A DNA stretch of 64,000 nt from Tubulanus polymorphus (taxonomy: Eukaryota; Animalia; Nemertea). The DNA lies in assembly GCF_964204645.1 (NCBI RefSeq), contig NW_027437455.1, forward strand, positions 38,455 to 102,454. Direction: 5' to 3'. Below the pieces are notes generated by a model, which was not told the origin of the DNA, searched no databases, and was given only the letters and a program-made list of their open reading frames with translations. Of this stretch, positions 1 to 64,000 are shown in pieces; within the stretch, counting starts at the first letter, position 1, and every line of letters starts with the position of its first letter. The position numbers and the translations under genes are program-made.

Positions 1-694
1 ATATATTATTATTATTAAATTTTGGATTTATAACTCTTGGATCTTCTATTACATTATCTGTACCAATATGTTTAATTGAGTATTTATGATTCAATTGTTT
101 ATCATATATTACATATTCTTTACATTTTTCACACCAAGATTTAAATACTTTTATTGCATGGGCTGAATCATTTCCACTTTTTGTTTTTAATTTATAATGT
201 TTTGCCCAATTAGCCTTTGTTATACATTCATTACAGAAAGCACAACAATTCTGATCCTCTTTACATTTATCTTTATATATATTGGCATATGTTTTTACTA
301 ATTGTAAAATATGTTCATCTTTTTTGATGTGTAATAAATAATCATTGTAATTATCAAAATCTTCTTCACAATACATACATCTGATGTTATCTTTTGGTTG
401 AACATTTGATTTTTCTATTTTAGGTTCAATATTATCATCATTCGATGTAGAAGGTATAACATTATCTTCTATTTTTATATCAATATTATCTTTTATTTTA
501 GGTTCAATATTATCTTCTATTTTTATATCAATATTATTATTACGTTCAATTAAATATTCTTTGTATTGATTTAATTCATTTAATAAAAATGTTCCAATAT
601 ATTCATTTATTCTTTTATAAGGTATTACATAATACAAATCATCATCGATTTCTTTATCAGCTTTGATTCTTTCATATAGTTTACCTCCTTCCAT
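1..694 (-). CDS. Multi-C2H2 zinc-finger protein, 3'-truncated by the window edge (not in the ORF track)
   Basis: Manual translation from ATG at 694 (MEGGKLYERIKADK...) is open to position 1. It has CMYC..HIKKDEH, CAFC..KHYK and CEKC..HKYSIKH motifs and short DNIEPKI/DIKIEDN repeats. TAAATG start. Confidence 0.8.
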   Translation of the reverse strand, partial: MEGGKLYERIKADKEIDDDLYYVIPYKRINEYIGTFLLNELNQYKEYLIERNNNIDIKIEDNIEPKIKDNIDIKIEDNVIPSTSNDDNIEPKIEKSNVQPKDNIRCMYCEEDFDNYNDYLLHIKKDEHILQLVKTYANIYKDKCKEDQNCCAFCNECITKANWAKHYKLKTKSGNDSAHAIKVFKSWCEKCKEYVIYDKQLNHKYSIKHIGTDNVIEDPRVINPKFNNNNI

Positions 695-726
695 TTATTA
701 TATATATTTTTATTAAAGTTAAAATT

Positions 727-1974
727 TTAATACATAACACTATCTAATTGAGAATTTACAATATTTAATTGCGCGTCAGATATAGTATAAATATGCATTT
801 TAAAATTTTTGATTCCCTTTTTCTTTGTCATGAATAATTGTATTCCATCTTTTGTATTTTGTAGTTTTTTTCCAGAACCATGTAATGAATTATCCTCTGT
901 TGTTCTAAAATCTAACCATAATGCAAATTTATTACTGGTATAATAATCAATTTGATTAATGTTACAATTTTCAAATGATTTTACTTTTTCATTCATAAAA
1001 TGTTTTTTAATTTCTACCCATTGATCTATCATTCTCATTCCTTGACAAAATATTTTATTCGCTATACCTTCGATAGTTATTTGTACTTTTGTTATTTCAG
1101 GATTATAATAATTGTCAACATTTATTGCACCATTAGTATACGTTCCAATGGTAAAAAATATTAATATACCTTTAATAGATCTTCTAGGAAAGTTAATATT
1201 CTCATTAATTATTTCATCATTTGCATTAATAGTTACAGTTTTAAATTTATCAATATAATCATATAATAATGAAAATCCTTGATTGTATTGAGTTTGAATT
1301 GTTCTAGCAATATTTTCATCAGTTACTGTATCATATTCTAAACATATATTCGATAATTTATAACTCATATCTTTATTAACGCTAGATAATACAATTTCAT
1401 TTACAGGAGCAAATGTTATCTCAAATACAATATCTTCTTGAATTGCGTATTTATATAAAGGTGCATTATTATTTATCAATTCAAAGTCTAATGGAATTTT
1501 ATATTTGCTTCCATATATACTTTTTATCAATTTATCTACATCATTTGTTAATATTGCGCTATTAGCTTCTGATCTTAATTTATTTTGGTTTTCTGATTGA
1601 ATTCCTTGAAATATCATATTATTTCTATTTTCTTTAGTTAACCATAAATCTTTATAGTGCATAAATAAATTATAATCATCTAATGAGAAAACTGTTTCTG
1701 GACCAATCTTTATTGTTAACTTTTTAATCAAATATCTTCCAACATTATCAACGACATAATTATTATTATTACCGATTACTTTTATATCAGCTGATAAATA
1801 AATACTGTTTGGAACATAAAAAGTATTTTGTGTTAATCTCGGAATTCTAACGTATAAAGTTTCATCGGGATTAATATTTGAAGGGTTATGAGTAATTATA
1901 TGATGTGATCTTTCTGCTTTAATAGCATTAGATATTCTATGATTCTTAGAAGGATTGATATAACTCCCACTCAT
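727..1974 (-). CDS. Putative major capsid protein (double jelly-roll)
   Basis: 415 aa, beta-strand-rich pattern (THNPSNINPDETLYVRIP, YKIPLDF, LSNICLEYD, SIKGILIFF, FALWLDFRT, YTISDAQLNI). Resembles, from memory, capsid ORFs of invertebrate Polinton-like elements. Size and context fit. Confidence 0.7.
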   Translation of the reverse strand: MSGSYINPSKNHRISNAIKAERSHHIITHNPSNINPDETLYVRIPRLTQNTFYVPNSIYLSADIKVIGNNNNYVVDNVGRYLIKKLTIKIGPETVFSLDDYNLFMHYKDLWLTKENRNNMIFQGIQSENQNKLRSEANSAILTNDVDKLIKSIYGSKYKIPLDFELINNNAPLYKYAIQEDIVFEITFAPVNEIVLSSVNKDMSYKLSNICLEYDTVTDENIARTIQTQYNQGFSLLYDYIDKFKTVTINANDEIINENINFPRRSIKGILIFFTIGTYTNGAINVDNYYNPEITKVQITIEGIANKIFCQGMRMIDQWVEIKKHFMNEKVKSFENCNINQIDYYTSNKFALWLDFRTTEDNSLHGSGKKLQNTKDGIQLFMTKKKGIKNFKMHIYTISDAQLNIVNSQLDSVMY

Positions 1975-1994
1975 TTATTTAACAAAAAAATTAA

Positions 1995-3419
1995 TTATTT
2001 ATTTTTAATCATGTTTACTAACCCAAAAATAATTGCACTTACAACTGTAATTAAAAATAAAATAATATGTTCAGCAGCAAAGTTAAGAATATTACCTGCA
2101 GATTTTAAAACAAAACCAACAATTGAAGCAATAACTCCGGGTAATGCTGCAGCAGATTTTTTAGATAGTTCCCATAAATATTTTGCTAATTTCTTTAAAC
2201 CATCTTTAACTTTATCTTGTATAGAATTATTGCTTGGAGGTTTATCTGGTTTATTAGGAGTGGGAGTAGATTTCAAAGCATTTGATATTGCTAAACCAAT
2301 TGTTGTAAATAACATAGTTACAGCTGTTAGAATGGAAAGAATTGTTATTCCTTCTAATTTAAATAATAATCTTATTCTGTCTTTTAATGATATTTCAGAA
2401 TCTGGTTTAATCAACAAATCTTTAAAAATAACTTTTAATCTATTTATATTATAATCATGTGATTTTAACAATAATTTAATTTCTTCTTTTTGTAATTCTA
2501 TGTTATATTCTAAATCATCAATTTCTTTTTCTAAACGTAATTCTTTTTGATTATATTCTATTTCATCAATTACTTGATGATCTAAATCAGACTTTAATTT
2601 TTCTATTTCTTTATTTTTATCAGATAATTCTTTTTCTAAAGTTCTAATTTTTTGATCTCTTATACTTTTATTATGTGCAATTTTATCAGCTTCATTTCTT
2701 ATACTAATAATTTCTCTAATTGCTTCATCAGAAAATATATTTAAATTTTCTAATTCTTGATCTGTTGCATCAAGTAATCCATTTGGTAAAAGTTTTTCAG
2801 TTTGAACTTTATTTGATTTAAGTTTACTAGTTTTGGAAGTTATATTCTGTTCAGAAGTTGTTTCTGTTTCTAAATTATTATTGATTATCTTAAAAAATTT
2901 AGCATTTCTTTGTTTAAATTCTTTTATATTATCAGATCTTTCTTTTTCTGTAACATCAATTATAGCATCATTATTGATTTTCTTAATTCTAGATTGTTCT
3001 AATAAATTAAAAGTTGATTTTGTTATTATTTTATCACCACTTTTAAGATTTGAAATCTTAAAATAATAGTCACCTTTCAATTTCCAATAATATTCACCAT
3101 TTAAAAATTTTAAATTTTTTACTAAATGATTCATACCTTTATTTGTTATATTGAATCCAGATTTTTCTAATATTGGTTTAAATTCATAAATAATTTCATT
3201 ATATTTTAATTCTTTTTCTGTTATTTCTGGTACTTCATTTTCAATACTTATCTTTGAACGTGTTTTATCAATATATTGAGGTGTAGTTAAATTAGAATTA
3301 TATGCTGTTTCATTACCATCATTAAAACTTGTTTCATCAAAATCAGGTGGTTGTTCATCAGTTATACCAGGTTCATCAAAAGGATCCATTCCAATATCTT
3401 CTACACCTTCTACATCCAT
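1995..3419 (-). CDS. Coiled-coil protein with C-terminal hydrophobic/amphipathic helices (putative virion membrane protein)
   Basis: 474 aa. Acidic N-terminus, long heptad-rich E/K region, then hydrophobic segments GITILSILTAVTMLFTTIGLAI, AAALPGVIASIVGFVL and IILFLITVVSAIIFGLV. TAAATG start. Confidence 0.75.
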   Translation of the reverse strand: MDVEGVEDIGMDPFDEPGITDEQPPDFDETSFNDGNETAYNSNLTTPQYIDKTRSKISIENEVPEITEKELKYNEIIYEFKPILEKSGFNITNKGMNHLVKNLKFLNGEYYWKLKGDYYFKISNLKSGDKIITKSTFNLLEQSRIKKINNDAIIDVTEKERSDNIKEFKQRNAKFFKIINNNLETETTSEQNITSKTSKLKSNKVQTEKLLPNGLLDATDQELENLNIFSDEAIREIISIRNEADKIAHNKSIRDQKIRTLEKELSDKNKEIEKLKSDLDHQVIDEIEYNQKELRLEKEIDDLEYNIELQKEEIKLLLKSHDYNINRLKVIFKDLLIKPDSEISLKDRIRLLFKLEGITILSILTAVTMLFTTIGLAISNALKSTPTPNKPDKPPSNNSIQDKVKDGLKKLAKYLWELSKKSAAALPGVIASIVGFVLKSAGNILNFAAEHIILFLITVVSAIIFGLVNMIKNK

Positions 3420-3435
3420 TTACATAATAAAAAAA

Positions 3436-4824
3436 TTAAAATTTAAAATATAATATTCCTCCGATTACAATTCCTATACAAGTTATAGCTAATTTAGTAT
3501 TTTCATGGGATTTATTATCATCATTTAGTTTAATTATATCATGTTGAATTTTATCAGTTCTATTATTTTCTGATGTATTGTAATCTTTTATTTTAGAATC
3601 ATTATCCAATTTAATATTCTTAGTTTTAGTTTCTGTTGATTGAATGTGTTTTTTATTTTTTTCACCTTCCATTAATTTTGGAGCAGTAATAATCTTTTTA
3701 TTTATATCATTTAACCCAAATGAATTATTTATTGTTGCAGTTTTAATTAGATTATTATAACCAATTATATTTCCCATCTTTAATACTAAATCATTAGAAA
3801 TAATTAATAGATTAGGGCCTATACAATAATTAAGTCTTACATGAGATTTATCTAAATAATTTTGATATCTTATAATGTTTTCTGGAATCGATCTATTTTT
3901 ATCATTATGAATTGAATCTTCAAATAAAACTTTAAACTGGTTTTGTGTATCGAATGATGTATTCAAATTTCCAATTATCGGTGATCTTGTTTCAACTTGT
4001 GATCCTAGAATACAAATCAAATAAGTTCTAATAGATTGATTTATTCTTTCTATACCTGATTTAGTAAAACCTTCACTATTTTCTAAAATAAAATAAACCC
4101 AACCATTATTGTTTTCTTGTTTTAAATTATCATAAAATTTTGGTAATTTATTGAAATTTAATGTTTCTAAATCCTTTGTTTCTATTTTACCATAACCTAA
4201 TTTTTTATTATAGATATTATAAAAACTATTAGATGGTATGGGAAGTGCACAATATTCTGCAATCTTTTTAGGGCATGGAAGTGATCTTATTGTTCCAATT
4301 TTTATTCTAAAATCAGAATTATTTATATCTATATTAAATTCATTGCAAATTTTATAAAACTTAGATAAATTAATATTATTATCTAATTCTTTAAAATATC
4401 TAGATCCTGGTAAAGCGCACTCTAATTCATTTAATATTATTCTGATTTGAAAGTATGTATGAAATCTAAATAAACTTTGAATTAGTTTATATTTAGAATT
4501 ATTTAAATGATCATTCCAACTTATTCCACATCCTGTTGTTGCACAATAAACAGCAAAATTTAATTGGTTCTGCCAATACTTCATATTAGATTTTAATAAC
4601 CATTGTTTTTCATCTTTCAATTTTTTAAAATTAATTAAATATACATGAAATATATTTTCCATCTTTGCATTAAAATTATTAGTTTCAGTAACGTAAATTT
4701 CTAAATTAGTTAATGAATCTAAAACTTCATTTCTATATGTAATATCTTTATTAAAATCTATTGCTGGAATATTATATTTAATTGATTTATTATATCGGAA
4801 AGTTTTTGGAAAACTATCTGCCAT
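3436..4824 (-). CDS. Polinton-like virus protein of unknown function with C-terminal membrane anchor
   Basis: 462 aa with WQNQLNFAVYCATTGCGIS, FRFHTYFQIR and INQSIRTYLICILGSQ blocks. Ends in LAITCIGIVIGGILYF. TAAATG start. Confidence 0.75.
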   Translation of the reverse strand: MADSFPKTFRYNKSIKYNIPAIDFNKDITYRNEVLDSLTNLEIYVTETNNFNAKMENIFHVYLINFKKLKDEKQWLLKSNMKYWQNQLNFAVYCATTGCGISWNDHLNNSKYKLIQSLFRFHTYFQIRIILNELECALPGSRYFKELDNNINLSKFYKICNEFNIDINNSDFRIKIGTIRSLPCPKKIAEYCALPIPSNSFYNIYNKKLGYGKIETKDLETLNFNKLPKFYDNLKQENNNGWVYFILENSEGFTKSGIERINQSIRTYLICILGSQVETRSPIIGNLNTSFDTQNQFKVLFEDSIHNDKNRSIPENIIRYQNYLDKSHVRLNYCIGPNLLIISNDLVLKMGNIIGYNNLIKTATINNSFGLNDINKKIITAPKLMEGEKNKKHIQSTETKTKNIKLDNDSKIKDYNTSENNRTDKIQHDIIKLNDDNKSHENTKLAITCIGIVIGGILYFKF

Positions 4825-4841
4825 TTATATAATTTAAAAAA

Positions 4842-5276
4842 TTAATAATTTATTAATTCTTTTAATAATTTATCTTGTTCTTCAACTGTTATATGACCAT
4901 TTAAACTTATTATATAATCTAGTGTGTTCTTTAATTTATTAATTTCTTTTATATTAGATTTTATTTTTTCTTTATTACTTTTTATATTTAATTTTGAACT
5001 TATACCAGTTAAAACACTTGAACTTAATCCTAATACACCAATTGATATAGCTAAAGGTGTTAATGGACTGAATATTGCTAGAAATGTTATTACAGAACTA
5101 ATTGTAACCGAACCACTTATAATCAAATAATATATAATTTTACTTTTTAGATATTTTTTCTTTTTTATCTTTAAGTCACTTTCAAATTCTAATATTTGTT
5201 TTTCTAAATATGTTTTTAATTTAGTTTTATTTATATCATGAGGAATAATATCAATACTATCAACTTTATCTTCCAT
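4842..5276 (-). CDS. Small membrane protein (two hydrophobic helices)
   Basis: 144 aa with a central hydrophobic hairpin flanked by basic coiled regions. TAAATG start. Confidence 0.7.
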   Translation of the reverse strand: MEDKVDSIDIIPHDINKTKLKTYLEKQILEFESDLKIKKKKYLKSKIIYYLIISGSVTISSVITFLAIFSPLTPLAISIGVLGLSSSVLTGISSKLNIKSNKEKIKSNIKEINKLKNTLDYIISLNGHITVEEQDKLLKELINY

Positions 5277-5295
5277 TTATTTAGAATAAAAATTA

Positions 5296-5713
5296 CTAAT
5301 TAGTAAACTTATAAGCAACAAATATAACAATAACAGTTCCACCTAAAATCCATATTATTTCATATTTCTGTTGTTCTTTACTCGGGGTATAATAATCTGA
5401 TAATTTAGGTTTGTATAGATTTTTCTTTATTTGTTACTGCGTTATATAAACTCATTGCATCATCAACTGATTGAAAATCTCTATGTGAAATCTTCTGATC
5501 ATATAATTCTTTATTGATGTAATCCATATAGTTTTGTCTCTTTTCTCTATATTCTTCTGCAGCTTTATTGTATTTCTCTAACGTTAAGTTATGTCTTCTT
5601 TGTTCTCCTAATGAACTATTTTTATCAATATGTTTAAATAAATATCCACCACCAGTAAATGCTAAAGCGTTAACAATTGCCGATCCTATAATAGTTATAA
5701 TTGCAGAAGCCAT
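5296..5713 (-). pseudogene. Small membrane protein with +1 frameshift near 5420-5424 (ORF track gives 5405-5713)
   Basis: Removing one base from the A5 run extends the ORF with NLYKPKLSDYYTPSKEQQKYEIIWILGGTVIVIFVAYKFTN* to a stop at 5296, 20 bp before the next ATG. This fills the gap and adds a C-terminal TM segment. Confidence 0.75.
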
Positions 5714-5736
5714 TTATTTAGCAAAAAATTATGCAT

Positions 5737-5958
5737 TTATATGGGAGGAATATATTTTTGTTTTTCCAAATAATCAATAGTTAAATTAGATAAAGTAACT
5801 GCTAATGTTAACTTTAAAATATCATTTATATCAAATCTATCAACATTAACACTTCCCATTTTGAATACTTTTTTTAATACCATTGAATAACCAACAGTTC
5901 CAACTGATAGTAATGCGCCATTATATAATCCAGTTATTATCCACTTATTATCACTCAT
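5737..5958 (-). CDS. Small hydrophobic protein
   Basis: 73 aa, TAAATG start overlapping the upstream stop, two amphipathic/hydrophobic helices. Confidence 0.7.
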   Translation of the reverse strand: MSDNKWIITGLYNGALLSVGTVGYSMVLKKVFKMGSVNVDRFDINDILKLTLAVTLSNLTIDYLEKQKYIPPI

Positions 5959-6315
5959 TTATTTATCAAAAAAATCACTATCATCAAAATATTTAGTTAT
6001 CTTAGTGATGATTATTTCAACATTTATTTTATTACTAGTTTCATTTGTATATATTTCAATTATTATTTTTTTAATATCATCGATTATAAAATCTTCATCT
6101 AATTCATAAAATCTTAAAGATTCTCTAATTAAATTAGTAATCTTTTCTACATTTAAAGTTTCTTTATCTATTGTTGTTTCATACTCAAATGTTGTTTCAT
6201 TAGAAAATACAATATTTTTGATATGTGTTATTACATCATTAATATTAAATTTCATTTCTTTCTCACGTTTAAAATCAAATCCAAAACATATACTCGGTCC
6301 AACAGTTATATTCAT
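5959..6315 (-). CDS. Hypothetical acidic protein
   Basis: 118 aa with a T7-N6-TAAATG start, tightly packed in the gene cluster. Confidence 0.65.
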   Translation of the reverse strand: MNITVGPSICFGFDFKREKEMKFNINDVITHIKNIVFSNETTFEYETTIDKETLNVEKITNLIRESLRFYELDEDFIIDDIKKIIIEIYTNETSNKINVEIIITKITKYFDDSDFFDK

Positions 6316-6331
6316 TTATATATCAAAAAAA

Positions 6332-7088
6332 TTACTCTCTACATCTTATAACTAATTCATATATCACAGGAAAGTTATTTAAATCAATTAAGTATCCATT
6401 ATGATTTCTTATTTCTAATTTAAAATTATTAAATTTAGGAATGCAAGGTTTAAAATCACATTCTGTTAAATTATAATTTATTTGAGTTCCAAATTGTTTA
6501 ACATTTTTTTAGCGGTAAAATATTTAGTATACTAGAACTACAAATTGTTTCTTTAGTTGCTTCGAAAGTTTTTGTGGGCTCGATTAAATTGCAATAAATA
6601 TAAAAGTGTGTAAAAGGTATTATATTTGGCGTAGTATCAACATTTGAATAAACTTTATTTGGATTAACTCCTAGCATTTTAGCTAATGGTTTTCTTACTA
6701 TGAATTTATATTGTTCATTAGTTAACTTTATTCTTATTTTATTAGTACTATCGATTTTATTAAATTTAATGTTAAACCCAACAGATTCACCCACTTTTAA
6801 CCGAGCTCTTCTATTAATTTCTTGTGCTAATGTATCTAAATTATATAATCCTGGTCTTAGAAATAGATGATACCATTTATCCATATTTCTATCATGAATC
6901 ATAAACAATCTATGATCAAAACTTTTATCCGATATATTGTAAAAAGAATTACATAAACTTATATTAACTAATTTTAAATCTACACAATTCTTAAATTCTC
7001 TATCTAATTGTACTAATAAATTATGAGATTTATAATTTGTAAGTTTTCTAGAATCAACAAATATTCTATATTCTTTTAATTCCGCCAT
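6332..7088 (-). pseudogene. Putative minor capsid (penton) protein with +1 frameshift in the A7 run at 6504-6510 (ORF track gives 6498-7088)
   Basis: N-terminal IFVDSR, LKLVNISLCNSFYNI, LRPGLYNLDTL and FYIYCNLI motifs are typical of Polinton pentons. The corrected frame ends FKLEIRNHNGYLIDLNNFPVIYELVIRCRE*, a penton-like C-terminus, for 251 aa in total. Confidence 0.75.
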
Positions 7089-7105
7089 TTATTTTACATA
7101 TTTTC

Positions 7106-7447
7106 TTATTCGAAATCTATTTCATGGTGTCCTTTTTCATTCTTACCTTTGTATATGAAATAGAAATCTCCAGAACATAATTCTTCTAGATCTTCACTTG
7201 ATAATCTATGAAATCTATCTGGTAAATAAGTCCTGAATTTATATTTATTTCCTTTTAATCCTTCATATTCTAAATGAATTACTAATTTATCTCCATATTT
7301 ATTAGTAATTGTAACAATATTTGTAATTAAATATTTCTTGTGAATTGTTAACTCAGTTAGTTTTTTGAATTTATAATCTACAGATTTTACATTTGTGGTA
7401 TCTTTAATTCTATCTAAGAATTCATTGTGTACTTGTTTACTCTCCAT
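7106..7447 (-). CDS. Small Polinton protein, possible OB-fold ssDNA-binding protein
   Basis: 113 aa with a KKLTEL..Y.I....TNKYG...TYLPDRF...FIYKG pattern, adjacent to PolB. The fold assignment is inference. Confidence 0.5.
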   Translation of the reverse strand: MESKQVHNEFLDRIKDTTNVKSVDYKFKKLTELTIHKKYLITNIVTITNKYGDKLVIHLEYEGLKGNKYKFRTYLPDRFHRLSSEDLEELCSGDFYFIYKGKNEKGHHEIDFE

Positions 7448-7475
7448 TTATTATACAAATTTTAATTGAAATTTA

Positions 7476-10400
7476 TTAACACGCTAGAATCCTTTTCATA
7501 ATCTCATTTTCTTTTGTTTCTTCTCTTTTGAATTTTATATATTCATCTAAATTGCAACCATAGGCGACTGTGTGGATTCCATCATCTAAAATATATCTTT
7601 TATCATCAAATGGATTTAGACTTATCTTCTCTATCTCTTCAATAAACATTTCGTGGTACTCAGATCTTAAACATTTCATTTTATGTTTTCTAACTTCTTC
7701 ATTAAATATACAATTGATGTAATCTTTAAAATGAATATTCTTTTCTACTACACTTTTGGTTATTCCTTTTAACTTTTTAGCTTCATGTTCTTTAGTTTTA
7801 TAACTATACATTTTAGATCTAATACCAATGAACTCTATCATTTCTTCACCGCCTAATTCATCCTTAAACTTCCCAGGAACTTTTTTATTATCATTGCTAA
7901 ACAATTCATGATCTTTAGGATAGTTACTGAAATCAAAATGGTGTTTTAATATTTTTAAGTCTTTTGTTATGTTATCACTTTTTATCTTTAATATGTAACT
8001 GTCAGTATCTAGATATAATATTTCTATATTTTTTTCTCCAAAATGGGGTTGTAATATGTTATAGTAAAATTGATACATTAATAACTTTGATAATTCTAAA
8101 ACCGATGCACCAACATAGATTGGTTTATTGAACTTCATAGAAGTTCTTTTTAATTTAACTGCTGCTAAATTTTCATCGAATATTCTATTACCTATGAATT
8201 TCGGATACGATTGCAAATGTCTAATTCTTTTACCATTACTGACTAACTCAATGTCGTTTCTATTACGAATATTCTCACAAGTCTTACCATAAAACGCATT
8301 ATTCATCAATTTAAAAAAATCCTTCTCAAAATCAGTTTTAGCTTCAGTTCTCTGTGTAGTATTAAAATCTATATATTTTTCTAACCACTTAGATTGACTA
8401 AATGAAATATATCTATGTACTTTTTTTAGAATCATTCCTTGATTCAAATAGAATTTTAACATTCTATAATGCACAACGTAATTATATTTATCTTCTTGAG
8501 TTACCATTAACTTTTCAGTATGAATATGATTATCGGGTTTAATTCTTTTTTGATAATTTGATAATTCTTCATGTTTAACAGTTTTATGTTCGGGACAATA
8601 TGCTAGATTTCTAGATTTGAATTTAATATTTTCAGGGTATTCTAAATCTACAACAAAGAAGTAACCAATATCTGAATCATCTGCAATATCTAGGATTCTT
8701 TTCTTCCAATCAAATTTATCAATTTGTAAAACTTCAGTTATTTCAAACATCCCATAAGGTTGTGGTTCTATCATTGCCCAACCATAAAGATTATTTGCAT
8801 CTATGTATAATAATTTATATCCAGGATTATCATTTACATTGAAATATCTATCACCCAATACACCTGAAACACCTCCTCTTATAGATTTTTCAAATAATAG
8901 TAATTGATCTATATTTGTTAACAAGTCCATTTTTATATCTGTAAATTTTAATCCACAATCCCATGTTAATCCTGGACTAGAATAACAATGACAAGGATCA
9001 ATATTGAAATATTTTAGGTTTACATCTCTAAACCTTTCGAATATATCGGTTAATAATAATACATCTGATTTTAAATATAAATCTACTAATTGTCCATGAT
9101 TTTTAATTTCGAAATGATTCCAAATATTCAATGTTCTATTATAGACTTCATCTTTAACATATTCATTTTTTATTTCATCATAGAATTGTTCTTTCAATAA
9201 TTCAGTTATTTTAAAATCATTATGATTTTTATAGAAAGAATATGGAATTGCTCCTTTATATCTCATTAATTTAAAATCATCATAATTTGGGTAATATTCT
9301 TTTAATATCTTTAATTCATCATCAACTAATGATTTAGATAAATTATCTAATGAACTATTTAAAAATCTATATGAATCTATAAATCTTAAACAACCAAATT
9401 GGAATGATATATAATTCTCAGATGTTTTAGCTAACATTCTAAATTTATAAGTTGGTATTTTATCTTTTGATCTATTTGAATTTAATCTTTCTATTTCATT
9501 ATTAATTTCTTCTATTTTATGACACAGTTGTTTGATAAATAAATGTGCGTCATATCCTGATAGATTATGAAATATAATGGGGACAAAATTTACTTTTTTG
9601 GCTTGCAAATTACAATTCTCATGTGCAGCGCCTCTAAACTTTCCATTCAAATGATCATGGTCTCTTACTTTTTTATCTTTATAATTAAATATCTTTTCAC
9701 AATAATAACATTTATCTGCAAACGCAAATACTTCTTTATCTTCTTCTGTCATAATTATTTCTTTATTTGTATTCAATAATTTACTAAATCTTATTTCATA
9801 TTCAATTAATAAGTCACAAAAATGATTGATAACATTTTCATTTCTATAATGATAATATTCACTTTCAATTAGTTCTGGATAATCAGATTTTATATATAAC
9901 CCGAAAGCAGCAGCTGATTGATGAATCATTTTAATAGTATTTGTTATTGGTGGTTCTTCTGAATAATCACTTTCATTAGAATTTAATTTCTTTCTTTTAT
10001 AATATATATCTTTTCTATCTTTATCTGTTAATTCTTTATTTAATGATTCAAAATCTCCATATATTACAAATGGTACTTTATTTTTGTAATCATATTTTTT
10101 GAATTCTAATATTTTATCTTTTTCATTTGGTAAAACTAATTTACAATAATCATGATTATCACATAATTGTTTATGATTTAATAATGCACCTTCAGTTCTG
10201 AATTTATGTAAACATTTTCTACATAGATATATTTTATTATCAAAATCATTTTCTGATTTAAAAAATAAATCAATTCTTTTAATCCACATATAATGATTCT
10301 CATAATATAGTATATCTATAACATCATTTGAATCATAATCTTTTGATAGGTATAAAGGTTCTAATGTATAATGTTTAATATTATTTCCTTTCGTATTTGG

Positions 10401-11510
10401 TAATTTGATTAAATCAAATACATTTATCTTTATATTATTATCTCTTTCTATTTTTGGAATATTTTTAATTCTAACAGGATACTTATCTATCTTATAATTA
10501 TTTTCAAATTGTTTATAATGAGTTAATCTATAAGTATGTTTATTATAATCTTCAACTGGGTGTAAACAACTTATTATAGCCCATAGAAAACATTTATCAT
10601 CTTCATTTTGTATATTTATTACACCATTAGTTTTAAATGGTAGTTTAATATAACTTGTTCCATTTATACTATCATCTTTATAATATGATAAATTATTTTC
10701 ATCAATTGGTTTTGATTTAGTTAACTTATTATATTTTGTGTTATAAACATGTAAAGTTATAAATATTATCTCATCAAACATTAAACCAGATCCTTCAAAA
10801 TATTTCTCTTCTATTTTAGTTTTTATTTCATTATAACATTTATTTAATTTATCATCTATATGTTGTTTAGATATAATATGTTGTGAATGAGAATTTATAT
10901 TATATATTGGTTTATCTTCAGATTTTATAAACTTTACTTTAACTGATATACTAATTTTAGGATATTCAACATCTGTAATTATTTTTATTATTTCTTTCAT
11001 ATTTTCTAAATGTTTTTTATTTTCTTCTAATGTTTTTCCTTTATGAAATTTAAACTCGATAGCTGCTGGACCAATATCACTTTTAAATGCTTCGGTTATC
11101 TCTATATCTTTTTTATTATCTAATGAATTAATATAATTTCTTACATCTTCCATATATGGTCTTTTATTGTTTAATTTATTTTTTATTCTTTTAATTGTCT
11201 TCTGTTTCTTATCGTTATCATTATCAAAATAATCTTCACCTAAAATATCATTATTCTTATTTCTAATATGACTTATAGATTTTAAATGTTCTTTATAATA
11301 TCTTTTATCACTGAATGATTGATTACATGTATCACATTTGTATGTTTCTTTTTCATTCTTTAATTCTTCTAATTTAGTTTCTAATATATCATCCTTATAT
11401 TCTAGTTTCAATTTATTCTCTAAATGTGTTATAGTTTTATTGTGTCTTGCTTTTTGAGATTTATCTATATCGATATTACATGTTGGGCAGTAGTATTTAT
11501 TTGCTTCCAT
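7476..11510 (-). CDS. polB: Protein-primed family B DNA polymerase with N-terminal zinc fingers, vOTU-like region and inserted endonuclease VII-like domain
   Basis: 1344 aa intact. ExoI VIYGDFES, ExoII FHNLSGYD, ExoIII YLKSDV; Pol motifs YIDANNLYG, KLMNNAFYGK, YLDTDS, KMY, KLKG. EndoVII-like CYYC..VRDHDHLNGKFRGAAHENCN. Candidate vOTU Cys/His residues in DKCFLWA...HYMWI. Confidence 0.95.
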   Translation of the reverse strand: MEANKYYCPTCNIDIDKSQKARHNKTITHLENKLKLEYKDDILETKLEELKNEKETYKCDTCNQSFSDKRYYKEHLKSISHIRNKNNDILGEDYFDNDNDKKQKTIKRIKNKLNNKRPYMEDVRNYINSLDNKKDIEITEAFKSDIGPAAIEFKFHKGKTLEENKKHLENMKEIIKIITDVEYPKISISVKVKFIKSEDKPIYNINSHSQHIISKQHIDDKLNKCYNEIKTKIEEKYFEGSGLMFDEIIFITLHVYNTKYNKLTKSKPIDENNLSYYKDDSINGTSYIKLPFKTNGVINIQNEDDKCFLWAIISCLHPVEDYNKHTYRLTHYKQFENNYKIDKYPVRIKNIPKIERDNNIKINVFDLIKLPNTKGNNIKHYTLEPLYLSKDYDSNDVIDILYYENHYMWIKRIDLFFKSENDFDNKIYLCRKCLHKFRTEGALLNHKQLCDNHDYCKLVLPNEKDKILEFKKYDYKNKVPFVIYGDFESLNKELTDKDRKDIYYKRKKLNSNESDYSEEPPITNTIKMIHQSAAAFGLYIKSDYPELIESEYYHYRNENVINHFCDLLIEYEIRFSKLLNTNKEIIMTEEDKEVFAFADKCYYCEKIFNYKDKKVRDHDHLNGKFRGAAHENCNLQAKKVNFVPIIFHNLSGYDAHLFIKQLCHKIEEINNEIERLNSNRSKDKIPTYKFRMLAKTSENYISFQFGCLRFIDSYRFLNSSLDNLSKSLVDDELKILKEYYPNYDDFKLMRYKGAIPYSFYKNHNDFKITELLKEQFYDEIKNEYVKDEVYNRTLNIWNHFEIKNHGQLVDLYLKSDVLLLTDIFERFRDVNLKYFNIDPCHCYSSPGLTWDCGLKFTDIKMDLLTNIDQLLLFEKSIRGGVSGVLGDRYFNVNDNPGYKLLYIDANNLYGWAMIEPQPYGMFEITEVLQIDKFDWKKRILDIADDSDIGYFFVVDLEYPENIKFKSRNLAYCPEHKTVKHEELSNYQKRIKPDNHIHTEKLMVTQEDKYNYVVHYRMLKFYLNQGMILKKVHRYISFSQSKWLEKYIDFNTTQRTEAKTDFEKDFFKLMNNAFYGKTCENIRNRNDIELVSNGKRIRHLQSYPKFIGNRIFDENLAAVKLKRTSMKFNKPIYVGASVLELSKLLMYQFYYNILQPHFGEKNIEILYLDTDSYILKIKSDNITKDLKILKHHFDFSNYPKDHELFSNDNKKVPGKFKDELGGEEMIEFIGIRSKMYSYKTKEHEAKKLKGITKSVVEKNIHFKDYINCIFNEEVRKHKMKCLRSEYHEMFIEEIEKISLNPFDDKRYILDDGIHTVAYGCNLDEYIKFKREETKENEIMKRILAC

Positions 11511-11590
11511 TTTAATACTATATTTTTTATTAAAATTGATTTTAGAAGTTCAATGATTTAAATGTTATTCATATATGTGAATATTTTAAG

Positions 11591-11859
11591 AGTAATAGGG
11601 GTTTAGTTGTTTCAAGCTAAAGGTTGAACGGGCGGGTGAGTAAAAATGAAAAAACATAAAAATAATAACAATTTCTACTTGAATTAGGAGTGAAACTCAT
11701 AAAAATGAAAAATAAATTCGAGCGTGTGAGAATTTATTTTTCATTTTTATGAGTTTTGCGAGTAATTCAAGTAGAAATTGTTATTATTTTTATGTTTTTT
11801 CATTTTTTACGAGCTCGACCGTTCGACCTTTGGCCTGAAACAACTAAACCCCTATTACT
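11591..11859. repeat. 269-bp imperfect palindrome (terminal hairpin) at the element end
   Basis: Arm 11591-11719 (AGTAATAGGGGTTTAGTTGTTTCA...AAATTC) is the reverse complement of 11730-11859 apart from a few bubbles. The loop is GAGCGTGTGA (11720-11729). Confidence 0.95.
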
Positions 11860-14800
11860 GACATTGTCGTTTTTCCGATAGGGGGAATATTTGATACGAA
11901 AACGTCTTTTCTCGCGCTGAACGACGTTTTCGGGTCGAAAAGTGCTTTTCCTGACGATTTGAGCGCTTTTACGCATCGACATTGTCGTTTTTCCGATAGG
12001 GGGAATATTTGATACGAAAACGTCTTTTCTCGCGCTGAACGACGTTTTCGGGTCGAAAAGTGCTTTTCCTGACGATTTGAGCGCTTTTACGCATCGACAT
12101 TTTCGTTTTTCCGATAGGGGGAATATTTGATACGAAAACGTCTATTCCCGCGCTGAACGACGTTTTCGGGTCGAAAAGTGCTTTTCCTGACGATTTGAGC
12201 GTTTTTACGCATCGACATTGTCGTTTTTCCGATAGGCGGAATGTTTGATACGAAAACGTCTTTTCTCGCGCTGAACGACGTTTTCGGGTCGAAAAGTGCT
12301 TTTCCTGACGATTTGAGCGCTTTTACGCATCGACATTGTCGTTTTTCCGATAGGGGGAATATTTGATACGAAAACGTCTTTTCTCGCGCTGAACGACGTT
12401 TTCGGGTCGAAAAGTGCTTTTCCTGACGATTTGAGCGCTTTTACGCATCGACATTTTCGTTTTTCGGATAGGGGGAATATTTGATACGAAAACGTCTTTT
12501 CTCGCGCTGAACGACGTTTTCGCGTCGAAAAGTGCTTTTCCTGACGATTTGAGCGCTTTTACGCATCGACATTTTCATTTTTCCGATAGGGGGAATATTT
12601 GATACGAAAACGTCTTTTCTCGCGCTGAACGACGTTTTCGCGTCGAAAAGTGCTTTTCCTGACGATTTGAGCGCTTTTACGCATCGACATTTTCGTTTTT
12701 CCGATAGGGGGAATATTTGATACGAAAACGTCTTTTCTCGCGCTGAACGACGTTTTCGGGTCGAAAAGTGCTTTTCCTGACGATTTGAGCGCTTTTACGC
12801 ATCGACATTGTCGTTTTTCCGATAGGGGGAATATTTGATACGAAAACGTCTTTTCTCGCGCTGAACGACGTTTTCGGGTCGAAAAGTGCTTTTCCTGACG
12901 ATTTGAGCGCTTTTACGCATCGACATTGTCGTTTTTCCGATAGGGGGAATATTTGATACGAAAACGTCTTTTCTCGCGCTGAACGACGTTTTCGCGTCGA
13001 AAAGTGCTTTTCCTGACGATTTGAGCGCTTTTACGCATCGACATTGTCGTTTTTCCGATAGGCGGAATGTTTGATACGAAAACGTCTTTTCTCGCGCTGA
13101 ACGACGTTTTCGGGTCGAAAAGTGCTTTTCCTGACGATTTGAGCGCTTTTACGCATCGACATTTTCGTTTTTCCGATAGGGGGAATATTTGATACGAAAA
13201 CGTCTTTTCTCGCGCTGAACGACGTTTTCGGGTCGAAAAGTGCGTTTCCTGACGATTTGAGCGCTTTTACGCATCGACATTGTCGTTTTTCCGATAGGGG
13301 GAATATTTGATACGAAAACGTCTTTTCTCGCGCTGAACGACGTTTTCGGGTCGAAAAGTGCTTTTCCTGACGATTTGAGCGCTTTTACGCATCGACATTG
13401 TCGTTTTTCCGATAGGGGGAATATTTGATACGAAAACGTCTTTTCTCGCGCTGAACGACGTTTTCGGGTCGAAAAGTGCTTTTCCTGGCGATTTGAGCGC
13501 TTTTACGCATCGACATTTTCGTTTTTCCGATAGGGGGAATATTTGATACGAAAACGTCTTTTCTCGCGCTGAACGACGTTTTCGCGTCGAAAAGTGCTTT
13601 TCCTGACGATTTGAGCGCTTTTACGCATCGACATTGTCGTTTTTCCGATAGGGGGAATATTTGATACGAAAACATCTTTTCTCGCGCTGAACGACGTTTT
13701 CGGGTCGAAAAGTGCTTTTCCTGACGATTTGAGCGCTTTTACGCATCGACATTGTCGTTTTTCCGATAGGGGGAATATTTGATACGAAAACGTCTTTTCT
13801 CGCGCTGAACGACGTTTTCGGGTCGAAAAGTGCGTTTCCTGACGATTTGAGCGCTTTTACGCATCGACATTGTCGTTTTTCCGATAGGGGGAATATTTGA
13901 TACGAAAACGTCTTTTCTCGCGCTGAACGACGTTTTCGGGTCGAAAAGTGCTTTTCCTGACGATTTGAGCGCTTTTACGCATCGACATTTTCGTTTTTCC
14001 GATAGGGGGAATATTTGATACGAAAACGTCTTTTCTCGCGCTGAACGACGTTTTCGCGTCGAAAAGTGCTTTTCCCGACGATTTGAGCGCTTTTACGCAT
14101 CGACATTTTCGTTTTTCCGATAGGGGGAATATTTGATACGAAAACGTCTTTTCTCGCGCTGAACGACGTTTTCGCGTCGAAAAGTGCTTTTCCTGACGAT
14201 TTGAGCGCTTTTACGCATCGACATTTTCATTTTTCCGATAGGGGGAATATTTGATACGAAAACGTCTCTTCCCGCGCTGAACGAACGTTTTCGGGTCGAA
14301 AAGTGCTTTTCCTGACGATTTGAGCGCTTTTACGCATCGACATTTTCGTTTTTCCGATAGGGGGAATATTTGATACGAAAACGTCTTTTCTCGCGCTGAA
14401 CGACGTTTTCGCGTCGAAAAGTGCTTTTCCTGACGATTTGAGCGCTTTTACGCATCGACATTGTCGTTTTTCCGATAGGGGGAATATTTGATACGAAAAC
14501 GTCTTTTCTCGCGCTGAACGACGTTTTCGCGTCGAAAAGTGCTTTTCCTGACGATTTGAGCGCTTTTACGCATCGACATTTTCGTTTTTCCGATAGGGGG
14601 AATATTTGATACGAAAACGTCTCTTCCCGCGCTGAACGAACGTTTTCGGGTCGAAAAGTGCTTTTCCTGACGATTTGAGCGCTTTTTCGCATCGACATTT
14701 TCGTTTTTCGGATAGGGGGAATATTTGATACGAAAACGTCTTTTCTCGCGCTGAACGACATTTTCGCGTCGAAAAGTGCTTTTCCTGACGATTTGAGCGC

Positions 14801-17800
14801 TTTTACGCATCGACATTTTCATTTTTCCGATAGGGGGAATATTTGATACGAAAACGTCTTTTCTCGCGCTGAACGACGTTTTCGCGTCGAAAAGTGCTTT
14901 TCCTGACGATTTGAGCGCTTTTACGCATCGACATTGTCGTTTTTCCGATAGGCGGAATGTTTGATACGAAAACGTCTTTTCTCGCGCTGAACGACGTTTT
15001 CGGGTCGAAAAGTGCTTTTCCTGACGATTTGAGCGCTTTTACGCATCGACATTGTCGTTTTTCCGATAGGGGGAATATTTGATACGAAAACGTCTTTTCT
15101 CGCCCTGAACGACGTTTTCGCGTCGAAAAGTGCTTTTTCCTGACGATTTGAGCGCTTTTACGCATCGACATTGTCGTTTTTCCGATAGGGGGAATATGCG
15201 ATACGAAAACGTTCTTTCTCGCGCTGAACGACGTTTTCGGGTCGAAAAGTGCTTTTCCTGACGATTTGAGCGCTTTTACGCATCGACATTGTCGTTTTTC
15301 CGATAAGGGGAATATTCGATACGAAAACGTCTTTTCTCGCGCTGAACGACGTTTTCGCGTCGGAATATTTGATACGAAAACGTCTCTTCCCGCGCTGAAC
15401 GAACCTTTTCGGGTCGAAAAGTGCTTTTCCTGACGATTTGAGCGCTTTTACGCATCGACATTGTCGTTTTTCCGATAGGGGGAATATTTGATACGAAAAC
15501 GTCTTTTCTCGCGCTGAACGACGTTTTCGCGTCGAAAAGTGCTTTTCCTGACGATTTGAGCGCTTTTACGCATCGACATTGTCGTTTTTCCGATAGGGGG
15601 AATATTTGATACGAACGCTCTTTCGCGCCGAACGACGTTTTCGTGTTGAGCGCTTTCTGACGATTTGAGTGCTTTTACGCATCGACATTGTCGTTTTTCC
15701 GATAGGGGGAAGGATTGATACGAAAACGTCTTTTTCGCGCTGAACGACGTTTTCGCGTCGAAAAGCGCTTTTCCTGACGATTTGAGCGCTTTTACGCATC
15801 GACATTTTCGTTTTTCGGATAGGGGGAATATTTGATACGAAAACGTCTTTTCTCGCGCTGAACGACGTTTTCGGGTCGAAAAGTGCTTTTCCTGGCGATT
15901 TGAGCGCTTTTACGCATCGAAATTTTCGTTTTTCCGATAGGGGGAATATTTGATACGAAAACGTCTTTTCTCGCGCTGAACGACGTTTTCGCGTCGAAAA
16001 GTGCTTTTCCTGACGATTTGAGCGCTTTTACGCATCGACATTGTCGTTTTTCCGATAGGCAGATTTGAATACGAAAACGTCTTTTCTCGCGCTGAACGAC
16101 GTTTTCGGGTCGAAAAGTGCTTTTCCTGACGATTTGAGCGCTTTTACGCATCGACATTGTCGTTTTTCCGATAGGGGGAATATTTGATACGAAAACGTCT
16201 TTTCTCGCGCTGAACGACGTTTTCGCGTCGAAAAGTGCTTTTCCTGACGATTTGAGCGCTTTTACGCATCGACATTTTCATTTTTCCGATAGGGGAATAT
16301 TTGATACGAAAACGTCTCTTCCCGCGCTGAACGAACGTTTTCGGTCGAAAAGTGCTTTTCCTGACGATTTGAGCGCTTTTACGCATCGACATTTTCGTTT
16401 TTCCGATAGGGCAGATTTGATACGAAAACGTCTTTTCTCGCGCAGCGCGTTTTCTCGCGTCGAAAAGTGCTTTTCCTGACGATTTGAGCGCTTTTACGCA
16501 TCGACATTGTCGTTTTTCCGATAGGGGGAATATTTGATACGAAAACGTCTTTTCTCGCGCTGAACGACGTTTTCGCGTCGAAAAGTGCTTTTCCTGACGA
16601 TTTGAGCGCTTTTACGCATCGACATTTTCGTTTTTCCGATAGGGGGAATATTTGATACGAAAACGTCTTTTCTCGCGCTGAACGACGTTTTCGCGTCGAA
16701 AAGTGCTTTTCCTGACGATTTGAGCGCTTTTACGCATCGACATTGTCGTTTTTCCGATAGGGCAGATTTTGATACGCAGAGTTCTTCGCGCCGTAACGAC
16801 GTTTTCGCGTCGAAAAGTGCTTTTCCTGCCGATTTGAGCGCTTTTTACGCATCGACATTGTCGTTTTTCGGATAGGGGGAATATTTGATACGAAAACGTC
16901 TTTTCCCGCGCTGAACGACGTTTTCGGGTCGAAAAGTGCTTTTCCTGACGATTTGAGCGCTTTTACGCATCGACATTTTCGTTTTTCCGATTGGGGGAAT
17001 ATTTGATACGAAAACGTCTATTCGCGCGCTGAACGACGTTTTCGGGTCGAAAAGTGCTTTTCCTGACGATTTGAGCGCTTTTACGCATCGACATTGTCGT
17101 TTTTCCGATAGGGGGAATATTTGATACGAAAACGTCTTTTCTCGCGCTGAACGACGTTTTCGGGTCGAAAAGTGCTTTTCCTGACGATTTGAGCGCTTTT
17201 ACGCATCGACATTTTCGCTTTCTGATAGGGGGAATATTTGATACGAAAACGTCTTTTCTCGCGCTGAACGACGTTTTCGGGTCGAAAAGTGCTTTTCCTG
17301 ACGATTTGAGCGCTTTTACGCATCGACATTTTCGTTTTTCGCATAGGGACATTTTGATACCAAAACGTCTTTTCTCGTGCTGAACGACGTTTTCGCGTCG
17401 AAAAGTGCTTTTCCTGACGATTTGAGCGCTTTTACGCATCGACATTTTCGTTTTTGGCACAGGGAATATTTGATACGAAAACGTCTTTCTCGCGCTGAAC
17501 GACGTTTTCGCGTCGAAAAGTGCTTTTCCTGACGATTTGAGCGCTTTTACGCATCGACATTGTCGTTTTTCCGATAGGGGGAATATTTGATACGAAAACG
17601 TCTTTTTTCGCGCTGAACGACGTTTTCGGGTCGAAAAGTGCTTTTCCTGACGATTTGAGCGCTTTTACGCATCGACATTGTCGTTTTTCCGATAGGGGGA
17701 ATATTTGATACGAAAACGTCTTTTCTCGCGCTGAACGACGTTTTCGGGCTCGAAAAGTGCTTTTCCTGACGATTTGAGGCGCTTTTACGCATCGACATTT

Positions 17801-20800
17801 TCATTTTTCCGATAGGGGGAATATTTGATACGAAAACGTCTCTTCCCGCGCTGAACGAACGTTTTCGGGTCGAAAAGTGCTTTTCCTGACGATTTGAGCG
17901 CTTTTACGCATCGACATTTTCGTTTTTCGGATAGGGGGAATATTTGATACGAAAACGTCTCTTCCCGCGCTGAACGAACGTTTTCGGGTCGAAAAGTGCT
18001 TTTCCTGGCGATTTGAGCGCTTTTACGCATCGGCATTTTCGTTTTTCGGATAGGGGGAATATTTGATACGAAAACGTCTTTTCTCGCGCTGAACGACGTT
18101 TTCGCGTCGAAAAGTGCTTTTCCTGACGATTTGAGCGCTTTTACGCATCGACATTTTCGTTTTTCGGATAGGGGGAATATTTGATACGAAAACGTCTTTT
18201 CTCGCGCTGAACGACGTTTTCGGGTCGAAAAGTGCTTTTCCTGGCGATTTGAGCGCTTTTACGCATCGACATTTTCGTTTTTCCGATAGGGGGAATATTT
18301 GATACGAAAACGTCTTTTCTCGCGCTGAACGACGTTTTCGCGTCGAAAAGTGCTTTTCCTGACGATTTGAGCGCTTTTACGCATCGACATTGTCGTTTTT
18401 CCGATAGGGGGAATATTTGATACGAAAACGTCTTTTCTCGCGCTGAACGACGTTTTCGGGTCGAAAAGTGCTTTTCCCGACGATTTGAGCGCTTTTACGC
18501 ATCGACATTTTCATTTTTCCGATAGGGGGAATATTTGATACGAAAACGTCTCTTCCCGCGCTGAACGAACGTTTTCGGGTCGAAAAGTGCTTTTCCTGAC
18601 GATTTGAGCGCTTTTACGCATCGACATTTTCGTTTTTTCCGATAGGGGGAATATTTGATACGAAAACGTCTTTTCTCGCGCTGAACGACGTTTTCGCGTC
18701 GAAAAGTGCTTTTCCCGACGATTTGAGCGCTTTTACGCATCGACATTGTCGTTTTTCCGATAGGGGGAATATTTGATACGAAAACGTCTTTTCTCGCGCT
18801 GAACGACGTTTTCGGGTCGAAAAGTGCTTTTCCCGACGATTTGAGCGCTTTTACGCATCGACATTGTCGTTTTTCCGATAGGGGGAATATTTGATTCGAA
18901 AACGTTTTTTCTCGCGCTGACCGACGTTTTCGCGTCGAAAAGTGCTTTTCCTGACGATTTGAGCGCTTTTACGCATCGACATTTTAATTTTTCCGATAGG
19001 GGGAATATTTGATACGAAAACGTCTCTTCCCGCGCTGAACGAACGTTTTCGGGTCGAAAAGTGCTTTTCCTGACGACTTGAGCGCTTTTACGCATCGACA
19101 TTTTCGTTTTTCGGATAGGGGGAATATTTGATACGAAAACGTCTTTTCTCGCGCTGAACGACGTTTTCGCGTCGAAAAGTGCTTTTCCTGACGATTTGAG
19201 CGCTTTTACGCATCGACATTTTCATTTTTCCGATAGGGGGAATATTTGATACGAAAACGTCTCTTCCCGCGCTGAACGAACGTTTTCGGGTCGAAAAGTG
19301 CTTTTCCTGACGATTTGAGCGCTTTTACGCATCGACATTTACGTTTTTCGGATAGGGGGAATATTTGATACGAAAACGTCTTTTCTCCCGCTGAACGACG
19401 TTTTCGCGTCGAAAAGTGCTTTTCCTGACGATTTGAGCGCTTTTACGCATCGACATTGTCGTTTTTCCGACAGGGGGAATATTTGATACGAAAACGTCTT
19501 TTCTCGCGCTGAACGACGTTTTCGGGTCGAAAAGTGCTTTTCCTGACGATTTGAGCGCTTTTACGCATCGACATTGTCGTTTTTCCGATAGGGGGAATAT
19601 TTGATACGAAAACGTCTTTTCTCGCGCTGAACGACGTTTTCGCGTCGAAAAGTGCTTTTCCTGACGATTTGAGCGCTTTTACGCATCGACATTGTCGTTT
19701 TTCTGATAGGGGGAATATTTGATACGAAAACGTCTTTTCTCGCGCTGAACGACGTTTTCGCGTCGAAAAGTGCTTTTCCTGACGATTTGAGCGCTTTTAC
19801 GCATCGACATTTTCATTTTTCCGATAGGGGGAATATTTGATACGAAAACGTCTTTTCTCGCGCTGAACGACGTTTTCGGGTCGAAAAGTGCTTTTCCTGA
19901 CGATTTGAGCGCTTTTACGCATCGACATTGTCGTTTTTCCGATAGGGGGAATATTTGATACGAAAACGTCTTTTCTCGCGCTGAACGACGTTTTCGCGTC
20001 GAAAAGTGCTTTTCCTGACGATTTGAGCGCTTTTACGCATCGACATTGTCGTTTTTCCGATAGGGGGAATATTTGATACGAAAACGTCTTTTCTCGCGCT
20101 GAACGACGTTTTCGGGTCGAAAAGTGCTTTTCCTGACGATTTGAGCGCTTTTACGCATCGACATTTTCGTTTTTCCGATAGGGGGAATATTTGATACGAA
20201 AACGTCTTTTCTCGCGCTGAACGACGTTTTCGCGTCGAAAAGTGCTTTTCCTGACGATTTGAGCGCTTTTACGCATCGACATTGTCGTTTTTCTGATAGG
20301 GGGAATATTTGATACGAAAACGTCTTTTCTCGCGCATAACGACGTTTTCGGGTCGAAAAGTGCTTTTCCTGACGATTTGAGCGCTTTTACGCATCGACAT
20401 TGTCGTTTTTCCGATAGGGGGAATATTTGATACGAAAACGTCTTTTCTCGCGCTGAACGACGTTTTCGCGTCGAAAAGTGCTTTTCCCGACGATTTGAGC
20501 GCTTTTACGCATCGACATTTTCATTTTTCCGATAGGGGGAATATTTGATACAAAAACGTCTCTTCCCGCGCTGAACGAACGTTTTCGGGTCGAAAAGTGA
20601 TTTTCCTGACGATTTGAGCGCTTTTACGCATCGACATTTTCGTTTTTCGGATAGGGGGAATATTTGATACGAAAACGTCTTTTCTCGCGCTTAACGACGT
20701 TTTCGCGTCGAAAAGTGCTTTTCCTGACGATTTGAGCGCTTTTACGCATCGACATTTTCATTTTTCCGATAGGGGGAATATTTGATACGAAAACGTCTCT

Positions 20801-23800
20801 TCTCGCGCTGAACGAACGTTTTCGGGTCGAAAAGTGCTTTTCCTGACGATTTGAGCGCTTTTACGCATCGACATTTTCGTTTTTCGGATAGGGGGAACAT
20901 TTGATACGAAAACGTCTTTTCTCCCGCTGAACGACGTTTTCGCGTCGAAAAGTGCTTTTCCTGACGATTTGAGCGCTTTTACGCATCGACATCGTCGTTT
21001 TTCCGATAGGGGGAATATTTGATACGAAAACGTCTTTTCTCGCGCTGAACGACGTTTTCGGGTCGAAAAGTGCTTTTCCTGACGATTTGAGCGCTTTTAC
21101 GCATCGACATTGTCGTTTTTCCGATAGGGGGAATATTTGATACGAAAACGTCTTTTCTCGCGCTGAACGACGTTTTCGGGTCGAAAAGTGCTTTTCCTGA
21201 CGATTTGAGCGCTTTTACGCATCGACATTTTCATTTTTCCGATAGGGGGAATATTTGATACGAAAACGTCTCTTCCCGCGCTGAACGAATGTTTTCGGGT
21301 CGAAAAGTGCTTTTCCTGACGATTTGAGCGCTTTTACGCATCGTCATTTTCGTTTTTCGGATAGGGGGAATATTTGATACGAAAACGTCTTTTCTCGCGC
21401 TGAACGACGTTTTCGGGTCGAAAAGTGCTTTTCCTGGCGATTTGAGCGCTTTTACGCATCGACATTTTCGTTTTTCCGATAGGGGGAATATTTGATACGA
21501 AAACGTCTTTTCTCGCGCTGAACGACGTTTTCGCGTCGAAAAGTGCTTTCCTGACGATTTGTGCGATTTTACGCATCGACATTGTCGTTTTTCCGATAGG
21601 GGGAATATTTGATACGAAAACGTCTTTTCTCGCGCTGAACGACGTTTTCGCGTCGAAAAGTGCTTTTCCTGACGATTTGAGCGCTTTTACGCATCGACAT
21701 TTTCATTTTACCGATAGGGGGATTATTTGATACGAAAACGTCTCTTCCCGCGCTGAACGAACGTTTTCGGGTCGAAAAGTGCTTTTCCTGACGATTTGAG
21801 CGCTTTTACGCATCGACATTTTCGTTTTTCGGATAGGGGGAATATTTGATACGAAAACGTCTTTTCTCGCGCTGAACGACGTTTTCGCGTCGAAAAGTGC
21901 TTTCCTGACGATTTGTGCGATTTTACGCATCGACATTGTCGTTTTTCCGATAGGGGGAATATTTGATACGAAAACGTCTTTTCTCGCGCTGAACGACGTT
22001 TTCGCGTCGAAAAGTGCTTTTCCTGACGATTTGAGCGCTTTTACGCATCGACATTGTCGTTTTTCCGATAGGGGGAATATTTGATACGAAAACGTCTTTT
22101 CTCGCGCTGAACGACGTTTTCGCGTCGAAAAGTGCTTTTCCTGACGATTTGAGCGCTTTTACGCATCGACATTTTCATTTTTCCGATAGGGGGAATATTT
22201 GATACGAAAACGTCTTTTCTCGCGCTGAACGACGTTTTCGGGTCGAAAAGTGCTTTTCCTGACGATTTGAGCGCTTTTACGCATCGACATTGTCGTTTTT
22301 CCGATAGGGGGAATATTTGATACGAAAACGTCTTTTCTCGCGCTGAACGACGTTTTCGCGTCGAAAAGTGCTTTTCCTGACGATTTGAGCGCTTTTACGC
22401 ATCGACATTGTCGTTTTTCCGATAGGGGGAATATTTGATACGAAAACGTCTTTTCTCGCGCTGAAAGACGTTTTCGGGTCGAAAAGTGCTTTTCCTGACG
22501 ATTTGAGCGCTTTTACGCATCGACATTTTCGTTTTTCGGATAGGGGGAATATTTGATACGAAAACGTCTTTTCTCGCGCTAAACGACGTTTTCGCGTCGA
22601 AAAGTGCTTTTCCTGACGATTTGAGCGCTTTTACGCATCGACATTGTCGTTTTTCTGATAGGGGGAATATTTGATACGAAAACGTCTTTTCTCGCGCATA
22701 ACGACGTTTTCGGGTCGAAAAGTGCTTTTCCTGACGATTTGAGCGCTTTTACGCATCGACATTGTCGTTTTTCCGATAGGGGGAATATTTGATACGAAAA
22801 CGTCTTTTCTCGCGCTGAACGACGTTTTCGCGTCGAAAAGTGCTTTTCCCGACGATTTGAGCGCTTTTACGCATCGACATTTTCATTTTTCCGATAGGGG
22901 GAATATTTGATACAAAAACGTCTCTTCCCGCGCTGAACGAACGTTTTCGGGTCGAAAAGTGCTTTTCCTGACGATTTGAGCGCTTTTACGCATCGACATT
23001 TTCGTTTTTCGGATAGGGGGAATATTTGATACGAAAACGTCTTTTCTCGCGCTTAACGACGTTTTCGCGTCGAAAAGTGCTTTTCCTGACGATTTGAGCG
23101 CTTTTACGCATCGACATTTTCATTTTTCCGATAGGGGGAATATTTGATACGAAAACGTCTCTTCTCGCGCTGAACGAACGTTTTCGGGTCGAAAAGTGCT
23201 TTTCCTGACGATTTGAGCGCTTTTACGCATCGACATTTTCGTTTTTCGGATAGGGGGAACATTTGATACGAAAACGTCTTTTCTCCCGCTGAACGACGTT
23301 TTCGCGTCGAAAAGTGCTTTTCCTGACGATTTGAGCGCTTTTACGCATCGACATTGTCGTTTTTCCGATAGGGGGAATATTTGATACGAAAACGTCTTTT
23401 CTCGCGCTGAACGACGTTTTCGGGTCGAAAAGTGCTTTTCCTGACGATTTGAGCGCTTTTACGCATCGACATTGTCGTTTTTCCGATAGGGGGAATATTT
23501 GATACGAAAACGTCTTTTCTCGCGCTGAACGACATTTTCGGGTCGAAAAGTGCTTTTCCTGACGATTTGAGCGCTTTTACGCATCGACATTTTCATTTTT
23601 CCGATAGGGGGAATATTTGATACGAAAACGTCTCTTCCCGCGCTGAACGAATGTTTTCGGGTCGAAAAGTGCTTTTCCTGACGATTTGAGCGCTTTTACG
23701 CATCGTCATTTTCGTTTTTCGGATAGGGGGAATATTTGATACGAAAACGTCTTTTCTCGCGCTGAACGACGTTTTCGGGTCGAAAAGTGCTTTTCCTGGC

Positions 23801-26800
23801 GATTTGAGCGCTTTTACGCATCGACATTTTCGTTTTTCCGATAGGGGGAATATTTGATACGAAAACGTCTTTTCTCGCGCTGAACGACGTTTTCGCGTCG
23901 AAAAGTGCTTTCCTGACGATTTGTGCGATTTTACGCATCGACATTGTCGTTTTTCCGATAGGGGGAATATTTGATACGAAAACGTCTTTTCTCGCGCTGA
24001 ACGACGTTTTCGCGTCGAAAAGTGCTTTTCCTGACGATTTGAGCGCTTTTACGCATCGACATTTTCATTTTACCGATAGGGGGATTATTTGATACGAAAA
24101 CGTCTCTTCCCGCGCTGAACGAACGTTTTCGGGTCGAAAAGTGCTTTTCCTGACGATTTGAGCGCTTTTACGCATCGACATTTTCGTTTTTCGGATAGGG
24201 GGAATATTTGATACGAAAACGTCTTTTCTCGCGCTGAACGACGTTTTCGCGTCGAAAAGTGCTTTCCTGACGATTTGAGCGCTTTTACGCATCGACATTT
24301 TCGTTTTTCGGATAGGGGGAATATTTGATACGAAAACGTCTTTTCTCGCGCTGAACGACGTTTTCGGGTCGAAAAGTGCTTTTCCTGGCGATTTGAGCGC
24401 TTTTACGCATCGACATTTTCGTTTTTCCGATAGGGGGAATATTTGATACGAAAACGTCTTTTCTCGCGCTGAACGACGTTTTCGGGTCGAAAAGTGCTTT
24501 TCCTGGCGATTTGAGCGCTTTTACGCATCGACATTTTCGTTTTTCCGATAGGGGGAATATTTGATACGAAAACGTCTTTTCTCGCGCTGAACGACGTTTT
24601 CGCGTCGAAAAGTGCTTTCCTGACGATTTGAGCGATTTTACGCATCGACATTGTCGTTTTTCCGATAGGGGGAATATTTGGTACGAAAACGTCTTTTCTC
24701 GCGCTGAACGACGTTTTCGGGTCGAAAAGTGCTTTTCCTGACGATTTGAGCGCTTTTACGCATCGACATTTTCGTTTTTCCGATAGGGGGAATATTTGAT
24801 ACGAAAACGTCTCTTCCCGCGCTGAACGAATGTTTTCGGGTCGAAAAGTGCTTTTCCTGACGATTTGAGCGCTTTTACGCATCGTCATTTTCGTTTTTCG
24901 GATAGGGGGAATATTTGATACGAAAACGTCTTTTCTCGCGCTGAACGACGTTTTCGGGTCGAAAAGTGCTTTTCCTGACGATTTGAGCGCTTTTACGCAT
25001 CGACATTGTCGTTTTTCCGATAGGGGGAATATTTAATACGAAAACGTCTTTTCTCGCGCTGAACGACGTTTTCGGGTCGAAAAGTGCTTTTCCCAACGAT
25101 TTGAGCGCTTTTACGCATCGACATTGTCGTTTTTCCGATAGGGGGAATATTTGATACGAAAACGTCTTTTCTCGCGCTGAACGACGTTTTCGGGTCGAAA
25201 AGTGCTTTTCCCGACGATTTGAGCGCTTTTACGCATCGACATTGTCGTTTTTCCGATAGGGGGAATATTTGATACGAAAACGTCTTTTCTCGCGCTGAAC
25301 GACGTTTTCGGGTCGAAAAGTGCTTTTCCCGACGATTTGAGCGCTTTTACGCATCGACATTGTCGTTTTTCCGATAGGGGGAATATTTGATACGAAAACG
25401 TCTTTTCTCGCGCTGAACGACGTTTTCGCGTCGAAAAGTGCTTTTCCTGACGATTTGAGCGCTTTTACGCATCGACATTGTCGTTTTTCCGATAGGGGGA
25501 ATATTTGATACGAAAACGTCTTTTCTCGCGCTGAACGACGTTTTCGGGTCGAAAAGTGATTTTCCTGACGATTTGAGCGCTTTTACGCATCGACATTGTC
25601 GTTTTTCCGATAGGGGGAATATTTGATACGAAAACGTCTTTTCTCGCGCTGAACGACGTTTTCGCGTCGAAAAGTGCTTTTCCTGACGATTTGAGCGCTT
25701 TTACGCATCGACATTTTCATTTTTCCGATAGGGGGAATATTTGATACGAAAACGTCTCTTCCCGCGCTGAACGAACGTTTTCGGGTCGAAAAGTGCTTTT
25801 CCTGACGATTTGAGCGCTTTTACGCATCGACATTTTCGTTTTTCTGATAGGGGGAATATTTGATACGAAAACGTCTTTTCTCGCGCTGAACGAACGTTTT
25901 CGGGTCGAAAAGTGCTTTTCCTGACGATTTGAGCGCTTTTACGCATCGACATTTTCGTTTTTCGGATAGGGGGAATATTTGATACGAAAACGTCTTTTCT
26001 CGCGCTGAACGACGTTTTCGCGTCGAAAAGTGCTTTTCCTGACGATTTGAGCGCTTTTACGCATCGACATTTTCGTTTTTCGGATAGGGGGAATATTTGA
26101 TACGAAAACGTCTTTTCTCGCGCTGAACGACGTTTTCGGGTCGAAAAGTGCTTTTCCTGGCGATTTGAGCGCTTTTACGCATCGACATTTTCGTTTTTCC
26201 GATAGGGGGAATATTTGATACGAAAACGTCTTTTCTCGCGCTGAACGACGTTTTCGCGTCGAAAAGTGCTTTTCCTGACGATTTGAGCGCTTTTACGCAT
26301 CGACATTTTCGTTTTTCCGATAGGGGGAATATTTGATACGAAAACGTCTTTTCTCGCGCTGAACGACGTTTTCGCGTCGAAAAGTGCTTTTCCTGACGAT
26401 TTGAGCGCTTTTACGCATCGACATTGTCGTTTTTCCGATAGGGGGAATATTTGATACGAAAACGTCTTTTCTCGCGCTGAACGACGTTTTCGGGTCGAAA
26501 AGTGCTTTTCCTGACGATTTGAGCGCTTTTACGCATCGACATTGTCGTTTTTCCGATAGGGGGAATATTTGATACGAAAACGTCTTTTCTCGCGCTGAAC
26601 GACGTTTTCGGGTCGAAAAGTGCTTTTCCTGACGATTTGAGCGCTTTTACGCATCGACATTTTCATTTTTCCGGTAGGGGGAATATTTGATACGAAAACG
26701 TCTTTTCTCGCGCTGAACGACGTTTTCGGGTCGAAAAGTGCTTTTCCTGACGATTTGAGCGCTTTTACGCATCGACATTTTCATTTTTCCGATAGGGGGA

Positions 26801-29800
26801 ATATTTGATACGAAAACGTCTCTTCCCGCGCTGAACGAATGTTTCCGGGTCGAAAAGTGCTTTTCCTGACGATTTGAGCGCTTTTACGCATCGTCATTTT
26901 CGTTTTTCGGATAGGGGGAATATTTGATACGAAAACGTCTTTTCTCGCGCTGAACGACGTTTTCGGGTCGAAAAGTGCTTTTCCTGACGATTTGAGCGCT
27001 TTTACGCATCGACATTTTCGTTTTTCCGATAGGGGGAATATTTGATACGAAAACGTCTTTTCTCGCGCTGAACGACGTTTTCGGGTCGAAAAGTGCTTTT
27101 CCTGACGATTTGAGCGCTTTTACGCATCGACATTATCGTTTTTCCGATAGGGGGAATATTTGATACGAAAACGTCTTTTCTCGCGCTGAACGACGTTTTC
27201 GGGTCGAAAAGTGCTTTTCCTGACGATTTGAGCGCTTTTACGCATCGACATTGTCGTTTTTCCGATAGGGGGAATATTTGATACGAAAACGTCTTTTCTC
27301 GCGCTGAACGACGTTTTCGGGTCGAAAAGTGCTTTTCCCGACGATTTGAGCGCTTTTACGCATCGACATTGTCGTTTTTCCGATAGGGGGAATATTTGAT
27401 ACGAAAACGTCTTTTCTCGCGCTGAACGACGTTTTCGGGTCGAAAAGTGCTTTTCCTGACGATTTGAGCGCTTTTACGCATCGACATTTTCATTTTTCCG
27501 GTAGGGGGAATATTTGATACGAAAACGTCTTTTCTCGCGCTGAACGACGTTTTCGGGTCGAAAAGTGCTTTTCCTGACGATTTGAGCGCTTTTACGCATC
27601 GACATTTTCATTTTTCCGATAGGGGGAATATTTGATACGAAAACGTCTCTTCCCGCGCTGAACGAATGTTTCCGGGTCGAAAAGTGCTTTTCCTGACGAT
27701 TTGAGCGCTTTTACGCATCGTCATTTTCGTTTTTCGGATAGGGGGAATATTTGATACGAAAACGTCTTTTCTCGCGCTGAACGACGTTTTCGGGTCGAAA
27801 AGTGCTTTTCCTGCCGATTTGAGCGCTTTTACGCATCGACATTTTCATTTTTCCGATAGGGGGAATATTTGATACGAAAACGTCTCTTCCCGCGCTGAAC
27901 GAATGTTTTCGGGTCGAAAAGTGCTTTTCCTGACGATTTGAGCGCTTTTACGCATCGTCATTTTCGTTTTTCGGATAGGGGGAATATTTGATACGAAAAC
28001 GTCTTTTCTCGCGCTGAACGACGTTTTCGGGTCGAAAAGTGCTTTTCCTGGCGATTTGAGCGCTTTTACGCATCGACATTTTCGTTTTTCCGATAGGGGG
28101 AATATTTGATACGAAAACGTCTTTTCTCGCGCTGAACGACGTTTTCGCGTCGAAAAGTGCTTTCCTGACGATTTGTGCGATTTTACGCATCGACATTGTC
28201 GTTTTTCCGATAGGGGGAATATTTGATACGAAAACGTCTTTTCTCGCGCTGAACGACGTTTTCGCGTCGAAAAGTGCTTTTCCTGACGATTTGAGCGCTT
28301 TTACGCATCGACATTTTCATTTTACCGATAGGGGGATTATTTGATAGGAAAACGTCTCTTCCCGCGCTGAACGAACGTTTTCGGGTCGAAAAGTGCTTTT
28401 CCTGACGATTTGAGCGCTTTTACGCATCGACATTTTCGTTTTTCGGATAGGGGGAATATTTGATACGAAAACGTCTTTTCTCGCGCTGAACGACGTTTTC
28501 GCGTCGAAAAGTGCTTTCCTCACGATTTGAGCGCTTTTACGCATCGACATTGTCGTTTGTCCGATAGGGGGAATATTTGATACGAAAACGTCTTTTCACG
28601 CGCTGAACGACGTTTTCGCGTCGAAAAGTGCTTTTCCTGACGATTTGAGCGCTTTTACGCATCGACATTTTCGTTTTTCCGATAGGGGGAATATTTGATA
28701 CGAAACGTCTTTTCTCGCGCTGAACGAACGTTTTCGGGTCGAAAAGTGCTTTTCCTGACGATTTGAGCGCTTTTACGCATCGACATTGTCGTTTTTCGGA
28801 TAGGGGGAATATTTGATACGAAAACGTCTTTTCTCGCGCTGAACGACGTTTTCGGGTCGAAAAGTGCTTTCCTGACGATTTGAGCGCTTTTACGCATCGA
28901 CATTGTCGTTTTTCCGATAGGGGGGAATATTTATACGAAAACGTCTTTTCTCGCGCTGAACGACGTTTTCGCGTCGAAAAGTGCTTTTCCTGACGATTTG
29001 AGCGCTTTTACGCATCGACATTTTCGTTTTTCGGATAGGGGGAATATTTGATACGAAAACGTCTTTTCTCGCGCTGAACGACGTTTTCGCGTCGAAAAGT
29101 GCTTTTCCTGACGATTTGAGCGCTTCTACGCATCGACATTTCGTTTTTCCGATAGGGGGAATATTTGATACGAAAACGTCTTTTCCCGCGCTGAACGACG
29201 TTTTCGGGTCGAAAAGTGCTTTTCCTGACGATTTGAGCGCTTTTACGCATCGACATTGTCGTTTTTCGGATAGGGGGAATATTTGATACGAAAACGTCTT
29301 TTCTCGCGCTGAACGACGTTTTCGGGTCGAAAAGTGCTTTTCCTGACGATTTGAGCGCTTTTACGCATCGACATTGTCGTTTTTCCGATAGGGGGAATAT
29401 TTAATACGAAAACGTCTTTTCTCGCGCTGAACGACGTTTTCGGGTCGAAAAGTGCTTTTCCCAACGATTTGAGCGCTTTTACGCATCGACATTGTCGTTT
29501 TTCCGATAGGGGGAATATTTGATACGAAAACGTCTTTTCTCGAGCTGAACGACGTTTTCGGGTCGAAAAGTGCTTTTCCCGACGATTTGAGCGCTTTTAC
29601 GCATCGACGTTGTCGTTTTTCCGATAGGGGGAATATTTGATACGAAAACGTCTTTTCTCGCGCTGAACGACGTTTTCGGGTCGAAAAGTGCTTTTCCCGA
29701 CGATTTGAGCGCTTTTACGCATCGACATTGTCGTTTTTCCGATAGGGGGAATATTTGATACGAAAACGTCTTTTCTCGCGCTGAACGACGTTTTCGCGTC

Positions 29801-32800
29801 GAAAAGTGCTTTTCCTGACGATTTGAGCGCTTTTACGCATCGACATTGTCGTTTTTCCGATAGGGGGAATATTTGATACGAAAACGTCTTTTCTCGCGCT
29901 GAACGACGTTTTCGGGTCGAAAAGTGCTTTTCCTGACGATTTGAGCGCTTTTACGCATCGACATTGTCGTTTTTCCGATAGGGGGAATATTTGATACGAA
30001 AACGTCTCTTCCCGCGCTGAACGAACGTTTTCGGGTCGAAAAGTGCTTTTCCTGACGATTTGAGCGCTTTTACGCATCGACATTTTCGTTTTTCTGATAG
30101 GGGGAATATTTGATACGAAAAACGTCTTTTCTCGCGCTGAACGAACGTTTTCGGGTCGAAAAGTGCTTTTCCTGACGATTTGAGCGCTTTTACGCATCGA
30201 CATTTTCGTTTTTCGGATAGGGGGAATATTTGATACGAAAACGTCTTTTCTCGCGCTGAACGACGTTTTCGCGTCGAAAAGTGCTTTTCCTGACGATTTG
30301 AGCGCTTTTACGCATCGACATTTTCGTTTTTCGGATAGGGGGAATATTTGATACGAAAACGTCTTTTCTCGCGCTGAACGACGTTTTCGGGTCGAAAAGT
30401 GCTTTTCCTGGCGATTTGAGCGCTTTTACGCATCGACATTTTCGTTTTTCCGATAGGGGGAATATTTGATACGAAAACGTCTTTTCTCGCGCTGAACGAC
30501 GTTTTCGCGTCGAAAAGTGCTTTTCCTGACGATTTGAGCGCTTTTACGCATCGACATTGTCGTTTTTCCGATAGGGGGAATATTTGATACGAAAACGTCT
30601 TTTCTCGCGCTGAACGACGTTTTCGGGTCGAAAAGTGCTTTTCCCGACGATTTGAGCGCTTTTACGCATCGACATTGTCGTTTTTCCGATAGGGGGAATA
30701 TTTGATACGAAAACGTCTTTTCTCGCGCTGAACGACGTTTTCGGGTCGAAAAGTGCTTTTCCTGACGATTTGAGCGCTTTTACGCATCGACATTTTCATT
30801 TTTCCGGTAGGGGGAATATTTGATACGAAAACGTCTTTTCTCGCGCTGAACGACGTTTTCGGGTCGAAAAGTGCTTTTCCTGACGATTTGAGCGCTTTTA
30901 CGCATCGACATTTTCATTTTTCCGATAGGGGGAATATTTGATACGAAAACGTCTCTTCCCGCGCTGAACGAATGTTTCCGGGTCGAAAAGTGCTTTTCCT
31001 GACGATTTGAGCGCTTTTACGCATCGTCATTTTCGTTTTTCGGATAGGGGGAATATTTGATACGAAAACGTCTTTTCTCGCGCTGAACGACGTTTTCGGG
31101 TCGAAAAGTGCTTTTCCTGGCGATTTGAGCGCTTTTACGCATCGACATTTTCGTTTTTCCGATAGGGGGAATATTTGATACGAAAACGTCTTTTCTCGCG
31201 CTGAACGACGTTTTCGCGTCGAAAAGTGCTTTCCTGACGATTTGAGCGATTTTACGCATCGACATTGTCGTTTTTCCGATAGGGGGAATATTTGATACGA
31301 AAACGTCTTTTCTCGCGCTGAACGACGTTTTCGCGTCGAAAAGTGCTTTTCCTGACGATTTGAGCGCTTTTACGCATCGACATTTTCATTTTTCCGATAG
31401 GGGGATTATTTGATACGAAAACGTCTCTTCCCGCGCTGAACGAACGTTTTCGGGTCGAAAAGTGCTTTTCCTGACGATTTGAGCGCTTTTACGCATCGAC
31501 ATTTTCGTTTTTCGGATAGGGGGAATATTTGATACGAAAACGTCTTTTCTCGCGCTGAACGACGTTTTCGCGTCGAAAAGTGCTTTTCCTGGCGATTTGA
31601 GCGCATTACGCATCGACATTTTCGTTTTTCCGATAGGGGGAATATTTGATACGAAAACGTCTTTTCTCGCGCTGAACGACGTTTTCGCGTCGAAAAGTGC
31701 TTTTCCTGACGATTTGAGCGCTTTTACGCATCGACATTGTCGTTTTTCCGATAGGGGGAATATTTGATACGAAAACGTCTTTTCTCGCGCTGAACGACGT
31801 TTTCGGGTCGAAAAGTGCTTTTCCCGACGATTTGAGCGCTTTTACGCATCGACATTGTCGTTTTTCCGATAGGGGGAATATTTGATACGAAAACGTCTTT
31901 TCTCGCGCTGAACGACGTTTTCGCGTCGAAAAGTGCTTTTCCTGACGATTTGAGCGCTTTTACGCATCGACATTTTCATTTTTCCGATAGGGGGAATATT
32001 CGATACGAAAACGTCTCTTCCCGCGCTGAACGAACGTTTTCGGGTCGAAAAGTGCTTTTCCTGACGATTTGAGCGCTTTTACGCATCGACATTTTCGTTT
32101 TTCCGATAGGGGGAATATTTGATACGAAAACGTCTTTTCTCGCGCTGAACGACGTTTTCGCGTCGAAAAGTGCTTTTCCCGACGATTTGAGCGCTTTTAC
32201 GCATCGACATTGTCGTTTTTCCGATAGGGGGAATATTTGATACGAAAACGTCTTTTCTCGCGCTGAACGACGTTTTCGGGTCGAAAAGTGCTTTTCCCGA
32301 CGATTTGAGCGCTTTTACGCATCGACATTGTCGTTTTTCCGATAGGGGGAATATTTGATACGAAAACGTCTTTTCTCGCGCTGACCGACGTTTTCGCGTC
32401 GAAAAGTGCTTTTCCTGACGATTTGAGCGCTTTTACGCATCGACATTTTCATTTTTCCGATAGGGGGAATATTTGATACGAAAACGTCTCTTCCCGCGCT
32501 GAACGAACGTTTTCGGGTCGAAAAGTGCTTTTCCTGACGATTTGAGCGCTTTTACGCATCGACATTTTCGTTTTTCGGATAGGGGGAATATTTGATACGA
32601 AAACGTCTTTTCTCGCGCTGAACGACGTTTTCGCGTCGAAAAGTGCTTTTCCGAAAGATTTGAGCGCTTTTACGCATCGACATTTTCATTTTTCCGATAG
32701 GGGGAATATTTGATACGAAAACGTCTCTTCCCGCGCTGAACGAACGTTTTCGGGTCGAAAAGTGCTTTTCCTGACGATTTGAGCGCTTTTACGCATCGAC

Positions 32801-35800
32801 ATTTACGTTTTTCGGATAGGGGGAATATTTGATACGAAAACGTCTTTTCTCCCGCTGAACGACGTTTTCGCGTCGAAAAGTGCTTTTCCTGACGATTTGA
32901 GCGCTTTTACGCATCGACATTGTCGTTTTTCCGATAGGGGGAATATTTGATACGAAAACGTCTTTTCTCGCGCTGAACGACGTTTTCGCGTCGAAAAGTG
33001 CTTTTCCTGACGATTTGAGCGCTTTTACGCATCGACATTGTCGTTTTTCCGATAGGGAGAATATTTGATACGAAAACGTCTTTTCTCGCGCTGAACGACG
33101 TTTTCGGGTCGAAAAGTGCTTTTCCTGACGATTTGAGCGCTTTTACGCATCGACATTGTCGTTTTTCCGATAGGGGGAATATTTGATACGAAAACGTCTT
33201 TTCTCGCGCTGAACGACGTTTTCGGGTCGAAAAGTGCTTTTCCTGACGATTTGAGCGCTTTTACGCATCGACATTTTCATTTTTCCGATAGGGGGAATAT
33301 TTGATACGAAAACGTCTTTTCTCGCGCTGAACGACGTTTTCGGGTCGAAAAGTGCTTTTCCTGACGATTTGAGCGCTTTTACGCATCGACATTGTCGTTT
33401 TTCCGATAGGGGGAATATTTGATACGAAAACGTCTTTTCTCGCGCTGAACGACGTTTTCGCGTCGAAAAGTGCTTTTCCTGACGATTTGAGCGCTTTTAC
33501 GCATCGACATTGTCGTTTTTCCGATAGGGGGAATATTTGATACGAAAACGTCTTTTCTCGCGCTGAACGACGTTTTCGGGTCGAAAAGTGCTTTTCCTGA
33601 CGATTTGAGCGCTTTTACGCATCGACATTTTCGTTTTTCCGATAGGGGGAATATTTGATACGAAAACGTCTTTTCTCGCGCTGAACGACGTTTTCGCGTC
33701 GAAAAGTGCTTTTCCTGACGATTTGAGCGCTTTTACGCATCGACATTGTCGTTTTTCTGATAGGGGGAATATTTGATACGAAAACGTCTTTTCTCGCGCT
33801 GACCGACGTTTTCGCGTCGAAAAGTGCTTTTCCTGACGATTTGAGCGCTTTTACGCATCGACATTTTCATTTTTCCGATAGGGGGAATATTTGATACGAA
33901 AACGTCTCTTCCCGCGCTGAACGAACGTTTTCGGGTCGAAAAGTGCTTTTCCTGACGATTTGAGCGCTTTTACGCATCGACATTTTCGTTTTTCGGATAG
34001 GGGGAATATTTGATACGAAAACGTCTTTTCTCGCGCTGAACGACGTTTTCGCGTCGAAAAGTGCTTTTCCGAAAGATTTGAGCGCTTTTACGCATCGACA
34101 TTTTCATTTTTCCGATAGGGGGAATATTTGATACGAAAACGTCTCTTCCCGCGCTGAACGAACGTTTTCGGGTCGAAAAGTGCTTTTCCTGACGATTTGA
34201 GCGCTTTTACGCATCGACATTTACGTTTTTCGGATAGGGGGAATATTTGATACGAAAACGTCTTTTCTCCCGCTGAACGACGTTTTCGCGTCGAAAAGTG
34301 CTTTTCCTGACGATTTGAGCGCTTTTACGCATCGACATTGTCGTTTTTCCGATAGGGGGAATATTTGATACGAAAACGTCTTTTCTCGCGCTGAACGACG
34401 TTTTCGCGTCGAAAAGTGCTTTTCCTGACGATTTGAGCGCTTTTACGCATCGACATTGTCGTTTTTCCGATAGGGAGAATATTTGATACGAAAACGTCTT
34501 TTCTCGCGCTGAACGACGTTTTCGGGTCGAAAAGTGCTTTTCCTGACGATTTGAGCGCTTTTACGCATCGACATTGTCGTTTTTCCGATAGGGGGAATAT
34601 TTGATACGAAAACGTCTTTTCTCGCGCTGAACGACGTTTTCGGGTCGAAAAGTGCTTTTCCTGACGATTTGAGCGCTTTTACGCATCGACATTTTCATTT
34701 TTCCGATAGGGGGAATATTTGATACGAAAACGTCTTTTCTCGCGCTGAACGACGTTTTCGGGTCGAAAAGTGCTTTTCCTGACGATTTGAGCGCTTTTAC
34801 GCATCGACATTGTCGTTTTTCCGATAGGGGGAATATTTGATACGAAAACGTCTTTTCTCGCGCTGAACGACGTTTTCGCGTCGAAAAGTGCTTTTCCTGA
34901 CGATTTGAGCGCTTTTACGCATCGACATTGTCGTTTTTCCGATAGGGGGAATATTTGATACGAAAACGTCTTTTCTCGCGCTGAACGACGTTTTCGGGTC
35001 GAAAAGTGCTTTTCCTGACGATTTGAGCGCTTTTACGCATCGACATTTTCGTTTTTCCGATAGGGGGAATATTTGATACGAAAACGTCTTTTCTCGCGCT
35101 GAACGACGTTTTCGCGTCGAAAAGTGCTTTTCCTGACGATTTGAGCGCTTTTACGCATCGACATTGTCGTTTTTCTGATAGGGGGAATATTTGATACGAA
35201 AACGTCTTTTCTCGCGCTGAACGACGTTTTCGCGTCGAAAAGTGCTTTTCCTGACGATTTGAGCGCTTTTACGCATCGACATTTTCATTTTTCCGATAGG
35301 GGGAATATTTGATACGAAAACGTCTTTTCTCGCGCTGAACGACGTTTTCGCGTCGAAAAGTGCTTTTCCTGACGATTTGAGCGCTTTTACGCATCGACAT
35401 TTTCATTTTTCCGATAGGGGGAATATTTGATACGAAAACGTCTTTTCTCGCGCTGAACGACGTTTTCGCGTCGAAAAGTGCTTTTCCTGACGATTTGAGC
35501 GCTTTTACGCATCGACATTGTCGTTTTTCCGATAGGGGGAATATTTGATACGAAAACGTCTTTTCTCGCGCTGAACGACGTTTTCGCGTCGAAAAGTGCT
35601 TTTCCTGACGATTTGAGCGCTTTTACGCATCGACATTGTCGTTTTTCCGATAGGGAGAATATTTGATACGAAAACGTCTTTTCTCGCGCTGAACGACGTT
35701 TTCGGGTCGAAAAGTGCTTTTCCTGACGATTTGAGCGCTTTTACGCATCGACATTGTCGTTTTTCCGATAGGGGGAATATTTGATACGAAAACGTCTTTT

Positions 35801-38258
35801 CCCGCGCTGAACGACGTTTTCGGGTCGAAAAGTGCTTTTCCTGACGATTTGAGCGCTTTTACGCATCGACATTTTCGTTTTTCGGAAAGGGGGAATATTT
35901 GATACGAAAACGTCTTTTCTCGCGCTGAACGACGTTTTCGGGTCGAAAAGTGCTTTTCCTGACGATTTGAGCGCTTTTACGCATCGACATTTTCATTTTT
36001 CCGATAGGGGGAATATTTGATACGAAAACGTCTTTTCTCGCGCTGAACGACGTTTTCGGGTCGAAAAGTGCTTTTCCTGACGATTTGAGCGCTTTTACGC
36101 ATCGTCATTTTCGTTTTTCGGATAGGGGGAATATTTGATACGAAAACGTCTTTTCTCGCGCTGAACGACGTTTTCGGGTCGAAAAGTGCTTTTCCTGGCG
36201 ATTTGAGCGCTTTTACGCATCGACATTTTCGTTTTTCCGATAGGGGGAATATTTGATACGAAAACGTCTTTTCTCGCGCTGAACGACGTTTTCGCGTCGA
36301 AAAGTGCTTTCCTGACGATTTGAGCGATTTTACGCATCGACATTGTCGTTTTTCCGATAGGGGAATATTTGATACGAAAACGTCTTTTCTCGCGCTGAAC
36401 GACGTTTTCGCGTCGAAAAGTGCTTTTCCTGACGATTTGAGCGCTTTTACGCATCGACATTTTCATTTTTCCGATAGGGGGATTATTTGATACGAAAACG
36501 TCTCTTCCCGCGCTGAACGAACGTTTTCGGGTCGAAAAGTGCTTTTCCTGACGATTTGAGCGCTTTTACGCATCGACATTTTCGTTTTTCGGATAGGGGG
36601 AATATTTGATACGAAAACGTCTTTTCTCGCGCTGAACGACGTTTTCGCGTCGAAAAGTGCTTTCCTGACGATTTGAGCGCTTTTACGCATCGACATTGTC
36701 GTTTTTCCGATAGGGGGAATATTTGATACGAAAACGTCTTTTCTCGCGCTGAACGACGTTTTCGCGTCGAAAAGTGCTTTTCCTGACGATTTGAGCGCTT
36801 TTACGCATCGACATTTTCATTTTTCCGATAGGGGGAATATTTGATACGAAAACGTCTCTTCCCGCGCTGAACGAACGTTTTCGGGTCGAAAAGTGCTTTT
36901 CCTGACGATTTGAGCGCTTTTACGCATCGACATTTTCGTTTTTCGGATAGGGGGAATATTTGATACGAAAACGTCTTTTCTCGCGCTGAACGACGTTTTC
37001 GCGTCGAAAAGTGCTTTTCCTGACGATTTGAGCGCTTTTACGCATCGACATTTTCATTTTTCCGATAGGGGGAATATTTGATACGAAAACGTCTCTTCCC
37101 GCGCTGAACGAACGTTTTCGGGTCGAAAAGTGCTTTTCCTGACGATTTGAGCGCTTTTACGCATCGACATTTTCGTTTTTCGGATAGGGGGAATATTTGA
37201 TACGAAAACGTCTTTTCTCCCGCTGAACGACGTTTTCGCGTCGAAAAGTGCTTTTCCTGACGATTTGAGCGCTTTTACGCATCGACATTGTCGTTTTTCC
37301 GATAGGGGGAATATTTGATACGAAAACGTCTTTTCTCGCGCTGAACGACGTTTTCGCGTCGAAAAGTGCTTTTCCTGACGATTTGAGCGCTTTTACGCAT
37401 CGACATTGTCGTTTTTCCGATAGGGGGAATATTTGATTCGAAAACGTCTTTTCTCGCGCTGAACGACGTTTTCGCGTCGAAAAGTGCTTTTCCTGACGAT
37501 TTGAGCGCTTTTACGCATCGACATTTTCGTTTTTCGGATAGGGGGAATATTTGATACGAAAACGTCTTTTCTCGCGCTGAACGACGTTTTCGCGTCGAAA
37601 AGTGCTTTTCCTGACGATTTGAGCGCTTTTACGCATCGACATTTTCATTTTTCCGATAGGGGGAATATTTGATACGAAAACGTCCCCTTCCGCGCTGAAC
37701 GAACGTTTTCGGTTCGAAAAGTGCTTTTCCTGACGATTTGAGCGCTTTTACGCATCGACATTTTCGTTTTTCGGATAGGGGGAATATTTGATACGAAAAC
37801 GTCTTTTCTCGCGCTGAACGACGTTTTCGCGTCGAAAAGTGCTTTTCCTGACGATTTGAGCGCTTTTACGCATCGACATTTTCGTTTTTCGGATAGGGGG
37901 AATATTTGATACGAAAACGTCTTTTCTTGCGCTGAACGACGTTTTCGGGTCGAAAAGTGCTTTTCCTGACGATTTGAGCGTTTTTACGCATCGACATTTT
38001 CGTTTTTCCGATAGAGGGAATATTTGATACGAAAACGTCTTTTCTCGCGCTGAACGACGTTTTCGCGTCGAAAAGTGCTTTTCCTGACGATTTGAGCGCT
38101 TTTACGCATCGACATTTTCATTTTTCCGATAGGGGGAATATTTGATACGAAAACGTCTCTTCCCTCGCTGAACGAACGTTTTCGGGTCGAAAAGTGCTTT
38201 TCCTGACGATTTGAGCGCTTTTACGCATCGACATTTTCATTTTTCCGATAGGGGGAAT
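11860..38258. repeat. 118-bp tandem satellite array, about 223 monomers
   Basis: Monomer GACATT(G/T)TCGTTTTTCCGATAGGGGGAATATTTGATACGAAAACGTCTTTTCTCGCGCTGAACGACGTTTTCG(G/C)GTCGAAAAGTGCTTTTCCTGACGATTTGAGCGCTTTTACGCATC. Period 11860 to 11978 = 118 bp; 117- and 119-bp variants occur. Confidence 0.98.
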
Positions 38259-38814
38259 TGTTGTGGAGTTGCCTTCGGTTCTCCAACAATGTTGTGGAGT
38301 TGAGTTTTTCAACCAATTGTTGTGGGGGCCACGTTGCGTTCTCCCCTCGTGTTGTCGTTGTTGGTTCCGATTAATCCGATAAGTGATATCCCTCTGACTC
38401 CGGAATAATAACAACTCTTCTCGTGGGTCTACGTTCTTTCTTTATTTTCCCGCACAATTCTTATTCCTTCCTACAGCTCGTATTTTTAGGCTTCTCCGCC
38501 ACTCTAGCATCTCTCTCCCCCTTACTGTGCTGACCCTCCCTTTTTATCTTATTTCATGTTACTCGTGACGTATACTTCTACATATGTTATACGTCACGAG
38601 TTTATTACTTGTTTACTTCCTAGCCATACCAGAGCTCAAGGCTGCCGCTATAACCAGCAACCCTACGCAGATACTCACGTCACTTTCACCTATCTTCTAT
38701 TCAGTGTCTTGTGTGCGACGTAAGCATCAACGTAGGTTGTTTACTAACTTCAGCCACTGCCCTGAACTCTGGCTTCCCTCCCTCTATGCAAACTACAAAT
38801 TTATCACCCCAATA
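38259..38814 (-). repeat. 3' LTR of copy 1
   Basis: Direct repeat of 41734-42289 with about 4 substitutions; adjacent to the PPT. Confidence 0.92.
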
Positions 38815-38828
38815 CTATCCTCCTCCCC
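38815..38828 (-). other. Polypurine tract
   Basis: Minus strand GGGGAGGAGGATAG immediately before the 3' LTR. Confidence 0.8.
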
Positions 38829-41722
38829 AGACGATTGGTCCCCAATCGCCAAAAATTCACAAGACCCTATTGTAGTTTCCCAAAAAAAATCTTTTCAAAA
38901 GTGTACAGGCTTCAGAACATCATTCATAAGCAACATCTCTAACAACTTAAAGCCAGCCGCAGGGTAATGAAAATTACACAAAACCTTCAGAACATCAAGA
39001 CTAATGATACACAACCACCATTCCGTACATCAATTTACAACACCTGTAAAGTAGACATAGATCACAATTTCTGACCCTTTCCCCTATTATCCAATCCTAC
39101 ATCAAACTTCTACCTAAACTAAGCAACACACCCCACTCATCATCAGTTCATCTTATTCATCAACGAGACCTACATGGACCCCATAGAATTTTACGGTAAG
39201 CCAAAAAAGTTTCTAAAAACACACGAACTTTATCTAAGGGAAAGCAATCATCTACAAATATCAAATATGAGACTCTTTTCATCAGTAATATATAACAATT
39301 ATGAGGCATGTACATCTGTATATTGATCTTACATTTAATGAGAACAAGCCTATACAATTGTAGTCATGCAAAAAAAACATATCAAACACAACTTCCCAAA
39401 TAGCTTTCATAGACAATCACCCATTTCTCTATATCCACATTTATGTAGTCTAATAATTTAACAATATATGACCAACCACTTCAACTTTCTGACTCTTCTC
39501 GTTCTCGTTATCTTTACCAAAAAAAATAATCAGTGTGTGCAGCCTTATTTGTCTTTAAAATTACCATTGCAAACATGTCAATTTCCCACTGTCCAAACTA
39601 TCAGCCGTTACCTTAACCGATATCAGATGATTTGTCAAACCTGTCCCGACCCCAATCAACGACGTAAATTAATACAGATGCCAGATACATCATTTAGTTG
39701 ATTATTATGTGCCCAGCACACGTTGGCAACAGACATGCTCAACAATGAATTCACAAACAATTTCATAATAATTTTTCTATGTGTACGTAACATAAAGGTA
39801 AGCCAAAACATACCAAAAATGAATATACCGCATGCGTACATTCGCATTATTGAGATGTCAGCTGCTAGTCCCCACCCATTGCCTCAGAAAGCACATTTAT
39901 CCGTAGTCTAGGCAGGGATAACATGAACTGCTATTTGCGGCTTGGAACCGTTGAAATAGACAGGCAGGCCGCCATATATTTATGGAAGGATGTCATAAAG
40001 TGACCACAAAACTCATTAAGATGCATCACCCAAAAGTTAGGGAAAATTCCTCTGGACACTACTCATTCAGTGCCATTCAAACAGCCGATTCTCAAAAATT
40101 AACTTTAACTCCTGGGCCTATGGTCTTCCAAACCACCCACATCTGATATTCGAATTGTTCTAATTCCTTCCCGCAAATCAGGGGATATAACCCCACATGT
40201 AAAACGGCCGACGCATCATCCTGTATATAAACCGGTCAGGACGGACTGAAAGTTCGGAAAAACATAGCGCTCACACATCCCTGATATCTACGACCATTCA
40301 GTTAAGATACCCAATCTACCGAATAATACTTATCATACTTATTGTATTACGCAATGAGCAACCCTTTACTTCTAAAAAACCAATCCCCTGAATGGCCATT
40401 TCAGCATACCTAACAAATAGCTGTATCGTGACATTTCTCATTTCCGTATCATCCCCCATGTCACGCCTTACCGGAGTAAATAAAATCTATGGATAAATAG
40501 GGAACCGGCCGACGAATCACCCATTTGGTATTTCTTGATATTCGACCCTAATAATGTCCAACATATATATCCAATCTTTCCCAGAGGCTAGCCACTAAAC
40601 ATTATACTGTTTCAAAGGATCTTCAGAATTAATCCTTCGGGCTATAATCCCCCGTTTTAATCCGGACCCTCCCTAGAGCATCCCTTACTCTTCATCCAGG
40701 TCCCTGGTCCACCTTAATTCATCTCATATAAACTACTCTATCCAAACCCCCTCTGGTAAGATTCACCACTGAGCGCCCAATCTAACCTTTGCACAATAAA
40801 CATATTCTATACTAACTCGCGATACTCATTATATTTCTTAAAACCACATAAACACCACAGTTATTTGTTAGGTATATACAGGCAGTGAGCGCTTTCAACT
40901 ATCGTTACACTGATAACCGAGTGGCTCACCTAGACTAATAAATCATTCTTTCGCGAAATACCATCCAGCAAATTTAGCAAACTATAAAAGATTTACGTAG
41001 TGCATATTTATATCTACGTAGATACAATAACCCAGCACACAAGCAACTTAAAAACGCTGAGTATCATTCTACAAAAGCAATCAAAACATGCAGAAATACA
41101 TATCATATTATTTACAATTACTATAAGCCGCAATCGTAGTCCGTTGAACGTCTCCAAGGTCGATTTCCCGTAGCAGATCTATGAACTGTCCGATGATGAA
41201 ATGCGTTTGTATAATGCCTCTAATACCCCACTGTATTTCATTTATCGCGTTACGATCGCAGAATCGCTTCGTTTCCGAACGCCATTATGTCCGTTAATTC
41301 ACACGAATCTAAATTCGGAGTAGTGAATCCAATTTTCTGCCATATAAAACGTAGTGTCCAAAACACGATCTTACGAAAACGCCACACCAAATCGGATAAT
41401 TCAATTAATCTAAATATGGAAAGAAACAACTTCTTTCCGCACTGGAAGCTCTATAATTCATTTCAACTGAATCTGACGATATGAAGATTACATATTTCTC
41501 GAATAAGACAAACAAACAGCTATTGAATCCAGACGGGAATGATTTTTATACACAGATCGAGTTATCCGCAATATTTCAACTTAACCCGCGGTAGCGGCCC
41601 GTATTTCATGTAATTATAACGGTTACGGAATGTAACGTTCATCTTACACTTTTACTTCACCCCTGTTCACTCACCAAATATACACGATCGCTTGGCAGCG
41701 AGAGGTGCAGGATACACCACTG

Positions 41723-41732
41723 TTCTCCACCA
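41723..41732 (-). other. Primer binding site, probably tRNA-Ala
   Basis: Minus strand TGGTGGAGAA, 1 nt after the 5' LTR end (CAACA). It is complementary to the 3' end ...TCTCCACCA typical of tRNA-Ala. Confidence 0.7.
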
Positions 41733-41733
41733 A

Positions 41734-42289
41734 TGTTGTGGGGTTGCTTTCGGTTCTCCAACAATGTTGTGGAGTTGAGTTTCTCAACCAATTGTTGTGG
41801 GGGCCACGTTGCGTTCTCCCCTCGTGTTGTCGTTGTTGGTTCCGATTAATCCGATAAGTGATATCCCTCTGACTCCGGAATAATAACAACTCTTCTCGTG
41901 GGTCTACGTTCTTTCTTTATTTTCCCGCACAATTCTTATTCCTTCCTACAGCTCGTATTTTTAGGCTTCTCCGCCACTCTAGCATCTCTCTCCCCCTTAC
42001 TGTGCTGACCCTCCCTTTTTATCTTATTTCATGTTACTCGTGACGTATACTTCTACATATGTTATACGTCACGAGTTTATTACTTGTTTACTTCCTAGCC
42101 ATACCAGAGCTCAAGGCTGCCGCTATAACCAGCAACCCTACGCAGATACTCACGTCACTTTCACCTATCTTCTATTCAGTGTCTTGTGTGCGACGTAAGC
42201 ATCTACGTAGGTTGTTTACTAACTTCAGCCACTGCCCTGAACTCTGGCTTCCCTCCCTCTATGCAAACTACAAATTTATCACCCCAATA
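41734..42289 (-). repeat. 5' LTR of copy 1
   Basis: Direct repeat of 38259-38814, followed on the minus strand by the PBS. Confidence 0.92.
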
Positions 42290-43120
42290 GAATATTTGAT
42301 ACGAAAACGTCTTTTCTCGCGCTGAACGACGTTTTCGCGTCGAAAAGTGCTTTTCCTGACGATTTGAGCGCTTTTACGCATCGACATTGTCGTTTTTCCG
42401 ATAGGGGGAATATTTGATACGAAAACGTCTTTTCTCGCGCTGAACGACGTTTTCGCGTCGAAAAGTGCTTTTCCTGACGATTTGAGCGCTTTTACGCATC
42501 GACATTTTCATTTTTCCGATAGGGGGATTATTTGATACGAAAACGTCTCTTCCCGCGCTGAACGAACGTTTTCGGGTCGAAAAGTGCTTTTCCTGACGAT
42601 TTGAGCGCTTTTACGCATCGACATTTTCGTTTTTCGGATAGGGGGAATATTTGATACGAAAACGTCTTTTCTCGCGCTGAACGACGTTTTCGCGTCGAAA
42701 AGTGCTTTCCTGACGATTTGAGCGCTTTTACGCATCGACATTGTCGTTTTTCGGATAGGGGGAATATTTGATACGAAAACGTCTTTTCTTGCGCTGAACG
42801 ACGTTTTCGGGTCGAAAAGTGCTTTTCCTGACGATTTGAGCGTTTTTACGCATCGACATTTTCGTTTTTCCGATAGAGGGAATATTTGATACGAAAACGT
42901 CTTTTCTCGCGCTGAACGACGTTTTCGCGTCGAAAAGTGCTTTTCCTGACGATTTGAGCGCTTTTACGCATCGACATTTTCATTTTTCCGATAGGGGGAA
43001 TATTTGATACGAAAACGTCTCTTCCCTCGCTGAACGAACGTTTTCGGGTCGAAAAGTGCTTTTCCTGACGATTTGAGCGCTTTTACGCATCGACATTTTC
43101 ATTTTTCCGATAGGGGGAAT
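42290..43120. repeat. 118-bp satellite, about 7 monomers between the LTR element copies
   Basis: Same monomer, same orientation. Confidence 0.97.
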
Positions 43121-46100
43121 TGTTGTGGAGTTGCCTTCGGTTCTCCAACAATGTTGTGGAGTTGAGTTTTTCAACCAATTGTTGTGGGGGCCACGTTGCG
43201 TTCTCCCCTCGTGTTGTCGTTGTTGGTTCCGATTAATCCGATAAGTGATATCCCTCTGACTCCGGAATAATAACAACTCTTCTCGTGGGTCTACGTTCTT
43301 TCTTTATTTTCCCGCACAATTCTTATTCCTCCCTACAGCTCGTATTTTTAGGCTTCTCCGCCACTCTAGCATCTCTCTCCCCCTTACTGTGCTGACCCTC
43401 CCTTTTTATCTTATTTCATGTTACTCGTGACGTATACTTCTACATATGTTATACGTCACGAGTTTATTACTTGTTTACTTCCTAGCCATACCAGAGCTCA
43501 AGGCTGCCGCTATAACCAGCAACCCTACGCAGATACTCACGTCACTTTCACCTATCTTCTATTCAGTGTCTTGTGTGCGACGTAAGCATCAACGTAGGTT
43601 GTTTACTAACTTCAGCCACTGCCCTGAACTCTGGCTTCCCTCCCTCTATGCAAACTACAAATTTATCACCCCAATACTATCCTCCTCCCCAGACGATTGG
43701 TCCCCAATCGCCAAAAATTCACAAGACCCTATTGTAGTTTCCCAAAAAAAATCTTTTCAAAAGTGTACAGGCTTCAGAACATCATTCATAAGCAACATCT
43801 CTAACAACTTAAAGCCAGCCGCAGGGTAATGAAAATTACACAAAACCTTCAGAACATCAAGACTAATGATACACAACCACCATTCCGTACATCAATTTAC
43901 AACACCTGTAAAGTAGACATAGATCACAATTTCTGACCCTTTCCCCTATTATCCAATCCTACATCAAACTTCTACCTAAACTAAGCAACACACCCCACTC
44001 ATCATCAGTTCATCTTATTCATCAACGAGACCTACATGGACCCCATAGAATTTTACGGTAAGCCAAAAAAGTTTCTAAATACTTATAAACTTAACACACG
44101 AACTTTATCTAAGGGAAAGCAATCATCTACAAATATCAAATATGAGACTCTTTTCATCAGTAATATATAACAATTATGAGGCATGTACATCTGTATATTG
44201 ATCTTACATTTAATGAGAACAAGCCTATACAATTGTAGTCATGCAAAAAAAACATATCAAACACAACTTCCCAAATAGCTTTCATAGACAATCACCCATT
44301 TCTCTATATCCACATTTATGTAGTCTAATAATTTAACAATATATGACCAACCACTTCAACTTTCTGACTCTTCTCGTTCTCGTTATCTTTACCAAAAAAA
44401 ATAATCAGTGTGTGCAGCCTAATTTGTCTTTAAAATTACCATTGCAAACATGTCAATTTCCCACTGTCCAAACTATCAGCCGTTACCTTAACCGATATCA
44501 GATGATTTGTCAAACCTGTCCCGACCCCAATCAACGACGTAAATTAATACAGATGCCAGATACATCATTTAGTTGATTATTATGTGCCCAGCACACGTTG
44601 GCAACAGACATGCTCAACAATGAATTCACAAACAATTTCATAATAATTTTTCTATGTGTACGTAACATAAAGGTAAGCCAAAACATACCAAAAATGAATA
44701 TACCGCATGCGTACATTCGCATTATTGAGATGTCAGCTGCTAGTCCCCACCCATTGCCTCAGAAAGCACATTTATCCGTAGTCTAGGCAGGGATAACATG
44801 AACTGCTATTTGCGGCTTGGAACCGTTGAAATAGACAGGCAGGCCGCCATATATTTATGGAAGGATGTCATAAAGTGACCACAAAACTCATTAAGATGCA
44901 TCACCCAAAAGTTAGGGAAAATTCCTCTGGACACTACTCATTCAGTGCCATTCAAACAGCCGATTCTCAAAAATTAACTTTAACTCCTGGGCCTATGGTC
45001 TTCCAAACCACCCACATCTGATATTCGAATTGTTCTAATTCCTTCCCGCAAATCAGGGGATATAACCCCACATGTAAAACGGCCGACGCATCATCCTGTA
45101 TATAAACCGGTCAGGACGGACTGAAAGTTCGGAAAAACATAGCGCTCACACATCCCTGATATCTACGACCATTCAGTTAAGATACCCAATCTACCGAATA
45201 ATACTTATCATACTTATTGTATTACGCAATGAGCAACCCTTTACTTCTAAAAAACCAATCCCCTGAATGGCCATTTCAGCATACCTAACAAATAGCTGTA
45301 TCGTGACATTTCTCATTTCCGTATCATCCCCCATGTCACGCCTTACCGGAGTAAATAAAATCTATGGATAAATAGGGAACCGGCCGACGAATCACCCATT
45401 TGGTATTTCTTGATATTCGACCCTAATAATGTCCAACATATATATCCAATCTTTCCCAGAGGCTAGCCACTAAACATTATACTGTTTCAAAGGATCTTCA
45501 GAATTAATCCTTCGGGCTATAATCCCCCGTTTTAATCCGGACCCTCCCTAGAGCATCCCTTACTCTTCATCCAGGTCCCTGGTCCACCTTAATTCATCTC
45601 ATATAAACTACTCTATCCAAACCCCCTCTGGTAAGATTCACCACTGAGCGCCCAATCTAACCTTTGCACAATAAACATATTCTATACTAACTCGCGATAC
45701 TCATTATATTTCTTAAAACCACATAAACACCACAGTTATTTGTTAGGTATATACAGGCAGTGAGCGCTTTCAACTATCGTTACACTGATAACCGAGTGGC
45801 TCACCTAGACTAATAAATCATTCTTTCGCGAAATACCATCCAGCAAATTTAGCAAACTATAAAAGATTTACGTAGTGCATATTTATATCTACGTAGATAC
45901 AATAACCCAGCACACAAGCAACTTAAAAACGCTGAGTATCATTCTACAAAAGCAATCAAAACATGCAGAAATACATATCATATTATTTACAATTACTATA
46001 AGCCGCAATCGTAGTCCGTTGAACGTCTCCAAGGTCGATTTCCCGTAGCAGATCTATGAACTGTCCGATGATGAAATGCGTTTGTATAATGCCTCTAATA

Positions 46101-47164
46101 CCCCACTGTATTTCATTTATCGCGTTACGATCGCAGAATCGCTTCGTTTCCGAACGCCATTATGTCCGTTAATTCACACGAATCTAAATTCGGAGTAGTG
46201 AATCCAATTTTCTGCCATATAAAACGTAGTGTCCAAAACACGATCTTACGAAAACGCCACACCAAATCGGATAATTCAATTAATCTAAATATGGAAAGAA
46301 ACAACTTCTTTCCGCACTGGAAGCTCTATAATTCATTTCAACTGAATCTGACGATATGAAGATTACATATTTCTCGAATAAGACAAACAAACAGCTATTG
46401 AATCCAGACGGGAATGATTTTTATACACAGATCGAGTTATCCGCAATATTTCAACTTAACCCGCGGTAGCGGCCCGTATTTCATGTAATTATAACGGTTA
46501 CGGAATGTAACGTTCATCTTACACTTTTACTTCACCCCTGTTCACTCACCAAATATACACGATCGCTTGGCAGCGAGAGGTGCAGGATACACCACTGTTC
46601 TCCACCAATGTTGTGGGGTTGCTTTCGGTTCTCCAACAATGTTGTGGAGTTGAGTTTCTCAACCAATTGTTGTGGGGGCCACGTTGCGTTCTCCCCTCGT
46701 GTTGTCGTTGTTGGTTCCGATTAATCCGATAAGTGATATCCCTCTGACTCCGGAATAATAACAACTCTTCTCGTGGGTCTACGTTCTTTCTTTATTTTCC
46801 CGCACAATTCTTATTCCTTCCTACAGCTCGTATTTTTAGGCTTCTCCGCCACTCTAGCATCTCTCTCCCCCTTACTGTGCTGACCCTCCCTTTTTATCTT
46901 ATTTCATGTTACTCGTGACGTATACTTCTACATATGTTATACGTCACGAGTTTATTACTTGTTTACTTCCTAGCCATACCAGAGCTCAAGGCTGCCGCTA
47001 TAACCAGCAACCCTACGCAGATACTCACGTCACTTTCACCTATCTTCTATTCAGTGTCTTGTGTGCGACGTAAGCATCTACGTAGGTTGTTTACTAACTT
47101 CAGCCACTGCCCTGAACTCTGGCTTCCCTCCCTCTATGCAAACTACAAATTTATCACCCCAATA
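43121..47164 (-). mobile_element. Non-autonomous LTR retrotransposon, copy 2 (4044 bp); LTRs 43121-43676 and 46609-47164
   Basis: Near-identical to copy 1, with a 13-bp indel TACTTATAAACTT near 44080 and a few SNPs. Same GAAT TSD and same satellite phase. Confidence 0.92.
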
Positions 47165-50100
47165 GAATATTTGATACGAAAACGTCTTTTCTCGCGCTGA
47201 ACGACGTTTTCGCGTCGAAAAGTGCTTTTCCTGACGATTTGAGCGCTTTTACGCATCGACATTGTCGTTTTTCCGATAGGGGGAATATTTGATACGAAAA
47301 CGTCTTTTCTCGCGCTGAACGACGTTTTCGCGTCGAAAAGTGCTTTTCCTGACGATTTGAGCGCTTTTACGCATCGACATTTTCATTTTTCCGATAGGGG
47401 GATTATTTGATACGAAAACGTCTCTTCCCGCGCTGAACGAACGTTTTCGGGTCGAAAAGTGCTTTTCCTGACGATTTGAGCGCTTTTACGCATCGACATT
47501 TTCGTTTTTCGGATAGGGGGAATATTTGATACGAAAACGTCTTTTCTCGCGCTGAACGACGTTTTCGCGTCGAAAAGTGCTTTCCTGACGATTTGAGCGC
47601 TTTTACGCATCGACATTGTCGTTTTTCCGATAGGGGGAATATTTGATACGAAAACGTCTTTTCTCGCGCTGAACGACGTTTTCGCGTCGAAAAGTGCTTT
47701 TCCTGACGATTTGAGCGCTTTTACGCATCGACATTTTCATTTTTCCGATAGGGGGAATATTTGATACGAAAACGTCTCTTCCCGCGCTGAACGAACGTTT
47801 TCGGGTCGAAAAGTGCTTTTCCTGACGATTTGAGTGCTTTTACGCATCGACATTTTCGTTTTTCCGATAAGGGGAATATTTGATACGAAAACGTCTTTTC
47901 TCGCGCTGAACGACGTTTTCGCGTCGAAAAGTGCTTTTCCTGACGATTTGAGCGCTTTTACGCATCGACATTTTCGTTTTTCCGATAGGGGGAATATTTG
48001 ATACGAAAACGTCTTTTCTCGCGCTGAACGACGTTTTCGCGTCGAAAAGTGCTTTTCCTGACGATTTGAGCGCTTTTACGCATCGACATTTTCATTTTTC
48101 CGATAGGGGGAATATTTGATACGAAAACGTCTCTTCCCGCGCTGAACGAACGTTTTCGGGTCGAAAAGTGCTTTTCCTGACGATTTGAGCGCTTTTACGC
48201 ATCGACATTTTCGTTTTTCGGATAGGGGGAATATTTGATACGAAAACGTCTTTTCTCGCGCTGAACGACGTTTTCGCGTCGATAAGTGCTTTTCCTGACG
48301 ATTTGAGCGCTTTTACGCATCGACATTTTCATTTTTCCGATAGGGGGAATATTTGATACGAAAACGTCTCTTCCCGCGCTGAACGAACGTTTTCGGGTCG
48401 AAAAGTGCTTTTCCTGACGATTTGAGCGCTTTTACGCATCGACATTTTCGTTTTTCGGATAGGGGGAATATTTGATACGAAAACGTCTTTTCTCCCGCTG
48501 AACGACGTTTTCGCGTCGAAAAGTGCTTTTCCTGACGATTTGAGCGCTTTTAGGCATCGACCTTGTCGTTTTTCCGATAGGGGGAATATTTGATACGAAA
48601 ACGTCTTTTCTCGCGCTGAACGACGTTTTCGCGTCGAAAAGTGCTTTTCCTGACGATTTGAGCGCTTTTACGCATCGACATTGTCGTTTTTCCGATAGGG
48701 GGAATATTTGATTCGAAAACGTCTTTTCTCGCGCTGAACGACGTTTTCGCGTCGAAAAGTGCTTTTCCTGACGATTTGAGCGCTTTTACGCATCGACATT
48801 TTCGTTTTTCGGATAGGGGGAATATTTGATACGAAAACGTCTTTTCTCGCGCTGAACGACGTTTTCGCGTCGAAAAGTGCTTTTCCTGACGATTTGAGCG
48901 CTTTTACGCATCGACATTTTCATTTTTCCGATAGGGGGAATATTTGATACGAAAACGTCCCCTTCCGCGCTGAACGAACGTTTTCGGTTCGAAAAGTGCT
49001 TTTCCTGACGATTTGAGCGCTTTTACGCATCGACATTTTCGTTTTTCGGATAGGGGGAATATTTGATACGAAAACGTCTTTTCTCGCGCTGAACGACGTT
49101 TTCGCGTCGAAAAGAGCTTTTCCTGACGATTTGAGCGCTTTTACGCATCGACATTTTCGTTTTTCGGATAGGGGGAATATTTGATACGAAAACGTCTTTT
49201 CTCGCGCTGAACGACGTTTTCGGGTCGAAAAGTGCTTTTCCTGACGATTTGAGCGTTTTTACGCATCGACATTTTCGTTTTTCCGATAGGGGGAATATTT
49301 GATTCGAAAACGTCTTTTCTCGCGCTGAACGACGTTTTCGCGTCGAAAAGTGCTTTTCCTGACGATTTGAGCGCTTTTACGCATCGACATTGTCATTTTT
49401 CCGATAGAGGGAATATTTGATACGAAAACGTCTTTTCTCGCGCTGAACGACGTTTTCGCGTCGAAAAGTGCTTTTCCTGACGATTTGAGCGCTTTTACGC
49501 ATCGACATTTTCATTTTTCCGATAGGGGGAATATTTGATACGAAAACGTCTCTTCCCTCGCTGAACGAACGTTTTCGGGTCGAAAAGTGCTTTTCCTGAC
49601 GATTTGAGCGCTTTTACGCATCGACATTTTCATTTTTCCGATAGGGGGAATATTTGATACGAAAACGTCTTTTCTCGCGCTGAACGACGTTTTCGCGTCG
49701 AAAAGTGCTTTTCCTGACGATTTGAGCGCTTTTACGCATCCACATTGTCTTTTTCCCGATAGAGGGAATATTTGATACGAAAACGTCTTTTCTCGCGCTG
49801 AACGACGTTTTCGCGTCGAAAAGTGCTTTTCCCGACGATTTGAGCGCTTTTACGCATCGACATTTTCGTTTTTCCGATAGGGGGAATATTTGATACGAAA
49901 ACGTCTCTTCCCGCGCTGAACGAACGTTTTCGGGTCGAAAAGTGCTTTTCCTGGCGATTTGAGCGCTTTTACGCATCGACATTTTCGTTTTTCGGATAGG
50001 GGGAATATTTGATACGAAAACGTCTTTTCTCGCGCTGAACGACGTTTTCGCGTCGAAAAGTGCTTTTCCTGACGATTTGAGCGCTTTTACGCATCGACAT

Positions 50101-53100
50101 TTTCGTTTTTCGGATAGGGGGAATATTTGATACGAAAACGTCTTTTCTCGCGCTGAACGACGTTTTCGGGTCGAAAAGTGCTTTTCCTGGCGATTTGAGC
50201 GCTTTTACGCATCGACATTTTCGTTTTTCCGATAGGGGGAATATTTGATACGAAAACGTCTTTTCTCGCGCTGAACGACGTTTTCGCGTCGAAAAGTGCT
50301 TTTCCTGACGATTTGAGCGCTTTTACGCATCGACATTGTCGTTTTTCCGATAGGGGGAATATTTGATACGAAAACGTCTTTTCTCGCGCTGAACGACGTT
50401 TTCGGGTCGAAAAGTGCTTTTCCCGACGATTTGAGCGCTTTTACGCATCGACATTGTCGTTTTTCCGATAGGGGGAATATTTGATACGAAAACGTCTTTT
50501 CTCGCGCTGAACGACGTTTTCGCGTCGAAAAGTGCTTTTCCTGACGATTTGAGCGCTTTTACGCATCGACATTTTCATTTTTCCGATAGGGGGAATATTT
50601 GATACGAAAACGTCTCTTCCCGCGCTGAACGAACGTTTTCGGGTCGAAAAGTGCTTTTCCTGACGATTTGAGCGCTTTTACGCATCGACATTTTCGTTTT
50701 TCCGATAGGGGGAATATTTGATACGAAAACGTCTTTTCTCGCGCTGAACGACGTTTTCGCGTCGAAAAGTGCTTTTCCCGACGATTTGAGCGCTTTTACG
50801 CATCGACATTGTCGTTTTTCCGATAGGGGGAATATTTGATACGAAAACGTCTTTTCTCGCGCTGAACGACGTTTTCGGGTCGAAAAGTGCTTTTCCCGAC
50901 GATTTGAGCGCTTTTACGCATCGACATTGTCGTTTTTCCGATAGGGGGAATATTTGATACGAAAACGTCTTTTCTCGCGCTGACCGACGTTTTCGCGTCG
51001 AAAAGTGCTTTTCCTGACGATTTGAGCGCTTTTACGCATCGACATTTTCATTTTCCGATAGGGGGAATATTTGATACGAAAACGTCTCTTCCCGCGCTGA
51101 ACGAACGTTTTCGGGTCGAAAAGTGCTTTTCCTGACGATTTGAGCGCTTTTACGCATCGACATTTTCGTTTTTCGGATGGGGGGAATATTTGATACGAAA
51201 ACGTCTTTTCTCGCGCTGAACGACGTTTTCGCGTCGAAAAGTGCTTTTCCTGACGATTTGAGCGCTTTTACGCATCGACATTTTCATTTTTCCGATAGGG
51301 GGAATATTTGATACGAAAACGTCTCTTCCCGCGCTGAACGAACGTTTTCGGGTCGAAAAGTGCTTTTCCTGACGATTTGAGCGCTTCTACGCATCGACAT
51401 TTACGTTTTTCGGATAGGGGGAATATTTGATACTAAAACGTCTTTTCTCCCGCTGAACGACGTTTTCGCGTCGAAAAGTGCTTTTCCTGACGATTTGAGC
51501 GCTTTTACGCATCGACATTGTCGTTTTTCCGATAGGGGGAATATTTGATACGAAAACGTCTTTTCTCGCGCTGAACGACGTTTTCGCGTCGAAAAGTGCT
51601 TTTCCTGACGATTTGAGCGCTTTTACGCATCGACATTGTCGTTTTTCCGATAGGGAGAATATTTGATACGAAAACGTCTTTTCTCGCGCTGAACGACGTT
51701 TTCGGGTCGAAAAGTGCTTTTCCTGACGATTTGAGCGCTTTTACGCATCGACATTGTCGTTTTTCCGATAGGGGGAATATTTGATACGAAAACGTCTTTT
51801 CTCGCGCTGAACGACGTTTTCGCGTCGAAAAGTGCTTTTCCTGACGATTTGAGCGCTTTTACGCATCGACATTTTCATTTTTCCGATAGGGGGAATATTT
51901 GATACGAAAACGTCTTTTCTCGCGCTGAACGACGTTTTCGGGTCGAAAAGTGCTTTTCCTGACGATTTGAGCGCTTTTACGCATCGACATTGTCGTTTTT
52001 CCGATAGGGGGAATATTTGATACGAAAACGTCTTTTCTCGCGCTGAACGACGTTTTCGCGTCGAAAAGTGCTTTTCCTGACGATTTGAGCGCTTTTACGC
52101 ATCGACATTGTCGTTTTTCCGATAGGGGGAATATTTGATACGAAAACGTCTTTTCTCGCGCTGAACGACGTTTTCGGGTCGAAAAGTGCTTTTCCTGACG
52201 ATTTGAGCGCTTTTACGCATCGACATTTTCATTTTTCCGATAGGGGGAATATTTGATACGAAAACGTCTCTTCCCGCGCTGAACGAACGTTTTCGGGTCG
52301 AAAAGTGCTTTTCCTGACGATTTGAGCGCTTTTACGCATCGACATTTTCATTTTTCCGATAGGGGGAATATTTGATACGAAAACGTCTTTTCTCGCGCTG
52401 AACGACGTTTTCGCGTCGAAAAGTGCTTTTCCTGATGATTTGAGCGCTTTTACGCATCGACATTGTCGTTTTTCCGATAGAGGAAATATTTGATACGAAA
52501 ACGTCTTTTCTCGCGCTGAACGACGTTTTCGCGTCGAAAAGTGCTTTTCCTGACGATTTGAGCGCTTTTACGCATCGACATTTTCGTTTTTGGATAGGGG
52601 GAATATTTGATACGAAAACGTCTTTTCTCGCGCTGAACGACGTTTTCGCGTCGAAAAGTGCTTTTCCTGACGATTTGAGCGCTTTTACGCATCGACATTT
52701 TCGTTTTTCCGATAGGGGGAATATTTGATACGAAAACGTCTCTTCCCGCGCTGAACGAACGTTTTCGGGTCGAAAAGTGCTTTTCCTGACGATTTGAGCG
52801 CTTTTACGCATCGACATTGTCGTTTTTCGGATAGGGGGAATATTTGATACGAAAACGTCTTTTCTCGCGCTGAACGACGTTTTCGGGTCGAAAAGTGCTT
52901 TTCCTGACGATTTGAGCGCTTTTACGCATCGACATTTTCGTTTTTCCGATAGGGGGAATATTTGATACGAAAACGTCTTTTCTCGCGCTGAACGACGTTT
53001 TCGCGTCGAAAAGTGCTTTTCCTGGCGATTTGAGCGCTTTTACGCATCGACATTTTCGTTTTTCCGATAGGGGGATTATTTGATACGAAAACGTCTTTTC

Positions 53101-56100
53101 TCGCGCTGAACGACGTTTTCGCGTCGAAAAGTGCTTTCCTGACGATTTGAGCGCTTTTACGCATCGACATTTTCGTTTTTCCGATAGGGGGAATATTTGA
53201 TACGAAAACGTCTTTTCTCGCGCTGAACGACGTTTTCGGGTCGAAAAGTGCTTTTCCTGACGATTTGAGCGCTTTTACGCATCGACATTTTCGTTTTTCC
53301 GATAGGGGGAATATTTGATACGAAAACGTCTTTTCTCGCGCTGAACGACGTTTTCGCGTCGAAAAGTGCTTTTCCCGACGATTTGAGCGCTTTTACGCAT
53401 CGACATTGTCGTTTTTCCGATAGGGGGAATATTTGATACGAAAACGTCTTTTCTCGCGCTGAACGACGTTTTCGGGTCGAAAAGTGCTTTTCCCGACGAT
53501 TTGAGCGCTTTTACGCATCGACATTGTCGTTTTTCCGATAGGGGGAATATTTGATACGAAAACGTCTTTTCTCGCGCTGAACGACGTTTTCGGGTCGAAA
53601 AGTGCTTTTTCCCGACGATTTGAGCGCTTTTACGCATCGACATTGTCGTTTTTCCGATAGGGGGAATATTTGATACGAAAACGTCTTTTCTCGCGCTGAA
53701 CGACGTTTTCGGGTCGAAAAGTGCTTTTCCCGACGATTTGAGCGCTTTTACGCATCGACATTGTCGTTTTTCCGATAGGGGGAATATTTGATACGAAAAC
53801 GTCTTTTCTCGCGCTGAACGACGTTTTCGGGTCGAAAAGTGCTTTTCCCGACGATTTGAGCGCTTTTACGCATTGACATTGTCGTTTTTTCCGATAGGGG
53901 GAATATTTGATACGAAAACGTCTTTTCTCGCGCTGAACGACGTTTTCGCGTCGAAAAGTGCTTTTCCTGACGATTTGAGCGCTTTTACGCATCGACATTG
54001 TCGTTTTTCCGATAGGGGGAATATTTGATAAGAAAACGTCTTTTCTCGCGCTGCACGACGTTTTCGGGTCGAAAAGTGCTTTTCCCTGACGATTTGAGCG
54101 CTTTTACGCATCGACATTGTCGTTTTTCCGATAGGGGGAATATTTGATACGAAAACGTCTTTTCTCGCGCTGAACGACGTTTTCGCGTCGAAAAGTGCTT
54201 TTCCTGACGATTTGAGCGCTTTTACGCATCGACATTTTCATTTTTCCGATAGGGGGAATATTTGATACGAAAACGTCTCTTCCCACGCTGAACGAACGTT
54301 TTCGGGTCGAAAAGTGCTTTTCCTGACGATTTGAGCGCTTTTACGCATCGACATTTTCGTTTTTCCGATAGGGGGAATATTTGATACGAAAACGTCTTTT
54401 CTCGCGCTGAACGACGTTTCGCGTCGAAAAGTGCTTTTCCTGACGATTTGAGCGCTTTTACGCATCGACATTGTCGTTTTTCCGATAGAGGGAATATTTG
54501 ATACGAAAACGTCTTTTCTCGCGCTGAACGACGTTTTCGCGTCGAAAAGTGCTTTTCCTGACGATTTGAGCGCTTTTACGCATCGACATTTTCGTTTTTC
54601 GGATAGGGGGAAATATTTGATACGAAAACGTCTTTTCTCGCGCTGAACGACGTTTTCACGTCGAAAAGTGCTTTTCCTGACGATTTGAGCGCTTTTACGC
54701 ATCGACATTTTCGTTTTTCCGATAGGGGGAATATTTGATACGAAAACGTCTCTTCCCGCGCTGAACGAACGTTTTCGGGTCGAAAAGTGCTTTTCCTGAC
54801 GATTTGAGCGCTTTTACGCATCGACATTGTCGTTTTTCGGATAGGGGGAATATTTGATACGAAAACGTCTTTTCTCGCGCTGAACGACGTTTTCGCGTCG
54901 AAAAGTGCTTTTCCTGACGATTTGAGCGCTTTTACGCATCGACATTTTCGTTTTTCGGATAGGGGGAATATTTGATACGAAAACGTCTTTTCTCGCGCTG
55001 AACGACGTTTTCGGGTCGAAAAGTGCTTTTCCTGACGATTTGAGCGCTTTTACGCATCGACATTTTCGTTTTTCCGATAGGGGGAATATTTGATACGAAA
55101 ACGTCTTTTCTCGCGCTGAACGACGTTTTCGCGTCGAAAAGTGCTTTTCCTGACGATTTGAGCGCTTTTACGCATCGACATTGTCGTTTTTCCGATAGGG
55201 GGAATATTTGATACGAAAACGTCTTTTCTCGCGCTGAACGACGTTTTCGGGTCGAAAAGTGCTTTTCCCGACGATTTGAGCGCTTTTACGCATCGACATT
55301 GTCGTTTTTCCGATAGGGGGAATATTTGATACGAAAACGTCTTTTCTCGCGCTGAACGACGTTTTCGGGTCGAAAAGTGCTTTTCCCGACGATTTGAGCG
55401 CTTTTACGCATCGACATTGTCGTTTTTCCGATTGGGGGAATATTTGATACGAAAACGTCTTTTCTCGCGCTGAACGACGTTTTCGCGTCGAAAAGTGCTT
55501 TTCCTGACGATTTGAGCGCTTTTACGCATCGACATTGTCGTTTTTCCGATAGGGGGAATATTTGATACGAAAACGTCTTTTCTCGCGCTGAACGACGTTT
55601 TCGGGTCGAAAAGTGCTTTTCCTGACGATTTGAGCGCTTTTACGCATCGACATTGTCGTTTTTCCGATAGGGGGAATATTTGATACGAAAACGTCTTTTC
55701 TCGCGCTGAACGACGTTTTCGGGTCGAAAAGTGCTTTTCCTGACGATTTGAGCGCTTTTACGCATCGACATTTTCATTTTTCCGATAGGGGGAATATTTG
55801 ATACGAAAACGTCTTTTCTCGCGCTGAACGACGTTTTCGGGTCGAAAAGTGCTTTTCCTGACGATTTGAGCGCTTTTACGCATCGACATTTTCATTTTTC
55901 CGATAGGGGGAATATTTGATACGAAAACGTCTCTTCCCGCGCTGAACGAATGTTTTCGGGTCGAAAAGTGCTTTTCCTGACGATTTGAGCGCTTTTACGC
56001 ATCGTCATTTTCGTTTTTCGGATAGGGGGAATATTTGATACGAAAACGTCTTTTCTCGCGCTGAACGACGTTTTCGGGTCGAAAAGTGCTTTTCCTGGCG

Positions 56101-59100
56101 ATTTGAGCGCTTTTACGCATCGACATTTTCGTTTTTCCGATAGGGGGAATATTTGATACGAAAACGTCTTTTCTCGCGCTGAACGACGTTTTCGCGTCGA
56201 AAAGTGCTTTCCTGACGATTTGAGCGATTTTACGCATCGACATTGTCGTTTTTCCGATAGGGGGAATATTTGATACGAAAACGTCTTTTCTCGCGCTGAA
56301 CGACGTTTTCGCGTCGAAAAGTGCTTTTCCTGACGATTTGAGCGCTTTTACGCATCGACATTTTCATTTTTCCGATAGGGGGATTATTTGATACGAAAAC
56401 GTCTCTTCCCGCGCTGAACGAACGTTTTCGGGTCGAAAAGTGCTTTTCCTGACGATTTGAGCGCTTTTACGCATCGACATTTTCGTTTTTCGGATAGGGG
56501 GAATATTTGATACGAAAACGTCTTTTCTCGCGCTGAACGACGTTTTCGCGTCGAAAAGTGCTTTCCTGACGATTTGAGCGCTTTTACGCATCGACATTGT
56601 CGTTTTTCCGATAGGGGGAATATTTGATCTGAAAACGTCTTTTCTCGCGCTGAACGACGTTTTCGCGTCGAAAAGTGCTTTTCCCGACGATTTGAGCGCT
56701 TTTATGCATCGACATTGTCGTTTTTCCGATAGGGGGAATATTTGATACGAAAACGTCTTTTCTCGCGCTGAACGACGTTTTCGGGTCGAAAAGTGCTTTT
56801 CCCGACGATTTGAGCGCTTTTACGCATCGACATTGTCGTTTTTCCGATAGGGGGAATATTTGATACGAAAACGTCTTTTCTCGCGCTGAACGACGTTTTC
56901 GCGTCGAAAAGTGCTTTTCCTGACGATTTGAGCGCTTTTACGCATCGACATTTTCGTTTTTCCGATAGGGGGAATATTTGATACGAAAACGTCTTTTCTC
57001 GCGCTGAACGACGTTTTCGCGTCGAAAAGTGCTTTTCCTGACGATTTGAGCGCTTTTACGCATCGACATTTTCATTTTTCCGATAGGGGGAATATTCTAT
57101 ACGAAAACGTCTCTTCCCGCGCTGAACGAACGTTTTCGGGTCGAAAAGTGCTTTTCCTGACGATTTGAGCGCTTTTACGCATCGACATTTTCGTTTTTCC
57201 GATAGGGGGAATATTTGATACGAAAACGTCTTTTCTCCCGCTGAACGACGTTTTCGCGTCGAAAAGTGCTTTTCCTGACGATTTGAGCGCTTTTACGCAT
57301 CGACATTGTCGTTTTTCCGATAGGGGGAATATTTGATACGAAAACGTCTTTTCTCGCGCTGAACGACGTTTTCGCGTCGAAAAGTGCTTTTCCTGACGAT
57401 TTGAGCGCTTTTACGCATCGACATTGTCGTTTTTCCGATAGGGGGAATATTTGATTCGAAAACGTCTTTTCTCGCGCTGAACGACGTTTTCGCGTCGAAA
57501 AGTGCTTTTCCTGACGATTTGAGCGCTTTTACGCATCGACATTTTCGTTTTTCGGATAGGGGGAATATTTGATACGAAAACGTCTTTTCTCGCGCTGAAC
57601 GACGTTTTCGCGTCGAAAAGTGCTTTTCCTGACGATTTGAGCGCTTTTACGCATCGACATTTTCGTTTTTCCGATAGGGGGAATATTTGATACGAAAACG
57701 TCCCCTTCCGCGCTGAACGAACGTTTTCGGTTCGAAAAGTGCTTTTCCTGACGATTTGAGCGCTTTTACGCATCGACATTTTCGTTTTTCGGATAGGGGG
57801 AATATTTGATACGAAAACGTCTTTTCTCGCGCTGAACGACGTTTTCGCGTCGAAAAGTGCTTTTCCTGACGATTTGAGCGCTTTTACGCATCGACATTTT
57901 CGTTTTTCGGATAGGGGGAATATTTGATACGAAAACGTCTTTCCTCGCGCTGAACGACGTTTTCGGGTCGAAAAGTGCTTTTCCTGACGATTTGAGCGTT
58001 TTTACGCATCGACATTTTCGTTTTTCCGATAGGGGGAATATTTGATTCGAAAACGTCTTTTCTCGCGCTGAACGACGTTTTCGCGTCGAAAAGTGCTTTT
58101 CCTGACGATTTGAGCGCTTTTACGCATCGACATTGTCATTTTTCCGATAGAGGGAATATTTGATACGAAAACGTCTTTTCTCGCGCTGAACGACGTTTTC
58201 GCGTCGAAAAGTGCTTTTCCTGACGATTTGAGCGCTTTTACGCATCGACATTTTCATTTTTCCGATAGGGGGAATATTTGATACGAAAACGTCTCTTCCC
58301 TCGCTGAACGAACGTTTTCGGGTCGAAAAGTGCTTTTCCTGACGATTTGAGCGCTTTTACGCATCGACATTTTCATTTTTCCGATAGGGGGAATATTTGA
58401 TACGAAAACGTCTTTTCTCGCGCTGAACGACGTTTTCGCGTCGAAAAGTGCTTTTCCTGACGATTTGAGCGCTTTTACGCATCGACATTGTCGTTTTTCC
58501 GATAGAGGGAATATTTGATACGAAAACGTCTTTTCTCGCGCTGAACGACGTTTTCGCGTCGAAAAGTGCTTTTCCTGACGATTTGAGCGCTTTTACGCAT
58601 CGACATTTTCATTTTTCCGATAGGGGGAATATTTGATACGAAAACGTCTCTTCCCGCGCTGAACGAACGTTTTCGGGTCGAAAAGTGCTTTTCCTGACGA
58701 TTTGAGCGCTTTTACGCATCGACATTTTCGTTTTTCCGATAGGGGGAATATTTGATACGAAAACGTCTTTTCTCGCGCTGAACGACGTTTTCGCGTCGAA
58801 AAGTGCTTTTCCTGACGATTTGAGCGCTTTTACGCATCGACATTTTCGTTTTTCCGATAGGGGGAATATTTGATACGAAAACGTCTTTTCTCGCGCTGAA
58901 CGACGTTTTCGCGTCGAAAAGTGCTTTTCCTGACGATTTGAGCGCTTTTACGCATCGACATTTTCATTTTTCCGATAGGGGGAATATTTGATACGAAAAC
59001 GTCTCTTCCCGCGCTGAACGAACGTTTTCGGGTCGAAAAGTGCTTTTCCTGACGATTTGAGCGCTTTTACGCATCGACATTGTCGTTTTTCCGATAGGGG

Positions 59101-62100
59101 GAATATTTGATACGAAAACGTCTTTTCTCGCGCTGAACGACGTTTTCGCGTCGAAAAGTGCTTTTCCTGACGATTTGAGCGCTTTTACGCATCGACATTG
59201 TCGTTTTTCCGATAGGGGGAATATTTGATTCGAAAACGTCTTTTCTCGCGCTGAACGACGTTTTCGCGTCGAAAAGTGCTTTTCCTGACGATTTGAGCGC
59301 TTTTACGCATCGACATTTTCGTTTTTCGGATAGGGGGAATATTTGATACGAAAACGTCTTTTCTCGCGCTGAACGACGTTTTCGCGTCGAAAAGTGCTTT
59401 TCCTGACGATTTGAGCGCTTTTACGCATCGACATTTTCATTTTCCGATAGGGGGAATATTTGATACGAAAACGTCCCCTTCCGCGCTGAACGAACGTTTT
59501 CGGTTCGAAAAGTGCTTTTCCTGACGATTTGAGCGCTTTTACGCATCGACATTTTCGTTTTTCGGATAGGGGGAATATTTGATACGAAAACGTCTTTTCT
59601 CGCGCTGAACGACGTTTTCGCGTCGAAAAGTGCTTTTCCTGACGATTTGAGCGCTTTTACGCATCGACATTTTCGTTTTTCGGATAGGGGGAATATTTGA
59701 TACGAAAACGTCTTTCCTCGCGCTGAACGACGTTTTCGGGTCGAAAAGTGCTTTTCCTGACGATTTGAGCGTTTTTACGCATCGACATTTTCGTTTTTCC
59801 GATAGGGGGAATATTTGATTCGAAAATGTCTTTTCTCGCGCTGAACGACGTTTTCGCGTCGAAAAGTGCTTTTCCTGACGATTTGAGCGCTTTTACGCAT
59901 CGACATTGTCATTTTTCCGATAGAGGGAATATTTGATACGAAAACGTCTTTTCTCGCGCTGAACGACGTTTTCGCGTCGAAAAGTGCTTTTCCTGACGAT
60001 TTGAGCGCTTTTACGCATCGACATTTTCATTTTTCCGATAGGGGGAATATTTGATACGAAAACGTCTCTTCCCTCGCTGAACGAACGTTTTCGGGTCGAA
60101 AAGTGCTTTTCCTGACGATTTGAGCGCTTTTACGCATCGACATTTTCATTTTTCCGATAGGGGGAATATTTGATACGAAAACGTCTTTTCTCGCGCTGAA
60201 CGACGTTTTCGCGTCGAAAAGTGCTTTTCCTGACGATTTGAGCGCTTTTACGCATCGACATTGTCGTTTTTCCGATAGAGGGAATATTTGATACGAAAAC
60301 GTCTTTTCTCGCGCTGAACGACGTTTTCGCGTCGAAAAGTGCTTTTCCTGACGATTTGAGCGCTTTTACGCATCGACATTTTCATTTTTCCGATAGGGGG
60401 AATATTTGATACGAAAACGTCTCTTCCCGCGCTGAACGAACGTTTTCGGGTCGAAAAGTGCTTTTCCTGACGATTTGAGCGCTTTTACGCATCGACATTT
60501 TCGTTTTTCCGATAGGGGGAATATTTGATACGAAAACGTCTTTTCTCGCGCTGAACGACGTTTTCGCGTCGAAAAGTGCTTTTCCTGACGATTTGAGCGC
60601 TTTTACGCATCGACATTTTCATTTTTCCGATAGGGGGAATATTTGATACGAAAACGTCTCTTCCCGCGCTGAACGAACGTTTTCGGGTCGAAAAGTGCTT
60701 TTCCTGACGATTTGAGCGCTTTTACGCATCGACATTTTCGTTTTTCGGATAGGGGGAATATTTGATACGAAAACGTCTTTTCTCGCGCTGAACGACGTTT
60801 TTCGCGTCGAAAAGTGCTTTTCCTGACGATTTGAGCGCTTTTACGCATCGACATTTTCGTTTTTCCGATAGGGGGAATATTTGATACGAAAACGTCTCTT
60901 CCCGCGCTGAACGAACGTTTTCGGGTCGAAAAGTGCTTTTCCTGACGATTTGAGCGCTTTTACGCATCGACATTTTCGTTTTTCGGATAGGGGGAATATT
61001 TGATACGAAAACGTCTTTTCTCGCGCTGAACGACGTTTTCGGGTCGAAAAGTGCTTTTCCTGGCGATTTGAGCGCTTTTACGCATCGACATTTTCGTTTT
61101 TCCGATAGGGGGAATATTTGATACGAAAACGTCTTTTCTCGCGCTGAACGACGTTTTCGCGTCGAAAAGTGCTTTTCCTGACGATTTGAGCGCTTTTACG
61201 CATCGACATTGTCGTTTTTCCGATAGGGGGAATATTTGATACGAAAACGTCTTTTCTCGCGCTGAACGACGTTTTCGGGTCGAAAAGTGCTTTTCCTGAC
61301 GATTTGAGCGCTTTTACGCATCGACATTTTCGTTTTTCCGATAGGGGGAATATTTGATACGAAAACGTCTTTTCTCGCGCTGAACGACGTTTTCGCGTCG
61401 AAAAGTGCTTTTCCTGACGATTTGAGCGCTCTTACGCATCGACATTGTCGTTTTTCCGATAGGGGGAATATTTGTTACGAAAACGTCTTTTCTCGCGCTG
61501 AACGACGTTTTCGGGTCGAAAAGTGCTTTTCCTGACGATTTGAGCGCTTTTACGCATCGACATTGTCGTTTTTCCGATAGGGGGAATATTTGATACGAAA
61601 ACGTCTTTTCTCGCGCTGAACGACGTTTTCGGGTCGAAAAGTGCTTTTCCTGACGATTTGAGCGCTTTTACGCATCGACATTTTCATTTTTCCAATAGGG
61701 GGAATATTTGATACGAAAACGTCTCTTCCCGCGCTGAACGAATGTTTTCGGGTCGAAAAGTGCTTTTCCTGACGATTTGAGCGCTTTTAGGCATCGTCAT
61801 TTTCGTTTTTCGGATAGGGGGAATATTTGATACGAAAACGTCTTTTCTCGCGCTGAACGACGTTTTCGGGTCGAAAAGTGCTTTTCCTGGCGATTTGAGC
61901 GCTTTTACGCATCGACATTTTCGTTTTTCCGATAGGGGGAATATTTGATACGAAAACGTCTTTTCTCGCGCTGAACGACGTTTTCGCGTCGAAAAGTGCT
62001 TTCCTGACGATTTGAGCGATTTTACGCATCGACATTGTCGTTTTTCCGATAGGGGGAATATTTGATACGAAAACGTCTTTTCTCGCGCTGAACGACGTTT

Positions 62101-64000
62101 TCGCGTCGAAAAGTGCTTTTCCTGACGATTTGAGCGCTTTTACGCATCGACATTTTCGTTTTTCCGATAGGGGGAATATTTGATACGAAAACGTCTTTTC
62201 TCGCGCTGAACGACGTTTTCGCGTCGAAAAGTGCTTTTCCTGACGATTTGAGCGCTTTTACGCATCGACATTTTCATTTTTCCGATAGGGGGATTATTTG
62301 ATACGAAAACGTCTCTTCCCGCGCTGAACGAACGTTTTCGGGTCGAAAAGTGCTTTTCCTGACGATTTGAGCGCTTTTACGCATCGACATTTTCGTTTTT
62401 CCGATAGGGGGAATATTTGATACGAAAACGTCTTTTCTCGCGCTGAACGACGTTTTCGCGTCGAAAAGTGCTTTCCTGACGATTTGAGCGCTTTTACGCA
62501 TCGACATTGTCGTTTTTCCGATAGGGGGAATATTTGATACGAAAACGTCTTTTCTTGCGCTGAACGACGTTTTCGCGTCGAAAAGTGCTTTTCCTGACGA
62601 TTTGAGCGCTTTTACGCATCGACATTTTCGTTTTTCCGATAGGGGGAATATTTGATACGAAAACGTCTTTTCTCGCGCTGAACGACGTTTTCGGGTCGAA
62701 AAGTGCTTTTCCTGACGATTTGAGCGCTTTTACGCATCGACATTATCGTTTTTCCGATAGGGGGAATATTTGATACGAAAACGTCTTTTCTCGCGCTGAA
62801 CGACGTTTTCGGGTCGAAAAGTGCTTTTCCTGACGATTTGAGCGCTTTTACGCATCGACATTGTCGTTTTTCCGATAGGGGGAATATTTGATACGAAAAC
62901 GTCTTTTCTCGCGCTGAACGACGTTTTCGCGTCGAAAAGTGCTTTTCCTGACGATTTGAGCGCTTTTACGCATCGACATTTTCGTTTTTCGGATAGGGGG
63001 AATATTTGATACGAAAACGTCTTTTCTCGCGCTGAACGACGTTTTCGCGTCGAAAAGTGCTTTTCCTGACGATTTGAGCGCTTCTACGCATCGACATTTT
63101 CGTTTTTCCGATAGGGGGAATATTTGATACGAAAACGTCTTTTCCCGCGCTGAACGACGTTTTCGGGTCGAAAAGTGCTTTTCCTGACGATTTGAGCGCT
63201 TTTACGCATCGACATTTTCGTTTTTCCGATAGGGGGAATATTTGATACGAAAACGTCTTTTCTCGCGCTGAACGACGTTTTCGCGTCGAAAAGTGCTTTT
63301 CCTGGCGATTTGAGCGCTTTTACGCATCGACATTTTCGTTTTTCCGATAGGGGGATTATTTGATACGAAAACGTCTTTTCTCGCGCTGAACGACGTTTTC
63401 GCGTCGAAAAGTGCTTTCCTGACGATTTGAGCGCTTTTACGCATCGACATTTTCGTTTTTCCGATAGGGGGAATATTTGATACGAAAACGTCTTTTCTCG
63501 CGCTGAACGACGTTTTCGGGTCGAAAAGTGCTTTTCCTGACGATTTGAGCGCTTTTACGCATCGACATTTTCGTTTTTCCGATAGGGGGAATATTTGATA
63601 CGAAAACGTCTTTTCTCGCGCTGAACGACGTTTTCGCGTCGAAAAGTGCTTTTCCTGACGATTTGAGCGCTTTTACGCATCGACATTGTCGTTTTTCCGA
63701 TAGGGGGAATATTTGATACGAAAACGTCTTTTCTCGCGCTGAACGACGTTTTCGGGTCGAAAAGTGCTTTTCCCGACGATTTGAGCGCTTTTACGCATCG
63801 ACATTGTCGTTTTTCCGATAGGGGGAATATTTGATACGAAAACGTCTTTTCTCGCGCTGAACGACGTTTTCGGGTCGAAAAGTGCTTTTCCCGACGATTT
63901 GAGCGCTTTTACGCATCGACATTGTCGTTTTTCCGATTGGGGGAATATTTGATACGAAAACGTCTTTTCTCGCGCTGAACGACGTTTTCGCGTCGAAAAG
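47165..64000. repeat. 118-bp satellite array, about 143 monomers, running off the window
   Basis: Same monomer and variants continue to the window end. Confidence 0.98.

Follow-up and report, generated by a model that had tools for sequence, protein, structure and literature searches.

The window, by which we mean the whole 64,000-nucleotide stretch of DNA that was analyzed, carries at positions 1 to 11859 the right-hand portion of an integrated, multi-copy Polinton with its genes on the minus strand and a GC content of 19 to 27%. Its features are as follows (aa, amino acids; core types are described below).

2..694, minus strand: zinc-finger-like accessory gene (Cys/His clusters), running past the left window edge; TAAATG start, A-run core
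727..1974, minus strand: major capsid protein (MCP), double jelly roll, 415 aa; TAAATG start, T7 core
1995..3419, minus strand: family-conserved gene, 474 aa, coiled coil and hydrophobic C terminus; 43 ORFs in 41 loci
3436..4824, minus strand: family-conserved gene, 462 aa, helical core in the model; 28 ORFs in 27 loci
4842..5276, minus strand: two-helix membrane protein, 144 aa; SLATT-like scores weak and under the cutoff
5405..5713, minus strand: conserved small membrane protein, 102 aa, broken near its 3' end; homolog in locus L003 of 139 aa
5737..5958, minus strand: conserved hydrophobic protein, 73 aa, present in 24 loci
5959..6315, minus strand: 118-aa gene that ends on the TAA of the following start signal, the sole zero gap
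6498..7088, minus strand: probable minor capsid (penton) gene, 196 aa, broken near its 3' end; L003 homolog of 254 aa; A-run core
7106..7447, minus strand: 113-aa gene with a homolog in L003; A-run core
7476..11510, minus strand: PolB, motifs read from the sequence; TAAAATG start, A6 core
11591..11859, no strand: terminal imperfect palindrome of 269 nt, the element boundary, beginning AGTA and ending TACT
11860..64000, no strand: host flank, a 118-bp satellite array abutting the element directly

The element is an endogenous Polinton-like virus, as the sequence-only reading had claimed: it has the Polinton hallmarks of a double-jelly-roll capsid and a protein-primed PolB, its direct junction with the satellite at 11860 places it in a eukaryotic genome, and raw DNA reads from a second sample of the same species label covered each of the 30 bins, from many divergent copies. 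The satellite and the LTR elements in the host DNA of the window are of ordinary eukaryotic type. One sequencing run, guessed to be RNA, gave a single contig with two short matches and is uninformative either way on expression. An rve integrase and an A32 packaging ATPase are carried by L001 and L003, whose MCPs are 70 to 77% identical to that of the window, and both were assigned by homology in L005; the window covers only the right-hand portion of the element. The terminal palindrome, which the sequence-only reading did not mention, folds at −115.6 kcal/mol (z of −22; 0 of 100 shuffles as stable) and gives the right end, the only one seen, AG/CT termini. No comparable palindrome was found in relatives, most of whose loci lack their ends, and a search near it for the poxvirus concatemer-resolution pattern found none.

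Only the gene at 727..1974 is demonstrated to be structural. Its structure model (pLDDT of 86) matched the PBCV-1, iridovirus, and mavirus capsids in Foldseek at E values of ≤1e-10, and 846 homologs were found, although the family has no Pfam double-jelly-roll match. Named sources among the distant homolog matches are a bivalve and a lacewing, along with bacterial bins; no MCP relatives were found in the viral contig collection or in plasmids. Homologs of the gene at 2..694 adjoin the MCP gene in L001, L002, and L005 with the same A-run start. The product of 6498..7088 is 39% identical to its L003 homolog, whose Atlas model resembles DUF5901 proteins of large DNA viruses (TM of 0.74), and it is probably the penton; no solved penton structure was matched, and no fold match was returned for the 462-aa protein. 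All 14 aligned PolB homologs contain PF02945 and 3 of them PF03175, the latter without a match in the window protein itself, and a PDB sequence search with PolB matched nothing beyond zinc fingers. Pfam named no adenovirus-type maturation protease among the 11 window ORFs.

All 11 start codons lie on the minus strand where the sequence-only reading had placed them, 10 of them within TAAATG and that of PolB within TAAAATG. At the remaining coding-strand ATGs, TAAATG occurs in 21 of 271 cases (Fisher P = 6e-10), and the enrichment over background holds equally against the local frequency of TAA just upstream (0.10; binomial P = 1e-9). A run of T5-7 ends 6 to 8 nt ahead of TAAATG at seven consecutive genes (1974, 3419, 4824, 5276, 5713, 5958, and 6315), as had been reported, and at 0 of the 21 internal TAAATG sites (P = 1e-4). 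The description of these genes as a structural module stands for the capsid gene; the probable penton gene (7088) has an A-run instead. All four starts without a T-run have an A4-6 run ending at −13, and all 11 have a T at −12; neither feature figured in the sequence-only reading. The two types of signal, at seven and four starts, are listed here.

1972..1998, minus strand: example of the T-core type (T-run over −12, spacer, TAAATG)
3417-3443, 4822-4848, 5274-5300, 5711-5737, 5956-5982, and 6313-6339, minus strand: further T-core signals
11508..11534, minus strand: example of the A-core type (A4-6 to −13, T at −12, spacer, TAAA(A)TG)
692-718, 7086-7112, and 7445-7471, minus strand: further A-core signals

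Intergenic gaps had been given as 0 to 32 bp, which is correct for 8 of 10; the remaining gaps measure 128 and 182 bp, a consequence of the shortened genes at 5405-5713 and 6498-7088, whose intact homologs run further. Short gaps are a family-wide property rather than a peculiarity of the element's clade. TAAAT and TAAATG are not avoided within coding DNA, and an early-type promoter is absent at PolB.

The start signal is a trait confined to one capsid clade within its family. In that clade, TAAATG was found at 65 of 76 starts, compared with 1 of 58 in relatives below 40% GC and 3 of 316 in relatives at or above 40% GC, and it is retained in clade loci at 36 to 44% GC. On a quick MCP tree, the signal label takes 2 changes, against 14.9 when shuffled. 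With three near-duplicate loci left out, T stands at −12 in 50 of the 55 starts of the clade, compared with 20 of the 52 internal TAAATG sites (P = 1e-8). Over the full 65 starts, G at +4 occurs in 48. Cores in the clade comprise 28 T, 19 A, and 9 mixed; the two types intergrade, and the MCP genes of L008, L012, and L013 have A-rich cores. TAAATG faces both ways across 6 of 7 head-to-head gaps of 19 to 30 bp in the clade and across 14- and 29-bp head-to-head gaps in its sister group. Among 27 other PolB-related elements, the signal is present at 19 of 268 starts, 7 of which belong to a single unrelated Polinton, L412, where it occurs at 7 of 7 starts (12 of 261 without L412). The word TTTTTNT is depleted in clade coding DNA (18 versus 46 expected), which belongs to a general depletion of T5+ runs on both strands (65 versus 107 expected); being weak in the window alone, it was not counted as support.

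The sequence-only reading likened these starts to poxvirus late promoters, and the fixed-register, bipartite signal agrees with published descriptions. According to PMC11980589, vaccinia late promoters keep a T at nucleotide 10, flanked by other Ts, while the upstream part of intermediate promoters prefers A; in PMC5294985, a spacer of 5 to 7 bp is followed by TAAAT(G/A). Likewise, in the element TAAATG overlaps the start codon, a conserved T sits inside a T-run, the spacer is 6 to 8 nt, a second class prefers A, and a G follows TAAAT. The T- or A-rich core at fixed spacing agrees within one base with the descriptions, which stood in for poxvirus DNA: counted upstream from TAAAT, the conserved T comes 9th (or 10th when the count begins at its first A), against the 10th in PMC11980589, where counting may differ. 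Unlike in poxviruses, the signal lies on a small integrating element without an RNA polymerase and at nearly every gene, including that for DNA polymerase. The poxviruses compared were vaccinia and mpox; TAAATG is used also by salmon gill poxvirus and DlEPV. The narrower proposal of an entomopoxvirus helper is unsupported, given TAAATG in a fish poxvirus (PMC4542343) and TAAAN in yeast linear plasmids (PMC6211774). As judged from motif layout, the signal fits published poxvirus late/intermediate promoters better than it fits the iridovirus-like genomes tested.

We consider it somewhat likely that the element is transcribed by the RNA polymerase of a coinfecting poxvirus or close pox-type virus and not by that of the host. 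In favor of such a helper, no RNA-polymerase-sized ORF (>600 aa) other than PolB-like ones was found in the window or in 83 loci. Postreplicative transcription factors of the helper would bind the core around −12, and RNA would start within the AAA of TAAATG, where slippage would extend the 5' end by a poly(A) leader. The resulting mRNA would read AAA-AUG-G, and we propose that this leader removes the apparent Kozak conflict. Genes with A-cores (PolB, the zinc-finger gene, the 113-aa gene, and the probable penton gene) might fire before those with T-cores (capsid and membrane proteins), much as intermediate precedes late expression. Its own PolB would next replicate the element, its own capsid and ATPase would package it, and its rve integrase would reinsert it. 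An antiviral benefit for the host is possible, as a proposal to which this analysis lends no support. Several observations weigh against a pox-type helper: PolB is without an early-type promoter, a nuclear copy must meet a cytoplasmic polymerase, and the core types intergrade, with A-rich cores at the capsid genes of three loci. Viral contigs were scanned for the pattern three times (67, 47, and 120 loci), without poxvirus DNA as a positive control and with the last scan covering about 4 of 64 parts, and no identified poxvirus came up; the scans returned iridovirus-like, other NCLDV-like, and phage contigs. No gene shared with poxviruses was seen, whereas the iridovirus-like locus L139 contains a homolog of family-9, a gene family conserved among outgroup elements.

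This homolog bears on an alternative that we regard as unlikely: the element would be equally helper dependent, but on a different large DNA virus that encodes an RNA polymerase (an invertebrate iridovirus, for instance, or an NCLDV not yet described) and whose initiator likewise sits at the start codon. Part of the iridovirus cycle is nuclear (PMC5294985), and an integrated copy would then be easier to reach. Of 722 starts in iridovirus-like loci, 367 have TAAA between −3 and −6. In L138 and L139, chosen partly by pattern, it adjoins ATG in register at 10 of 28, and TAAATG has a T at −12 in 8 of 10, a figure biased by that selection; a 128-kb viral contig, L297, has TAAATG at 5 of 6 starts. 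However, the register drifts in iridovirus-like loci (118, 99, 78, and 72 of 722 starts at −3, −4, −5, and −6), with T at −12 in 57 of 118 and G at +4 in 15%, whereas in the element's clade it is fixed (61 of 72 at −3), with T at −12 in 55 of 61 and G at +4 in 70%.

A host explanation seems improbable to us. The signal would be an RNA polymerase II core promoter, with a TBP-bound T/A element and a start-codon initiator leaving a near-zero 5' untranslated region (UTR), and the element an autonomous nuclear Polinton. Outgroup elements are equally compact and have upstream words of their own, such as TTGAA/TTCAA, so lineage-specific motifs need not imply a poxvirus. Yet two full promoters with their 5' UTRs would need to fit into 14 to 30 bp, no TATA enrichment at −30 was found across the clade, and the host's satellite and LTR elements are of the ordinary type. 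In animals, translation starts inefficiently on capped mRNAs that have next to no leader. Less probable still is a polymerase supplied by a resident helper element of the yeast pGKL2 type or by a gene of the element that lies beyond the window. In yeast linear plasmids, the RNA polymerase is indeed related to that of poxviruses, initiation at TAAAN involves slippage, and termination uses stem-loops (PMC6211774), and in L001, L002, and L005 convergent genes are separated by hairpins, but L003 spans the region beyond the MCP gene without a polymerase-sized gene, none was found in the window or the 83 loci, and the pGKL upstream element is an early-type ATNTGA, unlike the T/A core here. Finally, a by-product of AT-richness and packing (stop against start, AATAAA poly(A) signals, and T-run terminators) is largely refuted: although GC is low, T-runs follow stop codons and are depleted in coding DNA, and AATAAA overlaps 29 of 65 starts, it is missing at 36 of 65, stop abuts start in only 1 of 10 window gaps, AT-rich relatives and other PolB-related Polintons are without the signal, and signal and T-run alike are present in head-to-head gaps of 14 to 30 bp, where no gene ends and where facing both ways excludes stop-start and poly(A)-signal artifacts.

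Under transcription by a pox-type helper, the clade-wide signal makes helper dependence cheaply and directly testable, with 30-bp reporters and 5' end mapping. It points to undescribed pox-type viruses in hosts of the clade and suggests that Polinton lineages change helpers by rewriting all promoters. A bolder reading of the motifs, which we hold to be rather doubtful, is that some animal Polintons are endogenous poxvirus virophages instead of autonomous nuclear transposons, this clade and, independently, L412 having placed all their genes under the pox intermediate/late cascade to form an inherited, infection-triggered antiviral system, silent at high germ line copy. If so, the element would be the animal counterpart of mavirus, and sequence would be enough to tell the helper class of any Polinton, by way of its start-codon motifs.

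Compared with animal Maverick/Polinton elements (Polintoviricetes), ours shares a protein-primed PolB with an endonuclease VII insert, a double-jelly-roll capsid, an AG...CT terminus, and, through its close relatives, an rve integrase with a chromodomain and an A32 ATPase; it differs in its capsid family without a Pfam match, in a terminus that is itself a long palindrome, and in a start signal seldom seen in the other PolB-related elements. Among yeast cytoplasmic plasmids, the linear pGKL1/pGKL2 likewise have a protein-primed PolB, genes packed with hardly any DNA between them, and a TAAAN initiator, but they have their own pox-related polymerase and the ATNTGA upstream element, and neither capsid nor integration. 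Polinton-like viruses (PLVs) are present in entomopoxvirus occlusion bodies (PMC11296320), and AHEV_PLV1/2, CBEV_PLV1, and Ca_PLV1 resemble our element as a capsid-encoding class of ~12 kb proposed to parasitize poxviruses, Ca_PLV1 being also integrated and equipped with PolB. They lack an rve integrase, however, and have an adenovirus-type protease and a mu-like protein, neither identified in this element. The suggested kinship with them found no backing: by eye and unaligned, their capsids (AHEV_PLV1/CBEV_PLV1 and AHEV_PLV2/Ca_PLV1 types) share no stretch with ours. The terms promoter, motif, and TAAAT are not mentioned in PMC11296320. Mavirus, EMALE type 4 of Cafeteria, and the inducible Tetraselmis PLVs are similarly integrated and multicopy, with a protein-primed PolB, a capsid, and the rve integrase seen here in close relatives, and each lineage has one promoter motif that points to its helper; EMALE type 4 bears the CroV late motif and, according to PMC10945749, is alone in being induced by CroV. 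Those systems differ in their protist hosts, identified mimivirus-type helper, demonstrated induction, motif, and capsid.

The Polinton integrated at the start of the window carries, on most of its genes, a start signal made of TAAATG on the start codon and an upstream T-run (T-core) or A-run (A-core).

Features of the element and its flank (window coordinates)
1-11859, minus strand: 11 co-directional genes, GC 19-27%
727-1974, minus strand: major capsid protein (MCP), 415 aa, double jelly roll by fold model and matches to PBCV-1, iridovirus, and mavirus capsids
5405-5713 and 6498-7088, minus strand: genes broken in this copy
7476-11510, minus strand: protein-primed PolB, 1344 aa, with an endonuclease VII insert
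11591-11859: terminal imperfect palindrome, 269 nt, element end
11860 to window end: 118-bp satellite

TAAATG marks 10 of the 11 gene starts, as the sequence-only reading had claimed, against 21/271 other coding-strand ATGs (p = 6e-10). Seven starts (7/11) have a T5-7 run that ends 6 to 8 nt upstream, also as claimed, compared with 0/21 internal TAAATG words. In each of the other four starts an A4-6 run ends at -13 (counted from the ATG), and T occupies -12 in 11/11; the two core classes are sharp within the window and graded across the element's own MCP clade. The small intergenic gaps of that reading hold for 8 of 10 gaps and fail for the other two.

The terminal palindrome is bulged and can be folded into a single long hairpin, recalling hairpin-ended viral genomes; such an end is unusual on a protein-primed replicon. 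The window cuts the element, and the portion within it lacks integrase and ATPase genes; relatives with 70 to 77% identical capsids (L001 and L003) encode an integrase of the rve-chromodomain type together with a Pox_A32 ATPase. L003, a close relative, also has a deoxynucleoside kinase gene with a T-core start (10340-10981). AT-rich hairpins, a possible 3'-end signal, lie between convergent genes of relatives at L001:3687-3852, L002:3043-3208, and L005:3120-3277 (z about -10 versus base shuffles; L001 and L002 are near-identical). Raw DNA reads (1,934 million letters) from another sample under the same species label covered all 30 bins of window 1-12300, with 11 to 519 reads per mate direction in internal bins and many fixed differences from the window, which indicates a divergent multi-copy endogenous family. 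The terminal bin is covered several times more deeply than the internal ones. In addition, 84 reads link the region before the zinc-finger gene (711) to that before PolB (11533); these come either from copies with internal deletions or from cross-mapping, the two A-core promoters being similar. The satellite holds ~4-kb insertions at 38259-42289 and 43121-47164, at the same satellite position. The former is a non-autonomous LTR element: ~530-bp direct repeats flank it, it has a tRNA-like primer site, and none of its ORFs reaches 150 aa. The satellite, the LTR insertions, and distant homologs suggest an animal host.

Among 83 loci with capsid relatives (the best 80 of 157 metagenome matches plus three from genome bins), we counted the first ATG of ORFs having a homolog in another locus. 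TAAATG starts made up 65/76 in the window and its 16 closest loci and 9/11 in five sister loci, versus 1/58 in 17 other loci below 40% GC and 3/316 in 45 GC-richer loci. These groups were defined after capsid identity and motif had been seen; the independent check is a quick MCP tree of 57 rows (L032, L070, L053, and L079 left out as too partial), in which a clade with 99% support shows the motif in 14 of its 15 rows, and a three-row sister group, whose position is unsure owing to long branches, has it too. The motif label changes twice on this tree, versus 14.9 times when shuffled. With three near-duplicate loci dropped, T is found at -12 in 50/55 clade starts versus 20/52 internal TAAATG words. 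The signal is not explained by coupling of stop codons to starts, by poly(A) signals, or by AT-rich composition. AT-rich relatives largely lack it; head-to-head gaps, which hold no gene end, have TAAATG both ways across 19 to 30 bp in 6 of 7 clade pairs (two pairs near-duplicates) and across 14 and 29 bp in sister pairs; and AATAAA lies inside only 29 of the 65 TAAATG starts.

Across 27 other PolB-related elements, TAAATG stands at 19/268 starts, seven of them in one Polinton contig (L412:1-9034), where it marks 7/7 ORFs with T at -12 in 4/7. Window-type MCP was not found in this contig. Since its Polinton has a different ATPase and an rve integrase extended N-terminally (protease-like by eye), the signal likely arose more than once, with this contig an independent gain. 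In GC-rich outgroup loci (such as L021, L025, L028, and L055), TTGAA/TTCAA words occur near starts, possibly another non-host promoter type; AATAAA after stops is not in excess in such relatives (7/244 versus 6.6 expected).

A helper among other NCLDVs is a real rival, given that two isolate-sized iridovirus-like loci (L138 and L139, chosen partly by pattern) come nearer to the clade (TAAATG at 10/28 starts of the two together, with T at -12 in 8/10 of these) and that L139 shares a gene family with these Polintons (2870-3499; tblastn E to 1e-14). In 80 iridovirus-like capsid loci (the best 80 of 434), TAAA occurs near the ATG and drifts, with 118, 99, 78, and 72 of 722 starts at -3 to -6. The -3 register is held by 61/72 clade starts versus 118/722, with T at -12 in 55/61 versus 57/118 and G at +4 in 70% versus 15%. 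Because iridovirus-like starts drift in this way, with lower T at -12 and +4 G, a putative pox-type reader of the signal is favored from these start sequences. Three pattern scans of viral contigs, covering 67, 47, and 120 loci, did not find a helper genome. One viral contig from these scans (128 kb, 23% GC) has, at L297:1-8021, 5/6 TAAATG starts and two FkbM methyltransferases.

No RNA-polymerase-sized ORF was present in the window or the 83 loci. A helper polymerase would initiate inside the AAA of TAAATG, slippage would give mRNAs starting AAA-AUG-G, and A-core genes would fire before T-core genes; the element could then replicate itself, package, and re-integrate. We consider dependence on some large DNA virus probable, and we lean slightly toward a pox-type helper. 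An entomopoxvirus as the specific helper and an antiviral role for the element, both raised by the sequence-only reading, are unsupported. A pox-type helper would require a nuclear copy to come into first contact with a cytoplasmic polymerase; the CroV-EMALE system, as described in the accessible part of PMC10945749, shows that such contact is possible.

Poxvirus-associated PLVs are already published (PMC11296320, available portion); a word search there returned no mention of promoters, and their capsids, compared by eye, showed no likeness to the window MCP. "Promoter" likewise had no matches in the available text of two 2026 frameworks (10.64898/2026.06.19.733378 and 10.64898/2026.10.13.758929), whose supplements may place this capsid family, and the accessible parts of 10.1101/2024.03.23.586382, 10.1101/2025.10.09.676808, PMC10328495, and PMC4642659 contain no pox-type promoter in a Polinton. 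The literature searched, largely outside subscription journals and available in part, contained no description of Polintons whose genes start with TAAATG. The signature is real and clade-wide, on a known kind of element, and apparently undescribed. In the portions of the sources available, late promoters of vaccinia place TAAAT(G) over the start codon, and their 10th upstream base is a conserved T with further Ts around it; the upstream part of intermediate promoters prefers A (PMC11980589). The late spacer is 5 to 7 bp (PMC5294985), slippage gives a 5' poly(A) leader (PMC6211774), and the late genes of salmon gill poxvirus (PMC4542343) and of an entomopoxvirus (PMC3061580) are marked by TAAATG. 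Set against these published descriptions, the window starts match both the late and the intermediate class within one base.
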